Below, in pieces: positions 1 through 64,000 of a stretch of 64,000 nt of DNA. How positions within the stretch are numbered: the stretch's first letter is position 1; every line of letters starts with the position of its first letter. Origin of the DNA: Candidatus Saccharimonadota bacterium. Lineage in GTDB: Bacteria > Patescibacteriota > Saccharimonadia > Saccharimonadales > 2-12-FULL-41-12. The notes under the pieces were generated by a model. It made no database searches and was not told the DNA's origin. It saw only the letters and a program-made list of their open reading frames with translations. Where the stretch lies: assembly GCA_016219345.1 (NCBI GenBank), contig JACRNE010000001.1, forward strand, positions 461 through 64,460, given 5' to 3'. A program made the translations under genes and the position numbers.

Positions 1-456
1 CAAGCAGCAAATAACGATCAAAATCAACTAAACAATGCTAATGTATTTGTTGATGGGAACTGGAGTACTGTCAATATTAATTATGATGCGGGCAATGATA
101 AATTTATGTTGTCAGACAGCTATATATTTAATGATTGGAACAAGCAAAAAGATTTCGGATTGCTTTATGAACTTGGAAAATCTATCAGTGATGTACAATC
201 ATCGGCTAGAGGAGGTGCAAGATCACCGCTTACTAAGGCATCAATTAAGGCCATACAGTCTCAGGAGGTCGCCAGTAAGAAGTCGATAGGAGACTACATA
301 GAAAGTAAAAGGTCTGAAGCCGCAAGATTAATGCTGACTGGAGTAAGTTTTATAAAGAAAGATGTGATGAACTTGAAGAGACTATTGAAGGTGAGAATAA
401 GCCAAGAAAAAGGAGATATAAAGTTTTACGGCCAAGCAAAAAGGTGGACAGCCTAA
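1..456 (+). CDS. hypothetical protein, 5' end outside window
   Basis: Frame 1 is open from base 1 to the TAA at 454-456. Track ORF 106..456 is its tail. N/D/Q/K-rich with no motif I recognise. Confidence 0.4.
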   Translation, partial: QAANNDQNQLNNANVFVDGNWSTVNINYDAGNDKFMLSDSYIFNDWNKQKDFGLLYELGKSISDVQSSARGGARSPLTKASIKAIQSQEVASKKSIGDYIESKRSEAARLMLTGVSFIKKDVMNLKRLLKVRISQEKGDIKFYGQAKRWTA

Positions 457-914
457 AACTAAATAGAAAGAGATGGTACATAGGATTACTATTCACGCTG
501 TTTTTGTATATGCTAATAGTCACTATTATATTTCTTAGCAAAGTTGATATTACCAATGATATTAATGGCTTCGGGAAGTATATAATGGGCTTAACTTTTT
601 ATGGATTTCTCGGTGGAGTATTCTTGGGTTATTCTAACGCGAACAGACAATTAAAAATCCATCAAAATCTTCTAGAGCAGTATAGGCATCGTGAGATTGT
701 AGCGAAAACAATCAGCGGTGTTGTATCTGCCGTCATTAAGACGAAAGAAGGAAATGCATCCCCAGAAGAACAAACAGAGATTGAAAAGGAAGAGTTACAG
801 CAATTAGTTAAAGTAGCTGCCTCAGCAATGTTTGAATATCGTACAATCGGACATCTTTCTGCCAAGGAGGGTAACAGTATACTTAGTGAACTAATTAACT
901 CGAGGAATAATTAG
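444..914 (+). CDS. hypothetical membrane protein
   Basis: 156-aa ORF with a GTG start. Two hydrophobic helices (WYIGLLFTLFLYMLIVTIIFL, LTFYGFLGGVFLGY). No recognisable family. Confidence 0.45.
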   Translation: MDSLKLNRKRWYIGLLFTLFLYMLIVTIIFLSKVDITNDINGFGKYIMGLTFYGFLGGVFLGYSNANRQLKIHQNLLEQYRHREIVAKTISGVVSAVIKTKEGNASPEEQTEIEKEELQQLVKVAASAMFEYRTIGHLSAKEGNSILSELINSRNN

Positions 915-963
915 ATTTTCAGCCCTGCAATATAAAGAAAAATTTAGGAAGGTGGTACGATAG

Positions 964-1575
964 ATGTTTATGAAGGGTATAAAAAACATGAAGATTCAGC
1001 AGTCACTGCCATACATCTTGCTCGTTGGGGCAATAGTCGGCCTGTTTGCGTCATTTACCCTGACAGTAGAACATATTGAGCTACTAAAAGACCCTAACCG
1101 CGACCTCAGCTGTAGCATTGACCCAGTTCTAGCCTGTGGCCCTATCATGCAGTCGAAAGAAGCTACCGTATTTGGCTTTCCTAATCCGTTAATTGGCCTT
1201 GTTATGTTCGGCGCTCAGGCCACTATAGCCGTGGTCATGATAGCCGGCGCAAGGATGAAGAGCTGGTTCTGGAAGCTGTATCTAGCAGGTATTTTAGGCG
1301 GACTCGCCTTTGCAATGTGGTTAATGTGGCATAGCCTTTACGTCATCGGTGCAATCTGTATTTATTGCTTTGCTGTCTGGATAGTTATGATCTTCTCCTC
1401 TTGGTATGTCTTCCAGTACATGCTGGCGGAAAAACACCTAAAACTGAAATCTAAAGCCGCAACAACATTTATACGTAAACATCACGGAGACATATTATTC
1501 GTTATATATTTGATACTAATATTTTTGATACTAAACAGATTTTGGTATTACTACGGACCAAAACTAGGATTCTAA
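964..1575 (+). CDS. vitamin K epoxide reductase (VKOR) family membrane protein
   Basis: Multi-TM protein. Has the loop Cys pair (CSIDPVLAC) and the in-membrane CIYC redox motif typical of VKOR. Confidence 0.7.
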   Translation: MFMKGIKNMKIQQSLPYILLVGAIVGLFASFTLTVEHIELLKDPNRDLSCSIDPVLACGPIMQSKEATVFGFPNPLIGLVMFGAQATIAVVMIAGARMKSWFWKLYLAGILGGLAFAMWLMWHSLYVIGAICIYCFAVWIVMIFSSWYVFQYMLAEKHLKLKSKAATTFIRKHHGDILFVIYLILIFLILNRFWYYYGPKLGF

Positions 1576-1578
1576 TCT

Positions 1579-2505
1579 ATGTCTAAGCGAGATTATTATG
1601 AAGTTTTGGGCCTTGGTAAAGATGCATCTAATGATGAGATCAAAAAAGCTTTTCGGCGCGCTGCCGTAGAACATCACCCAGACCGCGGTGGTGATGAAGC
1701 CAACGATATATTTGGTAATTTCTTTGGCGGGCAGCAAGGCGGTCAAAGACGCGGGGCTAAGCAAGCCCGTGGTAGTGATGTTGAAACTAAGATAGAGCTA
1801 AAGTTTGAGGAAGCTGTATTCGGCACAGAAGAAAAACTAAATATCAGATTGGATGACACCTGTAGTCACTGTAAAGGTACAACGGCTGAGCCGGGCTATG
1901 AGCTAAAAACTTGCGATACGTGTAAGGGTTCTGGCCAGGTCATGAAAGTTATCCGAACGGTCTTCGGCAACATGCAGCAAGCTACTGTTTGTGGTGAGTG
2001 TAAGGGGGCTGGTAAAGTGCCAGAAAAGGTCTGTTCAGTCTGTGCCGGCAAAGGTACAGAAAAGAAAGAGCAAGAAATTGACCTAAAGATCCCAGCGGGT
2101 ATTGATGACGGAGCGACAATTCGCTTGCGCGAACATGGTGAAGCAATTGCCAACGGACCAAAGGGTGATCTATACGTCCACATAAGGGTAAAACCTCATA
2201 AAAAATTTACTAGAGAAGGCGAGCTAATCCTAAGTGAACAGCATATAGATATGGTGGAGGCAGCACTTGGAACAGAGATTGAGGTAGATACTGTTGATGG
2301 GCCTATCAAAATGAAAATCCCAGCAGGCACACAGAGCGGAACTGACTTTAAATTATCAGGCCACGGAGTGCCGAAGATAAAATCATCCCACCGTGGTGCG
2401 CATATAGTTACCGTGGTTGTTGATACTCCGTCTAAATTATCTAAGAAGCAAAAAGAAATTCTGGAAGAGTTTAAGGATCATAAAAAAGGTCTATTTGGCC
2501 TATAG
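1579..2505 (+). CDS. dnaJ: chaperone DnaJ with shortened J domain and G/F region
   Basis: Starts [27 protein letters not shown]. Four CxxCxGxG zinc motifs (CSHCKG, CDTCKG, CGECKG, CSVCAG) and the C-terminal substrate domains are present. Only 308 aa. Confidence 0.8.
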
Positions 2506-2510
2506 TACGT

Positions 2511-2589
2511 ATCGGGTCCTGATTCTTTTGGTTTCCCGTGAATTTCCACGATATTCATTCACGGGATCCCTCCAAAAGAACCACCCGAT
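2511..2589 (+). other. 79-nt three-segment imperfect hairpin just after the dnaJ stop
   Basis: Paired arms are atcgggt/acccgat, ttcttttgg/ccaaaagaa and cccgtgaat/attcacggg around a 13-nt loop. No T tract follows. Confidence 0.4.
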
Positions 2590-2634
2590 AGTGGTTGATC
2601 CAATCAGAGCATAAGCGATATACTGAGATAAATT

Positions 2635-2745
2635 ATGAAGAAGTTAAACCAAAATGGTTTTATCCCGATGATTATAAGCTTAATTTTGATTGTGCTTGCA
2701 GCGATAGTTTTTGCCTACATGAGAGTACGTGCAAAACAGGGGTAG
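2635..2745 (+). CDS. possible 36-aa hydrophobic peptide
   Basis: ATG..TAG encodes MKKLNQNGFIPMIISLILIVLAAIVFAYMRVRAKQG. No clear SD. It competes with track ORF 2595..2795, which looks non-protein-like. Confidence 0.3.
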   Translation: MKKLNQNGFIPMIISLILIVLAAIVFAYMRVRAKQG

Positions 2746-2835
2746 CCTATGAGACACCCATTCTGGGTTTCTCATCGCGCCGGGCAGCAAAGTAAATTTG
2801 ACTGCGCGGGCTGCTCTTCCCGGTCTGTGGAGACA

Positions 2836-2865
2836 TTGACATTTAAGGTGTTTTTATGCTATAAT
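2836..2865 (+). promoter_or_regulatory. sigma70-like promoter upstream of the RimK module
   Basis: TTGACA (2836-2841), 18-nt spacer, TGcTATAAT extended -10 (TATAAT at 2860-2865). Confidence 0.5.
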
Positions 2866-2944
2866 AAAGAGATAAAGTTAGCTAAAATAAGTTAAGTTGT
2901 CAAAACAAAAAAGACGGCATATTTGTTTCTAAGAAGCCAATGAT

Positions 2945-3898
2945 ATGAAGAAAGTACTAATAATTACATCCAGATCTGAAAAGACCGTTTCATGGGCGGA
3001 GCGGGAGCGCTTTGTGGCTGAATTTTGTGAGAAAGTTTCTGCCAAGTTGGATGATATTACTCTAATATATACCACCTATAGTGATTTGGTTTACACCGTA
3101 AAATCGGATAAAACTAAGATATTCGACACCAGAAATAAAATAGATTTAGCCGAAGTTGATTTAGTGCATTTTAAAAACTGGTCACACAACACGGGTGAAG
3201 CACCAGTGATCGCAGCTTATCTGAGGGCAAATAGAACTTTGTTTTTTAATAGCGAAGTGAATTTGCCAATCGCTCCGGGTAAACTAGCACAGATGTTTCT
3301 GCTGGCTAGAAATAAAGTCCCAGTGCCTGACACTTTCTATGCATCGCGTCTAAAACTTAAAGAATTATTTACCAAGAATGAACTTCCTGAAGGTTTTAAT
3401 TTCCCTCTGATATTGAAAGCTAATGATGGCTCAAAAGGTAACGATAATTACTTAATCAAAGACGGAAAAGAGGCGGCAAATATACTTGAGTCTGCGGAAG
3501 CAGATAAACAATTTATCGTCCAGAACTTTGTGCCGAACGACGGCGATTACCGATATCTATTTGTCGGCTTGGACAAGAAACCTTTGGTTATTCACCGCCA
3601 AGCCAACGATGATAATCACCTGAATAATACATCCAAAGGCGCCAATGCAGGCTTTCTAGATGTTGGAAGCTTGCCAGATGAGTATTTACAATACGCGCGC
3701 AAGACAGCAGAATTATTAGGTAGAGAGATAAGCGGGGTGGATATCTTGGTGAACAAAGAAAACGGCAAAGCATATGTACTTGAGGCGAACGGAACTCCAG
3801 CTATTGCTACTGGATTCGGCACTGATGAAAAGGTAGAGCATTTTGTTGATTTTCTAAAAGAGCAGCTAGGTAACTTAAATGATGAGACGGAGGAATAA
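2945..3898 (+). CDS. ATP-grasp ligase, RimK-like paralog
   Basis: ATP-grasp signatures ILKANDGSKGN, VQNFVPNDGDYRYLFVG and GVDILVNKENGKAYVLEANGTP. Confidence 0.75.
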   Translation: MKKVLIITSRSEKTVSWAERERFVAEFCEKVSAKLDDITLIYTTYSDLVYTVKSDKTKIFDTRNKIDLAEVDLVHFKNWSHNTGEAPVIAAYLRANRTLFFNSEVNLPIAPGKLAQMFLLARNKVPVPDTFYASRLKLKELFTKNELPEGFNFPLILKANDGSKGNDNYLIKDGKEAANILESAEADKQFIVQNFVPNDGDYRYLFVGLDKKPLVIHRQANDDNHLNNTSKGANAGFLDVGSLPDEYLQYARKTAELLGREISGVDILVNKENGKAYVLEANGTPAIATGFGTDEKVEHFVDFLKEQLGNLNDETEE

Positions 3899-4383
3899 TG
3901 GCAAGTAAGTATCAGGTAATTATCGGACGTTTCGAAGAGATTGACATTGTTAATACTGCCCTTAAGGTCCCAGCAAAGATAGATACTGGGGCGTTTAGGT
4001 CATCGATTCATGCAAGCGACATAAAAATTGTTAAGAAGAAGGGCCAAGAAGTCCTGACCTGTAAGTTGCTGGGGCATCCTTGTTCACCTGTAAAACGTGA
4101 TTTTGAGTCCGCAAGATTTAGCAGGGTTAATGTTACAAATTCCTTTGGTAAAGACGAGGAACGATACGAAGTTCCTATTAAGATAAAACTGGGACCAAAG
4201 ATTTTCTATACTTCGTTTACGCTTGCGGATAGAAGCAATAACTTATTCCCAGTGTTGGTTGGCCGAAAACTTCTAAAAGGTAAATATCTGGTCGATGCCG
4301 GTAAAACAAGCATTGATAGAACTCGGCTTAAGAAAACATTTGGCATTAAAAGCACCGTGGACGAAGAAGACCTAGAGGACTAA
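3898..4383 (+). CDS. RimK-associated retropepsin-like protease (putative ATP-dependent zinc protease / RimB-like family)
   Basis: AKIDTGAFRSSIHA motif matches the family hallmark KIDTGA(R)TS.LHA. TAATG start overlaps the upstream stop. Confidence 0.7.
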   Translation: MASKYQVIIGRFEEIDIVNTALKVPAKIDTGAFRSSIHASDIKIVKKKGQEVLTCKLLGHPCSPVKRDFESARFSRVNVTNSFGKDEERYEVPIKIKLGPKIFYTSFTLADRSNNLFPVLVGRKLLKGKYLVDAGKTSIDRTRLKKTFGIKSTVDEEDLED

Positions 4384-4392
4384 AGTAAAAAT

Positions 4393-5295
4393 ATGAACAT
4401 CGTAATTTTATCTAAGGGTCCAGGCAACTACAGTACTAGAAGGCTAAAAGAAGAAGCGCTACTTCGTGGTCACAATGTTCGCGTCGTTAATTATGCCCAG
4501 TGTTACATGGCTATAGAGAAAGGCCGACCAGTTGTTTTCTATAAAGGAAAGCCACTAACAGATGTAGACGCTGTGATACCTAGAATTGCCCAAAGTAATA
4601 CGAAATATGGGACGGCCGTGGTAAGGCAGTTTGAGATGCAAGGAGTATTCACGACTGCAAGCTCTATTGCGATAAATCGTGTGCGCGATAAATTGCGCTC
4701 TTACCAGCTTTTGGCAAAGTCAGACATTGGGATTCCTAAAACGGTGTTTGCTCGTGAAACTTCTGACTTTGAAGATGTGATTGAGCATGCGGGCGGTACG
4801 CCACTGATTATTAAAGTTGCCCGCGGTACGCATGGTAATGGTGTAGTATTGGCCGAGAACAAAAAAGCGGCTCAGGCTGTAATGCAAGCCTTTTATGTCG
4901 AGGGCGTGAACTTCTTAGTCCAAGAATTTATTAAGGAAGCAGCGGGGACTGACATAAGGGCATTTATGGTCGGTGGGCGTGTGGTTGCTAGCATGAAACG
5001 TCAGAGCCTTGATGATGATTTTAGATCAAACCTTCACCAGGGTGGCGAGGGCACGCCGATTAAACTGACTACAGAAGAGCGCAAAATGGCACAAAAAGCC
5101 GCCAAAGAAATGGGTCTGCCGATTTGCGGCGTGGATATGATGCGAGCGGATCGAGGACCACTAGTCTTAGAGGTAAATGCCAGTCCTGGGTTTAATATCG
5201 AGAGAGTAACTCACAGCAATGTCGCTGGGAAAGTGATCGAGTATATAGAACACAATGCCAAGGGAAGACGAAAAAAAGATAAAGTTGGCGCCTAA
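4393..5295 (+). CDS. rimK: ribosomal protein S6--L-glutamate ligase RimK
   Basis: 300 aa with N-terminus MNIVILSKGPGNYSTRRLKEEALLRGH. ATP-grasp core IIKVARGTHGNGVVL, QEFIKEAAGTDIRAFMVGG, CGVDMMRADRGPLVLEVNASPG. Confidence 0.85.
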   Translation: MNIVILSKGPGNYSTRRLKEEALLRGHNVRVVNYAQCYMAIEKGRPVVFYKGKPLTDVDAVIPRIAQSNTKYGTAVVRQFEMQGVFTTASSIAINRVRDKLRSYQLLAKSDIGIPKTVFARETSDFEDVIEHAGGTPLIIKVARGTHGNGVVLAENKKAAQAVMQAFYVEGVNFLVQEFIKEAAGTDIRAFMVGGRVVASMKRQSLDDDFRSNLHQGGEGTPIKLTTEERKMAQKAAKEMGLPICGVDMMRADRGPLVLEVNASPGFNIERVTHSNVAGKVIEYIEHNAKGRRKKDKVGA

Positions 5296-5773
5296 AACTA
5301 GGCGTGGCTTTCGCGAGAATGTCTCTATATTAACTGCATTTTTTATAATTTTTTTGGCTTTGGTTTTTGCGCTATATTTTGTTGCCAGCCAGTCTAAAGA
5401 CTTAAATAAAAGTGAAAGCCCAAGTTGCATAGGAGTCCAGCTAGCTCAGGGTTGTTACGAACTTGAAAAAGCCACTACTAATGAACAAAGAATGAACGGG
5501 CTTTCATACAGGGATAGCCTGGGCGAGAAAACAGGCATGCTTTTTATATTTGAGACTATTGAAGAGCAGTGTTTTTGGATGAAAGATATGAAATTTAGTA
5601 TAGACATGATCTGGCTGAATGAAGCAAAAGAAATCACAAAGATTGAAAAAAACGTTTCTCCCGGCTCATATCCTAAATCTTTCTGCCAAGGTGATACAAA
5701 ATATGTTTTAGAGTTCAATGCAGGTGTTTCTGACCAAAATGGATTAAAAGTCGGATCAAGGTTACAATTTTAA
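5255..5773 (+). CDS. DUF192 domain protein with N-terminal TM helix
   Basis: MLFIFE..CFWMKDMKFSIDMIWL resembles the DUF192 core. The true start is probably downstream of 5255, because the ORF overlaps the rimK end. Confidence 0.6.
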   Translation: MPREDEKKIKLAPKTRRGFRENVSILTAFFIIFLALVFALYFVASQSKDLNKSESPSCIGVQLAQGCYELEKATTNEQRMNGLSYRDSLGEKTGMLFIFETIEEQCFWMKDMKFSIDMIWLNEAKEITKIEKNVSPGSYPKSFCQGDTKYVLEFNAGVSDQNGLKVGSRLQF

Positions 5774-5774
5774 G

Positions 5775-6251
5775 ATGGATACAACGCTTGTGCTTGGCAT
5801 AATCGCATTAGCTGCATGGCTAGGAACTGTATATCTACGGGTTCCGCCAACAGTAATGTTTTTAAGTATTTTGGTTGGAAAGTTGTTTGCCGAGGAGTTG
5901 AGTGATGAACTTTATGGGTTTGTAATTAACTTTTTACCAAACATCGAAGCTAAATATGTTCAGCTTTTTCTACTTCTAATCCCCGTTGCGTTAACTGTCT
6001 TGCTGATGAAGGGCACAACGACTAGATCAAGAATGCTAATAAATGGTTTACCGCTTTTCTTTTCGCTTTTGACTTTGGCACTATTTATAAACCCATACAT
6101 AAACGTCGTAAATAACTTAGAAGAGTCACAGCGGATTCTTCTGACTGAAAATGAAAGCTACATTGTGGCTTTTGCTGCCACAATTACATTAATTAGCGCC
6201 TGGGCACCTCATATAAAAGGCCTGCCTAAGCATAAAAAGCACAAAAATTAG
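5775..6251 (+). CDS. hypothetical membrane protein
   Basis: 158 aa with 4 predicted TM helices and a lysine-rich tail. Confidence 0.5.
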   Translation: MDTTLVLGIIALAAWLGTVYLRVPPTVMFLSILVGKLFAEELSDELYGFVINFLPNIEAKYVQLFLLLIPVALTVLLMKGTTTRSRMLINGLPLFFSLLTLALFINPYINVVNNLEESQRILLTENESYIVAFAATITLISAWAPHIKGLPKHKKHKN

Positions 6252-6254
6252 AAC

Positions 6255-6713
6255 TTAACCAAAAGTTGGCGGATCGTTAGAGCTAGGTGCTGCTGGTTCG
6301 CTCGGTTCGCTCGGTGTTTCAGCAGTCGGCTCTGAAGGTGTTTCCGGTGAAGGAGAAGGCGTGGTCTCTGGGCTTTCCGCGGCTGGCTCTGAAGGTGCTT
6401 CTGGAGCTGGAGATTGGGCAACTTCAGTTGAGTCTGGACTAACCCCAGCGTCGCTTGGAATGGCTGAATCAGGACTAATAGAGGTATCTTCAGAAGAGCC
6501 AGAATCAGCTACGGATGTTTCTGGGCTAGAATCCGAGCTAGCTGATGCAGATGGTGAGGTAGATGGTGCTGGTCCGCCTTCGTTAGCGCCTACGGCTGTA
6601 CCCACGGCTACTCCTGCTGTTGGGATGGTTGTGCGAGCCTCGCCTGATATGTTGGGCCCTGGAGCTGATTTGTCTTTTTTCTTAAAAATACTGAACAGTT
6701 TGCTTAAAAACAT
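6255..6713 (-). CDS. Pro/Ser/Glu/Thr/Ala-rich low-complexity protein
   Basis: AAGGA lies 7 nt upstream of the ATG. The body is PSEPAAESPETTPSPSPETPSEPTAETPSEPSEP-type repeats. Antisense ORF 6361..6732 is open only because of composition. Confidence 0.4.
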   Translation of the reverse strand: MFLSKLFSIFKKKDKSAPGPNISGEARTTIPTAGVAVGTAVGANEGGPAPSTSPSASASSDSSPETSVADSGSSEDTSISPDSAIPSDAGVSPDSTEVAQSPAPEAPSEPAAESPETTPSPSPETPSEPTAETPSEPSEPAAPSSNDPPTFG

Positions 6714-6823
6714 TATGGATTCCTTATATTAATCTAAGAACTAGATTACTGCTTTTGCTTAATCTCTGCAAGAAACCTTTCTTAAATTAAAAATGCCCAG
6801 CCAAGAAGACTGAGCTGTTTTAA

Positions 6824-6900
6824 TGGAGGGCCCGGTGGGACTCGAACCCACGACACCCTGCTTAAAAGGCAGGTGCTCTAACCGGCTGAGCTACGGGCCC
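6824..6900 (-). tRNA. tRNA-Lys(TTT), CCA encoded
   Basis: Reverse complement is GGGCCCGTAGCTCAGCCGGTTAGAGCACCTGCCTTTTAAGCAGG..GGTTCGAGTCCCACCGGGCCCTCCA. Anticodon loop is CTTTTAA. Confidence 0.95.
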
Positions 6901-6920
6901 ATGTATATAAATACTAAAAA

Positions 6921-6949
6921 ACTCTAACAGATTACCTCTGTTATTGCAA
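6921..6949 (-). promoter_or_regulatory. promoter of tRNA-Lys(TTT)
   Basis: TTGCAA, 17-nt spacer, TAGAGT. It includes a 22-nt block identical to the one upstream of tRNA-Lys(CTT). Confidence 0.5.
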
Positions 6950-6968
6950 CTTTTTAAGTGTTGATAAT

Positions 6969-7145
6969 TCAGTCTTGGGTGCGGGTGAAGTGCGCCATAA
7001 CTAAAAAGCCTGCGCCTATTCCTAGGAGAATCCCGGCGATTACTTCGTCAAAAAGTACGCCAAAACCAGCTCCTAGAAGTATAGAGCCAACGAATCCTAC
7101 GCCCCCGCTTTCATAATCTCTTTCTCTTGCTTTTCTTTTAGCCAT
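6969..7145 (-). CDS. possible 58-aa membrane protein
   Basis: Below the track cutoff. Encodes MAKRKARERDYESGGVGFVGSILLGAGFGVLFDEVIAGILLGIGAGFLVMAHFTRTQD, a glycine-zipper-like hydrophobic core. Confidence 0.4.
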   Translation of the reverse strand: MAKRKARERDYESGGVGFVGSILLGAGFGVLFDEVIAGILLGIGAGFLVMAHFTRTQD

Positions 7146-7208
7146 ATTTTTCTCCTTTTACATAAATATTATGACACAGTAACAGAGTAGCTGCTATAAT
7201 CTGGTGTA

Positions 7209-7928
7209 ATGGCTGGTCACAGTAAATGGGCAAAGATACATCGCGGTAAAGCGATAGAAGATGCAAAGCGTGGTGCGGTTTTTACCAAGCTTGGTAATAC
7301 TATTGCTATTGCTGCTCGCGCTGGTTCTGATCCGGAAATGAATTTTACCCTTCGTTTGGCGATAGACAAAGCTAAGGCTGCTAATATGCCAGCTGCAAAT
7401 ATCCAAAGGGCTATAGACCGCGGAAGCGGAAAACTAGGCGGGGAACAGATCCAAGAAGTTATGTATGAAGGCTATGGACCTGGCGGGGTAGCAATATTGG
7501 TAGAGTGTGCGACTGATAATATAAACAGAACATATCCGGATGTCAGGCTGGCCTTTACCAAACACGGTGGGAATATTGCTGAAAAAGGCGCTGTAGCCTT
7601 TCAGTTTGAGCGAAAAGGCATGATTGTAGTTAAGGCCAAAGGCGAAGAGCTACTAATGACGGCTCTAGATGCTGGGGCTGACGATGTGGAAGAGGATGAA
7701 GACGAGACAACGATTTATACTGACCCAAAAAAATTAGCAGAGGTTAGAGATAATCTAAAAAATGCTGGTGTTGAGGTGGCTGAGGCAGAACTAACCTATA
7801 TTCCCAAAAATACTGTCGAAGTTACAGATAGCTCTACCGCCGGGAAAATCGAGCGGCTAATGGAAGCCCTGGACAACCTAGATGATGTTAGTGGAACCCA
7901 TGTTAATTTCGACATAGTAGAGAATTAA
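7209..7928 (+). CDS. yebC: YebC/PmpR family DNA-binding regulator
   Basis: Starts MAGHSKWAKIHRGKAIEDAKRGAVFTKL. 239 aa, immediately upstream of ruvC as in many bacteria. Confidence 0.9.
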   Translation: MAGHSKWAKIHRGKAIEDAKRGAVFTKLGNTIAIAARAGSDPEMNFTLRLAIDKAKAANMPAANIQRAIDRGSGKLGGEQIQEVMYEGYGPGGVAILVECATDNINRTYPDVRLAFTKHGGNIAEKGAVAFQFERKGMIVVKAKGEELLMTALDAGADDVEEDEDETTIYTDPKKLAEVRDNLKNAGVEVAEAELTYIPKNTVEVTDSSTAGKIERLMEALDNLDDVSGTHVNFDIVEN

Positions 7929-7929
7929 T

Positions 7930-8406
7930 ATGAGGATCTTGGGGATTGATCCAGGCACCGGCATAGTTGGTTTCGGCGTGATTGAGAAAACAGGCTCGAA
8001 GCTACATATGATTGACGCTGGGGTGATCCGAACAGACTCAAGACTTAACGATAGCGAGAGACTAAAAATAATTTATGATGAACTGAGCGGGATCATAGAA
8101 GAAAATAAGCCAGAAGTTATGGCTGTCGAAAAACTGTTCTTTGCGCAAAACGTAACAACTGCGATGAGCGTGAGCCAGGCTAGGGGGGTTATCCTACTTT
8201 GTGGTGAACAGAATAAATTACCGGTTTTTGAATATACTCCACTTCAAATCAAGCAAGCCATAACAGGGTATGGGAAAGCAGAGAAAAGCCAAATCCAGGA
8301 AATGGTAAAAGTTATTTTGAAACTTAAAGAAATTCCCAAACCAGATGATTGCGCCGATGCTTTAGCTTGTGCAATAACCCAAGCCAACTCCTCGAATATA
8401 GCCTAA
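7930..8406 (+). CDS. ruvC: Holliday junction resolvase RuvC
   Basis: MRILGIDPGTGIVGFGVIE and the C-terminal PDDCADALACAI motif. Confidence 0.9.
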   Translation: MRILGIDPGTGIVGFGVIEKTGSKLHMIDAGVIRTDSRLNDSERLKIIYDELSGIIEENKPEVMAVEKLFFAQNVTTAMSVSQARGVILLCGEQNKLPVFEYTPLQIKQAITGYGKAEKSQIQEMVKVILKLKEIPKPDDCADALACAITQANSSNIA

Positions 8407-8425
8407 TCGGTTATAATATTACGTA

Positions 8426-9007
8426 ATGATTGCTTATTTGCACGGAGTTATTCGTGAAAAGAATTTTGAAAGTGTTGTTATAGACGTTAATGGCGTAGGA
8501 TACGGCGTAAAAGTTACGATTGATGAAGCGGTTAGCTTAAAAGAAGGTGATAAAACCAAATTATTCATATATGAGCACATTAGAGAAGACACGCATGATT
8601 TATATGGATTTAGTGAACCTTTGAATCGCCAATTATTTGAACTTTTGTTAAGCGTAAAAAATGTTGGTCCAAGGGTGGCATTGGCCGTGATGAGCTTGGG
8701 CTCTGAAAGTGTGGTCAGGGGTGCAATAGCAGGTGGAGATGTGAAGTTGCTGCAAAGCGCAAAACATGTTGGCAAGAGAGCCGCGGAGCAAATTGTGGTT
8801 GAGCTAAGAGATAGAGTTGGGCTAGAGTCATCAGAGGACGCTGAGAACATTGTTAGCAGGGGCGGAGTGAGAGTTGATGATGAAGCCATGCAGGCGCTTT
8901 TAGCGCTTGGTTTTAATAATGCAGAAGCATCTAAAGCGCTCTCCGGGATAGACAAAGAGTTACCAGTCGAAGACAAAGTAAAGCAAGCTTTGAGGGCTAA
9001 GAAATGA
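8426..9007 (+). CDS. ruvA: Holliday junction helicase subunit RuvA
   Basis: [17 protein letters not shown], HhH region [17 protein letters not shown] and a C-terminal domain III. Confidence 0.9.
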
Positions 9008-10029
9008 CAGTTGAGCGAATAGTGCAAAGCAATGGTGGTGATGATGAAGAGGTCGAGCTAGATAATTCACTGAGACCAAAGGATTTTACAAATTACGTTG
9101 GTCAAGAGAGACTTAAAAAGAACATAAAGCTGGCCATTGAAGCTGCTAAGAAACGTGGTGAACCGATAGATCATGTTTTGCTCTTCGGTCCTCCAGGCCT
9201 GGGTAAGACCACTATGGCTAGTGTTATAGCAAACGAAATGGGCAAATCTATTAAGATTACCTCTGGTCCGGCGATTGAGCGAGCAGGGGATTTAGCGAGT
9301 ATCCTAACGAACTTGGAGGATGGTGACATTTTATTTATTGATGAAATTCACAGATTGCACAGAAGTGTGGAAGAAGTTTTATATTCGGCAATGGAAGACT
9401 TTAAGCTCGACATAATGCTAGGTAAAGGCCCAAGCGCTAAGAGTATGCGGCTTGACCTACCTAAATTTACTATCATTGGCGCTACTACGCGCACCGGATC
9501 ACTGGCTGCTCCCTTGCGTGATCGGTTTGGTTTGCAGCATCGACTAGAATTTTATTCTGATGAGGAAATTGCCCAGATAATTAAGCGAGCTGCAAAAATA
9601 CTTGATATAAAAATTGATGATAAATCCGCTCAATATTTGGCAAGGAGGGCGCGACTAACTCCAAGAATTGCCAATAGATTGCTTAAACGAGTTAGGGACT
9701 ACGCTGACGTTAATGGCGACGGAATAATTGATACAGTTGTTTCCGAAAAGGCTATGGCGATGTTAGAGATCGACGAATTAGGTCTAGATCCTTCAGACAG
9801 AAGAGTGGTGACAACTATCATAGATAATCATGGCGGCGGCCCGGTAGGGATTAAAACTCTTTCTGCTCTTACGGGTGACGAACAAAGCACAATTGAAGAT
9901 TTCTTTGAGCCTTACCTGATGCAGATTGGCTTAATTGAGCGTACACCAAAAGGCCGTAAGGCTACGCCAAAAGCCTACAAGCACCTGAATAAAAAACCAA
10001 AAGACGGTGACCAGACTAAATTGATATAA
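9004..10029 (+). CDS. ruvB: Holliday junction helicase RuvB
   Basis: [13 protein letters not shown], Walker [10 protein letters not shown], Walker [11 protein letters not shown]. Confidence 0.95.
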
Positions 10030-10038
10030 TTACCGGAT

Positions 10039-10722
10039 ATGAATAAAGAAAGCAAAAATCCCAATCCGGTTGAAGAATACATGAGTAAGATAATTAATGA
10101 GAAAAAAGAGCCTACACAGAGCCCAATAACTGAAGAGGCTTTCGAAAGACGAAAACCTGTTTTTAATCCGATGGGCAAGGTGGAAGATATAAATCAAGAC
10201 GAGATAAAGGTTGCCGATATTAGACGACATTTTTTCGGTCTATTTTTAATTTATTTACAGGTTGTTTTGGGCGTTGGGCTTTCTCTTGGATTAATAGTGT
10301 TTCTACTGCCAGATGTCATAGGCTCTAGCGCTACTCTTACAGCGGCTTTATCGATGCTTTCTCTGATTTTTATAGTTTTAGGCTTAATTTTTATGGCTCT
10401 GGCTACAAGAATTTACAATGCCAATCAACTAATCATCACTGATATTCACATCACCCAAGTGTTGCAAGTTGGGCTTTTCAACAGAAAAGTTTCAGAGCTT
10501 ACTATGGAGAATGTTGAAGACGTAACTTCCGAGCAAGGTGGCGTCTTTCCGACAATTTTTAATTACGGAACCTTAAAAGTAGAAACTGCGGGTGAGCAGA
10601 ATAACTTTATTTTTAAATATTGCCCAAACCCGAATGCTTACGCGAAAGCCCTGCAGGACGCTAGAGCTGCGTATTTTGCCAAACACAATAGCAATGGCAA
10701 CCGCAACCCAACCAACATCTAG
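10039..10722 (+). CDS. membrane protein with bacterial PH (bPH_2, YdbS/YdbT-like) domain
   Basis: Two TM helices followed by LIITDIHITQV..FNRKVSELTMENVEDV..GTLKVETAG. Confidence 0.6.
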   Translation: MNKESKNPNPVEEYMSKIINEKKEPTQSPITEEAFERRKPVFNPMGKVEDINQDEIKVADIRRHFFGLFLIYLQVVLGVGLSLGLIVFLLPDVIGSSATLTAALSMLSLIFIVLGLIFMALATRIYNANQLIITDIHITQVLQVGLFNRKVSELTMENVEDVTSEQGGVFPTIFNYGTLKVETAGEQNNFIFKYCPNPNAYAKALQDARAAYFAKHNSNGNRNPTNI

Positions 10723-10724
10723 TT

Positions 10725-11027
10725 TTAGTTATCCTGGAATGGATTGTCTCTAGCGGCTTTGAATAATGATTGAACCCCTACGCTTTGGTCTTCAAGCTGC
10801 TCAATTTTGCTGATGGTTTCTTGATCTATTTTTGGTCTTTTTATGGTGTTTAGTTCTTCATTAATTTTCTCATCACTAGGTTCTATAGAAGAAAGTCTAT
10901 TGATTTGGAATACTAAAAGTCCGTAGATACTTATAACCGACACAATAAATACAAAGATCATATGAGGCTTAATGGCCTTTGCAAGCTTCTTAATATATGC
11001 TGGTATGCTTTTTAAATCTATCTTCAT
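10725..11027 (-). CDS. small single-TM protein at the distal end of the pilus operon
   Basis: 100 aa, overlaps the pilO-like stop by 4 nt. One TM helix (MIFVFIVSVISIYGLLVF). Confidence 0.45.
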   Translation of the reverse strand: MKIDLKSIPAYIKKLAKAIKPHMIFVFIVSVISIYGLLVFQINRLSSIEPSDEKINEELNTIKRPKIDQETISKIEQLEDQSVGVQSLFKAARDNPFQDN

Positions 11028-11668
11028 GGTTTTAAGTAGGCGTTAAGTTTTAATGTGAAGGTCACGTCTGACCCCTTTTCCGTTGGGCTAACCGTTATCT
11101 CAGTTACATGTGCTGTTCTGCGGTTTGCTTCAAGTTTTTCGAGGAACCGCAGGAAACCGTAATAGGAAACAGGGTTATCGCCTGATGCAATAGTTATTTC
11201 TAGAGAATAAACTCCGCTAATTCCTTCAACAGGTTTAACCTGAGATATATTTGTAGGGGCTGCCTGCGTTTTATTTTGTTCTGAAGATTCGCCGGATTCC
11301 TCGGAGGAAGTACTTTGCTTCGCAGGGGCTAGGCCTAGGTTAGAGCTTGCAAAGCTGATTTGCTGGATGCTAATGCCGCTCTCAGCTGCGATTTTATTAA
11401 TCTCTCTTACCGTTTTTGCTTGATCTTTGTCTTGTGGGACAACCGACTTGGCAATTCCATCAAGTTCAGTGTATTTTTCGATATCTTTCTTTGCTTGCGA
11501 TAGTGAAACTTTTTGCTGTTCTGCGACTTGGCCTTTAGCTTTAACGCCAACTAATTTGTCGGATTGTTTCTTAAATACGATATTCCCGGCCACAGTAACG
11601 CCTATTAATACTAAGCAGAGCAGAACGACAAACCCGGTCATTAGGTAAAAGAATCTCTTAGTGTTCAT
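11024..11668 (-). CDS. pilO: type IV pilus assembly protein PilO-like
   Basis: N-terminal TM, coiled region, C-terminal YSLEITIASGD..YYGFLRFLEKLE. Sits after pilM and pilN. Confidence 0.6.
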   Translation of the reverse strand: MNTKRFFYLMTGFVVLLCLVLIGVTVAGNIVFKKQSDKLVGVKAKGQVAEQQKVSLSQAKKDIEKYTELDGIAKSVVPQDKDQAKTVREINKIAAESGISIQQISFASSNLGLAPAKQSTSSEESGESSEQNKTQAAPTNISQVKPVEGISGVYSLEITIASGDNPVSYYGFLRFLEKLEANRRTAHVTEITVSPTEKGSDVTFTLKLNAYLKP

Positions 11669-12276
11669 GGCTGAGCCCCTGATGCTGAAGTATTTTGTAT
11701 ATAGACATAAGGATTGTCTTTAGCAAACAACGCTCTAATTTGAACGCTGCACGGATAGGCGGTTGCTGTGGCTCCTTCAGCTACGCCACAGTTTATAGTT
11801 TCTAGATCGGCTTTTTGGAAGATCTTATTATTTGGGTCTTCCAAATTAACCTGCAATTGAGTAGCTGAGTCTATATCCTTTGCGACGGCCTTTAATGTTA
11901 TGCCCCCTGAGACTTTGTCAATTTTTATCTGCTCCAATGATGTGCCCGCAGGCAGCGTGGCTCCAAGCTGACGAAGAAGTCCAGAGAACAATATCTCGCG
12001 TGATAGTACCTGAAGGATTAACTTTGTATTTGCAGATATTTCATCTAGCCGTTTTCTGGTGCCTTCAATATCTTGTTCTTCCAAGCTTTTTTGAGAAGCT
12101 GCTACCTCTTTTTGATTTGCTTTAATGGCTTGGTCCATATATATGTACCCACCACCGATGATTACTATCGCTCCGAATATTGTGATTAAGAGAGCCAATC
12201 CCCACTTGCGAAGCGCTGCGTTTCTACGTGCATAGACAATATTTTGCTTATAATCAGGAGGAAGAAGATTGATCAT
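11665..12276 (-). CDS. pilN: type IV pilus assembly protein PilN-like
   Basis: MINLLPPDY start, single TM helix, position directly after pilM. Confidence 0.65.
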   Translation of the reverse strand: MINLLPPDYKQNIVYARRNAALRKWGLALLITIFGAIVIIGGGYIYMDQAIKANQKEVAASQKSLEEQDIEGTRKRLDEISANTKLILQVLSREILFSGLLRQLGATLPAGTSLEQIKIDKVSGGITLKAVAKDIDSATQLQVNLEDPNNKIFQKADLETINCGVAEGATATAYPCSVQIRALFAKDNPYVYIQNTSASGAQP

Positions 12277-13344
12277 CTAGAAAATCTCCTTAGGGTTTAT
12301 AAAACATAGTCCAGCTACAGTTACATAGACAGATTTCTCGTTTTCATTTGGGGCGTGTAGCCTATGTAGGCTTAAGCCTTGCCACGGCTCACTCATTCTG
12401 ACCGGGAGCCTCAATACATCAGTCAAATATCCACTGAGACCTGGCATGTTTGAGCCGCCCCCCATAGTTATTATTTGTCCAACTTTTGATTTTGAACCAG
12501 ACCTTTCTTCGTAATAGCGGATCATTCTGCGAACCTCGCGAACAAGCTGGTCAAGCTCGGGCTTTAGAATCTCGAGTATTTTATCTTGTTTTTTGCTTTT
12601 ACTAATTCCGTATTTAGTCTTGATAACGTGAGCTTCTTCTTTGCTGACATTTAGATTTTTGGCCAAGATTTCTGTGAATGTGTCGCCACCACTAGGTATG
12701 GTGCCGGTTATGACGTTAGTTTTATCACGAATGGTTATATCTGCTGAGATCGATCCGAAATCAATCAGTACAGCTGGTATATCGCTGTGTTCTTCTTTCT
12801 GGTCAAATAAGCGTCCAGCAGCACTAATACTGGTATCAAAAATAACTGGCTCTAATCCCAATATCTTCAAAAAGTTTAGATGAGAATCAACGATTTTTTT
12901 AGGTATAGCAACGGTCAATATCTCTGTAGTTTTGTCATTTTTTGAAACAACTGAATAGTCTAAATAAAGTTCGCCTATAGGTACGGGGATATTTTGTTCA
13001 GCTTCAAGCATGACGGCTTCGTGAAGTTCACTATCCTCAATTGGGGGTAGTACAAAAGTATGAGTAAAAGTTCTGATTGAGGGAATGCCTAGAGCAACGC
13101 GTTTTGTTGTTATCTCGCCCACGATGTTTTTTTTGAACAAATTCAGAGTAGCCTGAGCAAGAGACTCATAATCTACGATAACGCCATCTTTAATCGCTGA
13201 GCTATCGAAAGCACCTATACCATAGCCTACAACACGGTGCTGATCACCGTGATGTTCTAGCTGCATAACCTTTATGCTGCTGAAGCCAATGTCCAGTCCA
13301 AATAGTGGTTTATCTTTGTAAAAATGTGTGTTATCTATGTCCAT
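12277..13344 (-). CDS. pilM: type IV pilus assembly ATPase-fold protein PilM
   Basis: Actin-like motifs FGLDIGFSSIKV, LIDFGSISADI, MGGGSNMPGL. I prefer the ATG at 13344, which has GGTGGG 4 nt upstream, over the TTG at 13356 used by the track. Confidence 0.85.
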   Translation of the reverse strand: MDIDNTHFYKDKPLFGLDIGFSSIKVMQLEHHGDQHRVVGYGIGAFDSSAIKDGVIVDYESLAQATLNLFKKNIVGEITTKRVALGIPSIRTFTHTFVLPPIEDSELHEAVMLEAEQNIPVPIGELYLDYSVVSKNDKTTEILTVAIPKKIVDSHLNFLKILGLEPVIFDTSISAAGRLFDQKEEHSDIPAVLIDFGSISADITIRDKTNVITGTIPSGGDTFTEILAKNLNVSKEEAHVIKTKYGISKSKKQDKILEILKPELDQLVREVRRMIRYYEERSGSKSKVGQIITMGGGSNMPGLSGYLTDVLRLPVRMSEPWQGLSLHRLHAPNENEKSVYVTVAGLCFINPKEIF

Positions 13345-13415
13345 TTTGCCCACCAAAGTGCCATGTTAACTATATCATATAAGTTGCTTTTAACAGATGG
13401 TGATTATGCTGAGAC

Positions 13416-14777
13416 TTAGTCAAAAGATCTTTTATATGAATCAACGACCCAGACTGTATCACCAAAACCGCTAACGCTTGTGCCAAATGTGACTGCTAAA
13501 CTGTTATTAAGCTCTACAGTTTGTCCAACAAGAGCCCCTATACTACCGGAGTTTCCAGCGACCACCTTAGACCATCGGGCATAAAATTCCGTATTAAAAC
13601 CACTGCCTGTGTTATTTATGTTTATAGTTGGCATTGACTGACTGTTGTAAAGATTTGTTCCAGTAACATTTGCGTCGGGGTTTCCTGTGGCGTTGGCGTA
13701 GGTAATTATGCGGAAGCCCGTAAGATTTAAATTAGTATTAAGGCTCGCAGCGTTAGATAGGGTAAAGCCCGTGCTTCCATCTATCATTATGACCGGTGGT
13801 TCTGTTAAGCCCGACCTAACATTTAATGATGACAAGTTTCTGACATTTAAATTGCCTGTTATCCATACATTACCCTCAACAGTTACAAAGCAAAGGTTTG
13901 AAACAGTTACATCGCCGGTTATTTTGGTGTTTGCAGGCCAGGTTTTAAAACCAAAAGAACAACCAGCCTGCGCGCCAGTAATCTCGTTTGTCACTGCAGC
14001 TTTTTGTCCCGCTCTATCATAGCTCGGCAGCGAAACAGCAGGCACGGAGCTACCAGTAACTAATCCACCGTTAGACATTCCAGCACCATTTGTCTGGTTT
14101 GTTGCCTCCACATCACCATAGATCCTAGAAGAATGATTGAGGGTTATGGGTTGTCCATTTTCCCCAGATGCACAAACTCTAGGGTAGGTGGCTCCAGGAC
14201 TTGACCCCGCGGGGCAGGATTGGTGTGCTACTTTAACATCAACCGGTAGGAAACTAAGTCCGATTTGCGAAGTGTTGCTCATGGTCAAAGTACCATTAAC
14301 ATAAACGCTACCATTCACAATTCTGGAGCTGTTTCTCATAATCAGTCCACCGACACCACTAACTATGCTATATTCACCAGAAACAACGCCCCTAATGCCC
14401 ATGTCGATGCTAATTGAGCTTTCAGGGGTAGCTGAGCTACCTCTATAGGTCTTTCCGGTTGATGTTACAGTTTTGTTGGTCGAGTCCACATCTGTAACAC
14501 TTACTTGGTAGGTGGTTCGGATGGTGCCGTCGTTATGCAGATCAAGCTCCGTAGCTGTTCCCGTCCAGCTGCCATTTTCATTTATTTCTTCCATAGCATA
14601 GTCAAGTCCTGCGTCAGCTGCAAACTGCGCGTGGGTACGGTACTGGTCTTTTCGTGCTATCTGGAATCCTGTAACGGCAAATTGCATATATGCCGCTGCC
14701 ACCAGAAGGAAAAAAGGCATTATTATCAAGATAGAAATTAGCACTGAGCCTTTTTGATTTATATCAACTCTCTTCAT
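13416..14777 (-). CDS. PilX-N-domain pilus protein, large (453 aa)
   Basis: N-terminus GSVLISILIIMPFFLLVAAAYMQF..ARKDQYRTHAQFAADAGLDYAM resembles the PilX N-terminal domain. The rest is Gly/Asn/Ser/Thr-rich and repeat-like. Confidence 0.6.
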   Translation of the reverse strand: MKRVDINQKGSVLISILIIMPFFLLVAAAYMQFAVTGFQIARKDQYRTHAQFAADAGLDYAMEEINENGSWTGTATELDLHNDGTIRTTYQVSVTDVDSTNKTVTSTGKTYRGSSATPESSISIDMGIRGVVSGEYSIVSGVGGLIMRNSSRIVNGSVYVNGTLTMSNTSQIGLSFLPVDVKVAHQSCPAGSSPGATYPRVCASGENGQPITLNHSSRIYGDVEATNQTNGAGMSNGGLVTGSSVPAVSLPSYDRAGQKAAVTNEITGAQAGCSFGFKTWPANTKITGDVTVSNLCFVTVEGNVWITGNLNVRNLSSLNVRSGLTEPPVIMIDGSTGFTLSNAASLNTNLNLTGFRIITYANATGNPDANVTGTNLYNSQSMPTININNTGSGFNTEFYARWSKVVAGNSGSIGALVGQTVELNNSLAVTFGTSVSGFGDTVWVVDSYKRSFD

Positions 14778-15448
14778 TAGAATGTGTTCCTTAAGGTTAT
14801 TCTTATGCTGTTGTCGAATGTTATTGGATTACCAAAAGTATCCTTTGATAACGTCAAATCTATTTTAATCGATCGTGCTAACGCTGTGTTAGCAGTTGTG
14901 GCATTATCCTGGTCATAAAGAGTGAATGACATTGTTTCAAGATTTTCTACAAGCTTTCTGTCGGCGGGGCAGGATGAAGTCGCGACGCTCTCTGGACAGG
15001 ATGTCTTTAGACTGTTGCCGGTTGCGCTAGGATGAGCCAATGTACGTTTATAAAGTGCAGTACCTTGCTTAAAGTACACGAATTCGTTCATGTAGGGGCT
15101 GCCTGTGGATGTATCAATAATGTAATTGTTTGAAGAATCTACTGCTGGTACGGCTGTAATGATTACAAAATTAACGTTACCTGTATTCCAGCCTGCTCCT
15201 GGGCCATTAGGGTCGGTTATGGTGTTTGTCTGTCTTACACCTGCGCCGTATCTGAGTTCCTCAACCATTGTCCTAAGCAGAATCTGTGAGCCGCTGGTCA
15301 TCTCGATAGAAGTATTTATGCGTGTATTTGTGACGAGAAAGTTAGTAAAAATAGCCATGAAGCCGATGGATAGGATAGCCATCAATCCAATAGTCATATT
15401 AAGTTCCACAATCGTAAAACCCCCTTCTGAACTTCGCACCGGCTTCAT
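14777..15448 (-). CDS. prepilin-type minor pilin
   Basis: MKPVRSSEGG|FTIVELNMTIGLMAILS class III signal. The track ORF runs on to 15889, but that part looks non-coding. An alternative ATG at 15550 has AGGAGG 13 nt upstream. Confidence 0.7.
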   Translation of the reverse strand: MKPVRSSEGGFTIVELNMTIGLMAILSIGFMAIFTNFLVTNTRINTSIEMTSGSQILLRTMVEELRYGAGVRQTNTITDPNGPGAGWNTGNVNFVIITAVPAVDSSNNYIIDTSTGSPYMNEFVYFKQGTALYKRTLAHPSATGNSLKTSCPESVATSSCPADRKLVENLETMSFTLYDQDNATTANTALARSIKIDLTLSKDTFGNPITFDNSIRITLRNTF

Positions 15449-15872
15449 CCTGTTTTCGAACAGAGTTCGAAATACCGATGAAGCCTTTTGACGCAACGCT
15501 TTGTCGGAAACGCTCCCTCGCTCATTCAACGTATTTTTTATACGACTCATTCGCTCTTCGCTACCTCCTAGCGTTGCATTCAAATGCGAAGCCCAGATTT
15601 TTAAGAAGAAAATCCAAACTGACCTAAAGTGCAAAATGCTCAAGGCTCCTGAATTAACGAACTTTGACCGGAATCCGTTCTGTACGTGAGTGTTAGGTGT
15701 GACCAAGCGTTTTGCACTTGAGTGCAATGTTAGGAGGCCATGAAACGCGGAGTAAGACGTACGAATGGTACGACGCACGAGCATTGGAATGGCCGACAAA
15801 GCAGTGCTCCAAGAGTCTTGGTAGAGTGACCGGCTTTGCCGGGCAGCAGACCAAGACGGTGCAGAAGGCTTG
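15449..15872 (-). other. GC-rich, hairpin-rich spacer between two minor pilin genes (unassigned)
   Basis: I counted 55-60% GC in 15781-15900. Contains nested hairpin GUCUUGG..CCGGCaaaGCCGG..CCAAGAC, plus UUGCACucaaGUGCAA and CGUACcauucGUACG on the minus strand. Confidence 0.35.
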
Positions 15873-16271
15873 CTAGTATTGGCCGACACCGAGCTCTCCT
15901 ATGAATGTTGTATAACTATAAGTCTTAGCCGTACCTTGGTCATTGTATGTGACGTTTATAGCTACGCGTTTAATAGATGTGGATTCACTGCTTATTACCA
16001 CGCTTCCACTTTTGGGGGCCCTAAGTTCTGCTGGTAGTTCAGCCGTCACATCAATAGTGCCGTTGGATAGGCTGAGATATCCTGCGCTTCTTAGTTCTTC
16101 TACTTTATTTTCAACGAAAGAATTGGTTGTGGCTACGTCTTTTGATCGCTCTGCTAAGTAGCTATTGTTAGAGATCAGATTAGCTACAGCCCCAAAAAAA
16201 AGCGCCCCAATTACAATAGCTGTAATTAGTTCGACTAACGTAAATCCAGACTCGGAATTCTTTAGGTTCAA
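15873..16271 (-). CDS. prepilin-type minor pilin
   Basis: MNLKNSESG|FTLVELITAIVIGALFF. Confidence 0.8.
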   Translation of the reverse strand: MNLKNSESGFTLVELITAIVIGALFFGAVANLISNNSYLAERSKDVATTNSFVENKVEELRSAGYLSLSNGTIDVTAELPAELRAPKSGSVVISSESTSIKRVAINVTYNDQGTAKTYSYTTFIGELGVGQY

Positions 16272-16304
16272 TTAAACACCCTTATGGTTACTTAGATTGA
16301 TTAT

Positions 16305-16335
16305 AAAAAACCCTGGCGGTTTAGGCCAGGGTTTT
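16305..16335 (-). terminator. intrinsic terminator or attenuator after pilA
   Basis: ccctggc/gccaggg stem with a 7-nt loop. A-run and T-run flanks give a U tract on the minus strand. Confidence 0.6.
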
Positions 16336-16354
16336 AAATTACGACAGAAGGAGA

Positions 16355-16807
16355 CTAGTTATTAGAACCGTTCTTCGCAAATGTTCCACCAGATTCTAGT
16401 GTCGCTGTTAGCGTAAAGCCTAGACAGTCACCACCAGTTGTTGTGTTGTCACATCCAGCCGGTGTTACGGCATATGAGTAAGAGTTAGCTGCAGGAGCGC
16501 CTACTAAAGTAGCACCACTTCCTTTAGGATCAGTCAAAGCATCGTCGCTTAGACCTTTCAAACTGTTAGTTCTAAAGGTAGAACTGTTCATATCCGTTAG
16601 AGTTGGGTATTTGCCATTTTCAGCAAAATAAACCTCAACTTGACTATACATAGAGTTGATATCACTCTTTCGGTCAGCGTCTCGACCTTTCTTCTGCACA
16701 CCTGTAAATGTTGTTATAACTATTGCCGCTAAGATACCTATAACGACGATAACGATTAGTAGCTCCACGATAGTAAAACCGCTTTGCTTTTTCTTTAGTG
16801 AGATCAT
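16355..16807 (-). CDS. pilA: type IV major pilin
   Basis: MISLKKKQSG|FTIVELLIVIVVIGILAAIV. Strong SD AAGGAGGGTGGG. Its own terminator lies downstream. Confidence 0.85.
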   Translation of the reverse strand: MISLKKKQSGFTIVELLIVIVVIGILAAIVITTFTGVQKKGRDADRKSDINSMYSQVEVYFAENGKYPTLTDMNSSTFRTNSLKGLSDDALTDPKGSGATLVGAPAANSYSYAVTPAGCDNTTTGGDCLGFTLTATLESGGTFAKNGSNN

Positions 16808-16957
16808 GAGGACCCACCCTCCTTTGTTTACTTGTTGTTAATTTAAGTTTTTACTCTGATCTTACTGTTAAGCTGAGCTATAAAGTAAGCATCTGGCCTA
16901 AATTATTAAACATAAGAGGGTTCAAGGTCAACCCCTTTTTGAAAACCTTTACACACC

Positions 16958-18169
16958 TTATTCACCGACGTTTTGACTCAAGGAGGCTATAGGGCCCATA
17001 ACACTAGCTGCTATAACACCTACCATCGCACCCAAAACAATAATCATAATTGGCTCAATCAGCGAACTCAATCCATCTATTACCGCGTCAACCTCTTCTT
17101 CATAGAAATCAGCTACCTTAATTAATATAGTGTCAATCTGACCGGTCTCTTCACCGACAGCCAACATTTGGCTAACAATAGGGGGGAAGATAGCGCTCTT
17201 TGAGAGAGGCTCACTCAGCTGCTTTCCATTCCTAACTTCAGCCGCTGCAGCTTTTAACTCTGCCTCTATTACTTTATTGCCGATAACATTGCCTGTTACC
17301 TCCAGCGCATCTAAAACGGCCACACCGGCGGACATTAAGGATGCAAATGTCCTGGCAAAACGTGCTAACGCTATTTTGACAATGATTGTTTTAATAATCG
17401 GTATTTTCAGTAAAAGTTTGTGGAATTGATATTTTCCTTTAGGCGTCTTGATGTAGCGTCGTAGCAAAGTTATGCCTCCGACCAGTAAAATGACAATAAT
17501 AATGGCGTTAGAGCGCATAAAATCACTGATGCTTAACATGGCTTCGGTGTAAACTGGCAGTTTAGCGTCGGGTCCGCCCAGGTCCTTAATAATTGCACCG
17601 ATCTTAGGAATCACAAAAATCATAATTCCGAAAAACGCGATGATAGTTATGCCAAAAATCACCGTAGGGTAGGCCATAGCACTCTTAATTTTTTTACGCA
17701 TGGAAGCATCTTTTTCCACCTGAGCGGCTAAACGCTTCAAGATATCGTCTAAAATTCCTCCAGATTCGCCTGCTCGCACCATGCTTACGTATATTTCATT
17801 GAAAGCGTCTGGATGTTTACCAAGGGCATCCGCAAAAGACAGCCCACCCTCTACATCCTTAGCAACAGCACCGATTACAGTGTTGAAATATTTGTTACTC
17901 GTTTGCATCTGCATGGTTGCAAGAGATCTATTAAGGGGTACTCCCGCGGAGATCATGGTTGAGAGCTGACGAGTAAAAACAACCAAGTCTTTTATCTTTA
18001 CTTTGCCATGTTTTAGTTTGGCAATGCGTGATTTACCGCCGACTGTCTTTATGGAAATTGGGTGGATGTTTTGGTGTGCAAGGGTTGAGATAGCGGCAGC
18101 TTTAGACGAGGCTTCGACTGTCCCGTTGATTTTTTTGCCGTCTTTTGTGGCTGTGTATTCAAATCTCAT
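16958..18169 (-). CDS. pilC: type IV pilus platform protein PilC (GspF family)
   Basis: 403 aa, two T2SS-F repeats, 3 TM helices. Overlaps the pilB stop by 4 nt. Confidence 0.9.
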   Translation of the reverse strand: MRFEYTATKDGKKINGTVEASSKAAAISTLAHQNIHPISIKTVGGKSRIAKLKHGKVKIKDLVVFTRQLSTMISAGVPLNRSLATMQMQTSNKYFNTVIGAVAKDVEGGLSFADALGKHPDAFNEIYVSMVRAGESGGILDDILKRLAAQVEKDASMRKKIKSAMAYPTVIFGITIIAFFGIMIFVIPKIGAIIKDLGGPDAKLPVYTEAMLSISDFMRSNAIIIVILLVGGITLLRRYIKTPKGKYQFHKLLLKIPIIKTIIVKIALARFARTFASLMSAGVAVLDALEVTGNVIGNKVIEAELKAAAAEVRNGKQLSEPLSKSAIFPPIVSQMLAVGEETGQIDTILIKVADFYEEEVDAVIDGLSSLIEPIMIIVLGAMVGVIAASVMGPIASLSQNVGE

Positions 18170-19137
18170 TTTTCGGTTGTTACTCTTAGTATTTCCTCAA
18201 CGCTGGTTTGGCCGCGCAAAGCTTTTATAAAGCCATCAATCTGCATTGTTACCATGCCATCCTTTATGGCTTGGTTCTGAATTTCTTCGCTGGTACCGTT
18301 GGCAACAATAAGTTTTTGTACTTCGGTAGAATTTGGCAAAACTTCATATATACCCAACCGACCTTTGTAGCCAGTATGGCCGCAGGATTCACAACCATCT
18401 TTTTTGGCGCGCCATATCTTTAGAATTTTTGTAGGGCTTGTAGATAGTTCACCCGTAGAGGCCTTAGCTGTTTTAGTAGCTACAGCTTTGCCGATGCCTC
18501 CATCTAGAGCGTCTTTTTCTCTTTCATGTATAAACTTCATCTGTTCCGGATTGTCGGTGTGAAATATTGCATCAATCTCTTTGATACTGGCATCATCTGG
18601 GGTGAATGTTTCACGGCAATCTACACACAGCCGCCTGACAAGTCTTTGACCGACCACCGCTCTTACTGTGCTGGCTATTAAGAATGGCTCGATACCCATA
18701 TCTAAAAGCCTAGGCAGGCAAGTGGCTGCGTTATTAGTGTGAAGGGTGGCGAACACCAAATGGCCCGTTAGGGCAGCCTGAACGCCTAAACCAGCCGTTT
18801 CTGTATCGCGGATTTCACCAACCATTATTATGTTTGGATCTTGACGCAGGAGGGCTCGAAGGCCTGCAGCAAACGTCATGCCAGCCTTTGGATTTACCTG
18901 CGTTTGATTAGCCCCAGGGATTTTATATTCTACTGGATCTTCGATGGTGGAAATATTAACAGTCGGCTTGTTTAAAAGAGTTAAAATGCTGAAAAGGCTA
19001 GTTGATTTACCGGAGCCAGTTGGTCCTGTGACTAGAATCATGCCATGTGGCTGAGTGATAGCACTGTTTATAATTTTTAGAGAGTTTCCCCAGTAACCTA
19101 ATTCCTCTAGAGTTGCAGGCTTACTTGATTCACTCAA
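18166..19137 (-). CDS. pilB: PilB/GspE ATPase, C-terminal fragment (Walker A/B, Zn tetracysteine)
   Basis: GMILVTGPTGSGKS, IIMVGEIRD, CVDC..CESCGHTGYKGR. Starts at a TTG that overlaps the upstream ORF's stop, in the -1 frame. Confidence 0.8.
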   Translation of the reverse strand: MSESSKPATLEELGYWGNSLKIINSAITQPHGMILVTGPTGSGKSTSLFSILTLLNKPTVNISTIEDPVEYKIPGANQTQVNPKAGMTFAAGLRALLRQDPNIIMVGEIRDTETAGLGVQAALTGHLVFATLHTNNAATCLPRLLDMGIEPFLIASTVRAVVGQRLVRRLCVDCRETFTPDDASIKEIDAIFHTDNPEQMKFIHEREKDALDGGIGKAVATKTAKASTGELSTSPTKILKIWRAKKDGCESCGHTGYKGRLGIYEVLPNSTEVQKLIVANGTSEEIQNQAIKDGMVTMQIDGFIKALRGQTSVEEILRVTTEK

Positions 19138-19916
19138 AAGCTGCCAACCTGTATTTTGAATCTACCGTCTTGAGGCGCGCGGCGCTCGTCGATCTTTAAG
19201 TTGCTCAAAATTTTAATACGGCTGACGAGTGGGCCGAGAATTTTCTTTGGCAATTTGTTCGCCTCTTTCAAAACTCCATCAACTCGGTAACGAACCAAGA
19301 CATGGCCTTCTCTTGGCTCTATATGAATATCACTAGCGCTGGACTTAACCGCATATTCAATTATCAAATTAACAGTCTGAGCGATGGGCGAATCTTCTGC
19401 CAAATCTTCTTCGGTTACATCCTCGGCCTCCTCCGCCTCTTCCTCTTCTGTGGTCAGAACTTTTGTTAGCTCAGTGCCTACGTTACCTCTGTATTGATCT
19501 AACACAGCCTCTATATTTGTGGTTGTGGCAATATGGACTTTAATATCTGTGCCGAGCTGCTTTTGCAAAAAGCTTAGCGCTTGAATATCATCAGGATCCT
19601 CCATAGCCAGAAGCTTATGTCCATCGTCCTCAACGCCAAACAAAACTACTTTATATTTGCTGGCAATCCGCTCGGGAATTAAACGTAGGATTTCACGTTT
19701 TACTTCCTTGGCATTAAGCTCGACAAACGGTACGTCAATTTCCTTAGCGTAAAGCTTTGTTAAGTCTTTTTCGTTGACTAGGTTGTTATTGATAACAATC
19801 TGCTGGAGTGGTAGTTTCTCACTTTTAACTTGCTCACGTAACGGCTCGAACTGTGGCGCAGTAGCCTTGCCCGCGTCAATTAAAAGTTTCTCCACCAACG
19901 AGTCTGAAATTCTCAT
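19134..19916 (-). CDS. pilB: PilB/GspE ATPase, N-terminal fragment (T2SSE_N plus start of the N2 domain)
   Basis: Ends ..IDERRAPQDGRFKIQVGSF*, then stops where the conserved DxRVS..P...GE..V.R.LD block should follow. Confidence 0.8.
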   Translation of the reverse strand: MRISDSLVEKLLIDAGKATAPQFEPLREQVKSEKLPLQQIVINNNLVNEKDLTKLYAKEIDVPFVELNAKEVKREILRLIPERIASKYKVVLFGVEDDGHKLLAMEDPDDIQALSFLQKQLGTDIKVHIATTTNIEAVLDQYRGNVGTELTKVLTTEEEEAEEAEDVTEEDLAEDSPIAQTVNLIIEYAVKSSASDIHIEPREGHVLVRYRVDGVLKEANKLPKKILGPLVSRIKILSNLKIDERRAPQDGRFKIQVGSF

Positions 19917-20024
19917 AGTTATGTAACATTATAAAGCTTAAGGCTAAAACCTGAAAGCTATATCTCCAGAGACTCGTGTATACTGAATAATTGAAAACAT
20001 TGGGGAAAATTAGCAGGAGGAAAA

Positions 20025-21038
20025 GTGGCAAAATCTGATCAACAAACTAGTGAAAAAGCTGGAAAAACTAAGGCTCTAGGCCTTGCGCTAGAGACTATAG
20101 AAAAGCAGTTTGGTAAAGGCTCAATCATGAAGCTGGGAGAGGCCCATAAGACTAATGTAGAGACAATTTCTACAGGCAGTTTGAGCCTAGATCTGGCTTT
20201 AGGTGGTGGTATCCCAAAAGGCCGAATTATAGAAGTCTATGGACCTGAAAGCTCGGGTAAGACCACTCTAACCCTCCATGTAATTGCAGAGATACAGAAA
20301 AATGGTGGCACGGCGGCATTTATAGATGCTGAGCACGCTCTTGACCCTAGCTACGCCAAAAAAGTTGGCGTTGATACTGATAATCTACTGATCTCTCAGC
20401 CGGATAATGGTGAGCAAGCTTTAGAAATCGCTGAAACTTTAGTCCGCTCTAACGCTGTAGATCTAGTCGTAGTTGACTCGGTGGCTGCGCTAGTGCCACG
20501 TGCTGAAATAGAAGGTGATATGGGCGACAGCCACATGGGCTTGCAGGCACGGCTGATGAGTCAGGCTCTGCGTAAGTTAACAGGAATTATTAATCGCTCA
20601 AATACCACTGTTATTTTCATCAACCAAATTCGCATGAAGATTGGTGTAATGTTTGGTAATCCGGAAACCACGACTGGCGGTAATGCGTTGAAGTTTTACT
20701 CCAGCGTAAGAATGGATATTCGCCGAATCTCTCAGATCAAACAAGGCGACGACATCATTGGCAACCGCACAAAAGTAAAGGTAGTTAAGAACAAAATTGC
20801 GCCGCCATTTAGAATCGCTGAATTTGACATTATGTATAACCAGGGCATTAGCCGAAGTGGCGATGTGATTGACCTAGCAGTCGAAAAAGAATTGGTAGAA
20901 AAAAGTGGTGCCTGGTTCTCATATAAAGATGAAAAAATCGCCCAAGGCCGCGAAGCTGCCAAAAAATACTTAGAAGAAAATCCGAAAGTTATGGACGAAT
21001 TGACTAAGAAGATTCGTGAACTTTCAAACAAGGACTAA
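20025..21038 (+). CDS. recA: recombinase RecA
   Basis: [39 protein letters not shown] start. Confidence 0.95.
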
Positions 21039-21040
21039 TC

Positions 21041-21544
21041 TTGCATCATCCGTTGTTACAGATTGTTGATGAGAACGACAATCCTATAGGGGCTGCCACT
21101 AAAGAAGAAGCCATATCTGGTAGTAATTTTCATAGAATATCTAGAATTATGCTTGAAAATCCAGATGGCAAAATATTGCTTCAAAAACGTACGATGAATG
21201 TTGTTTTCCCTGGGCTGTGGGATCATTCAGCAGCAGGCCATGTGGACGAAGGGGAAGATTATTTGACTGCCGCAAAGAGGGAAATGTTTGAAGAAATTGG
21301 TGTGAAAACTGATTTAGAGGAAGTAGCTTATTACAAACACGAAGAAAAAGTAGATGGATACGTCCTTAGAAGATTTAACAAGCTGTATAAAGGAACAATA
21401 GATTTCACGCCAAATAATCTAAACAAAGACGAAGTTAGCGAAGTTAAATGGTTTAGCCTGGAAGAGATTAAGGATATGATAAAAAACCGACCAAATGAAA
21501 TGACTAAAGGCTTAAAATACGTAATAGGAAGACATTATTTGTGA
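21041..21544 (+). CDS. NUDIX hydrolase (Idi-like subgroup)
   Basis: Nudix box GHVDEGEDYLTAAKREMFEEIGV. TTG start. Confidence 0.8.
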   Translation: MHHPLLQIVDENDNPIGAATKEEAISGSNFHRISRIMLENPDGKILLQKRTMNVVFPGLWDHSAAGHVDEGEDYLTAAKREMFEEIGVKTDLEEVAYYKHEEKVDGYVLRRFNKLYKGTIDFTPNNLNKDEVSEVKWFSLEEIKDMIKNRPNEMTKGLKYVIGRHYL

Positions 21545-22143
21545 AAATTACAGATATAAAACAGCAGGTTAAGCGTAAAGATCGATATTCAATATTTATC
21601 GATGGGAAATATTCTTTCGCCCTGTCTGAGGGTAAGCTGCTTGAACTGGGGTTAGCGATTGGACAAGAGTTTGATAAAACCCAGCTAGAAACTGCCAAGG
21701 ATGAAGCCCATCTAGACAAAGCGGTTTATAGTGTCATGGATTTAATTTCTAGAAGACCCAGAAGTGGGTGGGAAATCAAAGACTACTTGAAACGGAAGGG
21801 CTACGAGGCTAGCGAAATTGAGCAGGTTGTAAAATTACTGAGTGAAAAAGGCTACGTAAATGATCTTGATTTTGCCAGACGTTGGGTGGAAAGTCGCCGT
21901 CTGCTAAAATCCACCAGCAAGCGAAAACTAAGACTAGAGCTAATGCAAAAACGTGTTTCCGAAGAGGCAATTACCAAAGTTCTAGAGGATGATGAGACGG
22001 ATGAAGCGGAAGTCCTGGAAGAGCTAATTGCCAAAAAACGCTCACAAACCCGCTACCAAGACCGCGAAAAATTAATAGCCTATTTACTGCGCCAAGGCTT
22101 TAACTACAGCGATATAAAAAGTGTGATTGGTTTTACTGATTAG
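21541..22143 (+). CDS. recX: RecA regulator RecX
   Basis: 200 aa of three-helix repeats (GYVNDLDFARRWVESR). Sits in the recA neighbourhood. GTG start. Confidence 0.8.
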   Translation: MKITDIKQQVKRKDRYSIFIDGKYSFALSEGKLLELGLAIGQEFDKTQLETAKDEAHLDKAVYSVMDLISRRPRSGWEIKDYLKRKGYEASEIEQVVKLLSEKGYVNDLDFARRWVESRRLLKSTSKRKLRLELMQKRVSEEAITKVLEDDETDEAEVLEELIAKKRSQTRYQDREKLIAYLLRQGFNYSDIKSVIGFTD

Positions 22144-22660
22144 CAGTAGCCGGAGCACCTGCACCGGAAGGTACTGTCTCAGTTGGGTCTTCAATAATTA
22201 TGGTTCGGTTGGTGATTTCAACTATTTGCGTCCGGTCAATGCTCAAGCTGCCGGTCGAAAAACTTTTTACTATTGATTGAGACACATATATCTTCTTGAC
22301 CAAAAAACTATCTGTCTCAACAGCAAATTCAGAGACTTTACCGTATTGCTTGCCGCTCTGAGCAGCCACATATTTTCCGTTTAGCTCAAACCCGATTTCT
22401 AGAACTGGCTTTAGTCGAATAAGTTCATTTTCTTCGCTCAAAACTTCGTGATCATTTACTGCTAATCCCTGGGGCACTAGGTCGCGTACATCGCCAGAGA
22501 GTAGGACTAGGCGTTTTTTGGTGAATTGATCTTGGACGTACCAGCCCTCAACTTTTAAATTGTTTGGATTAATTATCATGCTCACGGCAGTACCAACAGG
22601 CGATCCGGTCCGCAGTGACATTACAGAAATATTTACTAGGTCTTTCCCAAGCTTAAGCAT
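22133..22660 (-). CDS. PRC-barrel domain protein
   Basis: Two PRC-barrel-like halves (VMSLRTGSPVGTA.., GKVSEFAVETDSFLVKKIYV). Confidence 0.55.
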   Translation of the reverse strand: MLKLGKDLVNISVMSLRTGSPVGTAVSMIINPNNLKVEGWYVQDQFTKKRLVLLSGDVRDLVPQGLAVNDHEVLSEENELIRLKPVLEIGFELNGKYVAAQSGKQYGKVSEFAVETDSFLVKKIYVSQSIVKSFSTGSLSIDRTQIVEITNRTIIIEDPTETVPSGAGAPATANQ

Positions 22661-22716
22661 AACTGGATCTATTATACCTGCATATTATAGACAAATCATG
22701 ATCTATAATAGTTGGG

Positions 22717-23163
22717 ATGAACAGGCAGATTGAGGTCACATGTGTGAGCGCTGATGAGACAAAAAAAGTTGGCCAGAAAATCGGCGAATTAGTAAATGCA
22801 GGGCAAGTTATTGAGCTAGTTGGCGATGTTGGTTCAGGCAAAACAACTTTTACGAAAGGGGTGGCCAAAGGCTTAGAGATCACTGAAGAAATCACAAGCC
22901 CGACATTTAACATAAAAAATGAATACGTTGGTCGGCTAAGGCTAAATCATCTGGATCTCTACAGGCTTGATCAGCCAGGATTGGTTGAAAATGAAATTAA
23001 TGAACTCCAAGATGAAAAAGACTCAGTTACCGTGATCGAATGGGCTGGAAGTGTGCAGGACGTCCTCTCGAGCGACAGGATAATTATAGAGTTCAAAACA
23101 ACAGGCGAAAATACTCGAAAACTAAAAATAAGCTTGCCCGATAATCTGGAGCTCAAGAAATGA
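22717..23163 (+). CDS. tsaE: tRNA t6A biosynthesis ATPase TsaE
   Basis: LVGDVGSGKTTFTKGVAKGL, SPTFNI, HLDLYRL. Confidence 0.85.
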   Translation: MNRQIEVTCVSADETKKVGQKIGELVNAGQVIELVGDVGSGKTTFTKGVAKGLEITEEITSPTFNIKNEYVGRLRLNHLDLYRLDQPGLVENEINELQDEKDSVTVIEWAGSVQDVLSSDRIIIEFKTTGENTRKLKISLPDNLELKK

Positions 23164-23552
23164 TGATACTAACAATACGGACTGACAAACCAGAAGCAGA
23201 AATTGGGCTTTTTGACGACAATAAGAAGTTAGATTATTTGATCTGGGAAGCACATAGAAATTTATCGACCGATATTCATAAAAAAATCAAAGAAATTTTA
23301 GAAAAGAATAATAAGTCTTACAAAGAACTAAGGGGCATAGCGCTATATTCAGGTCCTGGTAGCTTTACGGGTCTTAGAATAGGTGCAGCTGTAGCTAATA
23401 CCATGACTGACGCATTGAATATATCTATAGTCGGGGGAGGCGGACTTGACTGGATTGAAACTTCAATCGATAAAATCCAATCTGGCAGCTCAGACAAAAT
23501 AGTAGTTCCAAACTACGGGGCATCCGCAAATACCACAAAACCAAAAAAGTAG
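23160..23552 (+). CDS. tsaB: tRNA t6A biosynthesis protein TsaB, very short form
   Basis: YSGPGSFTGLRIGAAVAN motif. Only 130 aa against about 220-230 usual. The C-terminal VVPNYGASA resembles the canonical P.Y(L)R end. Confidence 0.7.
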   Translation: MMILTIRTDKPEAEIGLFDDNKKLDYLIWEAHRNLSTDIHKKIKEILEKNNKSYKELRGIALYSGPGSFTGLRIGAAVANTMTDALNISIVGGGGLDWIETSIDKIQSGSSDKIVVPNYGASANTTKPKK

Positions 23553-23760
23553 TTGTGATCTAAGTCCAACCGGCGCTATAATCAAATATGAAGATTGGGA
23601 GACAGTCTTTAACAGTATTTAAGTAAAATTCTAAACTACATCGATATTTACAGTTCTAGGGAAATTCTCGTTTTATCCAAAAAGCTAATGAAGTGATAGT
23701 GATCGCTAAGTAAGATAAGTCGAAATCAGAGTTTCTCTATCTGGAAACGATAGAAAGGAC

Positions 23761-25281
23761 ATGGTTATGGAACCAATATCTATATTATTGGCCCTTGCTG
23801 GTATTGGAGCGGGCTTTGGAGGCAGCACTTACCTGACAAAGAAGAAGTTAGGCACAGCAGAAGAAAAGGCTAACAAAGAATTAAAAAAGGCAAAAGCCGA
23901 GGCCGAGAAACTAGTCGAGGCAGCTAAAAAAGAAGCGAATGAACTAGAGGACGCGACGCGCAAAGAGGATCAAGCAAGACGCAAAGAATTTAAAGACATC
24001 GAGAAAAGACTACTTGATCGCGAGGAAGCTCTTGATAAAAAACTAGACAATCTAGATAAAAGAACGGAAGCACTACGCAAAGGTGAAGACGAAGTTGAAG
24101 CTCTTAAAAACGAAATTCGTGACATTAGGAAGAAACAACAAGATAAATTAGAAAAAATCGCTAAGTTAACAAAAGCTGATGCCGCTGAAAAGCTGATGGC
24201 CATGACTGAGCGTGACATAAAGGACGATCTAAAAGGCTTAATTACAAAACTTCAAAATGACGCGAGGGAAAATGCTGAAGAAAAGGCCGGCGTAATTCTT
24301 GTTCAGACAATGGAGCGTATGGCCAGCGAAGTAACCGCTGAGCGAACGGTCACAAGCGTGAAGCTTGAAGATGAAGAGATGAAGGGACGTATTATCGGCA
24401 AGGAAGGTCGTAATATCCAGGCGCTTCAACGTGCTACAGGCGTCGATATTATGGTGGATGATACCCCAGGGTTTATTATCCTGAGCTCTTTTGACCCAGT
24501 AAGACGTGAGATTGCACGCGTGGCTCTAGAGATGCTTCTAAAGGACGGTCGTGTTCATCCAGGACGCATTGAAGAAGTCGTGGAGAAAGCTCAAAAGCAA
24601 GTTCATAAAGATGTGGTGCGAGCTGGTGAAGATGCTGCTCGCGAAGTTGGCATCATCGGTATTCCAAAAGAAATTTTGCAGTACCTAGGTGAGTTAAAAT
24701 ATCGAACAAGCTATGGTCAAAACGTTCTAAAGCACAGCACAGAGATGGCGCATATGGCTGGAGTATTGGCTGAGCAAATTGGTGCTGATGTAAAAACTTC
24801 TAAATACGCTGCTTTGATCCATGATATGGGTAAAGCACTAACCCATAAAATAGAGGGTAAGCACCATCACATAACAGGTGAGATTGCTCGTAAATATGGG
24901 GTTGATGAAAAGATTGCTCATGCTGCTGAGGCACACCATGATGACATGGAAGCCACAACTCCAGAAGCTTTAGTCGTTAGAGTAGTAGATGCTATCAGCG
25001 CCGCCCGACCTGGTGCTAGGAACATAAGCCAAGAAAACTTTGTTGAGCGAATGAAAGAGCTAGAAAACGTAGCCACCGGATTTAAGGGTGTGGACAAAGC
25101 CTACGCAATTAGCGCTGGCCGCGAAGTTCGCGTATTTGTAAAACCTACTGATCTTGATGATCTAGGATCCATCAAGTTAGCTCGTGATGTAGCGAATAAG
25201 ATTGAATCCACTATGCAGTATCCAGGCACGATCAAAGTGAATGTCATTCGAGAAACTCGCGCCATCGAATTCGCCAAGTAG
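23761..25281 (+). CDS. rny: ribonuclease Y
   Basis: N-terminal TM, long coiled coil, KH domain (IIGKEGRNIQALQRATGVD), HD domain (LIHDMGKA). Confidence 0.95.
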   Translation: MVMEPISILLALAGIGAGFGGSTYLTKKKLGTAEEKANKELKKAKAEAEKLVEAAKKEANELEDATRKEDQARRKEFKDIEKRLLDREEALDKKLDNLDKRTEALRKGEDEVEALKNEIRDIRKKQQDKLEKIAKLTKADAAEKLMAMTERDIKDDLKGLITKLQNDARENAEEKAGVILVQTMERMASEVTAERTVTSVKLEDEEMKGRIIGKEGRNIQALQRATGVDIMVDDTPGFIILSSFDPVRREIARVALEMLLKDGRVHPGRIEEVVEKAQKQVHKDVVRAGEDAAREVGIIGIPKEILQYLGELKYRTSYGQNVLKHSTEMAHMAGVLAEQIGADVKTSKYAALIHDMGKALTHKIEGKHHHITGEIARKYGVDEKIAHAAEAHHDDMEATTPEALVVRVVDAISAARPGARNISQENFVERMKELENVATGFKGVDKAYAISAGREVRVFVKPTDLDDLGSIKLARDVANKIESTMQYPGTIKVNVIRETRAIEFAK

Positions 25282-25293
25282 TAGAATAAAAAC

Positions 25294-25860
25294 ATGAAGT
25301 TTTTGATTTTGCATGGTACTAGGTCTAGCGGTAAGGGGAATTGGTTTCCTTGGCTGAAAGCAGAGCTGGAGGCTTTAGGGCATGAAGTGTGGGCACCGGA
25401 TTTGCCAGGGGCAGACAGGCCCAACCCAGCAAGATACAATGAGTTTTTATTAGGCCAAAAGTGGGACTTTAATGACTGTGTGATTATTGGTCACTCGTCT
25501 GGGTCAGTTGCTATTTTAAGCCTTTTAGAGGCTTTACCCGAAGATGTGAAAATTAATACCGCTGTTTTGGTGGGCGCCTTTAATGAAGGTATGTTAAAAA
25601 GTCATAGATGGGAAGCACTGAAGGATTTATTTGAGAAAACTTTTGATTACGAGCTGATCAAGCAGAAATCTGGTAAGTTCGTTTTTGTCCACTCAAAGGA
25701 TGACCCTAACTGTCCAATTGAGCAAGCAGAAGAACTGTGTCAAAAGCTAGAAGGGGAAATGATTCGTTTTGATGGAATGGGGCATTTTATAATCAAACAT
25801 GATCCAAGGTTTGATAAATTCCCAGAACTACTTGAAATAATCAAAACCAAGATTATTTAG
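25294..25860 (+). CDS. RBBP9/YdeN-type serine hydrolase (alpha/beta fold)
   Basis: [19 protein letters not shown], nucleophile elbow IIGHSSGS, C-terminal GMGHF. Confidence 0.7.
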
Positions 25861-25978
25861 GAAAAAATGACCACCCCTGTTATAATCAATCTGTTTCGTG
25901 GCTGACGCACAAAGTTTGTACTGTTTTATCACTACGACACTTCGTTCGAGGCTACGAAAAGCCAAATCGTTGGCTTTT

Positions 25979-26054
25979 CGGGGTGTGGCGCAGTTGATAG
26001 CGCGCTCGGTTTGGGACCGAGAGGTCGCCGGTTTGAGTCCGGCCACCCCGACCA
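25979..26054 (+). tRNA. tRNA-Pro(TGG), CCA encoded
   Basis: CGGGGTGTGGCGCAG..CTCGGTTTGGGACCGAG..GGTTTGAGTCCGGCCACCCCGACCA. Confidence 0.95.
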
Positions 26055-26097
26055 GTATATTTTCTGAAGTACTTCTGTTATTGGTACAATAGTTATT

Positions 26098-26463
26098 ATG
26101 TTTCCAGTCCTGTTATTAAGTTGGTGGTATGGTCGTGGTTGGTTTTGGGTAGCTGATAGTGTAAATCAAAAACTAGTTGCGATCAACGAAGCGTTCTCGG
26201 TTGGAATATTACTTAAAACTCTTTTTGCGCCGTGGAAACAGATACAATCACCTACGTCTTTCCGCAATTTTCTTCAATCCAGCATAGATAATTTTATCTC
26301 TAGATTCATTGGTGCGACTGTGCGAATCGGGATGTTGATAGGGGCTCTATTTTCATTCACGGTCGTAATAGTAGGCGGGTTTGTAGCTATAATTCTCTGG
26401 CCAATAATTCCATTGCTGGTGGTAATCTTGCCAATAATTTCACTTCAGGCAGGTGGCTTATGA
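26098..26463 (+). CDS. hypothetical membrane protein
   Basis: 121 aa with hydrophobic N- and C-terminal segments. ATGA overlap with the downstream AAA+ gene. Confidence 0.5.
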   Translation: MFPVLLLSWWYGRGWFWVADSVNQKLVAINEAFSVGILLKTLFAPWKQIQSPTSFRNFLQSSIDNFISRFIGATVRIGMLIGALFSFTVVIVGGFVAIILWPIIPLLVVILPIISLQAGGL

Positions 26464-28859
26464 AAACTGAAACCACTCTTCGTATAAATAGTCCGCGAGC
26501 TTTAAAATCTCGCTACGCTAAATCATTAAGATCAAAAAATTCTAAATATGTATTCTATATAGTTTTAATTCTTTCTGTTTTTGGAGGAGGGTATCTAGCG
26601 GCCTTTGCCGGCAGTAGTTTGTGGGGCTTTGCATTAATCCCTGGCGTTTTAGCCTTTGTGATCTATCTGTGGGATGAAGGTGAGCTAAAGAGTCTGCATG
26701 AAAACATTGACAACAGAGCTATAGATGGTCAATTGAGCCCGTTGATTTTGGCTAATCTAAAGACCGATAGCCCATCAGCGTATGAGATCTGGCAGGCGGT
26801 AGCAGACACAAATGATAGATGGTTCTTCCAGAATCGCTATATGCTACACCACTCTATCTTTGAAGAATTTTTGAACAAGCAAGCTGGTTCAGCCGAGTCA
26901 ATCTGGTCAATCGCTTTTGAACTGCAGAAAAAATATCAGACTGTTGGCCTAACACCATCAGTATTGATAGTGGCATTATTAAAATCAATCAAAGATGTAG
27001 AAAAAATGCTCAGACGAGCTAAGCTGGAACTAAGCGAGATAGAGCAGGGCATAGAGTGGCTTAACGATATAGAAGCTAAGAGGCGTTTAGCGAAGGAGAA
27101 GCAGCATTTTGGTGGCTGGGCTCGGGATTGGGCATATGGCTATACACCGCTTCTAAGATACTTGGGTCATAACATCAGTGAAGAAGTTCAATATCACGGA
27201 TTTTTTGTAGATACTGCTCTGCATAGTCAGGTTGTTGACCAGATGATTAAAGCAATGGGTAGTGGCACAAGCTCCATGACTCTAGTGGGAGATATTGGTT
27301 CTGGCAAAACGACTAGCGTGTACGCCTTTGCAGAAAGATTGCTGAAGGACAGATCAGTCCCTAAGGCTGTTAAGCACTCGCAGGTTGTGTCCTTGGATGC
27401 GCCCACACTTCTCTCCCAGACTAGAAGTATCGGTGAGCTTGAAGGATTGGTGATGAGGCTATTGAACGAGGCTAGAAGAGCCAAGAACATAATCCTTTTC
27501 TTTGACGATGCCCAAGTCTTTTTTGGTCAAGGTACTGGTGGGGTTGATCTTAGTAACGTGATACAGCCAGCCCTGGAGGCCGGATCGGTTAGATTGATCT
27601 TTGCGCTCACTCCTAAAGAATGGCAAAATGTTGGCTCTAAGAATCCAGCAATTGCCAGCAGGTTACAGCCCATGCAGGTTACGCCAGCTGGGGAGCAAGA
27701 GACCATCCATGTGCTGCGAGATCAAGTGCTATTCATTGAGTATCAGAAAAAAGTTCTCTACACTCAACAGGCTCTGAAAGAAGCTTACAGACTTGGCAGT
27801 AGATATGTCGACAATCAGGTTATGCCTGGCGCGGCGCTCAGTGTGTTAGAAGCTGCGGCCCCGGTAGCCAAGGATGGCTACATTACGGCAGAGGTGGTGC
27901 AGCAAAGTATAGAATCTTCGATTGGTGTGAAGATCCAACAATCTAAAGGCGATGAGTCACAAAAACTTCTAACGCTAGAAGACGATCTACATAAATATGT
28001 TATAAACCAAAAACAAGCTGTTAGTGTGATAGCTAATGCTCTGCGGAGATCTAGGAGTGGTGTGGGTAATCCAGACAGGCCAGTCGGCACATTCTTGTTC
28101 CTGGGCCCTACAGGAGTTGGCAAAACAGAACTTTCCAAAGCTTTAGCCAGAGTATATTTTGGCAGCGAGAAAGCCATGGTAAGGGTGGATATGAACCAGT
28201 TCGTTGATCCACAGGATGTTTCAAGGTTAATTACACCGATGTTAGGCGAGCAGCTAGGGCTTTTGGGCCAAGTTAGGAAACAGCCGTTTAGCGTGGTGTT
28301 GCTTGATGAAATAGAAAAAGCTCATCCAAGTGTTATAAACCTGCTGCTACAAACTCTAGATGAGGGCGTGATGCGCGATGTAGACAACAAGCCAGTTTCA
28401 TTTAAAGACGCGATTATTATCGCTACCTCTAACGCTGGGGCAGACGAAATACGTAAACTGATTTCTGGTGGTGAAGATCCATCAAAGCTTCAGACTCATT
28501 TAGTAGACACCATTATCGAGCGTCAGATTTTTGCTCCAGAATTTGTAAACCGTTTTGATGAGGTGGTTGTCTTTAGGTCGCTAACCCAAGATGAATTGGT
28601 CCAGGTGATCGACCTGATAATAGCGGGCATAAATAAGACTTTGGATAAGCAAAAAGTCCAAGTAGAGCTAACGGCTGAAGCGAAAAGGTGGTTGGTCGAT
28701 AAGGGCTATGATGCTAAATTAGGCGCTCGCCCGATGCGCAGGGTGGTTCAAAAATATGTTGAAAACATTTTGGCTAAACGTATCCTGGAGCAAACAGCAG
28801 ACAGTGGTAGCGTGATAAAACTTGATGTTCCTGATTTTGAACAACAAGAAGAAGTATAG
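26460..28859 (+). CDS. membrane-anchored ClpA/ClpB-like double AAA+ ATPase
   Basis: Two N-terminal TM helices. D1 is GDIGSGKTT with Walker B ILFFDDAQ. D2 is FLGPTGVGKTELSKALA with VVLLDEIEKAH and GARPMRR. Confidence 0.8.
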   Translation: MKTETTLRINSPRALKSRYAKSLRSKNSKYVFYIVLILSVFGGGYLAAFAGSSLWGFALIPGVLAFVIYLWDEGELKSLHENIDNRAIDGQLSPLILANLKTDSPSAYEIWQAVADTNDRWFFQNRYMLHHSIFEEFLNKQAGSAESIWSIAFELQKKYQTVGLTPSVLIVALLKSIKDVEKMLRRAKLELSEIEQGIEWLNDIEAKRRLAKEKQHFGGWARDWAYGYTPLLRYLGHNISEEVQYHGFFVDTALHSQVVDQMIKAMGSGTSSMTLVGDIGSGKTTSVYAFAERLLKDRSVPKAVKHSQVVSLDAPTLLSQTRSIGELEGLVMRLLNEARRAKNIILFFDDAQVFFGQGTGGVDLSNVIQPALEAGSVRLIFALTPKEWQNVGSKNPAIASRLQPMQVTPAGEQETIHVLRDQVLFIEYQKKVLYTQQALKEAYRLGSRYVDNQVMPGAALSVLEAAAPVAKDGYITAEVVQQSIESSIGVKIQQSKGDESQKLLTLEDDLHKYVINQKQAVSVIANALRRSRSGVGNPDRPVGTFLFLGPTGVGKTELSKALARVYFGSEKAMVRVDMNQFVDPQDVSRLITPMLGEQLGLLGQVRKQPFSVVLLDEIEKAHPSVINLLLQTLDEGVMRDVDNKPVSFKDAIIIATSNAGADEIRKLISGGEDPSKLQTHLVDTIIERQIFAPEFVNRFDEVVVFRSLTQDELVQVIDLIIAGINKTLDKQKVQVELTAEAKRWLVDKGYDAKLGARPMRRVVQKYVENILAKRILEQTADSGSVIKLDVPDFEQQEEV

Positions 28860-29516
28860 ATGGCTATATTTTTATCCCTCATATTAATATTAGTTTTACT
28901 TATCGCCTCCGAGTATTATTGGCGTCGCGGCAAGCTAGAGCCTGAAACTGCTCGCAAACTCATACACGTGCTGGTCGGGACTTTTATTGCTTTTTGGCCA
29001 CTTTATATGAGCTGGCGAACCATTCAGATTTTAAGTGTAGTACTTTTTGTGGGGGTATTTATCTCATACAGGCTTGGTGTTTTCGGTGCAATCCATAAAG
29101 TAAAAAGAAAAACTAGCGGCGAGCTATGGTATCCGGTAGGCATTGGCTTGGCTGCGTCATTAACTACCCAGCCCTGGATATTTACGATTGCGATCTTACA
29201 TATGTCGATAGCGGATGGGGTAGCGGCTATTGTAGGCATGAAATGGGGCATAATTCATTACAAGATTGGCCAGCACACCAGATCAATTTTAGGATCATTG
29301 GCATTTCTGATTGTATCTTTTGGTCTATGTATTTTTGCTTTTGTGGTTTTGAGAAAAGAGCTCCCGGGGGTTTCCCTAGCAGTTTTTGTTTTTACGTCTT
29401 TTTTAGCCACGGCTGTTGAGAGTGTTTCTCGGCGCGGACTAGACAACGTACTGATACCACTGGCTGTTATATTTGCACTAGGCTTGCCAACCGCTACATT
29501 GACTATTGGAATGTGA
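28860..29516 (+). CDS. polyprenol/dolichol/phytol kinase-like membrane protein (CTP-transferase-1 superfamily)
   Basis: Six-TM protein with RKLIHVLVGTF and SIADGVAAIVGMKWG. Family assignment is tentative. Confidence 0.5.
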   Translation: MAIFLSLILILVLLIASEYYWRRGKLEPETARKLIHVLVGTFIAFWPLYMSWRTIQILSVVLFVGVFISYRLGVFGAIHKVKRKTSGELWYPVGIGLAASLTTQPWIFTIAILHMSIADGVAAIVGMKWGIIHYKIGQHTRSILGSLAFLIVSFGLCIFAFVVLRKELPGVSLAVFVFTSFLATAVESVSRRGLDNVLIPLAVIFALGLPTATLTIGM

Positions 29517-29526
29517 TAAATAATTT

Positions 29527-29604
29527 TGGGGTGGCTGATGGGAATTGAACCCACGACCTCCGGAACCACAACCCGGCGCTCTAACCAACTGAGCTACAGC
29601 CACC
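29527..29604 (-). tRNA. tRNA-His(GTG) with encoded G-1 and CCA
   Basis: Reverse complement is GGTGGCTGTAGCTCAGTTGGTTAGAGCGCCGGGTTGTGGTTCCGG..TTCAATTCCCATCAGCCACCCCA. Confidence 0.95.
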
Positions 29605-29624
29605 AAAACAGGGGTCATTATATA

Positions 29625-30197
29625 TTAATTTTGGTATTCTGGGAAGTTAATCAAATTTTCTATTGAACTAACTTGATCCAAGATGTCTTTCGGTAGGTAG
29701 CGATTTTTCGGGTCATTAACTAATTTTTTGGCTTCTTCCAAAGACAGAAATTTTACTTCGATTTTCTCACCAGAATCTAGCTTTTGGTCGACTTGAGATT
29801 CAAAGTCAGTTGCTAAAAACAGATATACAAACCACTCAATTTTCGCATAAGGCTGCTCAACTTTTATGAGTCGCCAATTTTTAAAACTCAGGCCCGTCTC
29901 TTCTAGAAGTTCGCGTTTTGCAGCTTCAAGTTCTGTCTCCGACTCATCATCGTGTCGTCCACCAGGGATATCATAGTAGGCTCTATGATTTGGCTGCTCT
30001 TCCTCTGTAATTACGATCTTATTATCTTTTATGGCGATAACTTTTATCGTGTCTGGACGCTTTAGCATCTCAAATGTTTCTTTGCTCCCGTCAAACATTT
30101 CTTGCTCCCACTGATAGACATCAAAAATCTGGCCCTTGAAAACCAACTGAGCTTCTTTGGGGAGTAATCTAGAATTTTTTGGAGTTATTGTCCGCAT
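29625..30197 (-). CDS. NUDIX hydrolase (ADP-ribose pyrophosphatase-like)
   Basis: Nudix box GGRHDDESETELEAAKRELLEETGL. Confidence 0.8.
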   Translation of the reverse strand: MRTITPKNSRLLPKEAQLVFKGQIFDVYQWEQEMFDGSKETFEMLKRPDTIKVIAIKDNKIVITEEEQPNHRAYYDIPGGRHDDESETELEAAKRELLEETGLSFKNWRLIKVEQPYAKIEWFVYLFLATDFESQVDQKLDSGEKIEVKFLSLEEAKKLVNDPKNRYLPKDILDQVSSIENLINFPEYQN

Positions 30198-30206
30198 ATA
30201 TTTATT

Positions 30207-30782
30207 TTAAAACAAAGTTTTTATTTTATTACGATTTGCCAGAATAATAATGCTTCCGTCGAATAGGGCGAAATAAAGAGGGAACAGTATGTAGGAGATT
30301 GATTTATCAGGACTGGCAATAATCCCCAATACGCTAGCAAGAAAAAAGAGATACCAATGATATGCTTGTTCATTCTCGGGCTTTTTAAGCACTCGACCAT
30401 ATGTCGGTATTCCTCCTATAAAATGTGCCAGTAAACCAATGGCAAGATTCAACAATGCCAAATCATAGGTCAGCCAAATCAATCCACTAAATCCTAAGAG
30501 CCCTAGACTAATTTTCTCAATTATTCCAAATTCTCTAGAACCCTTGCTATAGCTAACAACAAACATTAAAAAGTTACCTATCAACAATGTTCCTGCCAAA
30601 ATTATTGAGGCAGCACTGCCATTACTTAGAATTACTCCAATAAAGCTATTGATGCCTAGCAAAAACCATATAGCCCTGCTAAAGAAACTAGGTTTGTACT
30701 CGGATCGGTACATCTGATAAAGACCAGACGCATAGGTCGCTATGCCGAATGTAACTATCAGAAAAAAGAGCAAATTCTCCAT
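30207..30782 (-). CDS. hypothetical polytopic membrane protein
   Basis: 191 aa with about 6 TM helices. No recognisable motif. Confidence 0.5.
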   Translation of the reverse strand: MENLLFFLIVTFGIATYASGLYQMYRSEYKPSFFSRAIWFLLGINSFIGVILSNGSAASIILAGTLLIGNFLMFVVSYSKGSREFGIIEKISLGLLGFSGLIWLTYDLALLNLAIGLLAHFIGGIPTYGRVLKKPENEQAYHWYLFFLASVLGIIASPDKSISYILFPLYFALFDGSIIILANRNKIKTLF

Positions 30783-30883
30783 TATGGTTCTAGAAAAATT
30801 TCAGCACCTATTAGTGCTAAAACAGCCAATGATGCATAGATCCAAAAGGAGGTTTCGCTTGCTTGATTTAATTTCTCTGTCAT
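30782..30883 (-). CDS. possible 33-aa membrane peptide
   Basis: Encodes MTEKLNQASETSFWIYASLAVLALIGAEIFLEP. Its ATG directly follows the HAD stop, and its TAA overlaps the next ATG (TAATG). Confidence 0.35.
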   Translation of the reverse strand: MTEKLNQASETSFWIYASLAVLALIGAEIFLEP

Positions 30884-31519
30884 CTAGATAGATTTTATCG
30901 CATCAGGGAGTTGAGAGAAATACTGCACCTTGTGTTTTAAGGGGTTAAATTCTTCGGAAGAATAATGGACAAAATGCATATTGGCGTTGTAAGCAGCCAT
31001 CAGATCTGACTCCATGTCGCCTATGTAAACTGTATTTTCAGGCTGTACGAATAATTTCTCGCAGGCTATCAGTAGAGGCTCGGGGTGTGGCTTGTGATTT
31101 GAGCTATCATTATATTTAACAATGACTTCAAAGTAATTACGAAAATCTTTTATCTTAAAAATCTCATCAACTCCCATTGCCTCTCTGCTCGTAACTACCC
31201 CTAGCTTATAGTGTTTTTTTAGCTGCTCTAGGACTTCAATTAAACCATCTGGAAATTTATATAGATGCTTAATATCATCTCGAAAATCACCGTCTTCAAC
31301 CATCTTAAATATTTTGTCTATCGCATCACGCGAGGTTATGTTTTTACGAGCTAGGACCTCCGTAATTATCTGTTGAATCGGTGTGCTAGCATCTTCCAAT
31401 AAGTCGTCGTCAATTTCAGAGTAGCCAGCTTTTTCAAACAATAATTTCTTAAAAACAGGCCTGGACCGACTGGAATCAACAAGTACACCGTCCATATCAA
31501 ACAAAATTGCTTCAATCAT
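30884..31519 (-). CDS. HAD-superfamily phosphatase
   Basis: MIEAILFDMDGVLVDS (DxDG motif I), VVTSRE, YIGDMESD. Confidence 0.85.
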   Translation of the reverse strand: MIEAILFDMDGVLVDSSRSRPVFKKLLFEKAGYSEIDDDLLEDASTPIQQIITEVLARKNITSRDAIDKIFKMVEDGDFRDDIKHLYKFPDGLIEVLEQLKKHYKLGVVTSREAMGVDEIFKIKDFRNYFEVIVKYNDSSNHKPHPEPLLIACEKLFVQPENTVYIGDMESDLMAAYNANMHFVHYSSEEFNPLKHKVQYFSQLPDAIKSI

Positions 31520-31524
31520 ATTTT

Positions 31525-31601
31525 TGGTACCCCGGGAGGGACTCGAACCCCCGACCTTGACGTTAGAACCGTCTTGCTCTAATCCACTGAGCTACCGGGG
31601 C
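31525..31601 (-). tRNA. tRNA-Arg(TCT), CCA encoded
   Basis: Reverse complement is GCCCCGGTAGCTCAGTGGATTAGAGCAAGACGGTTCTAACGTC..GGTTCGAGTCCCTCCCGGGGTACCA. Confidence 0.95.
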
Positions 31602-31690
31602 ATAAAACCATGCTATGGTTTTGTGCATCCACAAACGAAGTGTCGTCAATCAAAATTGTAACAACTCTTATGCGCTAGCTACAAACATCT

Positions 31691-31765
31691 TGGTGCGGGA
31701 TGGGGGAATCGAACCCCCGTCCTGAGTTTGGAAAACTCATATACTAGCCGTTGTACGAATCCCGC
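31691..31765 (-). tRNA. tRNA-Gly(TCC), CCA encoded
   Basis: Reverse complement is GCGGGATTCGTACAACGGCTAGTATATGAGTTTTCCAAACTCA..GGTTCGATTCCCCCATCCCGCACCA. Confidence 0.95.
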
Positions 31766-31858
31766 AGAAATAAGCTATGTTATGGGTATCGATTATAACA
31801 GATTGGGAGTTGCGTAGACTATGAAAAAGAGTGATACAATTCAGTCAAAGGAACAAAA

Positions 31859-33082
31859 ATGATACTTTCAGCCAAAAATCTGGTCACAAGAGTAGGAAAA
31901 GACCTAGGGCTGAGTGAAGACGACATTGAATATCTGCTGAAGATTGATAAAGAACATGTTTTTGAGATTGATCTAGGCAATGGAAGGACCCATAAGGCAT
32001 ATAGAGTTCAGCACAATAACTTAAGAGGCCCATACAAAGGTGGAATCAGACTACACCCAGCTGTAGATTTGGATGAAGTAAGAGCTTTGTCAATCCTAAT
32101 GACCCTAAAGACTGCCGCCATAGGACTCCCCCTTGGCGGTGGAAAAGGGGGTGTAGCGATTGACCCGAGAGATTTGTCCGAAGAGGATCTAGAACGCCTA
32201 TCTCGTGCTTATGTAGAGCATATGCATCCTCATATTGGTCCGGATACAGATATACCAGCGCCTGACGTTAATACAAATGCGAAAATAATTGATTGGATGG
32301 TCGAAGAATACGAAAATATTACAGGCGATAATAGCAAAGCTAGCTTTACCGGAAAGTCGATAGAAAACGGTGGCAGCCTTGGGCGTGAAGCGGCTACAGG
32401 CCGAGGCGGGATGCTCGCTCTGGCTGAATATTTAAGACTTGTCGGTAAAGATCCAAAAGAATTGACAATTGCTGTTCAAGGAGTGGGGAATGTTGGATTC
32501 TTCTTCACCAAATACGCTCAGGAAGAGTTAGGCTCAAGGGTCGTTGCAATATCAGATTCGCAGCGTACGTTGCTGGTTAAAGATTTCCAAAACAACAAAA
32601 CATTTCTAAGTGTAGAGGGATTTGATAAGTCCAAAAGAGGCTTGATAGATGATCTTGCGGATGAGCACGTAGAGTTCTTGGACAGAGACGCAATTTTAAA
32701 CCAGCCTGTTGATGTGTTGGTGCTTGCTGCTCTTGGGGACGTGGTTGTTAAGGATAATGCTTTTGATATCAAAGCGTCGATTATTCTTGAGCTGGCCAAT
32801 GGCCCAGTAGATGATTTTGCTTTCAAGGCTCTAAAAGATGATAAGGTTATAATTCCGGATATCATCGCCAATTCAGGTGGTGTGATAGTGAGCTATCTAG
32901 AATGGTTGCAAAATCGAGCTGGTGAGAAGTGGTCGGCCCAGGAAGTAGATGAAAATCTAAAGATCTATATGAGCAAAGCCGTAAGATCAATGTATGACTA
33001 CGCTAAGCAAAAAGACATTCCACTAAAAGAGGCGGCTCTAGCCCTGGCAATAACTAGGCTACTAGAATCTAGAAAATCCTAA
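31859..33082 (+). CDS. gdh: Glu/Leu/Phe/Val-family dehydrogenase, most like glutamate dehydrogenase
   Basis: RGPYKGGIRLHP, LPLGGGKGG, QGVGNVG Rossmann motif. Confidence 0.85.
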   Translation: MILSAKNLVTRVGKDLGLSEDDIEYLLKIDKEHVFEIDLGNGRTHKAYRVQHNNLRGPYKGGIRLHPAVDLDEVRALSILMTLKTAAIGLPLGGGKGGVAIDPRDLSEEDLERLSRAYVEHMHPHIGPDTDIPAPDVNTNAKIIDWMVEEYENITGDNSKASFTGKSIENGGSLGREAATGRGGMLALAEYLRLVGKDPKELTIAVQGVGNVGFFFTKYAQEELGSRVVAISDSQRTLLVKDFQNNKTFLSVEGFDKSKRGLIDDLADEHVEFLDRDAILNQPVDVLVLAALGDVVVKDNAFDIKASIILELANGPVDDFAFKALKDDKVIIPDIIANSGGVIVSYLEWLQNRAGEKWSAQEVDENLKIYMSKAVRSMYDYAKQKDIPLKEAALALAITRLLESRKS

Positions 33083-33186
33083 AGTCTAGAGGGTGAGCAG
33101 ACCCAAAAATTATTTAGGATATTTTTAGATTATTTATTCATCTAAAAATATATCAATGGAAAGGGAGGATCCGAGCGAAGCGAGCT

Positions 33187-33221
33187 AAGGAGGGAAAAAC
33201 CTGTTTGGGTTTGCCCTCCTT
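33187..33221. terminator. hairpin between convergent gdh and murA genes
   Basis: aaggaggg/ccctcctt 8-bp stem enclosing a second short stem. Confidence 0.45.
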
Positions 33222-33226
33222 AAGTT

Positions 33227-34747
33227 CTAGATATCGTGGAGGATCTCGATTTTAGCACCGAGTCCGTTCAACCGTTCTGCTAGGTATTCGTAACCACGGT
33301 TAATTGAGTAAACATTACGCAAAATAGAAATTCCATCAGCTGCTAACATTCCAATTAGCAGTAGCACAGCTGGACGCAGAGCGGGTGGGCAGACAACATC
33401 AGCTACACTCCATTTAGTTGGACCATCTATGTAAGCTCTGTGAGGATCGGCCAATGTTACGTTAACTCCAAGCTTTCGCAGCTCTGTGTAGTAGAGAGCA
33501 CGTTCTTCGTAGACCCAGTCGTGGATCAGGGTGCGTCCTTTTGCCACCGCTGCAATGGGCACAAAATATGGTAGGTTATCTATGTTAAGACCCGGGTAAG
33601 GACGTCCGTAAATTTTTTCTTCAAGCGCTACCAGGCTACCATTGTGTTTGTGGACGGTTATGTCAGCTAAAATACTGTGCCCGTTCGACGCTTTGTAATG
33701 ATCGCCAATATCTATCTTAAGACCCATTTTGCTTAGTTTAAGAATCTCTAGCTCCAAAAATTCTATTGGTGTTCGGGTGATTGTGATTTTTGAGTTTGTT
33801 GCCGCCGCTGCCGCAATGAAAGTCATTGATTCTATAGGGTCTTCGGTAGGATAGTAGGTAATATTTTTTCGGGCTTCTTTAACGCCACGTATTTTAAGTG
33901 TGCTTGTACCGATTCCTTCAATCTTCACGCCCAGTTTTTTCAAGAAAAAGCATAAATCCTGCACCTGGTAATTCGCGCTCGCCATCTTGATAGTGACTTC
34001 TTTTTCCTGGTAAGCAGCGGCCATAATAGCGTTTTCTGTTGTGGTGTCTCCGGATTCATACATAACGACATATTCAGGTGATTTTTTATTAACTTTAACG
34101 TGGTAACTACCGGACTTAGTAATGACCTGGACACCAAATTCTTCCAGGGCATAAAGATGCGGCTGAACAGTTCTAGTACCAAGCTTACAGCCGCCGGCAT
34201 AAGGAATTTGAAACTCTTTTACCAAGTGCATGAGAGGGCCAAGCATCATAATTACACTGCGTGTTTTCCGCGCAGCCACTTTATCCATTTTTTCGACATT
34301 GAGCTTTTCGGGTGGGCGAATCTCTAGATCATTTCCAGCCATCCAGCGAACTTTTACCCCCATGCTAACGAGGACTTCTACAAGCCGATTTACTTCTTCA
34401 ATCCTAGGCATGTGTTTAAGTCGAGTAGTTCCCTTATTAAGTAGCGCAGCAAAAAGTAGGCAAACCGCTGAGTTTTTAGCTACGCGAGTTTGGATAGTGC
34501 CTGATAGCTCCTTGCCACCTTCAATCTTCAGGTTCACGGCATCACCGCCAAGACTGATTATTTGCTTGTTTAATACATCACTAATTCTTCCTAGGGTGTC
34601 TAGGCTGAGGTTCTGTCGGCCTTTTTCGATCCTATTAACTGCACTTTGGCTGGTGCCTAGCCTTCTAGCGAATTCAGCCTGAGTGAGACCTCTTTCTTGT
34701 CTGATCTGATAAATAAGGCTGCCGATTTTTTCATTAGTCGTATTCAT
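33227..34747 (-). CDS. murA: XRE-type HTH domain fused to UDP-N-acetylglucosamine 1-carboxyvinyltransferase MurA
   Basis: First ~65 aa are LIYQIRQERGLTQAEFARRLGTSQSAVNRIEKGRQNLSLDTL. The MurA body follows (VAKNSAVCLLFAALL, active-site GGCKLGTRTVQPH). Confidence 0.85.
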   Translation of the reverse strand: MNTTNEKIGSLIYQIRQERGLTQAEFARRLGTSQSAVNRIEKGRQNLSLDTLGRISDVLNKQIISLGGDAVNLKIEGGKELSGTIQTRVAKNSAVCLLFAALLNKGTTRLKHMPRIEEVNRLVEVLVSMGVKVRWMAGNDLEIRPPEKLNVEKMDKVAARKTRSVIMMLGPLMHLVKEFQIPYAGGCKLGTRTVQPHLYALEEFGVQVITKSGSYHVKVNKKSPEYVVMYESGDTTTENAIMAAAYQEKEVTIKMASANYQVQDLCFFLKKLGVKIEGIGTSTLKIRGVKEARKNITYYPTEDPIESMTFIAAAAATNSKITITRTPIEFLELEILKLSKMGLKIDIGDHYKASNGHSILADITVHKHNGSLVALEEKIYGRPYPGLNIDNLPYFVPIAAVAKGRTLIHDWVYEERALYYTELRKLGVNVTLADPHRAYIDGPTKWSVADVVCPPALRPAVLLLIGMLAADGISILRNVYSINRGYEYLAERLNGLGAKIEILHDI

Positions 34748-34902
34748 AGCAATATAAATTTATCACATATGGTATGTCCTCTCAATAATATTTATGTTTA
34801 AGTTTCACGGCTGCTGATAGGTTTTGTAGTGAAATATATTTTATCCTTTGGCTAAAGCTGTTTCGGAGTTTATAATTTACAGGTAAATAGGGGATAGTAA
34901 AA

Positions 34903-36180
34903 ATGCATGATAAAGCGGTGGATAAACTAATCGCTGGTGAGTATGAGCGTCAACGTGAAGGCTTGGAGTTGATTCCTAGTGAGAACTATGTGAGCAGGGA
35001 CGTATTAACAGCAAATGGCAGCATATTTACAAACAAATATTCAGAAGGTTATCCCGGAAAGCGATATTACGGTGGTCAAGATTTTACTGATCAAGTAGAA
35101 CAGTTGGCGATTGATCGAGCCAAAGATTTATTTAGTGCGGATCATGCTAACGTTCAGCCACATTCAGGTGCTCCGGCAAACATCGCAGTTTATCAGGCCT
35201 GGCTAGAGCCTGGCGACACAGTGCTTGGTATGCGCTTGGATCACGGGGGGCATTTGACCCATGGACATCCTGTTACTACGTCTGCGAAAATTTATAACTT
35301 CGTTCGTTACGGTATAAAAGATCTTGAAACAGGCGAGATAGATTATGAAGAAATGCTAGCAGTTGCCAAAAAGGAAAAACCAAAAATAATTTTGGCAGGT
35401 TTTTCCGGTTACCCAAGAAGCCTGGATTATGAAAAGTTCGCTGAAATAGGCAAAGAAGTCAATGCGGTGCTAATGGCTGACATGGCTCATATCGCAGGGC
35501 TGATTGCCGGCAAGGCGTTACCAAACCCGTTTGATTATGGTTTTCATATCATAACTACAACTACTCACAAGACTCTTCGTGGTCCGAGGGGTGGGATGAT
35601 TCTTAGCAAAGGTAGGGTTAGTAATCCTTTGAAAGCTCCCGAAAAAACCGTTGAAAATCTACCAACTATAATTGATCGCGAAGTCTTTCCTGGGTTCCAG
35701 GGTGGTCCGCATATGCACACCATAGCAGCCAAGGCAGTCGCATTCGGCGAAGCCCAAAAGCCTGAGTTCCAAGAGTATGCACAGCAGGTTCTTAAAAATG
35801 CAAAAAGATTAGCAGACGAGCTAATGAAGCGTGGTTTCAAGCTAATTACAAACGGCACAGACAACCATATGATTCAGATGGATATGATGACCTCTCGTAA
35901 AATAGATGGTCGAGTTACCCAGGATGTTCTTGATGAAATTGGACTAAGCGCAAACTGTAATTCTATACCTGATGACACTTTGCCGCCATTTAGACCGTCA
36001 GGACTGCGCCTGGGAACACCGGCTATAACTACTAGGGGCTTAAAAGAAGACGATATGGCAACAGTTGCAGAATTCATGGATAAAGCCATAGCCTCAAAAG
36101 ATGATCCGAAGAAACTTGAATCACTCAAGAATGAAGTCAAAGAATTCGCGCTAGGATTCCCACTACCCAGCGATAGGTAA
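34903..36180 (+). CDS. glyA: serine hydroxymethyltransferase
   Basis: LELIPSENYVS, YYGG, TTTTHKTLRGPRGG (PLP lysine). Confidence 0.95.
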   Translation: MHDKAVDKLIAGEYERQREGLELIPSENYVSRDVLTANGSIFTNKYSEGYPGKRYYGGQDFTDQVEQLAIDRAKDLFSADHANVQPHSGAPANIAVYQAWLEPGDTVLGMRLDHGGHLTHGHPVTTSAKIYNFVRYGIKDLETGEIDYEEMLAVAKKEKPKIILAGFSGYPRSLDYEKFAEIGKEVNAVLMADMAHIAGLIAGKALPNPFDYGFHIITTTTHKTLRGPRGGMILSKGRVSNPLKAPEKTVENLPTIIDREVFPGFQGGPHMHTIAAKAVAFGEAQKPEFQEYAQQVLKNAKRLADELMKRGFKLITNGTDNHMIQMDMMTSRKIDGRVTQDVLDEIGLSANCNSIPDDTLPPFRPSGLRLGTPAITTRGLKEDDMATVAEFMDKAIASKDDPKKLESLKNEVKEFALGFPLPSDR

Positions 36181-36950
36181 TTAAATTAGTTCGGGTTCTT
36201 GCTGGAGGGTGACTCCGAATCTTTCTTCTACACGCTTGATTATCGCATCGCGAAAAGCTAATAGGGACGCTGTGTTTGGGGCTTTCTCGTTTACTAGCAC
36301 CAAAGGTTGATTGTCCCAGATGGCCATACCGGTGTTTGGCTCATGGTAGCCTTTAAGCCCTAGGTTTTCTAGCATCCAGGCAGCGGAGAGTTTGTAGTGT
36401 TCGCTATCGACTTGCCAGCGCGGAATACCGGGATATTTAGCCACAACCGAATCAAGCTGAAAACTATCTATGATTGGGTTTGCAAAAAACGATCCACAGT
36501 TCGCCACCTTTTTAGGATCTGGTAGTTTGCTGTTTCGGATCGCTATAACTGCGTCACGAATTACCTTTGGGGTATATTTGGTAATTTTATTTTCGTTTAA
36601 ATAAGCCTCCAACGATGCATAAAACGGGGGCATAGGTGGATCATGCGAAAGGGCGATGGTAATGGACGTTATAAAAAATCTGCCCTTATCAGTTGTGTTG
36701 AAACGACTTTTCCGATAAGAAAATCCACACTCAGCTTTTGGTATAACTACCATTTGCTTGGTTTCTTTGTCATATGCTTGCACGCATACAATTACATTCG
36801 ACAACTCCTGCCCATAAGCGCCAACATTTTGCACGGGGGTTGCACCTGTAGTACCAGGGATTAAAGAAAGATGTTCCACGCCTGAAAAGGACCACCAAGG
36901 CGCATGGTCGAATATTTACCGAGAGCAACATCCTTTTTAGGAGTTTTCAT
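36181..36950 (-). pseudogene. murB: murB (UDP-N-acetylenolpyruvoylglucosamine reductase) with internal deletion and frameshift
   Basis: A 29-aa ORF (36861..36950) encodes MKTPKKDVALGKYSTMRLGGP... A shifted ORF (36181..36879, GTG start) resumes at (G)VEHLSLIPGTTGATPVQNVGAYGQE. About 90 aa of the FAD-binding domain are absent. Confidence 0.7.
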
Positions 36951-37023
36951 ATAGACCTTAGTATACTCTAATGCTTAAAAATATGGGCTTGCATATAAAA
37001 AATCCTGGAGTTACCATGAGTAC

Positions 37024-37575
37024 ATGACACAGGGAGATAGTCAGCCATATAAGGCTCTCGGCGCAAAGATCAAACACTTAAGGCAGCAATGGCAGCAATC
37101 AATTGACGAAGTTTCTACAACCCTTGAGATTGACAGGAAAACACTACGCGAGATTGAGTCTGGTAAAGTTGTACCCACAGATAATCTTTTGGACATGTTA
37201 ATCAGCCACTTTTTGCTAACGGAAGAGCAGGCGGAAGATCTGCGCTCTTTGGCATTGCTTCCATCTGAGCAGGTTGGCGAAGCAATGCTAGGCGGGCTTG
37301 AGGACATGCTAATGAAGCAGATTGTTATGTACATGCCTGTAGATAATAGGATTGTTTACACAGATAGCATGAATGCGACTGTTAATAAGCACGGTGTCGT
37401 ACTGCAGTTTATGCAGTCTACGGGCAAAGATAGCAAATCCATCCCGGTTAGCCAGGTTGGAATGAGCCGCGAACATGCAGAACGAATGATTGAAGTGATT
37501 AAATCTACTCTAGATCATCATGATAAATCCGGTGATAAGAAGCTGCTTTCACCACCAAAATCCAAAGATCAATAG
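37024..37575 (+). CDS. HTH (XRE-like) domain protein
   Basis: LGAKIKHLRQQWQQSIDEVSTTLEIDRKTLREIESGK at the N-terminus. The C-terminal half is unassigned. Confidence 0.55.
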   Translation: MTQGDSQPYKALGAKIKHLRQQWQQSIDEVSTTLEIDRKTLREIESGKVVPTDNLLDMLISHFLLTEEQAEDLRSLALLPSEQVGEAMLGGLEDMLMKQIVMYMPVDNRIVYTDSMNATVNKHGVVLQFMQSTGKDSKSIPVSQVGMSREHAERMIEVIKSTLDHHDKSGDKKLLSPPKSKDQ

Positions 37576-37631
37576 TATAAGCAATTTGAAAATACTGATT
37601 TAACAGATAAGATATAATAGTCTTTCAATTT

Positions 37632-37708
37632 GCCCGAGTAGCTCAGTGGATTAGAGCATCTGTCTTCGGAACAGAGGGTCGGGGGTTCGAATCCCTCCTC
37701 GGGTACCA
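37632..37708 (+). tRNA. tRNA-Arg(TCG), CCA encoded
   Basis: GCCCGAGTAGCTCAGTGGATTAGAGCATCTGTCTTCGGAACAGA..GGTTCGAATCCCTCCTCGGGTACCA. Confidence 0.95.
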
Positions 37709-37725
37709 AGCTAGGTTTTATTGAG

Positions 37726-38982
37726 TTGAGTAAAATTATAAAGTCATTCCAAGATTTACATAATCAAATAGATAATATTGTTGTACCTGCAGATATTCAC
37801 AAAAGCTATGATCTTACCCGAATAAAAAAAGCTTTAGATAAACTTGGCAATCCGCAAGATAATTATCAGGTTGTTCATGTGGCTGGCACGTCTGGGAAAA
37901 CATCAACTTCTTATTATGTATCAGAAATTCTGAGGCGCGGTGGCTATAAGGTTGGTCTTAGCGTTTCGCCGCATATTGAGGAAGTTAATGAAAGAGTGCA
38001 AATAAACCTAGAGCCTTTAGGCGAAGGAGAGTTTGTCAATAATTTATCAGAATATCTAGAGATTTTAGACAAGAATAAAATCAAACTTACGTATTTTGAA
38101 TTATTTGTAAGCTTCGGCTTTTGGTACTTTGCCAAGGCGAAAGTGGATGTAGCAGTCTTCGAGGTAGGGTTAGGTGGTTTGCTTGACGGAACGAATGTTG
38201 TTAATAGGCCAGACAAAGTGTGCGTAATTACAGATATAGACTTAGACCACACCTCAATTCTAGGCAAAACAATAGAAGAAATCACAGCTCAAAAGGCTGG
38301 AATTATTAAAGACGGTAATAACGTCTTTTGTATAAACCAATCAGAAAAAGTTATAAAGATAATAAAGCGAACTTGCCAGGACAAAAAAGCTAAGCTGAAA
38401 ATTGTTTCTCCATCCGAAACTTTAGGGAATCTTCCATATCTCCAGCAAAGGAACTGGCAGTTAGCTAGAACTGTTTGTGAGCATATATTTACTCAAGATG
38501 CTAGGGATTTTATCAGCGAACATGAGCTAGATAAGTCTACTAAAATATCGATCCCAGGTAGGATTGAGAAGCTTGAGCTAGGGGATAAAACTATAATCCT
38601 AGACGGTGCGCATAACGCCCAGAAAATGAAAGGTTTAGTAAAGAGCCTTGAGCCAGAATTAGGCGGGGGAAAAGTAACAATTGTTTTGTCTGTCGGGAAA
38701 AACAAGTCGGATCAATTGCTTGAAATGGCTCAAGCGCTTGAGCACATTGCAGGCAAGATTATTATTACTTCGTTTGATGAAAAACAAGATTTTGATAGAA
38801 AATCTTTGGACCCAGAGTATCTAGCAGAGTATTTTCCAGATCACGATGTGGAGAAGGAAGATAATTTATACCTAGCAATTCAAGATGCTCTAGGCTACAA
38901 AAACAAACTAATACTGATAACTGGGTCGCTGTATTTAGTTGGTAGGGCAAAAAAGATGTTGCCTGATTTTATCGATCAATAA
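37726..38982 (+). CDS. folC: folylpolyglutamate synthase/dihydrofolate synthase (Mur ligase family)
   Basis: VHVAGTSGKTSTSYYV P-loop, SPHIEEVNERVQIN, LDGAHN. TTG start 18 nt after the tRNA. Confidence 0.85.
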   Translation: MSKIIKSFQDLHNQIDNIVVPADIHKSYDLTRIKKALDKLGNPQDNYQVVHVAGTSGKTSTSYYVSEILRRGGYKVGLSVSPHIEEVNERVQINLEPLGEGEFVNNLSEYLEILDKNKIKLTYFELFVSFGFWYFAKAKVDVAVFEVGLGGLLDGTNVVNRPDKVCVITDIDLDHTSILGKTIEEITAQKAGIIKDGNNVFCINQSEKVIKIIKRTCQDKKAKLKIVSPSETLGNLPYLQQRNWQLARTVCEHIFTQDARDFISEHELDKSTKISIPGRIEKLELGDKTIILDGAHNAQKMKGLVKSLEPELGGGKVTIVLSVGKNKSDQLLEMAQALEHIAGKIIITSFDEKQDFDRKSLDPEYLAEYFPDHDVEKEDNLYLAIQDALGYKNKLILITGSLYLVGRAKKMLPDFIDQ

Positions 38983-39469
38983 TTTCTTTTTCAGTAATAA
39001 TTTTATCTAGTTTTTGATCATGAGTTTCAGCTGGTAATTTATCGACTTCACAAAAACTATAAGACAGTCCAATTACTTGCTTGCATTTGTTTTGGCCAAG
39101 TAATCTATCATAGTAGCCGCCGCCATAGCCAAGTCTATTACCCGAACGGTCAAAACCCAATACAGGCACTATTACCAAGTCATAGTTTTCGTCTTTAGGC
39201 AGATAAAAAGGTTTTTTAGAGGGTGCGAAAATTATTTCAATTTCAGGATGATTTGCGTGAATCCAATCTATTAAACTAGAAGTATCAACCTCCTTTTTTG
39301 AGATGATAGGCTTATAAATATGCAAAATATTTATTTCCTCCCATTCGACAAGCCCTAAAACCCTTTCAATTATTTGACGACTATTTAAATCTACCTCCTT
39401 GCTACCAAGAGCCTGCCTATTTTTTAGAAGCTTTTTTCGCAAAATTATTTTTTTGTCACTGATGACCAT
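38969..39469 (-). CDS. 5-formyltetrahydrofolate cyclo-ligase
   Basis: 166 aa with LRKKLLKNRQAL start and VPVLGFDRSGNRLGYGGGYYDR motif. Confidence 0.8.
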   Translation of the reverse strand: MVISDKKIILRKKLLKNRQALGSKEVDLNSRQIIERVLGLVEWEEINILHIYKPIISKKEVDTSSLIDWIHANHPEIEIIFAPSKKPFYLPKDENYDLVIVPVLGFDRSGNRLGYGGGYYDRLLGQNKCKQVIGLSYSFCEVDKLPAETHDQKLDKIITEKEIIDR

Positions 39470-39537
39470 GTAAGAAAGATAACATAGACGAGAATATATT
39501 GATTTATTATCTATGTTATGTTTTAATAAAAATAATT

Positions 39538-40371
39538 ATGAGCGCTAACTATAGTCGTGAAGAATTATTTGAATTGAACTTACCAGGATTTGAGAGAGAT
39601 GCTACGTTTATGGATGTGGTTGATCCTACTACAGACTGGCAGCCAGCTTTATCTCTTTCTATATACGGGGTTAACCCTGATTCTGGCCAATTAGACATTT
39701 TGACGGCTATTCGAACTGAAGGCACTGAAACTCATCCGATGGTTATTAGCACTCCGACAGGAAGGTTTCCTAAGCAATTCGAAGGAGCTCTGATTGCCGA
39801 TAAGAAAGATCTTGTAACTGAAGCGCCCGAATTTAGAATTGATGAGATAGACCCGACGCAAAATCTAACAATTGCAACATTCGATGCTAAGTCTGAGCCT
39901 ATACCGGATAGAAATAGAATTCTGCCATATTTAACTCACGAAGTTCTGGCAAGAAAATTAGGGCTTGGCCAACATCTTCAAAAGACAAACGATTCTGAGC
40001 CGATTGCCACGGTATCGCTCAGTGAGATGATAGCCGGATTCAGTTATTGTAGGGACGATAAAGAAACAGGTGAGCCCCGCTGGGAGCCTTTGGTCATGTA
40101 TGCCGCCGCCATACTTGTTAAGAACAGGGCGATTATTCCCAGAGAAACCAAAGCCTATAGGGAAATTGGTTGGACTAAGATCGATGATTTTCTCGTTGGC
40201 CATGCACAGAGAAAGGCAAAGGAACTGGTGCCAACCATAGATCCTCAAGACGAAGTGGGTGTATGTGTGCGTGGTTTGTGCCTTGCGTCATCTGGGTCGA
40301 TAACAAGGAAGCCAAGTATATTTACTCACCTGGGAATTCAGGAAGGTCCCCTAGTACTGGCTAGATCCTAG
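39538..40371 (+). CDS. hypothetical protein
   Basis: 277 aa from the ATG at 39538 (the track starts at 39499). No motif recognised. Confidence 0.45.
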   Translation: MSANYSREELFELNLPGFERDATFMDVVDPTTDWQPALSLSIYGVNPDSGQLDILTAIRTEGTETHPMVISTPTGRFPKQFEGALIADKKDLVTEAPEFRIDEIDPTQNLTIATFDAKSEPIPDRNRILPYLTHEVLARKLGLGQHLQKTNDSEPIATVSLSEMIAGFSYCRDDKETGEPRWEPLVMYAAAILVKNRAIIPRETKAYREIGWTKIDDFLVGHAQRKAKELVPTIDPQDEVGVCVRGLCLASSGSITRKPSIFTHLGIQEGPLVLARS

Positions 40372-40835
40372 CCGTTGATCTCAGTAAGCAAATCATCTTT
40401 TTCCAGCAGGCCCTTATCGAATAGAAATATACTTGAACAGCAAGAACCTTTTTTAGCTGATTCCAAAAGATCTGAAGGTTTGTCGGACCATCTTTGTTCG
40501 ATGTAGGTGGTATTTTCCGTTTTTGCTTTTTTTACATCAGGTTTGGTTTTTTGGTCTAATATCATTTCAATATCCATCATGACGATATCGTAGTTTGCTC
40601 TTTTCTGAAACATAGCTCCAATGAATCGAATTGGTATAGCAGAGCAGCTTAATTTCTCCTGGCAGACGCGCAATGCCGCCTGTTCTGGTAGCTCGCCAGG
40701 TTTAGTGCTTACTGCAGGCAATCCCCAGCTTCCAGGAAACTCAGAATCGTTTTGAGGCCTTTTTACAATAAGAAACTTATCTTGTGCATCTTTCAAAACT
40801 ACGGACACAACATATTTGGTCGGTTTGTTAGGCAT
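40368..40835 (-). CDS. NUDIX-fold protein with degenerate Nudix box
   Basis: FPGSWGLPAVSTKPGELPEQAALRVCQEKL. The REx2EE glutamates are partly replaced. Confidence 0.6.
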   Translation of the reverse strand: MPNKPTKYVVSVVLKDAQDKFLIVKRPQNDSEFPGSWGLPAVSTKPGELPEQAALRVCQEKLSCSAIPIRFIGAMFQKRANYDIVMMDIEMILDQKTKPDVKKAKTENTTYIEQRWSDKPSDLLESAKKGSCCSSIFLFDKGLLEKDDLLTEING

Positions 40836-40907
40836 ATAGCTTAGCCTTAATATTTTTCTTCGAGTTTTTCATTGTCTATTCATGATACTAAAGTTTTTAG
40901 CAGCAGA

Positions 40908-40936
40908 TTGCAATAACAGAGGTAATCTGCTAATAT
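40908..40936 (+). promoter_or_regulatory. promoter of tRNA-Lys(CTT)
   Basis: TTGCAA, 17-nt spacer, TAATAT. The first 22 nt are identical to the block at 6928-6949 on the minus strand. Confidence 0.55.
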
Positions 40937-40947
40937 AACCTAGTTTC

Positions 40948-41024
40948 GGGCCAGTAGCTCAGCTGGTTAGAGCACCTGCCTCTTAAGCAGGGTGTCGAGG
41001 GTTCGAGTCCCTCCTGGCCCTCCA
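40948..41024 (+). tRNA. tRNA-Lys(CTT), CCA encoded
   Basis: GGGCCAGTAGCTCAGCTGGTTAGAGCACCTGCCTCTTAAGCAGG..GGTTCGAGTCCCTCCTGGCCCTCCA. Confidence 0.95.
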
Positions 41025-41069
41025 AAAATAGAACCGTCCTTTGCGGCGGTCTTGTTTTTCGACTCACCT

Positions 41070-42311
41070 TTACAGGCTAAATCTTTCGGTGTGAATTTGT
41101 TTCTTTGGTACTTTTCTGGCTATTAATTCTTCGCATATTTTATTCATCATTACTGGCGGACCGCAGACATAGAAGTCATAATCAACTAGATTATCTATTT
41201 GTTTTTCAATGAAACGGGCTGTTATAAAGGCGGGTTTTTCGTTTGAGCTGGGCTCGCTAAGAGCTTTATAAAATTTCGCTTTACTTGAGCTGATAACCTT
41301 AGAATAGGCTATATCTTCATTGGTCCTCGCTCCGTAAAAAAGATAATCAATTTTTTTAGCTTGCAACCAGCGGATAAAAGGAGTTATACCAATCCCGCCG
41401 GCAATTATTACGCTAGGCTTATGTTTTTTCTCCAACTCTCTTGTGTATATGCCGAATGGACCGTCTATGAATACGACTTCTCCAACCTTTAAATTAGCTA
41501 GCGAAGACGAATACGGACCCACTGCTTTTATGGAGAAACTGAGTTCGCCAGATTTTTTATCAAAATGAGAGATTGTGAAAGGATGCGCTTGACCGAAGCG
41601 TTTTGCTTGAAAGTAAGCGAACTGTCCTCGTCTTGGTACAATTTTCTCACCAATCGGGATTAGCTGAAAACGTGTCACATTTTTTGCCGGCAGTGAAGTT
41701 TTCACAATTTTGTATTTTGATTTTGTAAATCCAGACCAATCAAGCAGCCTTAGTGTCAGTGCTATCCCGTAAGTTATGGCTAAAAAAGATACCCAAAGTC
41801 TAATCAGCCCAGGGTCCTTAAGGTCACTCCCAACCTTAAAAGCGTGTAGTAATAGCAGCGGCAAAATGACATAACCAAAAAGATGGAGTCTTTTCCACCA
41901 TCTCCAAACTAAACGATCACGCAAAATAGCGCTGGCAAACCATATTATGGCGAGCAAGCTAAAGGCAACTTTACCTATCAAAATGCCCTTATCAAGCGTT
42001 GTCGACGTACTAAATGAAAGAGGATTTAGCTCATATGATAGAACCATCAAAATGGGATGAAAAAATATGATCAAAAATCCGTATTTACCAACGAATTTAT
42101 GAATTTTATTAATCCAAAACAAATCATCGGTAAAAAGACGATTTATTTGCCTATCGCCTAAAATAATTTGCCACCAAATAAGCTGTAAACCAACTAAGCC
42201 TATAAACTGACCAATATTAAGTCTCGAGGGTTCTGATAATAATGGCAAATAAGCAACCAGGCTTGAAATAATCAAAACGATTAGTAGGATTTTTCTGTAG
42301 CCCCAAGACAT
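41070..42311 (-). CDS. ferric-reductase-type transmembrane domain fused to FAD/NAD(P)-binding module (NOX/FRE-like)
   Basis: Six TM helices carrying His residues, then HPFTISH (FAD), GGIGITPF (NAD) and C-terminal YVCGPP. Confidence 0.75.
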   Translation of the reverse strand: MSWGYRKILLIVLIISSLVAYLPLLSEPSRLNIGQFIGLVGLQLIWWQIILGDRQINRLFTDDLFWINKIHKFVGKYGFLIIFFHPILMVLSYELNPLSFSTSTTLDKGILIGKVAFSLLAIIWFASAILRDRLVWRWWKRLHLFGYVILPLLLLHAFKVGSDLKDPGLIRLWVSFLAITYGIALTLRLLDWSGFTKSKYKIVKTSLPAKNVTRFQLIPIGEKIVPRRGQFAYFQAKRFGQAHPFTISHFDKKSGELSFSIKAVGPYSSSLANLKVGEVVFIDGPFGIYTRELEKKHKPSVIIAGGIGITPFIRWLQAKKIDYLFYGARTNEDIAYSKVISSSKAKFYKALSEPSSNEKPAFITARFIEKQIDNLVDYDFYVCGPPVMMNKICEELIARKVPKKQIHTERFSL

Positions 42312-42326
42312 TAATCTAATTGTAGT

Positions 42327-43004
42327 TTAGATGCTTGCTTGAACCAAGATGGGCGCATGGTCTGAGATGCCACGCGGAAGAGTCTTTACCTGGTTTACAG
42401 TTGCATTTATGGAAGTTGCTAAATCAAAATGACCTCTCAGCAAACGGCTCAGGTAATAAGTTGGCTTATCGCTATGAGACAGTTTATAGCCAGTTTTTTC
42501 TATACATACCCGCAACCCTCGCTTAAAGACTGGGTAGTTATAATCACCAACCATAATGACTGGAGAATTATTGTCGCTCAGTGATAAAAGTTTTTCATGA
42601 GCAGTTCTGATTTGCTTACGACGAATGTGATTAAGGGCAGTGAGTGGGGTGGCGTGGAAAGAGCCGATTAGGACATCTTGACCAGTTAATTTGTCATAAA
42701 GCTTAGTTACCAATAGTCGCTCCTCGGCTGGAGAAAGCAAGCGATCATGGAAAGCTTCTTTTAGCGCGAAGCTTTCGTTTTGAACTACTGAAAAACGCTT
42801 GGGACTAAAGTATATCGCTAGACCCAAACGGTTGAATCTAGTCTTATCAGCAAGCATCAGATGTTTGACTGAGTCTGGCATTTTCTCACTGTCGCACTCC
42901 TGAACACACAGAACATCTGCTTTATATTCTTCGGCTAACCCGGCAAGCTCGGAGTGGGCTCTGTGATACTTAAGGTTGTAGCTGATTATATTGAGGCTTC
43001 GCAT
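42327..43004 (-). CDS. endonuclease/exonuclease/phosphatase (EEP) family protein
   Basis: ISYNLKY, VLCVQE, VMVGDYN, SDHAPI motifs. Confidence 0.7.
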   Translation of the reverse strand: MRSLNIISYNLKYHRAHSELAGLAEEYKADVLCVQECDSEKMPDSVKHLMLADKTRFNRLGLAIYFSPKRFSVVQNESFALKEAFHDRLLSPAEERLLVTKLYDKLTGQDVLIGSFHATPLTALNHIRRKQIRTAHEKLLSLSDNNSPVIMVGDYNYPVFKRGLRVCIEKTGYKLSHSDKPTYYLSRLLRGHFDLATSINATVNQVKTLPRGISDHAPILVQASI

Positions 43005-43090
43005 GTTTGTTTTAGCAGATTTTGCTAAAGCTAAGTTTACTAAAATAATAGGATTTTTACCAGCCAGCCTTTAGAGGTATTATTATCTAG

Positions 43091-43741
43091 ATGCATAAAA
43101 TTGGTGTTTTTGATTCTGGAGTAGGGGGCAAATCCGTTGTTGCTGCGATTAAACAGGCTGTTCCAGATCTTGAAATAGTCTATGCAGAAGATCCAGACAA
43201 TGTACCCTACGGCGACAAAACACCTGAGCGTTTAATTGAGCTAGTAATTCCAAAGCTAAAAGAACTTGAAAGCCAAGGCTGCGAGGTGATTGTGGTGGCA
43301 TGTAACACTGTTACGACAACTATTATCAAGGAGGTTAGGCGGCAGATTAAAGTGCCAATTGTGGCCATAGAACCTATGGTCAAGCCGGCTTGTGAGTTAA
43401 CAAAATCAAACATAGTAGCTATGTGCGCTACCCCAGTGACTTTAAAAAGTCCAAGATATAAAGAACTTTTAAAAACAAATGCTAAAAACGTGAAGGTTAT
43501 TGAGCCAGACTGTAGTGATTGGTCCTGCATGATCGAAAACAATGAACACAACAGCGACATAATTGAAGACAGAATCGTCGAGGCCTGTGAAAAAGGTGCA
43601 GATGTGATAGTGCTAGGATGTACGCATTATCATTGGATTGAAGAAGAAATTAAACAGATAGCTAATAGATATAACGCTATGGTGATTCAGCCTGAACAGG
43701 CGATTATAAATCAGCTTAAGCGAGTGCTTGAACAGCTTTAA
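43091..43741 (+). CDS. murI: glutamate racemase
   Basis: IGVFDSGVGG, VVACNTV, VLGCTHY. Confidence 0.85.
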   Translation: MHKIGVFDSGVGGKSVVAAIKQAVPDLEIVYAEDPDNVPYGDKTPERLIELVIPKLKELESQGCEVIVVACNTVTTTIIKEVRRQIKVPIVAIEPMVKPACELTKSNIVAMCATPVTLKSPRYKELLKTNAKNVKVIEPDCSDWSCMIENNEHNSDIIEDRIVEACEKGADVIVLGCTHYHWIEEEIKQIANRYNAMVIQPEQAIINQLKRVLEQL

Positions 43742-45017
43742 TGAACTGTTCGGCTCGGTCTTTATAGTTTTTAAATAGACCAAAACTAGCACAGCCTGTT
43801 GAAAGTAACACAATGTCTCCGGGTTTAGCGTTTTTGTTAGCCTCATCTACGATTTCCGGCATATTATCGTCACCTAAAACGTAATTTGAAAACCCAATGG
43901 CATCTAACTCTGCCTGGATCTTCGGTGCAGTTACACCGATCAAGATAGCTTTTCTAACATTTGATTTCTTAACGGTCAGAGCTAACTCCTTAAAAGAGGC
44001 GCCTTTTTCTGATCCGCCAAGTATGACGACCTTTGGCCGGGCGAACGCCTCCATAGCCACTATTGCAGTTTCAGGTGTTGTTCCAAATGAATCGTCGTAA
44101 TATTTCACGCCATTAAGTTCACGCACCAGCTCTAGACGATGCTCCATGCCAGAAAACGTTGTCAGAACGGATCTGATGGCTTTGACGTCTTGATCAATTT
44201 GCCAGAATGCCGTAGTAGCCGCACAGACGTTCTGCCAGTTGTGCTTACCGAGTAGCTTGATCTCATCCACAGAGCAGATGCTCTGACCATCGATGACCAC
44301 ATCGTCATTTTCGATTATTGCACCTGGTGGATGGTAATAAGGTATTTTATGACCTGGGCTAGCAGATGCTATGTCTCTGGAAAATTCATTTTTGGCGTAG
44401 TAAATTGCAATATTATCAGGATCTTGGTTTTTAAACAGGGGTTTCTTTGCAGCAAAATACTCTCCTACATCTGTGTGCCAGTCTAGGTGCTCTGGAGCTA
44501 TCATGACGCAGACTGCTATTTTTGGTGAATACCTTAGATCGATTAATTGGAAGTTAGCTAGTTCTAATACCACCCAGTCAGCGGGTTGGATATCACCTTT
44601 TATTAGTTCGAGAGGCGGAGTACCAATGTTGCCACCCAGGTGGACTTTCTTGCCGCTAGCTTCAAGCATTTTTGCGATTAAAGTACTAGTCGTGCCTTTG
44701 CCTTTTGTGCCAGTAACGCCAACGATATTTTTGCTAGGACAAATTCTAAAAAATTCGTTAGTTACAGATGTAACTTTGTTTAAAATCCCCTCACCGTTAG
44801 CCTTGATTATCGAATTTGGATGGACACTTGGGGAGCGAACTATTAGGTCAAATTCATTTAAATCTTCTAGATAATTATCGCCAAGCTTTTTGCCGACATC
44901 ATTTGGGAGGTCTAGCGATTCATCGTTGTCGCAAACCGTAATATCATAATCAAGCTTTTTCCAATATTCATATGCAGATTTACCCTGACTACCATAACCT
45001 AAAATAGCTAATTTCAT
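43716..45017 (-). CDS. murD: UDP-N-acetylmuramoylalanine--D-glutamate ligase
   Basis: MKLAILGYGSQGKS, VGVTGTKGKGTTS, DDSFGTTPE. The track ORF extension to 45146 is non-protein-like. Confidence 0.9.
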   Translation of the reverse strand: MKLAILGYGSQGKSAYEYWKKLDYDITVCDNDESLDLPNDVGKKLGDNYLEDLNEFDLIVRSPSVHPNSIIKANGEGILNKVTSVTNEFFRICPSKNIVGVTGTKGKGTTSTLIAKMLEASGKKVHLGGNIGTPPLELIKGDIQPADWVVLELANFQLIDLRYSPKIAVCVMIAPEHLDWHTDVGEYFAAKKPLFKNQDPDNIAIYYAKNEFSRDIASASPGHKIPYYHPPGAIIENDDVVIDGQSICSVDEIKLLGKHNWQNVCAATTAFWQIDQDVKAIRSVLTTFSGMEHRLELVRELNGVKYYDDSFGTTPETAIVAMEAFARPKVVILGGSEKGASFKELALTVKKSNVRKAILIGVTAPKIQAELDAIGFSNYVLGDDNMPEIVDEANKNAKPGDIVLLSTGCASFGLFKNYKDRAEQFIKAVQALA

Positions 45018-45045
45018 AGAGTCATTGTAGCATCCGCTAATTCGC

Positions 45046-45115
45046 TTAAGTGCTCCGCTAGGCATAGGCGCAGCGCGGACTGAGCCGTATTTAAATACGG
45101 TGATGGAGCACTTAA
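45046..45115. other. 11-bp inverted repeat enclosing a 16-nt palindrome
   Basis: ttaagtgctcc (45046-45056) pairs with ggagcacttaa (45105-45115). They flank ccgtatttaaatacgg (45085-45100). Confidence 0.4.
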
Positions 45116-45191
45116 AGCCTATAACAACGCGGAGTGCTAAGAACATATGCAGAGTTGCTTGCTCAGCAAGAAAGCAGGCAGATGTGGCGAA

Positions 45192-45566
45192 TTATGCGGA
45201 TAGGTGTTTTTTAACTAGATCCACAACTTGACTAGGGGTCATATCAGCCTTCAAAATAACTGCGCTGACCCCCAGCTTCCTGACATCCTCAGGAATTTCT
45301 TGTTCACCGACGTTTGTTAAAACTATAACTTTTACGTCTTTGCCCCAGGTAGTCTCGCGCATTTTGGCCAACATAACATCACCCGTCATCTCTGGCATCA
45401 TAAGATCTAGGAGTACTATGTCGGGGCCCATTTCTTCTATCAGAGAAAGGCCTAACTTGCCGTTCTCAGCAGTTTCAACGTCGTATCCCTCGGATTCAAA
45501 TTTAATCCGATACATCTGACTGATAACTCTGTCATCTTCAACAATTGCAATCTTAGTCATAACCAC
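45192..45566 (-). CDS. receiver-only response regulator (CheY-like)
   Basis: KIAIVEDD, VLLDLMMPEMTG (phospho-Asp), VIVLTN, K at LKADMTP. No output domain. Confidence 0.9.
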   Translation of the reverse strand: MVMTKIAIVEDDRVISQMYRIKFESEGYDVETAENGKLGLSLIEEMGPDIVLLDLMMPEMTGDVMLAKMRETTWGKDVKVIVLTNVGEQEIPEDVRKLGVSAVILKADMTPSQVVDLVKKHLSA

Positions 45567-45595
45567 TTAATTATAAACCAAAAGCTTTATTTATA

Positions 45596-46711
45596 TTATA
45601 TTGGGGTTGCATTAGATTCGATCTCCACAAGAAGATCATCCCTGCATATTTCACCGTTAAGGATGCATATCTTCTGTCCCCCGAAAACTTTTTTAATAAC
45701 CGGTTCAATGTGACTCAAATACTTTGAGTCTTTTATATACACACGGACTCCTTGTAGATCGCTCAGAGATATTCTCTTTGGCTTAAATGGAACGTAGTTA
45801 GATAAATTTTTGTAATCTATTAAGGCTTCTAGATTTTCTAGCATTGTATACACTTGAGAACTGGCTTCATATGGGTTTTTTGTGTCTTCTCCTTTAATGC
45901 TGGCAGTTCCCGAAATGAATAGCAGACCCCTCCCACCTAAATCTTGAACAGAGGCTCTAGAGAAAAGAGGAGGACTTTTTCCATATCTTTTTGAATACAT
46001 TTGTGGATCAACCTGCTCAGGGTTAGAAATATAGAAAACTTTATCATTCGAAAGCAAGGCTTCAATTATTAAAGGGCCGCCCCTTTTTGATCCCACTACG
46101 GTAGCAGCTGAAGTCTTCGTACCTCCTAGATGATTTACTGAATTAAAGTATTTCATCAAGGCACCTTTACGTCCTTTATTGAACTGTTCATAACGCTGGC
46201 TAATAATTTTGCCATTAATCTTTTTTGAATCATTAAACATGCCAGGAATGAAATTCCAAGTTCTGATAATATTTTCTGGCAACTGACTGGACTTTATGAG
46301 ATCGACCAGTTTTTTATACGAGAGATATGTGAGTTCACGAATTTCATCAGACCCATCGTTTAATAAATGAGCTGCAGGTTTTTTAATGGAGCTTTCTGTG
46401 CATATAAATCTAACGAATGTGTAATCTTTAGATGAAGTTTTAATAAGAATAATACGATCATCTCCGGAAATAATCTTATTTCTTGACAGTATATTTTTAC
46501 GGAGGGTCCATGTCTCCACACTATAATTGCTAAGAGGAGGCATTAATAAATCAGAACCTATAGTTTCAATTTTCTTAATGTCTGTCGCTTTTTTTCTCAA
46601 AGAATCATGAAAGCTTGATAAGCGTAAAGTCTTTGTGTAGTTACCCTGCGCCTTAAGTGACCCGGGAGAATAAAAGTTAACTAAAATTGGCGGCTTATCT
46701 GTGTAGCGCAT
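45596..46711 (-). CDS. FkbO/Hyg5/XanB2-type chorismatase homolog (RidA/YjgF-like fold)
   Basis: RTWNFIPGM..QRYEQFNKGR, NPEQVDPQMYSKRYGKSPPLFSRA, FISGTASIKGEDT, EICRDDLLVEIE. As I recall them, these parallel the family blocks RIWNY.P.I..ERY..FN.GR, NPRQ..AY.YP..YG.RSP.F.RA, SGTASI.G and DICR..LLVEIE. Confidence 0.6.
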   Translation of the reverse strand: MRYTDKPPILVNFYSPGSLKAQGNYTKTLRLSSFHDSLRKKATDIKKIETIGSDLLMPPLSNYSVETWTLRKNILSRNKIISGDDRIILIKTSSKDYTFVRFICTESSIKKPAAHLLNDGSDEIRELTYLSYKKLVDLIKSSQLPENIIRTWNFIPGMFNDSKKINGKIISQRYEQFNKGRKGALMKYFNSVNHLGGTKTSAATVVGSKRGGPLIIEALLSNDKVFYISNPEQVDPQMYSKRYGKSPPLFSRASVQDLGGRGLLFISGTASIKGEDTKNPYEASSQVYTMLENLEALIDYKNLSNYVPFKPKRISLSDLQGVRVYIKDSKYLSHIEPVIKKVFGGQKICILNGEICRDDLLVEIESNATPI

Positions 46712-46780
46712 ATCTGTATTTTTGGTTTTTGTGTTTGATAAACGATATTATTACAATCAGGAAATATTATACGCATATAG

Positions 46781-48202
46781 ATGAATAATAAAAGATCAGA
46801 TTTATTTGGAGAGTTGGATCTCTTTAAACGAATGGTAGAAAACGTGCCAGCATACGGTAAATTTCTCAGAGCCCAAAAATTTAATTATCACAGAGTTAAA
46901 AATATATCAGACCTAAAAAATGTTCCAACTACGGACAAAAAAAATTACATAGATAAATTTGACCTTAAAGAGTTAGCGTGGAATGGATGTTTGTCGGATA
47001 GCGACTATATAGTGAATAGCTCAGGGTCAACTGGAAAGCCTTATTTTTGGCCACGTAGCGAAGCTTCAGACAAAGACTCTGCTAAAATGTATGAAATAAT
47101 TTTCAAAGAGGTTTTCAGTGTAGGCGAGAAACCCATTTTGTTTATTAACTCTTTTGGCCAAGGCAGTTGGATCGCGGGTAACGAAGCCTTTCTCTCCACG
47201 ATGAACTTGAGCAAAAAAGGTATGCCAATAACGGCGATTAACTCGGGAATTGAACAATCATTGATCATCGATCAATTGATAAGATTGGCCCCTTTTTTCA
47301 CAAATGTAGTTTTTGCTGGATACCCACCATTTATAAAAGAGACTTTTGAACTTTTAAATCAGCGAAATAAGAATATCTTAAAAAAACATAGTGTTTACGC
47401 TGTTGTGGGCGGTGAATCAGTTAGCGAAAGATGGCGCGAAAATACAAAAAATACTTTAAAATATGCCAAAAAAGTTGAAGTCGTGAGCATATATGGGATG
47501 TCAGACGGTGGGGGGATATTGGCATTTGAAACACCAGTGACAAAATATATCAGGAAGCAGATTTTTAAGAGTAAAGATTCATTAAGAATCTTCGGAGGAA
47601 GGCATAATACGGCACTTTTCCAATACGATCCGATGACCAGGCATTTTACTACAGGCGAACAAGGGCAATTATTGATACACGTAAAGAATGGTCTCCCACT
47701 CTTTAATTACGATACTAAAGATAGTGGCGGAATTGTTCAGTTCTCAGAAGGAATTTCCCAGTTTTATGATAATTCTTCGCAAAAAACTGGGCTAAAAAAG
47801 TTTGAGAAATATCCTTTCGTCTATCTTCTAGGAAGAAGTGATTACGCCGTGACATTTTACGGACTAAATATTTACCCTGAGCACATTAGGGCAGCCATAG
47901 ATGAACTGACGGATAAGGATATAACGGGTAGATTTGTGCTCGAAAAGCGTGAAAATAAAGATGCGCAGCCTGAGCTCATAGTAAATTTTGAACTAGCAGA
48001 AAATAGGAAAGCTGCCTCTTTGGTGAATAAAAAAAGATTTATTGCGGAGCACATTTTTCAGACTTTACCGAAATATAATTCAGAATATGCTAAACTAGTC
48101 CGATCAATTAATAAACGTGCAATGCCAAAGATTAAATTTAAAAAGTTTGGTGAGATTGGTTACAAAGCCGGGAAGAAACATAAATGGGTGAAAAAAGACT
48201 AA
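46781..48202 (+). CDS. PaaK/F390-synthetase-like adenylate-forming ligase
   Basis: NSSGSTGKPYFWPR P-loop, YGMSDGGG, and a C-terminal lysine-rich lid. 473 aa. Confidence 0.7.
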   Translation: MNNKRSDLFGELDLFKRMVENVPAYGKFLRAQKFNYHRVKNISDLKNVPTTDKKNYIDKFDLKELAWNGCLSDSDYIVNSSGSTGKPYFWPRSEASDKDSAKMYEIIFKEVFSVGEKPILFINSFGQGSWIAGNEAFLSTMNLSKKGMPITAINSGIEQSLIIDQLIRLAPFFTNVVFAGYPPFIKETFELLNQRNKNILKKHSVYAVVGGESVSERWRENTKNTLKYAKKVEVVSIYGMSDGGGILAFETPVTKYIRKQIFKSKDSLRIFGGRHNTALFQYDPMTRHFTTGEQGQLLIHVKNGLPLFNYDTKDSGGIVQFSEGISQFYDNSSQKTGLKKFEKYPFVYLLGRSDYAVTFYGLNIYPEHIRAAIDELTDKDITGRFVLEKRENKDAQPELIVNFELAENRKAASLVNKKRFIAEHIFQTLPKYNSEYAKLVRSINKRAMPKIKFKKFGEIGYKAGKKHKWVKKD

Positions 48203-49449
48203 CCACTAGAACAGACGATTCTAGTGTGCCCAACTGGCTTAAAGAGGCCGAAAAAGCATCGGTTATTTCTGATAGTTTTGTCTCCAAAAATATTAAACCG
48301 ATCATACTGAATATGAATATTAGAAATGCAGACAATGCGCTAAGGGATCTTTGTAGGCAGGTTGAAATAACGCGGTTTATAGATGTTTTTGATGAGCAGC
48401 TAGCTGAATTATTTATCAGTGATAACGCGCAACTATACAAAGCTTCACTACAGGTGAAAAGATCATCGGTTAGGGACTATCTGAAGAATTATAAAAAAGG
48501 CAAATCCTCATGGCAACTGGGAAGCTGGGTTTATTATCCTTGGAGCGGTACCCTTATTCACATGCTGAGCGAGGACGAGTTCATAAAACTTAGAACTATT
48601 AGGAATCAGTTTATTATCACTGCAGATGAGCAGGAAAAGTATGCCTCCTATAGCGTGGGTTGTGCCGGGATGAGTGTGGGTAGTAACGGAGCAGTAGCGA
48701 TCGCTATAACGGGTGGTTCTCAGCGAATTAAATTAGCCGACGGAGCTGTTTTTAGTGGGTCAAATCTTAACCGCGTGCGCACAGGAGTTAAAAGTGTAGG
48801 TTTACCAAAAAGCATAATTATTGGTCGTGAACTTTATGAAATGAACCCATACTTAAGAATAGATGCAATAACAGAGAATTTAAGTGACAAAAATATTACT
48901 AGGTTTTTTGACAAGCCCTGGAAGCTAGACGCTGTTGTGGATGAGATTGATGACGTGATTATTAAAATAAAACTCCGTCTAGAAGCTAGAAAAAGAAAAA
49001 TTCCAGTCATCATGGTTACTGAGCCTGGGGATACCGTGATGTTAGACGTTGAGCGATTTGACAAAGATGATTCGCTACCCCTATTTCATGGTTTGCTCAA
49101 GGACGCAGAGAGGATAGCCGAGGCTGGATCATTTAAAAACGAAAGGGAGAGAATAAAGAGCATTGTTAAAATCATAGGCACACGTAACTTGCCTGTTCGT
49201 GATCAGCAAGCGGCGCTAAAGGTGGGTAGCGTGATTCCTTCGGCCCCTCAGCTTGGAAGCACTGCTATGATAGCCGGTGGTGTGATTTCATATGCAATTC
49301 GACAATTGGCCACAGATGCTCCCTTAAGAAGCGGCAGGCATGCCATAGACTTGAATAAGATTTTTTGGAAACCAAAAGATTATCTACGATATAAAATCAA
49401 TCACGAGACAAAAACAAGAAATCTAAATAGGGTTATTGGTAACATGTAG
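48184..49449 (+). CDS. ThiF/E1-like adenylyltransferase with N-terminal extension (Rv1355c-family-like N-terminal half)
   Basis: WVYYPWSGTLIHML, glycine-rich VGCAGMSVGSNGAVAIAITGG, LADGAVFSGSNLNRV. Overlaps the ligase gene by 19 nt. Confidence 0.7.
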   Translation: MGEKRLTTRTDDSSVPNWLKEAEKASVISDSFVSKNIKPIILNMNIRNADNALRDLCRQVEITRFIDVFDEQLAELFISDNAQLYKASLQVKRSSVRDYLKNYKKGKSSWQLGSWVYYPWSGTLIHMLSEDEFIKLRTIRNQFIITADEQEKYASYSVGCAGMSVGSNGAVAIAITGGSQRIKLADGAVFSGSNLNRVRTGVKSVGLPKSIIIGRELYEMNPYLRIDAITENLSDKNITRFFDKPWKLDAVVDEIDDVIIKIKLRLEARKRKIPVIMVTEPGDTVMLDVERFDKDDSLPLFHGLLKDAERIAEAGSFKNERERIKSIVKIIGTRNLPVRDQQAALKVGSVIPSAPQLGSTAMIAGGVISYAIRQLATDAPLRSGRHAIDLNKIFWKPKDYLRYKINHETKTRNLNRVIGNM

Positions 49450-50463
49450 GATTGATCCCAGGGGTACTCTACCTGATCTCCCCTCGATCCTACCTGCATA
49501 GCCTATTCGAACTAAGATTTGTAATCTCATTTTACTGCCAATTATCTCACCGACCTCTTTGTGGTAATCTGGTGCTTCAACTAATACAGCATTTGTAGAG
49601 TGTGCGAGACCAAGTCTCGTTAACTCTAAGCACAATTTCTCGTACTCTAGTCCAGTCTGGAGCCAGTCTTTTTTAGTGTCACCCTTTGTAAAAATTAACC
49701 CTAAAGCCGAAGCGCTTTTAATTTTTTTAAACTCTTTTCTTGCATTGATGTTTAAAAAAATTCCCAAACTGACCGATGATTTGACCCAAAGGGCCTCTAA
49801 TAATGAAGGGGCAAGAGCCAGAGCCGGTATTCCGATATCCTTGGGTCTTAATATCGGATTTATATATTCGTTTAGTTCGTGTCGCAGATCTTTGCTGCTG
49901 AATGCTAATTTAACTGCCTTTTCTGAAAGCAAAGATAGTTTATCAATAGTTGATCGGTCTTTGACTAAGATTGTCTTTGGAGAAAAACCTTTCTTAACTG
50001 ATTGCTGAAGCTTTTTATACATTTCTTGATTGATATTAGCACCATTAAAGACTCTTCGATTTGTTTGTCTTTCCAGAATTGTGTCGATAGCTGTTACTAT
50101 ATTATTTTTCGAGAACTTATATTTTTCGGATAACTTAAATCGTAATATAACACCTTCGCTGTATTGCTCTATGGAGGTCTTAAAGCCTAGGCTCTCGGCT
50201 ACATATACTATGTTTTGAGCGAAGGCACCCAGGCTTATCCATGTCTGCCTATTCGTGGGATCTGAGTGTTCCAGTTTTTTCGATGGATCTAGTTTTACAT
50301 CTAGGGTATTTGTGGGCTGGTTGATCTCGATTAACCAGGGTTGTGTGTTATGGACAGATGGAGCTAGATGACCCAAATAGCTAAGTAACTTTAAATTCGG
50401 AGTTTCTTTCATAGCAATTTCTGCCAATTCCTCAGCTGATTTTTTAGAAAATGTATTATTCAT
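49423..50463 (-). CDS. Acg-type tandem nitroreductase-fold FMN protein
   Basis: LGHLAPSVHNTQPW and about 345 aa, double nitroreductase length. I prefer the ATG at 50463 to the TTG at 50472. The 3' end overlaps the E1 gene convergently by 27 nt. Confidence 0.7.
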   Translation of the reverse strand: MNNTFSKKSAEELAEIAMKETPNLKLLSYLGHLAPSVHNTQPWLIEINQPTNTLDVKLDPSKKLEHSDPTNRQTWISLGAFAQNIVYVAESLGFKTSIEQYSEGVILRFKLSEKYKFSKNNIVTAIDTILERQTNRRVFNGANINQEMYKKLQQSVKKGFSPKTILVKDRSTIDKLSLLSEKAVKLAFSSKDLRHELNEYINPILRPKDIGIPALALAPSLLEALWVKSSVSLGIFLNINARKEFKKIKSASALGLIFTKGDTKKDWLQTGLEYEKLCLELTRLGLAHSTNAVLVEAPDYHKEVGEIIGSKMRLQILVRIGYAGRIEGRSGRVPLGSILHVTNNPI

Positions 50464-50479
50464 ATTAGTCAATTTTAAA

Positions 50480-50497
50480 TATACTTAATTAAGTATA
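50480..50497. promoter_or_regulatory. perfect 18-nt palindrome in the nitroreductase/kinase divergent spacer
   Basis: tatacttaa|ttaagtata. It supplies a TATACT-like -10 on both strands. Confidence 0.35.
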
Positions 50498-50505
50498 AAC
50501 TTCTT

Positions 50506-52680
50506 ATGCTTATCACATCTATATTAACTGCCTCAATAGCTATTAACCTTCTCGTTGCCTTTCTGGTTATTGTTCGTAATCCCAAAAGCGCCACTCATCG
50601 TTATTTTTTCGCACTTACCATTGCATTTATATCATTCGGGCTTATTAATTATATCTCTCTAAACCCTGTTTTGCTCAGCCAGATTACTTGGATAAGGTTA
50701 GATCTGATCAGCGGTGTTTATCTTTTTCTTCTCTTGTACTTAACTTTTTATGTTTTTCCCGAGCAAAAGCAACATTTACCTAGGTTTGCTAAATTTTTCG
50801 TACCCTATTCAGTATTTGTCTCAGCACTAACTTTAACCCCTTTTGTTTTCACACACCTGGAGGTAACAAGTAAGGGCGTACAGCCAATTCCAGGTCCAGG
50901 TATTGTCCTGTTTGTGTCCCAGCACATTTTGGCTATTTTAATGACCATCTGGGTAGTAGCCATTAAATACCGTAAAAGCGATGTCGCCCAGAAGAAACAG
51001 CTAAAAATAGTTATATCTGGAACTATGATATCCGTAATAACGATAATTCTTTTCAACCTTGTGGCGGTACAGGCTTTTCACAACAACAGCCTAATTCCTT
51101 ATAGCTCAGTTGGTGTTTTGGCCTTTACTCTTAGCTTCGCATTCTGCTTATTCAGATACAGATTTTTGGACGTTCGTTTGATTGTTGTACGGGCCTTAGC
51201 CTACGTCATGTTCATATCATCGCTGAGTATAATTTATGTGGTTACCGTCTTTGTTCTCGCTGATCAGCTTTTAATCACAGAGTCAGTATTTACACAGAGA
51301 ATTGTTCCAATTATTGCTGCTGTGTTCTTGGTGTTCACAGCTCCATTCTTCAAGAGATTCTTTGATCGCATTACTAACAGATTTTTCTATCGGGATGCAT
51401 ATGAGCCTCAAATATTATTTGATGAGCTAAACAAGGTGTTAATAAGCAATATCGAATTATCAATTCTGCTCAGGCATGCTAGCCAGGTCATACAAAGCCA
51501 CCTTAAAAGCGATATGTGTGTAGTTGCTGTCAACGAAGGTGATACATTGCCGCTACGGATAGCAGGGACAAAAGATATGCATTTTGATCAAAATGCGTCG
51601 TCTGTATTCATGGAGGATATGAAGGCCATATCATCAGACATGATAATTACGGACGAGTTAGATCAGCATAATGCACGGTTAAAAAAGATTCTCCAAGCCG
51701 TGAATGTATCAGTGGTTGTAAGGCTTCGTTCTGGCTCAAAAGACTCAAGCATCTTCGCCTTTTTGATGTTAGGGCCGAAGCGTAGTGGAAATCTATACGG
51801 TAAATTTGACCTAAAGATCATCAATATCATTGGCGATAGCATGGTTATAGCGATTCAGAATGCGCTTAGGTTTGAGGAGATACAGCAGTTTAACGTTACT
51901 TTGCAGGCCAAGGTGAATGAGGCAACTGCTAAGCTCCAAAAAACTAATAAAAAACTACGTGATCTAGATGAAACAAAAGACGAATTCATCAGCATGGCCT
52001 CACACCAGCTTAGAACTCCTTTGACCACCGTAAAAGGTTACATGAGCATGGTCTTAGAGGGTGATGCAGGCAAACTAACTAAGCCACAAAAAGAATTGCT
52101 TGAGCAGGCGTTCATTAGTTCGCAGCGCATGGTTTATCTAATAGCCGATCTATTGAATGTGTCCAGGCTCAAGACAGGCAAGTTCGTACTTGATCTCCAG
52201 CCTACCAACTTAGCAGAGGTTGTAGAAGGGGAGATAACGCAACTTAAGGAAACAGCTAATGCTAAAGGCCTGGGCTTTGAATTTAAGAAGCCAAAGAAAT
52301 TCCCAGAGCTAATGTTGGATGAGACCAAGATTCGACAAGTGATCATGAATTTCTCAGATAATGCGATTTATTACACGCCATCGGGTGGAAATATAACAAT
52401 AGAGCTGAAGGAGGACAAAAACAGCGTCTACTTCACGGTAAAAGACACTGGGCTAGGTGTACCTAAAGATGAGAAGTCCCATCTATTCACAAAGTTTTAC
52501 AGGGCAAAAAATGCCAGAAATGCCCGCCCAGACGGTACCGGTCTAGGACTATTTATGGCCAAAAAAGTGGTAGATGCGCTCGGTGGGAATATTATTTTTG
52601 AGAGTGAGGAGGGCAAGGGGAGTACCTTTGGCTTTACCTTCGAAAAACGCAAGCTAAAAGCCGATCATACCGAGAAATAA
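50506..52680 (+). CDS. sensor histidine kinase (multi-TM N-terminus, GAF-like, HisKA, HATPase_c)
   Basis: About 8 TM helices in the first 300 aa. A GAF-like region ends IAIQNALRFEE. H-box SMASHQLRTPL, N-box NFSDNAIYYTP, G-boxes DTGLGV and GTGLGL. Confidence 0.9.
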   Translation: MLITSILTASIAINLLVAFLVIVRNPKSATHRYFFALTIAFISFGLINYISLNPVLLSQITWIRLDLISGVYLFLLLYLTFYVFPEQKQHLPRFAKFFVPYSVFVSALTLTPFVFTHLEVTSKGVQPIPGPGIVLFVSQHILAILMTIWVVAIKYRKSDVAQKKQLKIVISGTMISVITIILFNLVAVQAFHNNSLIPYSSVGVLAFTLSFAFCLFRYRFLDVRLIVVRALAYVMFISSLSIIYVVTVFVLADQLLITESVFTQRIVPIIAAVFLVFTAPFFKRFFDRITNRFFYRDAYEPQILFDELNKVLISNIELSILLRHASQVIQSHLKSDMCVVAVNEGDTLPLRIAGTKDMHFDQNASSVFMEDMKAISSDMIITDELDQHNARLKKILQAVNVSVVVRLRSGSKDSSIFAFLMLGPKRSGNLYGKFDLKIINIIGDSMVIAIQNALRFEEIQQFNVTLQAKVNEATAKLQKTNKKLRDLDETKDEFISMASHQLRTPLTTVKGYMSMVLEGDAGKLTKPQKELLEQAFISSQRMVYLIADLLNVSRLKTGKFVLDLQPTNLAEVVEGEITQLKETANAKGLGFEFKKPKKFPELMLDETKIRQVIMNFSDNAIYYTPSGGNITIELKEDKNSVYFTVKDTGLGVPKDEKSHLFTKFYRAKNARNARPDGTGLGLFMAKKVVDALGGNIIFESEEGKGSTFGFTFEKRKLKADHTEK

Positions 52681-52721
52681 CAACTGGCTATTAGCATAAG
52701 AAAAATAGCTATAAACTAGAC

Positions 52722-52750
52722 TTGACAAAAAATAACGCTTGTGCTATAGT
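52722..52750 (+). promoter_or_regulatory. near-consensus sigma70 promoter of the vWA-MoxR-DUF58 operon
   Basis: TTGACA (52722-52727), 17-nt spacer, TATAGT (52745-52750). The ATG lies 9 nt downstream. Confidence 0.6.
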
Positions 52751-52759
52751 TATTCCACT

Positions 52760-53686
52760 ATGTCAGAAGTTTTGAGAACTGTGGTGCAGAATGCCCCTTA
52801 TGTTGGGGCAGCTGCTGGATATGCCTCTATGCTTGTAGCAGAGCGCAATATCGTAAAGCATGCTGCACAGGAGCGCCAACCCCTAAATGAAATTATTGGC
52901 GAAACCATCGAACAGTCTCAAAACCCTTCAATCAAAGACAGAATAAATAAATTTGTAGGCCCCTTAGCGGTTGCAGGCGCAATTGCTGGAGGTATGGTTG
53001 GCATGGCTTTTCAAGAAGAAGGAAAGGTTAAAACAAACACCAATCTACAGATGGTAGTCGATAGATCTGGCGGTACAAGAGCAGAAGTATCAGACGGTAC
53101 CGCAGCTGACAGCGTAAACGAGATTCTAGAGGAGTTTGCTTCTCATAATGAGACATCAGCGGATGTATTTGTTGCTCAAGGAGGAAGGGTCTCAAAGGCA
53201 AATTACCAAAAAGTCATCAATGAAGTACGACCGATTGGTGGAGCTCCGATGCAGGATGCGGTTGAACAAGCAATTTCCAATGTGGCAAGTACTAAATTAG
53301 AAGGCGATAATACGAAGAACGCAGTGGTTGTCCTTACTAACGGAAATAGTTTTGGTGAGCCAGATTCTGTAATACGTAAAGCCAGAAAAGCTGATGTATC
53401 CGTCTTTATAAAAAACATTGACGCTTCTTCTTCTGACTCAAAATCGATGAACAAAATATCAGAAAAAACGGGGGGACAATACATGACAGAATCAGACGAT
53501 CCAGAGAAGCTGTATGAGCAGGTTAAGGACAAATCCTCAGGCCAAGAGCTAAGGCAGGCTCCAGACAGCAAGCATGACATCCCAGAGAAGGTGCTATCAG
53601 TACTCCTAGCAGGAGGTATTTTAGGAGCCGTGGGACGAGCTAGGCGAAAAATGCCACTAACATTTAATGGATCAGACATTAAGTAA
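52760..53686 (+). CDS. membrane-anchored von Willebrand factor A (vWA) domain protein
   Basis: Hydrophobic segments at both ends. MIDAS-like VVDRSGGT, VVVLTNGNS, GGQYM. Confidence 0.7.
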   Translation: MSEVLRTVVQNAPYVGAAAGYASMLVAERNIVKHAAQERQPLNEIIGETIEQSQNPSIKDRINKFVGPLAVAGAIAGGMVGMAFQEEGKVKTNTNLQMVVDRSGGTRAEVSDGTAADSVNEILEEFASHNETSADVFVAQGGRVSKANYQKVINEVRPIGGAPMQDAVEQAISNVASTKLEGDNTKNAVVVLTNGNSFGEPDSVIRKARKADVSVFIKNIDASSSDSKSMNKISEKTGGQYMTESDDPEKLYEQVKDKSSGQELRQAPDSKHDIPEKVLSVLLAGGILGAVGRARRKMPLTFNGSDIK

Positions 53687-53696
53687 GGAGACTAAT

Positions 53697-54695
53697 ATGA
53701 ATACACATGAATCTATAAATCCAGCATCAGCAAACTTTTCACAAGAATTTCGCGACAATTCAATCAAGGAGCTTGATAAGCTGTTAATTGGACAGGACGA
53801 AGCAAAGCTTGGCGCTGTTGTGTCGTTAGTAGCTGGTGTTAACACAGTCTATGTTGGTGACCCAGGCGGCGGTAAGACAACCCTAGCTGGCGAAGTCTAT
53901 AAGATTTTTGAAGATATTGACCCATCTGAGGTCGCAGTAATACCTCCCCAGTCAGACCTCACGCCTCAACAAATGGTTGGAGGCCAAGTTAAATCTGAGA
54001 AAAAGACCGGTGATGATACAGAGTCACAGATCACTTTTGTGGAAGGTATAGTCACTCCAGACACTAAAATGATCTGGGCTGATGAGGTGAATCGTATTTC
54101 ACCGCTAGCAGTAAATGCTATTTTGAGCACTCTTGAATCAAGAAAACTTTCAACCACTACAGGAGAAATTGAGCTATCTAAACTTATATCGTCTGTTGCT
54201 ACTATGAACCCGGCTGAGCGAGCCCAAAGTAACTTTAAGGTTCCAGACGCAGTAGCTTCTAGACATGCCATAGGTGTTTTGCTAAACGGCAAAGATGAAG
54301 ATGTAACAACGGAAATATTTGGCGGTTGGAAGCCAGGATCAGTTAGCCCAGTTGCTACTACCGGAGACCTTGCTCAGATAAGGGCTCGATCTGAACAGAT
54401 TGTAATACCAGACAGCATGCAGGAATATGGCGGCAAGATGGCAATAAATGTCTCAGATTATCTTGCCACGGAAGGTATTATTAACGAATCTCCAAATCGT
54501 ATCGCAAGACAGATTAGCGAAGTGTCGCGAGCAATCGCTAACTTAGCTGGTGAAGATGCAGTAACTATAGAAAATATAAATCAAGCCACAAGATTTGTGC
54601 TTGGCGCTAGAGTGGGAATGCTAGTAGTTGGTGAAAGTGCTGGAAAAACAATTCAAAGTGCCCACGACCGATTACAAGTTGGCCACGAAGGGTAG
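53697..54695 (+). CDS. MoxR-like AAA+ ATPase
   Basis: AAGGAG SD. Walker A GDPGGGKTTLA, Walker B MIWADEVNRISPLAVNAILSTLESR, MNPAE. Confidence 0.85.
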   Translation: MNTHESINPASANFSQEFRDNSIKELDKLLIGQDEAKLGAVVSLVAGVNTVYVGDPGGGKTTLAGEVYKIFEDIDPSEVAVIPPQSDLTPQQMVGGQVKSEKKTGDDTESQITFVEGIVTPDTKMIWADEVNRISPLAVNAILSTLESRKLSTTTGEIELSKLISSVATMNPAERAQSNFKVPDAVASRHAIGVLLNGKDEDVTTEIFGGWKPGSVSPVATTGDLAQIRARSEQIVIPDSMQEYGGKMAINVSDYLATEGIINESPNRIARQISEVSRAIANLAGEDAVTIENINQATRFVLGARVGMLVVGESAGKTIQSAHDRLQVGHEG

Positions 54696-54700
54696 TAAAT

Positions 54701-55468
54701 ATGACTGAATTCAAAGAAACAAGCCGAGCTTTGGCAGATCTACCTGCTGGTAGTTTGATTGGATTTGGTCAACATATAGACCCAAATATTTCTACAAAAC
54801 CAGGCGTGATGCTAGGTGATCTAGAATTTGATCCAACTAGGCATAATCCAATGGACATAAACCATCTATCGCCCCTTGGTATTGCTACTGATGCGCCTCA
54901 AGTACGGCAAACTTTCCCTCACAAGCCACTACATATTGCTTTTACACAGGACAGAACTAGCCGAGCCGGTCTTGATTCTCTAAACGAGATGAAGCAACGC
55001 TCTGGCCAGGCTATATATGAGGGCATAGATAGTGCCCTACACGGCGTGGGAGATATGGTTATGGCTAGCTCCGTTGATGGTCAAGATAGGGCGAGATTTA
55101 TAGATGATTCTGCAAACCAAGGTGGTATATCTTTTGCTATAAGTGATTTTGAAGGAATGGATCTGTCATCAGTAGATTTTGACCAACTTGTTGCTATCAA
55201 GGTAAATCATCTGCTAGAGAGGGAAATACCCCAAAATGTCGGATTTATAAGCCTTGGAGGTGCAGTCGAGCTAAATACAGGCGACAAAAGACGACTTGAT
55301 AGATTCAACGCAAGGCTAGAGGAACATCACCAGGAGATTGTAGAGGAGCTGGAAGGTGCTGGAGCTGAAGTTGTGTCTGTTGTTGTGGATCCCCGCGTGC
55401 AAGATGCCTTTGATGCTATACGTGTCGATTCTGGTATCGCAAAAGCACTCGATCGACTTGACAAATAA
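54701..55468 (+). CDS. DUF58-like protein (MoxR/vWA partner)
   Basis: Its position after MoxR and the FAISDFEGMD motif resemble the DUF58 SDF block. Tentative. Confidence 0.5.
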   Translation: MTEFKETSRALADLPAGSLIGFGQHIDPNISTKPGVMLGDLEFDPTRHNPMDINHLSPLGIATDAPQVRQTFPHKPLHIAFTQDRTSRAGLDSLNEMKQRSGQAIYEGIDSALHGVGDMVMASSVDGQDRARFIDDSANQGGISFAISDFEGMDLSSVDFDQLVAIKVNHLLEREIPQNVGFISLGGAVELNTGDKRRLDRFNARLEEHHQEIVEELEGAGAEVVSVVVDPRVQDAFDAIRVDSGIAKALDRLDK

Positions 55469-55493
55469 GCATTAGCGATAATATAGAATACTC

Positions 55494-55522
55494 TTGACAA
55501 TAAATCTAGAGACTGCTATAAT
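55494..55522 (+). promoter_or_regulatory. consensus sigma70 promoter of the surface-protein pair
   Basis: TTGACA (55494-55499), 17-nt spacer, TATAAT (55517-55522). A second TTGACA lies at 55458. Confidence 0.6.
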
Positions 55523-55585
55523 AACAATCAATCTGAAGTGAGTGGGCTTCGGTTTAGAGGACAACATATATTTAAGGAGTTTTGT

Positions 55586-56728
55586 ATGTCAGATTCAAGC
55601 ACAATGGAAGCAATAAAGCACCCTATTGTTTTCGCTCTCGAGAATAAGAATAAGGTGATGGCAATCGGCTTTACTGTAGCAGCTCTTGGCGCAGCAGGAA
55701 TATCTGGTTGCGGGGAAAAAGACGAGCCCTCAGCGGGCGCTAATGCTAACCCGGCGGTAGCTTGCGATGTAGAAGGTTTTGCCAATCATTCATCAGATTC
55801 ATCTGATTTTGATAACACCGCCTTTCTACCTAAAGCTCCGGAAGGCATCGATGATACTGAAGAGGCAGAGAAATATATCTATGACAACCCTGTTGTAGAT
55901 ATAGATAAATTAGATCCAAATAGCTTAGCTGCGTTGATGTCAGCCGTGACTACACCGGCAAACGATGGTGCTACTACTAAAACATCATATGACTATGTTG
56001 AATCCTTTAAATCATCTCTTAGCGCCTATGGCGCAGAAGCTGGTGGACTTGATCGTGCTAAAACAGACTGTGCAGAAACTGCTAACACTCTTATACAAAC
56101 AGCCGAATTTAATGATTCATGGGCTGAAAAGGGTGAAAAAGTTGTAAGAATATCTGCTGAGCGTAACGAAAATTACGAAGTAGAAGGAATGAAACTAGAA
56201 AAACTAGTAGCAACCGATACACTATCTGGTGTAGAAGTAAAAGTTCGTGATACTAGCAAAGATATTGATGGCTTCACACCTGTACTTATATCAGCTGATG
56301 GGAATATGTACGTAAAAGGCGTTGTTGTTGAGAAACAAGCCGAGAATGATGAGAAAGAACGAGACGGTAAAAAAGGCGATAACGACCGCAATAATAAAGG
56401 TCAAAGCAAGCGCGGTGCCAAAGGCGGCGGCGGTTCAGGCCAAGATGGCGGAACTGGCGGCGGTAAAGGCGGCGGTGAAGGCAATGGCTGTGGTGGAAGC
56501 GGTTGCGGTAAAGGCGACAAAGGCGGAAACGATGGCGGCGGTGATGATGGCTGCGGAACAAATTGTGGTGATGATAATCCAAATCCTCCTCAACCACCTA
56601 ACCCTCCACAACCTCCAAATCCTCCTCAACCACCTAACCCTCCACAACCACCTAACCCTCCACAACCTCCAACCCCAGAGAATCCTAAAGGAGATGACCC
56701 AGGTCTTCCTCCAGGTGCACCAAATTAA
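55586..56728 (+). CDS. lipoprotein with acidic domain, Gly/Cys-rich tract and PPNPPQ repeats
   Basis: AAGGAG 7 nt upstream of the ATG. Lipobox AAGISG|C. Tail GGGGSGQDGGTGGGKGGGEGNGCGGSGCGKGDKGGNDGGGDDGCGTNCG, then (PPQPPN)n. Confidence 0.65.
   Translation: MSDSSTMEAIKHPIVFALENKNKVMAIGFTVAALGAAGISGCGEKDEPSAGANANPAVACDVEGFANHSSDSSDFDNTAFLPKAPEGIDDTEEAEKYIYDNPVVDIDKLDPNSLAALMSAVTTPANDGATTKTSYDYVESFKSSLSAYGAEAGGLDRAKTDCAETANTLIQTAEFNDSWAEKGEKVVRISAERNENYEVEGMKLEKLVATDTLSGVEVKVRDTSKDIDGFTPVLISADGNMYVKGVVVEKQAENDEKERDGKKGDNDRNNKGQSKRGAKGGGGSGQDGGTGGGKGGGEGNGCGGSGCGKGDKGGNDGGGDDGCGTNCGDDNPNPPQPPNPPQPPNPPQPPNPPQPPNPPQPPTPENPKGDDPGLPPGAPN
56576..56675 (+). repeat. coding tandem repeat, 18-nt unit (PPQPPN), about 5.5 copies
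   Basis: cctcctcaaccacctaac / cctccacaacctccaaat alternate. The translation is NPPQPPNPPQPPNPPQPPNPPQPPNPPQPPTP. Confidence 0.8.
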
Positions 56729-56753
56729 TAAGGCTTTATAAGGAGAATATAAG

Positions 56754-57839
56754 ATGAAATTACGCAAGATTTTAAACAAACTAGCCGCAGCAACAGCAGC
56801 AATGACATTTGCTTCAGTTGTGGTTCTATCCGGCGGAGTAGTAACAGCTATTCCTTATCAGGCTGGTGCAAATAACGGAACAAACTATCCAGCATTTAAC
56901 GTCTTCACTGGTACGCCAAGTGAGGGTGATGAAAGTGACTTCTTCAAAGGCAAGGAAGAGACAAATTCTGGTCCATCAACAAACGTTGTTAATAGCGCTT
57001 GTAACGACGGAACAAGATTTACATTACGTGTATATGTACACAATGGTGCAAACCCTGACACAAACCAAGGCGGTTCTGGCCCAGGTGTAGCACATGGTAC
57101 TAAAGTAAGAGTCCAGCTACCTGGCGCAAATGCAAGCACCTTCACCCCTTCAGCGACTATATCTGCTACAAACGCTACAACTGTTAGCGACAATATGACA
57201 ATAAACTGTGGTGGCAAAACTGTAAAACTTAGCTATGTTAATGGCTCAGCAAGACAATTCAGCTCACTAAGTGGCACACAGGGTCTAAATGACTCAATAG
57301 TTACTAGCGGTGCTGCGATCGGTACCTACTCTCCTAATGGTGACGTTTGGGGATGTTGGGACCAGAGAGTATACGTAACTCTAACTGTATTAGTTAACGA
57401 TATACCTAACGAAGTTACCTCTCTAGGTGAGTGTAGAGTTCTTGATGTAACTCCTGCTGCTAACCGCACTATAAATGTTAATCTAAATGGTCAAGTTACT
57501 AACGCAACAATAGTTGGCTATCATGTTGACTACGGAGATGGAAGTTCGTCTACGCAACAGACTAGTACTCATCAGTACGCTCAGGATGGTACATACATCA
57601 TAAGAGGAACTGTAACAGTACGTTTCGCTGATGGTACTACAGCCGAAAGAACGGCCACGTCATGCGTAAAACAAGTTACATTTAGGGGAGATCGTCCGCC
57701 AGAAGTAGTTCCTCCGACAACTACGCCAACAGAGCTTCCAAAAACAGGTCCTGGTGCAATAGTAGCTACTTTCCTAGCAGTTACTTCAATCAGCTCAGCG
57801 GCTTACTACGCAATCGTACGTAAATTCGCAGGAGTCTAA
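56754..57839 (+). CDS. LPXTG-anchored surface protein with PKD-like domain
   Basis: Signal peptide, then PKD-like YHVDYGDGSSSTQQTSTHQYAQDGTYIIRGTVTV. Sorting signal LPKTGPG plus a hydrophobic stretch plus RKFAGV. Confidence 0.8.
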   Translation: MKLRKILNKLAAATAAMTFASVVVLSGGVVTAIPYQAGANNGTNYPAFNVFTGTPSEGDESDFFKGKEETNSGPSTNVVNSACNDGTRFTLRVYVHNGANPDTNQGGSGPGVAHGTKVRVQLPGANASTFTPSATISATNATTVSDNMTINCGGKTVKLSYVNGSARQFSSLSGTQGLNDSIVTSGAAIGTYSPNGDVWGCWDQRVYVTLTVLVNDIPNEVTSLGECRVLDVTPAANRTINVNLNGQVTNATIVGYHVDYGDGSSSTQQTSTHQYAQDGTYIIRGTVTVRFADGTTAERTATSCVKQVTFRGDRPPEVVPPTTTPTELPKTGPGAIVATFLAVTSISSAAYYAIVRKFAGV

Positions 57840-57853
57840 CAAATACACACCAT

Positions 57854-57881
57854 CTAGTCCTCGGCATCGTCCGAGGACTAG
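57854..57881 (+). terminator. hairpin after the LPXTG gene
   Basis: ctagtcctcgg/ccgaggactag 11-bp stem with a 6-nt loop. No U tract. Confidence 0.45.
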
Positions 57882-57991
57882 GCTTGTGGATAAAGGGTGG
57901 CCAAACTGGCCGAAATGTGCTAACGTTTAAACAGTTTACGAGCAATGACTGACCGCTCTTCAACTAAAACAAATAATTGAAACAAAAACCT

Positions 57992-58026
57992 CTCCCTGTC
58001 TGTGTAAGGGTAAGGGAGTTTTTTAT
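57992..58026 (+). terminator. intrinsic terminator with U tract, no ORF upstream
   Basis: ctccct..agggag stem followed by tttttt. Confidence 0.55.
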
Positions 58027-58067
58027 TTACCTCTGTTATGATAAACTCTAACAGAGTAATTGTCTTC

Positions 58068-58142
58068 GGTCCCATCGTCTAACGGCTAGGACACCAGGTT
58101 TTCATCCTGGCAATAGGGGTTCGATTCCCCTTGGGATCACCA
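58068..58142 (+). tRNA. tRNA-Glu(TTC), CCA encoded
   Basis: GGTCCCATCGTCTAACGGCTAGGACACCAGGTTTTCATCCTGG..GGTTCGATTCCCCTTGGGATCACCA. Confidence 0.95.
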
Positions 58143-58143
58143 T

Positions 58144-58176
58144 AAAAATCGCTCAGCATTCGCTGGGCTATTTTTA
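58144..58176 (+). terminator. terminator hairpin after tRNA-Glu
   Basis: aaaaat gctcagc attc gctgggc tattttt. Confidence 0.55.
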
Positions 58177-58243
58177 TGTTAATTCTCAAGAGAATCGAAC
58201 GGGAATGCCACATGGCGCATTCCCCGGCACCCGCCTAGGCGGG

Positions 58244-58256
58244 CGATTCCCCTTGG
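58244..58256 (+). repeat. duplicated 13-nt segment of the tRNA-Glu T-arm/acceptor
   Basis: cgattccccttgg is identical to 58122-58134. Flanks are partly similar (gg..cgattccccttgg.at.c). Confidence 0.6.
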
Positions 58257-58339
58257 ATTCGTGCATACGGCTCCTTCGCTCGTCGCTGCCCGCCTAGCTA
58301 GAAATGAAATCATCTGATTCTGGTTGAGGTGAATCGAAT

Positions 58340-58690
58340 TTATAAACTTAAGAACAACTGCACGGAAAGAGCGAATAGCGGTATAGCAGGTAACATGGCC
58401 CACCACTCACTTCCTTTCGTATGAACCGTACCATCAGGAGAAACCCTAAGTTTTAAAGGTTCGCGAAAATAAACAGCAACTCGGTTTGTCTCCGCCTGTT
58501 TAACTTTTCCTTCTTTGTCGACGAACTCCACAATAGGGAAATTTGATCTAGAACGAAATGCTCGTCCTCTATCAACAAATTTGCCCTTAGTTTCATACCA
58601 GGAGCGGGTGCCCCATCTGAGCCAAAAGAACATGCCAAAAAATACAAGACTAAAGATTAAAAAGAAGAATGCACTAAAAAGATTACTCAT
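58340..58690 (-). CDS. DUF3592-like small membrane protein
   Basis: 116 aa from the ATG at 58690. N- and C-terminal TM helices flank a beta-rich segment (FPIVEFVDKEGKVKQAE). Confidence 0.5.
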   Translation of the reverse strand: MSNLFSAFFFLIFSLVFFGMFFWLRWGTRSWYETKGKFVDRGRAFRSRSNFPIVEFVDKEGKVKQAETNRVAVYFREPLKLRVSPDGTVHTKGSEWWAMLPAIPLFALSVQLFLSL

Positions 58691-58762
58691 AATAATGAAA
58701 TTATACAGGTTTTGGAGTAGGTTTCTTGCAGAGAAGAAGCATAAGAAGTTAGAATTATACAA

Positions 58763-60193
58763 ATGGGTGGCGAAAAAGAAATACCAATTCAATCATTCAA
58801 GCGGACAAAAATCGTGGCAACCCTTGGGCCCGCCACTAACTCCTATGAGTTAATTTTTGATCTTCTGAAGTCAGGCGCAAACGGCATAAGGCTTAATTTT
58901 TCTCATGGAACATACGAAGAGCGAGAGGCGCAGATTACTTGGGTTAGAAAAGCTTCAAAAGAGCTAAAAAAACCGGTTGCTATAATCCAAGATTTACAAG
59001 GGCCAAAGATTCGGCTAGGTGATTTTGAAGACATAATTAATGTTGCTTCGGGGCAGAGCTTAACTTTTGCTTATCAGTCGGACTACGAAAGATCAGGCCA
59101 CATACCTTTACAATATGACATCTCAAAAAAAGTTAAGCGTGGTGAAAGACTATTTTTGTTCGATGGCAGAATTAGAACTACTATAACCAGCGTCAGTGAA
59201 GGAGTTGTTCATGTCAGGGCTGAAAATGATGGAGTTTTAGTTAAGCGCAAAGGTGTAAATCTGCCTGATACTGACTTTGAAGGTGATGTGATTACCTCCA
59301 AAGATAAAGAGGATGTGGCTTTCGGATCAAATAATGATATTGATTATGTTGCGCAGAGCTTTGTCCAGTCAGCGCACGACATAGTTAAATTGCGTCGGAT
59401 TTTACGTAATTTAGGAAGTAGTGCAAAAATTATTGCCAAGATTGAGACTAGCTCGGCTGCTGAAAATATCGAAGAAATTATCAAAGAAACCGATGTGGTG
59501 ATGATAGCTCGTGGTGATCTGGCGATGGAGACATCACCAGAGTCTGTGCCAATACTTCAGCGCAAAATCATTGAGCTGTGCAAGAAATATGCAAAGCCTT
59601 CTATAGTTGCTACGCAAATGCTTGCTAGCATGACTGACAGGCCAGAACCAACGCGGGCGGAAATATCTGATGTAGCCACATCTGTTATTTTGGGCGCGGA
59701 TTCCGTGATGCTTAGTGACGAAACTGCAAGCGGCCAGTATCCGATAGAGTCCATAAAGGTCATGAAGAGAGTAGTTAACTACACACAGGAGCATACGCTC
59801 GAGCCAATAATGACCAGCTTTGCTAATGTGGACGTTAAATACAGTATTGGCCGGGCAATACCGAAGGCCATAATAGGTCTGGCTAAAGAGGTAAAAGCTG
59901 TAGCTATAGTAGCCGAAACAAAATCCGGTGCTACCGCCGTGAATATCTCATCTCACCGGCCAACCGTCCCGATCATTGCTGTAACCTCCTCTCCAAGGGT
60001 TGCGCAGCAGCTAGCCATTGTCTATGGCACTAAAAGCTATGTTCAACCAGATGATCGTTTGCAGGCAACAAAATTAACCAATTTGCTGCTCAGGACGAAA
60101 CTCTTTAAAAAAGGCGACATAGTAATAACCGCCAGCGGCCAACAGCCAGGGGTGGTAGGTACGACCGATACAATAAAAGTAAGAGCTCTGTAA
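58763..60193 (+). CDS. pyk: pyruvate kinase
   Basis: RTKIVATLGPAT, GANGIRLNFSHG, MIARGDLAME, ATQMLASM. Confidence 0.95.
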   Translation: MGGEKEIPIQSFKRTKIVATLGPATNSYELIFDLLKSGANGIRLNFSHGTYEEREAQITWVRKASKELKKPVAIIQDLQGPKIRLGDFEDIINVASGQSLTFAYQSDYERSGHIPLQYDISKKVKRGERLFLFDGRIRTTITSVSEGVVHVRAENDGVLVKRKGVNLPDTDFEGDVITSKDKEDVAFGSNNDIDYVAQSFVQSAHDIVKLRRILRNLGSSAKIIAKIETSSAAENIEEIIKETDVVMIARGDLAMETSPESVPILQRKIIELCKKYAKPSIVATQMLASMTDRPEPTRAEISDVATSVILGADSVMLSDETASGQYPIESIKVMKRVVNYTQEHTLEPIMTSFANVDVKYSIGRAIPKAIIGLAKEVKAVAIVAETKSGATAVNISSHRPTVPIIAVTSSPRVAQQLAIVYGTKSYVQPDDRLQATKLTNLLLRTKLFKKGDIVITASGQQPGVVGTTDTIKVRAL

Positions 60194-60246
60194 GATTTTG
60201 CACAAATCCTATAAAATATATCTAAAGTAAATATAACTATTATTAG

Positions 60247-61536
60247 GTGGGCATGTTTCATAAAAAAACAATTAAAGATATAGATATCTCTGGCAAAACC
60301 GTGCTAGTGCGGGTTGATTACAATGTGCCAATTAAAGATGGTGTAATCACGGACGATTACCGGCTCAAGAAGTCGTTACCAACTCTTGAGTATCTGATTG
60401 AGAAGGGTTGCAAGATTATTTTGGTCTCGCACCTGGGTAGACCAAAGGGCAAGATTGATAAAAGCTTAAGCTTAAAGCCTTGTGCGGAACAACTAGAAAA
60501 ATTGCTAGGTAAAAATGTCCACTTCGCTGAAAGCTGCATTGGTGAAGACGTTAAAAACAAGATTAGGGAACTATCTTCTGGAGAGGTGATTTTGCTAGAA
60601 AACATTCGCTTCCATCCAGAGGAAGAATCTAACGATGAAGCCTTCGCTAAAAACCTTGCTTCTTACGCAGAAGTATTTGTGCAAGATGCTTTTGGAGTTG
60701 TCCACCATCCGTCGGTATCAGTCTCTGAGCTACCCAAACATCTCCCAGCAGTGGCTGGGCTTCTGGTGGAGAAAGAAGTATCCGCAATAACTGAAATGAT
60801 GGAAAATCCTCCTAGGCCTCTAATGGCCATAATCGGAGGAGCGAAAATCAGCGACAAACTAGATATAATAAATCGTTTCATAGATGTAGCAGACATAGTT
60901 GCTATTGGTGGAGCTATGGCAAACACATTTCTTCTAGCTGAAGGTATAGAGGTGGGCGAGAGTCTAGCTGAGTCTGAGGAAGTTCCAAAGGCTATAGAGA
61001 TTTTGGGCAAAGCACGAGATAAAGCCAAAAAAGGCAGTTTTGTTTTTTACGTTCCCCAGGACGGTGTAGTTGCCAAGGAAATGGATAGCAAGGCCAAAAC
61101 CAGAATTGTTGACTGGGGTACTCATGCCATTGCCGAGATAGAAAATTATCCCAAGCACCCCAAACCAGAAGATAGCCTAGTCCAGAAAGATGAAAAGATA
61201 TTAGATGTAGGACCTTTTTCCGGTGCATTTATAGCAGGCTGCACACAGCTAGCCCGTTCAGTAGTTTGGAATGGCGCTATGGGTGTTACAGAGATTGAGG
61301 GGCTGCAAAGCCCTACAGGACCGTTCTCGCATGGCACAGAGTTAATTGTTGAAGCCTTGATGGGCCAGTTTGGCCATAGGCCTAAGAGTTTGATAGGTGG
61401 GGGCGACACGGTTGGTTATGTGGAGTCTCGTGGCCTGACAGATAAGTTTGATCATGTTTCGACTGGCGGCGGGGCCAGCATGGATCTTTTAAGCGGTAAA
61501 AAACTACCAGGAGTCGAAGCTCTGCAGGACAAATGA
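60247..61536 (+). CDS. pgk: phosphoglycerate kinase
   Basis: VLVRVDYNVP, SHLGRPKG, GGGDT, STGGGAS. The start is either GTG 60247 or ATG 60253. Confidence 0.95.
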   Translation: MGMFHKKTIKDIDISGKTVLVRVDYNVPIKDGVITDDYRLKKSLPTLEYLIEKGCKIILVSHLGRPKGKIDKSLSLKPCAEQLEKLLGKNVHFAESCIGEDVKNKIRELSSGEVILLENIRFHPEEESNDEAFAKNLASYAEVFVQDAFGVVHHPSVSVSELPKHLPAVAGLLVEKEVSAITEMMENPPRPLMAIIGGAKISDKLDIINRFIDVADIVAIGGAMANTFLLAEGIEVGESLAESEEVPKAIEILGKARDKAKKGSFVFYVPQDGVVAKEMDSKAKTRIVDWGTHAIAEIENYPKHPKPEDSLVQKDEKILDVGPFSGAFIAGCTQLARSVVWNGAMGVTEIEGLQSPTGPFSHGTELIVEALMGQFGHRPKSLIGGGDTVGYVESRGLTDKFDHVSTGGGASMDLLSGKKLPGVEALQDK

Positions 61537-61558
61537 TAAGATAAGCATAAGGTTTTTT

Positions 61559-62344
61559 ATGAAAAGAACATTAATTGTCGGCAACTGGAAAATGCATCTG
61601 AACGTAGCTCAGTCTAGCTTGTTGGTGGCGCGCCTTCATAAGCACATCGATGGACATAGAGATATTGAGGTTGTTTTAGCGCCTAGCATGGTAGCACTTC
61701 AGCCCATAAGCACACAGATTGATAGACGGCGATTCCGCCTAGCAGCCCAGGACGCCTATCATAAGGACGAAGGTGCATATACTGGTGAAGTTTCTTTTCA
61801 TATGCTCAGGGATTTGGTTCACTATGTGATTGTTGGCCACTCAGAGCGACGTATTTTCTTTAACGAGGGTTTGGACGTAGTTCGAGATAAAGTCTCTGCC
61901 TGCGTACGCAACGGAATGACGCCTATTCTCTGTGTAGGTGAAACTGCCCAGGAAAGAGCGGGTGGAGAGACTAAGCAAGTTTTACATGACCAAGTTGTAT
62001 CTGCGTTGAGTAATCTCACGGGCGTTGAGGTAGCTAATATGGTCATAGCCTATGAACCCGTATGGGCTATTAGTACTTTTGGCGGACAGATTGCCAAGCC
62101 TTCTGACGTGGTTGGGGAAATGGCATTTATCCGGCATCAAATAACGGAACTTTATGGATCGCACGTATCAAAACATACAAGGATTATTTATGGTGGCAGT
62201 GTAGATGATCATTCAGCTAGAGCCTACCTGGAAATTGATGATTGTGATGGTGTATTGCCGGGAAATGCTAGTTTAAATTACCATAAATTTACAGGAATAG
62301 TAGATAGTGCCTATAAAATGAACAGGGATAAAAAAGATGACTAA
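61559..62344 (+). CDS. tpiA: triosephosphate isomerase
   Basis: VGNWKMH, VGHSERR, AYEPVWAI, YGGSV. Confidence 0.95.
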   Translation: MKRTLIVGNWKMHLNVAQSSLLVARLHKHIDGHRDIEVVLAPSMVALQPISTQIDRRRFRLAAQDAYHKDEGAYTGEVSFHMLRDLVHYVIVGHSERRIFFNEGLDVVRDKVSACVRNGMTPILCVGETAQERAGGETKQVLHDQVVSALSNLTGVEVANMVIAYEPVWAISTFGGQIAKPSDVVGEMAFIRHQITELYGSHVSKHTRIIYGGSVDDHSARAYLEIDDCDGVLPGNASLNYHKFTGIVDSAYKMNRDKKDD

Positions 62345-63002
62345 GAAAACCACAAAAAAAGACGATAAAGATGAAGTACCTTCAGCTCCGGCGGTTTTTG
62401 ATGTTTCCAAGCCAGGTGAGACGGCGGCTCATCCCACATCAAAGCCGGTGATTGTAGGGCATACATCTACATTAAAACAAGATCCTATGGTTGCTCCAGC
62501 CTCTGAAATGGAGGAAGCAGAAGACAAAAAAGATAATATAAGTAAAAAAGCAGAATTAGTAGTACAGCCTATCTCCGAAGATCAGTCAGACGAAGAGGAA
62601 GCGTCCAAAGAGGAAAAAGATAGCTCAGAAGACGAAGAAGAAAAAGCTGAGCCAGACTCGGATGATAAGCCGGAGCAAGATTCAGAACCAAAAGCAGACG
62701 AGAAACCTGATTCATCCGATAGTGGAGAAATTGAAGCACTGGCAAGTGAGGCGGAGTCTAAAAAACAATCCAAAAAAGAGCTTGAAGAAGAAAAAAAAGA
62801 AGAAGAAAAAATCAAAGAACTCGCAAATAGTAAAAAATATTTTCTACCGATTCGTGAAGGTGGAAAGAAGCGTTCGGGCGAAATTATGATGATTTGGTTT
62901 TTACTGACCTCAATCCTTATTACTGCGGCGGCCTGGTTTGTCATTGATGCGGGTTATTATGATCCTGGGTTTGAGCTACCATATGACTTCATTAAGAACT
63001 AA
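62337..63002 (+). CDS. acidic low-complexity protein with C-terminal TM anchor
   Basis: Overlaps the tpiA stop by 8 nt. D/E/K/S-rich body (SDEEEASKEEKDSSEDEEEKAEPDSDDKPEQDSEPK) and TM helix IMMIWFLLTSILITAAAWFVI. Confidence 0.5.
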   Translation: MTKKTTKKDDKDEVPSAPAVFDVSKPGETAAHPTSKPVIVGHTSTLKQDPMVAPASEMEEAEDKKDNISKKAELVVQPISEDQSDEEEASKEEKDSSEDEEEKAEPDSDDKPEQDSEPKADEKPDSSDSGEIEALASEAESKKQSKKELEEEKKEEEKIKELANSKKYFLPIREGGKKRSGEIMMIWFLLTSILITAAAWFVIDAGYYDPGFELPYDFIKN

Positions 63003-63053
63003 ATGTCGATTTTAAGGAAAAAGTACAACGATCTTCTCTGTTAGAATATATAG

Positions 63054-64000
63054 ATGAAGGATCGACTTTTAGAGGGACTGAACAGCGAGCAGAGAAGAGC
63101 TGTTGAAACCACAGAGGGACCTCTGTTAATCCAGGCCGGCGCAGGTAGCGGAAAGACAAAAACTCTGACTCATAGAATTGGCTATATTATTGATAATGAC
63201 CAAGCTGCTCCTAGCCAGATCTTAGCTGTTACTTTTACTAACAAGGCTGCTCGTGAGATGCGTGAAAGGCTTGCTAAGCTACTTCATCATGACCCTTCGG
63301 ATCGGTCGTTCGTTTTGTTTATGGGTACGTTTCATAGTATTTGTGTAAAACTGCTAAGACGTGACGGGTCATTTGTGGGCGTGCCACAAAATTTTGTAAT
63401 ATTTGATGAAACGGATCGACTAAGTGCTGTTAAGCGGGTGTGTAAAGAGCTAAGTATTGATGAGAAAAAATATCCACCCAGACAAATCGCAAACATAATA
63501 TCCAGCGCAAAGAACGAACTTATAGATTCAGCGCAATATAAATCATTTGCATCTTCGCCTATCCAGTCAACAGCTGCGGATGTGTTTCCAAAATATGAAA
63601 AAGTTTTAAAAGATGCTGGCGCACTGGACTTCGACGATCTAATTGGAAAGACAGTAGAACTCCTAGAAAAACACGAGGTAGTCAGAAAGAAATGGCAAGA
63701 TCATTTTAAATATATTCTGATCGATGAATACCAAGACACTAATTCAGCCCAGTATAAGCTGATCAAACTCATAGTAAACAAGAACAATAATATAGCGGTT
63801 GTCGGTGATGACTGGCAAAGTATTTATTCCTGGAGAGGGGCGGATTTTCGTAATATTTTAAATTTCACACGTGATTATCCTAGCGCAACCGTCATTAAGT
63901 TAGAGCAAAATTATCGAAGTACAAAAAATATTTTAGATGCTGCGCATTCAGTCATTAGTAATAATAATGATAGATCAGAAAAAAAGCTTTGGACTGATGA
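63054..64000 (+). CDS. pcrA: UvrD/PcrA-family DNA helicase, 3' end outside window
   Basis: LNSEQRRAVETTEGPLLIQAGAGSGKTKTLTHRI, ILIDEYQDTN, VGDDWQSIYSWRGA, LEQNYRST. Open to the end of the window. Confidence 0.9.
   Translation, partial: MKDRLLEGLNSEQRRAVETTEGPLLIQAGAGSGKTKTLTHRIGYIIDNDQAAPSQILAVTFTNKAAREMRERLAKLLHHDPSDRSFVLFMGTFHSICVKLLRRDGSFVGVPQNFVIFDETDRLSAVKRVCKELSIDEKKYPPRQIANIISSAKNELIDSAQYKSFASSPIQSTAADVFPKYEKVLKDAGALDFDDLIGKTVELLEKHEVVRKKWQDHFKYILIDEYQDTNSAQYKLIKLIVNKNNNIAVVGDDWQSIYSWRGADFRNILNFTRDYPSATVIKLEQNYRSTKNILDAAHSVISNNNDRSEKKLWTD

Follow-up and report, generated by a model that had tools for sequence, protein, structure and literature searches.

Described oxazolone pathways and aromatic acid ligases

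Three bacterial systems, TrzS, TyzBC and OxzB, form oxazolones from N-acyl aromatic amino acids (PMC12856293, PMC10404671, PMC12596934) and are the closest described counterparts of the gene block reported here. Rv1355c, whose function the earlier note on this DNA gave as unknown, is now recognised as TrzS, an N-acyl-tryptazolone (oxazolone) synthase, and the TrzA/TrzS pathway (Rv1356c/Rv1355c) is described from Mycobacterium tuberculosis, M. smegmatis and Rhodococcus jostii (PMC12856293). The same chemistry is carried out by TyzB/TyzC of the tyrazolone pathway (TyzA, TyzB and TyzC being Rv2336, Rv2338c and Rv2337c; PMC10404671) and by OxzB of the OxzA/OxzB oxazolone synthetase of Pseudoalteromonas rubra (bioRxiv 10.1101/2020.06.11.147165; review PMC12596934).

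Two further groups of systems offer comparisons for the ligase of the block. NatL2, BomJ and AjiA1 are PaaK-family ligases of benzoxazole biosynthesis (PMC7204872), while the XanB2 chorismatase and an AMP-ligase make up the aryl starter-unit cassette of the xanthomonadin/arcuflavin aryl-polyene pigments (PMC3949708), to which the flexirubin cassette of FlxA tyrosine ammonia-lyase and FlxY ligase (NCBIfam names NF053541 and NF053551) can be compared.

Organisation of the locus

The window, i.e. the whole 64-kb stretch of DNA analysed, carries the following features in the region of interest:

43716..45146, (-) strand: murD (Mur_ligase_M/C), shown for context and outside the claimed pathway
45192..45566, (-) strand: receiver-only response regulator, 124 aa (PF00072 Response_reg, 2.8e-20)
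45596..46711, (-) strand: FkbO/Hyg5-like chorismatase, 371 aa (PF21168, TIGR04444, Hyg5/FkbO structures)
46712..46780, no strand: divergent intergenic region between the chorismatase-like and ligase genes, 69 nt (ORF coordinates)
46781..48202, (+) strand: PaaK-family adenylate-forming (ANL) ligase, 473 aa (TIGR02155, AF2 and Foldseek)
48184..49449, (+) strand: stand-alone TrzS/Rv1355c-type ThiF-like E1, 421 aa (PRK07877 positions 9-348)
49423..50472, (-) strand: nitroreductase-fold protein (NTR, here FDO), 349 aa (NF047509, PRK07877 positions 359-646)
50473..50505, no strand: divergent FDO/kinase spacer, 33 nt (42 nt with the alternative FDO start)
50506..52680, (+) strand: sensor histidine kinase, 724 aa (PF16927, PF00512, PF02518)

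The ORF coordinates bear out all six genes, overlaps and spacers noted earlier. The chorismatase-like, receiver and murD genes follow one another on the same strand, with gaps of 29 and 45 nt; the ligase and E1 genes overlap by 19 nt, and the E1 and FDO genes overlap convergently by 27 nt. The public gene call of FDO uses an ATG start (346 aa), which gives the 42-nt rather than the 33-nt spacer. The motifs quoted in the earlier note (SGTASIKG, CRDDLLVEIE, SSGSTGKP, GCAGMSVGSNG, SNLNRV and HNTQPW) were all found in the ORF translations, and profile and structure searches supported its four enzyme family calls, with profiles placing the 371-aa protein inside the chorismatase/RidA fold and the 421-aa protein inside the E1 superfamily. 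The 69-nt interval is presumed to be a shared promoter region; a promoter scan of this interval scored no higher than shuffled sequences, and a scan of the 33-nt spacer returned no significant signal.

A predicted oxazolone pathway

On balance, we lean modestly towards reading this block as the form that the bacterial oxazolone (azlactone) pathway takes in Patescibacteria, genetically tied to a two-component sensor. Compared with the known pathway, this proposed version would use a ligase instead of the acyltransferase, take aromatic acids as acyl donors and be hard-wired to a two-component system. Starting from the observed family assignments, co-location, fusions of supplier, ligase, E1 and FDO, and kinase presence, all of the chemical steps are drawn by analogy. 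The chorismatase-like enzyme would convert chorismate, perhaps derived from the host, to a hydroxybenzoate-type aromatic acid. The PaaK-family ligase would then adenylate this acid and couple it to the amine of a (probably aromatic) amino acid to form an N-aroyl-amino acid; this step is suggested by the NatL2 precedent, in which a PaaK-family enzyme couples an aryl-adenylate to a second small molecule without CoA, and its counterpart in the known systems is the acyl-CoA N-acyltransferase OxzA, TyzA or TrzA. Family membership and an intact ATP site suggest that the TrzS-type ThiF enzyme would adenylate the carboxylate of the N-acyl-amino acid and close the 5(4H)-oxazolone ring. Finally, the homology of FDO to the corresponding halves of TrzS-like fusions suggests that it would, with O2, desaturate the C-alpha/C-beta bond to yield a conjugated 4-ylidene-oxazolone. 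The broader sequence put forward in the earlier note, aryl acid activation followed by a flavin redox step, appears probable.

The E1 and FDO proteins as a split TrzS-like pair

The E1 matched the Rv1355c-family model PRK07877 (7e-82, 276 bits) over positions 9-348, including the N-terminal domain, and FDO matched positions 359-646 of the same model (77 bits), in agreement with the earlier description of the two as a split Rv1355c. When concatenated, they aligned collinearly with natural E1-FDO fusions, four of which pass the NCBI Rv1355c cutoff (P0305, 685 bits; P0341, 557; P0251, 534; P0285, 485). FDO further aligned with the FDO half of the fusion P0247 (23 % identity, E value 3e-23) and with the Rv1355c-family member P0305 (E value 4e-10). 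Judged from these profiles and alignments, the two proteins are a split TrzS-like pair. The ThiF ATP site of the E1 is conserved (G162-M-S-V-G-S167, D186, S193-N-L-N-R197, K209 and D253-E-x-D256), and its AF2 model (pLDDT 86.5) returned AclA (9egb, 2.7e-13) as the best Foldseek match, followed by ThiF, MoeB, MccB, TcdA and PaaA. FDO retains the motifs S39-V-H-N-x-Q-P-W46 and R135...T-N-R139. We propose from these features that the E1 is an ATP-dependent cyclase and FDO an O2-dependent C-alpha/C-beta desaturase.

As in TrzA/TrzS, an E1 of this profile family is partnered by an FDO of the nitroreductase superfamily, with a link to aromatic amino acids; unlike the single fused TrzS, the two are separate convergent genes in a reduced-genome Patescibacterium rather than an actinomycete. 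Separate adjacent genes for the ThiF cyclase and FDO are also found in TyzABC, where ATP-dependent cyclisation and O2-dependent desaturation, the two activities proposed for the window enzymes, have been described (PMC10404671). TyzB, in contrast, is a short ThiF protein (318 aa), and TyzABC, which takes its acyl group from lauroyl-CoA via the TyzA acyltransferase, has no ligase, aromatic-acid supplier, kinase or receiver (PMC10404671). OxzA/OxzB likewise joins ThiF and nitroreductase-fold chemistry on a small molecule, differing in that OxzB is a fusion protein, that oxzB mostly occurs together with the N-acyltransferase gene oxzA, and that descriptions of the system include no ligase partner or two-component system.

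Several observations count against an oxazolone product. Unlike TrzS, FDO is nearer to the Acg family (NF047509, 1.9e-53, 182 bits against a cutoff of 199; MsAcg 2ymv, 1.7e-10) than to the Rv1355c model (182 versus 77 bits); its identity to fused FDO domains is only 22-23 %; and the tested TrzS residues R540 and Q651 could not be placed by alignment onto the window pair. FDO is usually present but is missing from four loci that retain the ligase, E1 and kinase (L021, L023, L033 and L038), so in some loci the core chemistry would lack the desaturation step, and it may not be the classical route to oxazolones. The ligase and E1 may thus make a different product, with FDO as an optional tailoring enzyme; for instance, the E1 might act by cyclisation or amidation on an arylpyruvoyl or aroyl conjugate other than a classical N-acyl aromatic amino acid, to give another heterocycle or an activated acyl donor. 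The AclA match of the E1, the two ligase-ThiF pairs and methyltransferase of L038, the alpha/beta-hydrolase conserved in L040 and L041, and the 2-oxo acids expected from most supplier types (see below) would all fit such a product, which we nevertheless consider possible but unlikely, given the E1's place in the Rv1355c/TrzS profile family with its N-terminal domain included, its collinearity with the E1-FDO fusions, and the fact that every characterised member of this family makes oxazolones.

The ligase and its proposed aromatic acid suppliers

The ligase returned no Pfam match, a PaaK match far under the cutoff (TIGR02155, 2.6e-18, 66 bits against 646) and a weak match to FlxY (4e-7). Its AF2 model (pLDDT 87.9) matched PaaK1 (2y27; Foldseek E value 1.2e-23, TM 0.74) as well as NatL2 (6tm4) and AjiA1 (6wuq), and the motifs S81-G-S-x-G-x-P87, Y238-G, E250-T-P, D314-x-G316, R352 and K466 are conserved. 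The fold match, these motifs and the NatL2 precedent lead us to propose that the ligase is active and PaaK-like. It shares the PaaK fold with NatL2, BomJ and AjiA1, together with a proposed reaction in which an adenylated aryl acid is attacked by a second small molecule instead of CoA and the product feeds a heterocycle-forming step. NatL2 differs in joining two 3-hydroxyanthranilates as an aryl ester whose ring is closed by an amidohydrolase (PMC7204872), in its low sequence identity to the window ligase (~14 %) and in having no ThiF or FDO partner.

The chorismatase-like protein matched FkbO_Hyg5-like_N (PF21168, 3.5e-10, 40 bits against a cutoff of 27) and, under the cutoff of 325, TIGR04444 (6e-34, 118 bits); among solved structures it matched Hyg5 (5ag3, 2e-20) and FkbO (4bps, 2e-15). 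Compared with Hyg5 (PMC7170507), E363 corresponds to the catalytic E334, C356 to C327 and G268 to G240, with a mismatch of V205 at the position of G173. Its roughly five close relatives (39-44 % identity) are all on Saccharibacteria-type contigs, and among the ~35 related loci it is present only in the window, L005/L006, L007 and L008; it is probably a lineage-specific supplier of an aromatic acid, a hydroxybenzoate. At least six interchangeable supplier types occupy the slot beside the ligase (chorismatase, Tyr ammonia-lyase, prephenate dehydratase, prephenate dehydrogenase, aminotransferase and a ScyB-like dehydrogenase), and with FDO missing from four loci, the earlier note's four-enzyme module does not hold as a fixed unit. 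All of these types except the non-specific aminotransferase are enzymes of aromatic metabolism, and the supplier travels with the ligase in gene order B, one of two orders within Saccharibacteria; L034 additionally carries a TrpRS/TyrRS paralogue, and the Harrisonbacteria ligase groups with dehydrogenase-associated ligases despite the outgroup position of its E1. The ligase substrate is, on this evidence, probably an aromatic acid. The lyase and chorismatase products can only be acyl donors. Four supplier types yield 2-oxo acids or interconvert amino and oxo acids, and these fit less readily into an N-acylation scheme than a hydroxybenzoate or coumarate does, which counts against the oxazolone reading. 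A chorismatase or Tyr ammonia-lyase feeding a dedicated adenylating ligase recalls the aryl-polyene cassettes, and the lyase of related loci has FlxA as its best match (620 bits); the ligases of those cassettes, however, feed a polyketide/fatty-acid type assembly line that is absent here, where the downstream enzymes are a ThiF cyclase and FDO.

No N-acyltransferase was found among the annotated genes of any of the ~35 loci, the window genome being seen over 64 kb, and a GNAT probe from the GNAT-E1 fusion P0327 matched nothing in the window or any locus. Where TrzA/TrzS has a TrzA-type acyltransferase, this locus has the ligase and an aromatic-acid-producing enzyme, and the ligase probably stands in for the acyltransferase by coupling the aromatic acid to an amino acid. 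It is quite unlikely, in our estimation, that the ligase is an ordinary aryl-CoA ligase serving the same oxazolone pathway, with an N-acyltransferase elsewhere in the genome making the N-acyl-amino acid. The closest solved structures are indeed true CoA ligases (PaaK1, BT_0428 and 2-hydroxyisobutyryl-CoA ligase), an acyl-CoA-dependent acyltransferase is part of every characterised oxazolone pathway (PMC12856293, PMC10404671), P0327 belongs to the wider E1 family, and an acyltransferase gene could lie beyond the 64 kb. Against this, no acyltransferase accompanies the module in any locus, CoA-bypassing PaaK-family enzymes exist (NatL2, PMC7204872), and the ligase gene lies within a few kb of the E1 in every locus with a long enough contig, shares 19 nt with it in the window, and is joined to it in the fusions P0267 (ligase-E1) and P0307 (ELFV-dehydrogenase-ligase-E1).

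Conservation of the gene set

The gene set recurs in ~35 loci of Saccharibacteria and other Patescibacteria, more than expected by chance, and the adjacency singled out in the earlier note is conserved in related genomes. Its core (ligase, E1, 7TM kinase and receiver) is kept through gene orders A and B and through natural fusions, which also include E1-aromatic ammonia-lyase (P0268). In other Patescibacteria classes, the set occurs with different neighbours (L034, L038, L040 and L041), L041 having dehydrogenase, ligase, E1-FDO, hydrolase, kinase and receiver genes closely packed in one direction. From these comparisons, we regard the module as a real, conserved, kinase-associated unit.

The genes could instead be unrelated housekeeping or salvage genes (aromatic acid salvage, flavin/nitro-compound detoxification) whose position between the kinase and receiver reflects nothing more than inherited synteny. 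Saccharibacteria genomes are compact and syntenic, murD likewise stays beside the receiver without an obvious functional link, and promoter and terminator scans were uninformative; yet the set survives the rearrangement between orders A and B, recurs among different neighbours in other classes and has several members fused into single proteins, making this very unlikely. Exceedingly improbable is the option raised in the earlier note by analogy with MccB, McbC and SagB, in which the E1 activates a protein or peptide C-terminus (sulfur carrier, ubiquitin-like protein or RiPP precursor) for tailoring by the nitroreductase-fold enzyme: the E1 fold does match ThiF, MoeB, MccB and PaaA, and nitroreductase-fold dehydrogenases act in azole-peptide pathways, but the E1 family is TrzS-type with oxazolone chemistry in TrzS, TyzBC and OxzB, no YcaO was seen, the gaps between the module's genes (29, 69 and 33 nt) are too small for a carrier or precursor ORF, a single small ORF is conserved near related loci, encoding a basic membrane protein that lacks a Gly-Gly end, and the window has no copy of it, and natural E1 fusions are to small-molecule enzymes (ligase, amino-acid dehydrogenase and ammonia-lyase).

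The two-component system

The kinase, described earlier as a multi-TM GAF histidine kinase, has an N-terminal 7TM region, a GAF-like middle domain, HisKA and HATPase_c, of which the 7TM region (HisKA_7TM, PF16927), HisKA (PF00512) and HATPase_c (PF02518) were confirmed by Pfam. GAF returned no Pfam match with the whole protein or with a fragment of residues 299-475; residues ~300-457 align over the Pfam-recognised GAF of the full-length homologous L038 kinase (27 % identity, E value 9e-87), and the GAF assignment holds only transitively, through this homologue. No conserved Cys was found in the sensor region when orthologues were compared across loci. The kinase lies beside the ligase/E1 genes in every locus with a long enough contig.

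The receiver, usually present across related loci (median identity 66 %), is CheY-like, and its phospho-acceptor pocket (D11/D12/D54/T84/K106) is conserved in 30 orthologues. As it has no output domain, direct transcriptional control of these genes by the receiver is not supported, and the regulated pathway of the earlier note would be conjecture. Most likely, the kinase would sense the pathway product, or its precursor or derivative, so that the locus would both make and sense a signal instead of being a transcriptionally regulated operon. Signalling genes also adjoin TrzA/TrzS in M. tuberculosis, where they are c-di-GMP genes. If the oxazolone reading is true, a tiny host-dependent bacterium most likely keeps genes for turning an aromatic acid into an oxazolone-type small molecule linked to a sensor kinase, and the kinase-linked set would offer a way to test the roles of the recently discovered bacterial oxazolones. 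Directly downstream of the receiver, murD is possibly co-transcribed with it, and this adjacency is found in at least 17 loci.

Gene content and layout of the module

The earlier note described six ORFs in which four enzyme genes are bracketed by a receiver and a histidine kinase, and all six were confirmed from the ORF coordinates:

45192-45566, minus strand: receiver-only response regulator (124 aa)
45596-46711, minus strand: chorismatase-like protein (371 aa)
46781-48202, plus strand: PaaK-family ligase (473 aa)
48184-49449, plus strand: E1-like protein (421 aa)
49423-50472, minus strand: nitroreductase-fold protein, a putative flavin-dependent oxidase (FDO; 349 aa)
50506-52680, plus strand: histidine kinase (724 aa)

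The close packing was reproduced from the same coordinates, with a 29-nt gap between the receiver and chorismatase-like genes, a 19-nt overlap of ligase and E1, a 27-nt overlap of the convergent E1 and FDO genes and a 33-nt divergent spacer between FDO and kinase, which becomes 42 nt if the start codon of the public gene call is used. Every motif quoted for these proteins was found in the ORF translations, and profile searches upheld the family calls for the four enzymes and the receiver. E1, ligase and the chorismatase-like protein each have a 100 % identical NCBI protein assigned to Candidatus Saccharibacteria, the source of the window. A scan of 43500-53000 for promoters and terminators returned 22 and 9 candidates, respectively, relative to 25.3 and 6.8 in shuffled sequences; the counts are not above those of the shuffles, so operon structure cannot be inferred from them.

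E1 and FDO resemble a split oxazolone synthetase

The earlier note treated the function of Mycobacterium tuberculosis Rv1355c as unknown, which is outdated. Rv1355c is TrzS, which together with the acyltransferase TrzA (Rv1356c) makes N-acyl tryptazolones, catalysing ATP-dependent cyclisation followed by O2-dependent desaturation (PMC12856293). In the related tyrazolone pathway the synthetase is a split pair, TyzB/TyzC, acting with TyzA (PMC10404671), while OxzB, acting with OxzA, is the founding member (bioRxiv 10.1101/2020.06.11.147165). The product of the ThiF/FDO class is a 4-ylidene-5(4H)-oxazolone, the formation of which needs ATP and O2, and an N-acyltransferase makes the N-acyl amino acid substrate in all cases described. 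A 2025 review singles out the oxazolone synthetase as the sole ThiF-like enzyme with a known small-molecule substrate (PMC12596934).

The window E1 matches the N-terminal half of the NCBI Rv1355c family model, PRK07877 (7e-82, 276 bits, model positions 9-348 of 722, N-terminal domain included), the full-length cutoff of which (476 bits) is out of reach for a half-protein such as this. Its ATP site is conserved (G-x-S-V-G-S, D186, SNLNR, K209 and D253-E-x-D256, with D253/D256 forming the ThiF Asp motif), and its best structural match is AclA (PDB 9egb). The FDO matches the second half of the same model (positions 359-646), the FDO half of the E1-FDO fusion P0247 (E 3e-23) and MsAcg (2ymv; 1.7e-10), although its identity to fused FDO domains is only 22-23 %. 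Concatenated, E1 and FDO are collinear with E1-FDO fusion proteins, four of which pass the NCBI Rv1355c cutoff, and the R135...T-N-R139 motif of the FDO is conserved in these fusions. Residues of experimental importance in TrzS are Asp217 in the ThiF domain and Arg540 and Gln651 in the FDO domain (M. smegmatis numbering). Membership of the Rv1355c family, read with the literature on TrzS, TyzB/TyzC and OxzB, thus marks the window E1 and FDO as a split TrzS-like pair.

The FDO scores better on the Acg-family model NF047509 (182 bits, below the cutoff of 199) than on the Rv1355c-family model. Three near E1-FDO fusions were scored on NF047509, of which P0247 and P0313 pass and P0281 falls just under at 196 bits, so the Acg label is no argument against a ThiF-linked role; judged by these sequences, the NF047509 score does not separate Acg proper from ThiF-linked oxidases.

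The module is conserved, rearranged and fused

We mapped the six window proteins onto ~35 non-redundant related loci. Ligase, E1 and kinase occur together in every locus with a contig long enough, while the receiver was not detected in two of the mapped loci (L008 and L040) and the FDO is missing from four (L021, L023, L033 and L038). Saccharibacteria loci take one of two gene orders: order A, the window type (murD< RR< X< >ligase >E1 <FDO >kinase, where RR is the receiver and X a variable gene), and order B (murD< RR< >E1 <FDO >X >ligase >kinase). Other Patescibacteria have the set as well. The Harrisonbacteria locus L034 combines ligase, ThiF, FDO and a 7TM kinase with two receivers, an ELFV dehydrogenase and a TrpRS/TyrRS paralogue; in L038, a 7TM-GAF kinase and a receiver accompany a methyltransferase and two ligase-ThiF pairs; and L041 is a tight co-directional array of dehydrogenase, ligase, E1-FDO fusion, alpha/beta-hydrolase, kinase and receiver, followed by pilus genes.

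Informative natural fusions are ligase-E1 (P0267), ELFV dehydrogenase-ligase-E1 (P0307), E1-aromatic ammonia-lyase (P0268) and GNAT-E1 (P0327). A profile search of 1.8 billion representatives returned 1,092 clusters at E <= 1e-30, with stand-alone and E1-FDO fused forms. The adjacency reported in the earlier note is therefore conserved elsewhere, and its recurrence across these loci, in other Patescibacteria and in natural fusions argues that it is functional, not incidental.

A PaaK-family ligase where an acyltransferase would be expected

No Pfam model, PF00501 included, matches the ligase, which is recognized by PaaK profiles at 2.6e-18; it does not reach equivalog level on the PaaK model TIGR02155 (66 bits, cutoff 646). 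Its predicted model (pLDDT 87.9) is similar to PaaK1 (2y27; Foldseek E 1.2e-23, TM ~0.74-0.75), and the adenylation motifs are conserved (P-loop SSGSTGKP, Y-G, E-T-P, D-x-G, R352 and the C-terminal catalytic Lys K466), so the modelled protein has a PaaK-type two-domain ANL fold with the full adenylation motif set.

No acyltransferase that could take the OxzA/TyzA/TrzA role was found in the window module or the ~35 related loci, and the GNAT half of P0327, a weak single-sequence probe, had no match in the window or any locus. The PaaK-family ligase sits in the acyltransferase's position. That it forms the amide directly is a tenable but somewhat doubtful proposal, which draws on the lack of an acyltransferase in any locus, the tight coupling of ligase to E1 and their natural fusion, the free acids that the variable genes yield, and the precedent of its structural PaaK-family neighbour NatL2, whose aryl-adenylate is attacked by a second small molecule rather than CoA (PMC7204872).

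The ligase family is not oxazolone-specific, since homologues outside Patescibacteria, in Nostoc (L035), L037 and Ca. Manganitrophus (L036), lie next to neither a ThiF nor an FDO gene. Those of Nostoc sp. UHCC 0702 (L035 6177-9518) and L037 (4576-9548) are full-length homologues with ~33 % identity, and adjoin Ser/Thr protein kinase genes, not ThiF, a different signalling association.

A swappable, mostly aromatic supplier gene

The chorismatase-like protein matches the N-terminal chorismatase domain PF21168 (40.4 bits, cutoff 27), TIGR04444 (6e-34, 118 bits, far under the cutoff of 325) and the solved enzymes Hyg5 (2e-20) and FkbO (2e-15). Hyg5 has the catalytic Glu E334, and the CH-Hyg5 signature residues are Gly/Gly/Cys (PMC7170507). 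In the window protein E363 aligns with E334, and two of the three signature residues are kept (C356 = C327, G268 = G240), with V205 at Hyg5 G173, so the alignment assigns no product type. Many other loci carry a different gene, or none, in this slot, to which we refer as the supplier.

Supplier genes adjoining the ligase
FkbO-like chorismatase: window, L005, L007, L008
FlxA-like tyrosine ammonia-lyase (620 bits): L003, L009, L014
Prephenate dehydratase: L012, L017
Prephenate dehydrogenase: L020
Class-I aminotransferase: L013, L032
ScyB-like ELFV dehydrogenase: nine order-B loci, L034, L040, L041
None: seven loci

Aromatic metabolism is indicated by five of the six supplier types, and the product of each type is, or could be, a carboxylic acid that lacks an alpha-amino group. 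What the lyase and the chorismatase make is usable solely as an acyl donor; the 2-oxo-acid suppliers fit an N-acylation scheme less neatly. The supplier gene moves with the ligase between orders A and B, and in rough NJ trees each supplier type largely keeps to its own clade, with nested losses. In these trees the ligase of Harrisonbacteria clusters with dehydrogenase-associated ligases, although its E1 is an outgroup. Median identity to the window proteins is 33 % for ligase, 31 % for FDO, 44 % for E1 and kinase and 66 % for the receiver; ligase and FDO are the fastest-evolving components, consistent with shifting substrate specificity.

Proposed pathway

The locus is best described as a variant of the ThiF/FDO oxazolone pathway that has not been described previously. 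With known synthetases it shares a ThiF protein with an intact ATP site and an adjoining FDO, whereas their N-acyltransferase partner is replaced by a PaaK-family ligase. It is further set off by its split synthetase, its swappable and mostly aromatic suppliers, a hard-wired 7TM-(GAF) kinase and receiver, and its conservation across Patescibacteria. The earlier note's outline of a pathway that activates a carboxylate and then redox-tailors it stands; its central premise has been superseded by the TrzS literature.

In the scheme that we propose, the chorismatase-like enzyme would convert chorismate to a hydroxybenzoate-type acid, which the ligase would adenylate and transfer as an acyl group onto an amino acid, probably an aromatic one. 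The ThiF enzyme would then adenylate the carboxylate of the N-aroyl-amino acid and close the oxazolone ring, and the FDO would introduce a C-alpha/C-beta double bond. Oxazolone-type cyclisation by E1 is likely, and the full sequence of steps is, on balance, plausible. The four loci that lack an FDO are a weak point of the oxazolone scheme. A carrier protein or precursor peptide was also considered and rejected; the intergenic spaces of the module are too small, and the sole conserved small ORF close to related kinases encodes a basic single-pass membrane protein that lacks a Gly-Gly terminus and does not occur in the window.

Candidate phyla radiation (CPR) bacteria generally have no lipid biosynthesis, and many of their amino-acid pathways are missing (bioRxiv 10.1101/2021.07.08.451036). 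This would explain a shift away from fatty acyl-CoA donors, and the lack of amino-acid pathways would explain the possible host origin of chorismate or prephenate; all statements of absence for this organism refer to a genome view of 64 kb.

A sensor kinase and receiver tied to the enzymes

The receiver is a plain Response_reg domain without an output domain, in which the phospho-acceptor D54 and its partner residues are conserved. The kinase, presented in the earlier note as a multi-TM GAF histidine kinase, combines a 7TM region with HisKA and HATPase_c, and its translation contains the H-box 'SHQLRTP'. Pfam matched no GAF domain, neither along the full kinase nor within a piece covering residues 299-475; a putative GAF domain is indicated by the alignment of the middle region over the Pfam-positive GAF of the full-length L038 kinase.

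The linkage of the enzymes to a two-component pair is the most robust new observation of this analysis, and from it we infer what the pair may sense. A receiver without an output domain is not itself a transcription factor for the module, which favours a kinase whose signal is a pathway product or intermediate. Alternatively, kinase and enzymes may answer the same cue. A covalent chromophore like that of PYP, considered on account of the Tyr ammonia-lyase and ligase beside the kinase, is not supported, as the sensor region has no conserved Cys (C338 occurs in only 26 % of orthologues). As to output, PilB/PilC-like genes come after the receiver in L041 and murD does so in most Saccharibacteria loci; these neighbours are hints, not evidence.

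A broader proposal, which we consider unlikely, sees in the locus a self-contained unit that turns a metabolite into a signal and serves an epibiotic lifestyle. The starting compound would be aromatic and would probably come from the host; it may be chorismate, prephenate, Tyr or Trp, the first two of which the bacterium itself probably cannot make. The lineage-specific supplier, the ligase, the ThiF cyclase and the FDO would convert it to an aryl-oxazolone particular to the lineage. This would be the cognate ligand of the adjoining 7TM-GAF kinase, and the receiver would act on cell-surface machinery such as type IV pili (adjoining in L041) or cell-envelope synthesis (murD, most Saccharibacteria).

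Significance

Oxazolone synthetases were discovered in 2021, with the M. tuberculosis cases following in 2023-2025; the physiological role of oxazolones has been called 'a major unresolved question', and their discoverers suggest signalling (PMC12856293). Here, an oxazolone enzyme pair appears beside a sensor kinase and receiver in very small genomes and is kept across deep Patescibacteria lineages. Its persistence through rearrangement and fusion is the strongest genomic hint to date of a signalling role, and makes the kinase a candidate oxazolone receptor that is open to test. The pathway would also be more flexible than described, with an adenylating ligase for the acyl-CoA acyltransferase and aromatic acids for fatty acyl groups, extending the known chemical space, if true, to 2-aryl oxazolones; aromatic donors suit organisms without lipid biosynthesis. 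For CPR biology, in which host recognition is poorly understood, the module points to a conserved small-molecule and sensing system, and the locus offers a concrete handle on both the role of bacterial oxazolones and CPR small-molecule sensing. Should the broader proposal hold, it would provide the first oxazolone receptor and the first defined physiological role, with supplier gene swaps creating signal 'dialects'.

Neighbouring genes and other features of the loci

On the receiver side of the window module, murI (Glu racemase, plus strand) and murD (minus strand) at 43091-45146 are convergent with a 26-nt overlap (43716-43741); murD directly follows the receiver gene, an adjacency kept in at least 17 related loci. 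Further out, 41070-42311 encodes a ferric-reductase-like transmembrane flavocytochrome (Ferric_reduct and FAD/NAD-binding domains), an unusual find in a reduced genome. On the other side, the genes immediately after the kinase (52739-55468) look like a MoxR-vWA system, encoding a MoxR-type AAA ATPase, a vWA-domain protein and a protein of 255 aa that Pfam does not recognize. They are followed at 55538-56728 by a 396-aa protein, also without a Pfam match, with a Gly-rich stretch and then perfect (PPQPPN)n repeats near its C-terminus, and at 56754-57839 by a PKD-domain protein.

The small, very basic single-pass membrane protein (68-82 aa, MAKQKKKRNK...), which is convergent at the kinase 3' end, is conserved in one sub-clade (minus strand; L001 12382-12609, L003 12392-12679, L009 11370-11621, L011 8056-8361, L014 13415-13705 and L033 12432-12671). 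L001 also encodes, downstream of its receiver, a flavin-reductase-like protein of 216 aa. An alpha/beta-hydrolase is conserved between the E1 gene and the kinase in L040 (10732-11607, beside a dehydrogenase-ligase-E1 fusion) and L041 (9292-10182, beside the E1-FDO fusion). This enzyme, which neither the window nor the Saccharibacteria loci encode, could act by opening the oxazolone or transferring it.

The synthetase paralogue of the Harrisonbacteria module (L034 5133-6134 and 10111-13767) is a TrpRS/TyrRS-like class-I enzyme, and an M16 peptidase gene sits there between a 122-aa FDO fragment and the full-length FDO. In L038 (2696-13320), the two successive ligase-ThiF pairs, the SAM methyltransferase and a 461-aa NAD-binding protein lie upstream of kinase and receiver, with no FDO. 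MAGs labelled Verrucomicrobiia, Parcubacteria and Chlamydiae (L009, L028 and L031) carry a Saccharibacteria-type locus, with murD-receiver synteny kept in L028 and L031, which suggests mis-binning or mislabelling. Finally, a 2,421-aa RHS/PA14 protein and an Imm33-like immunity protein adjoin the receiver gene in L005 (1-5166), a possible contact-dependent toxin system of a Saccharibacterium.
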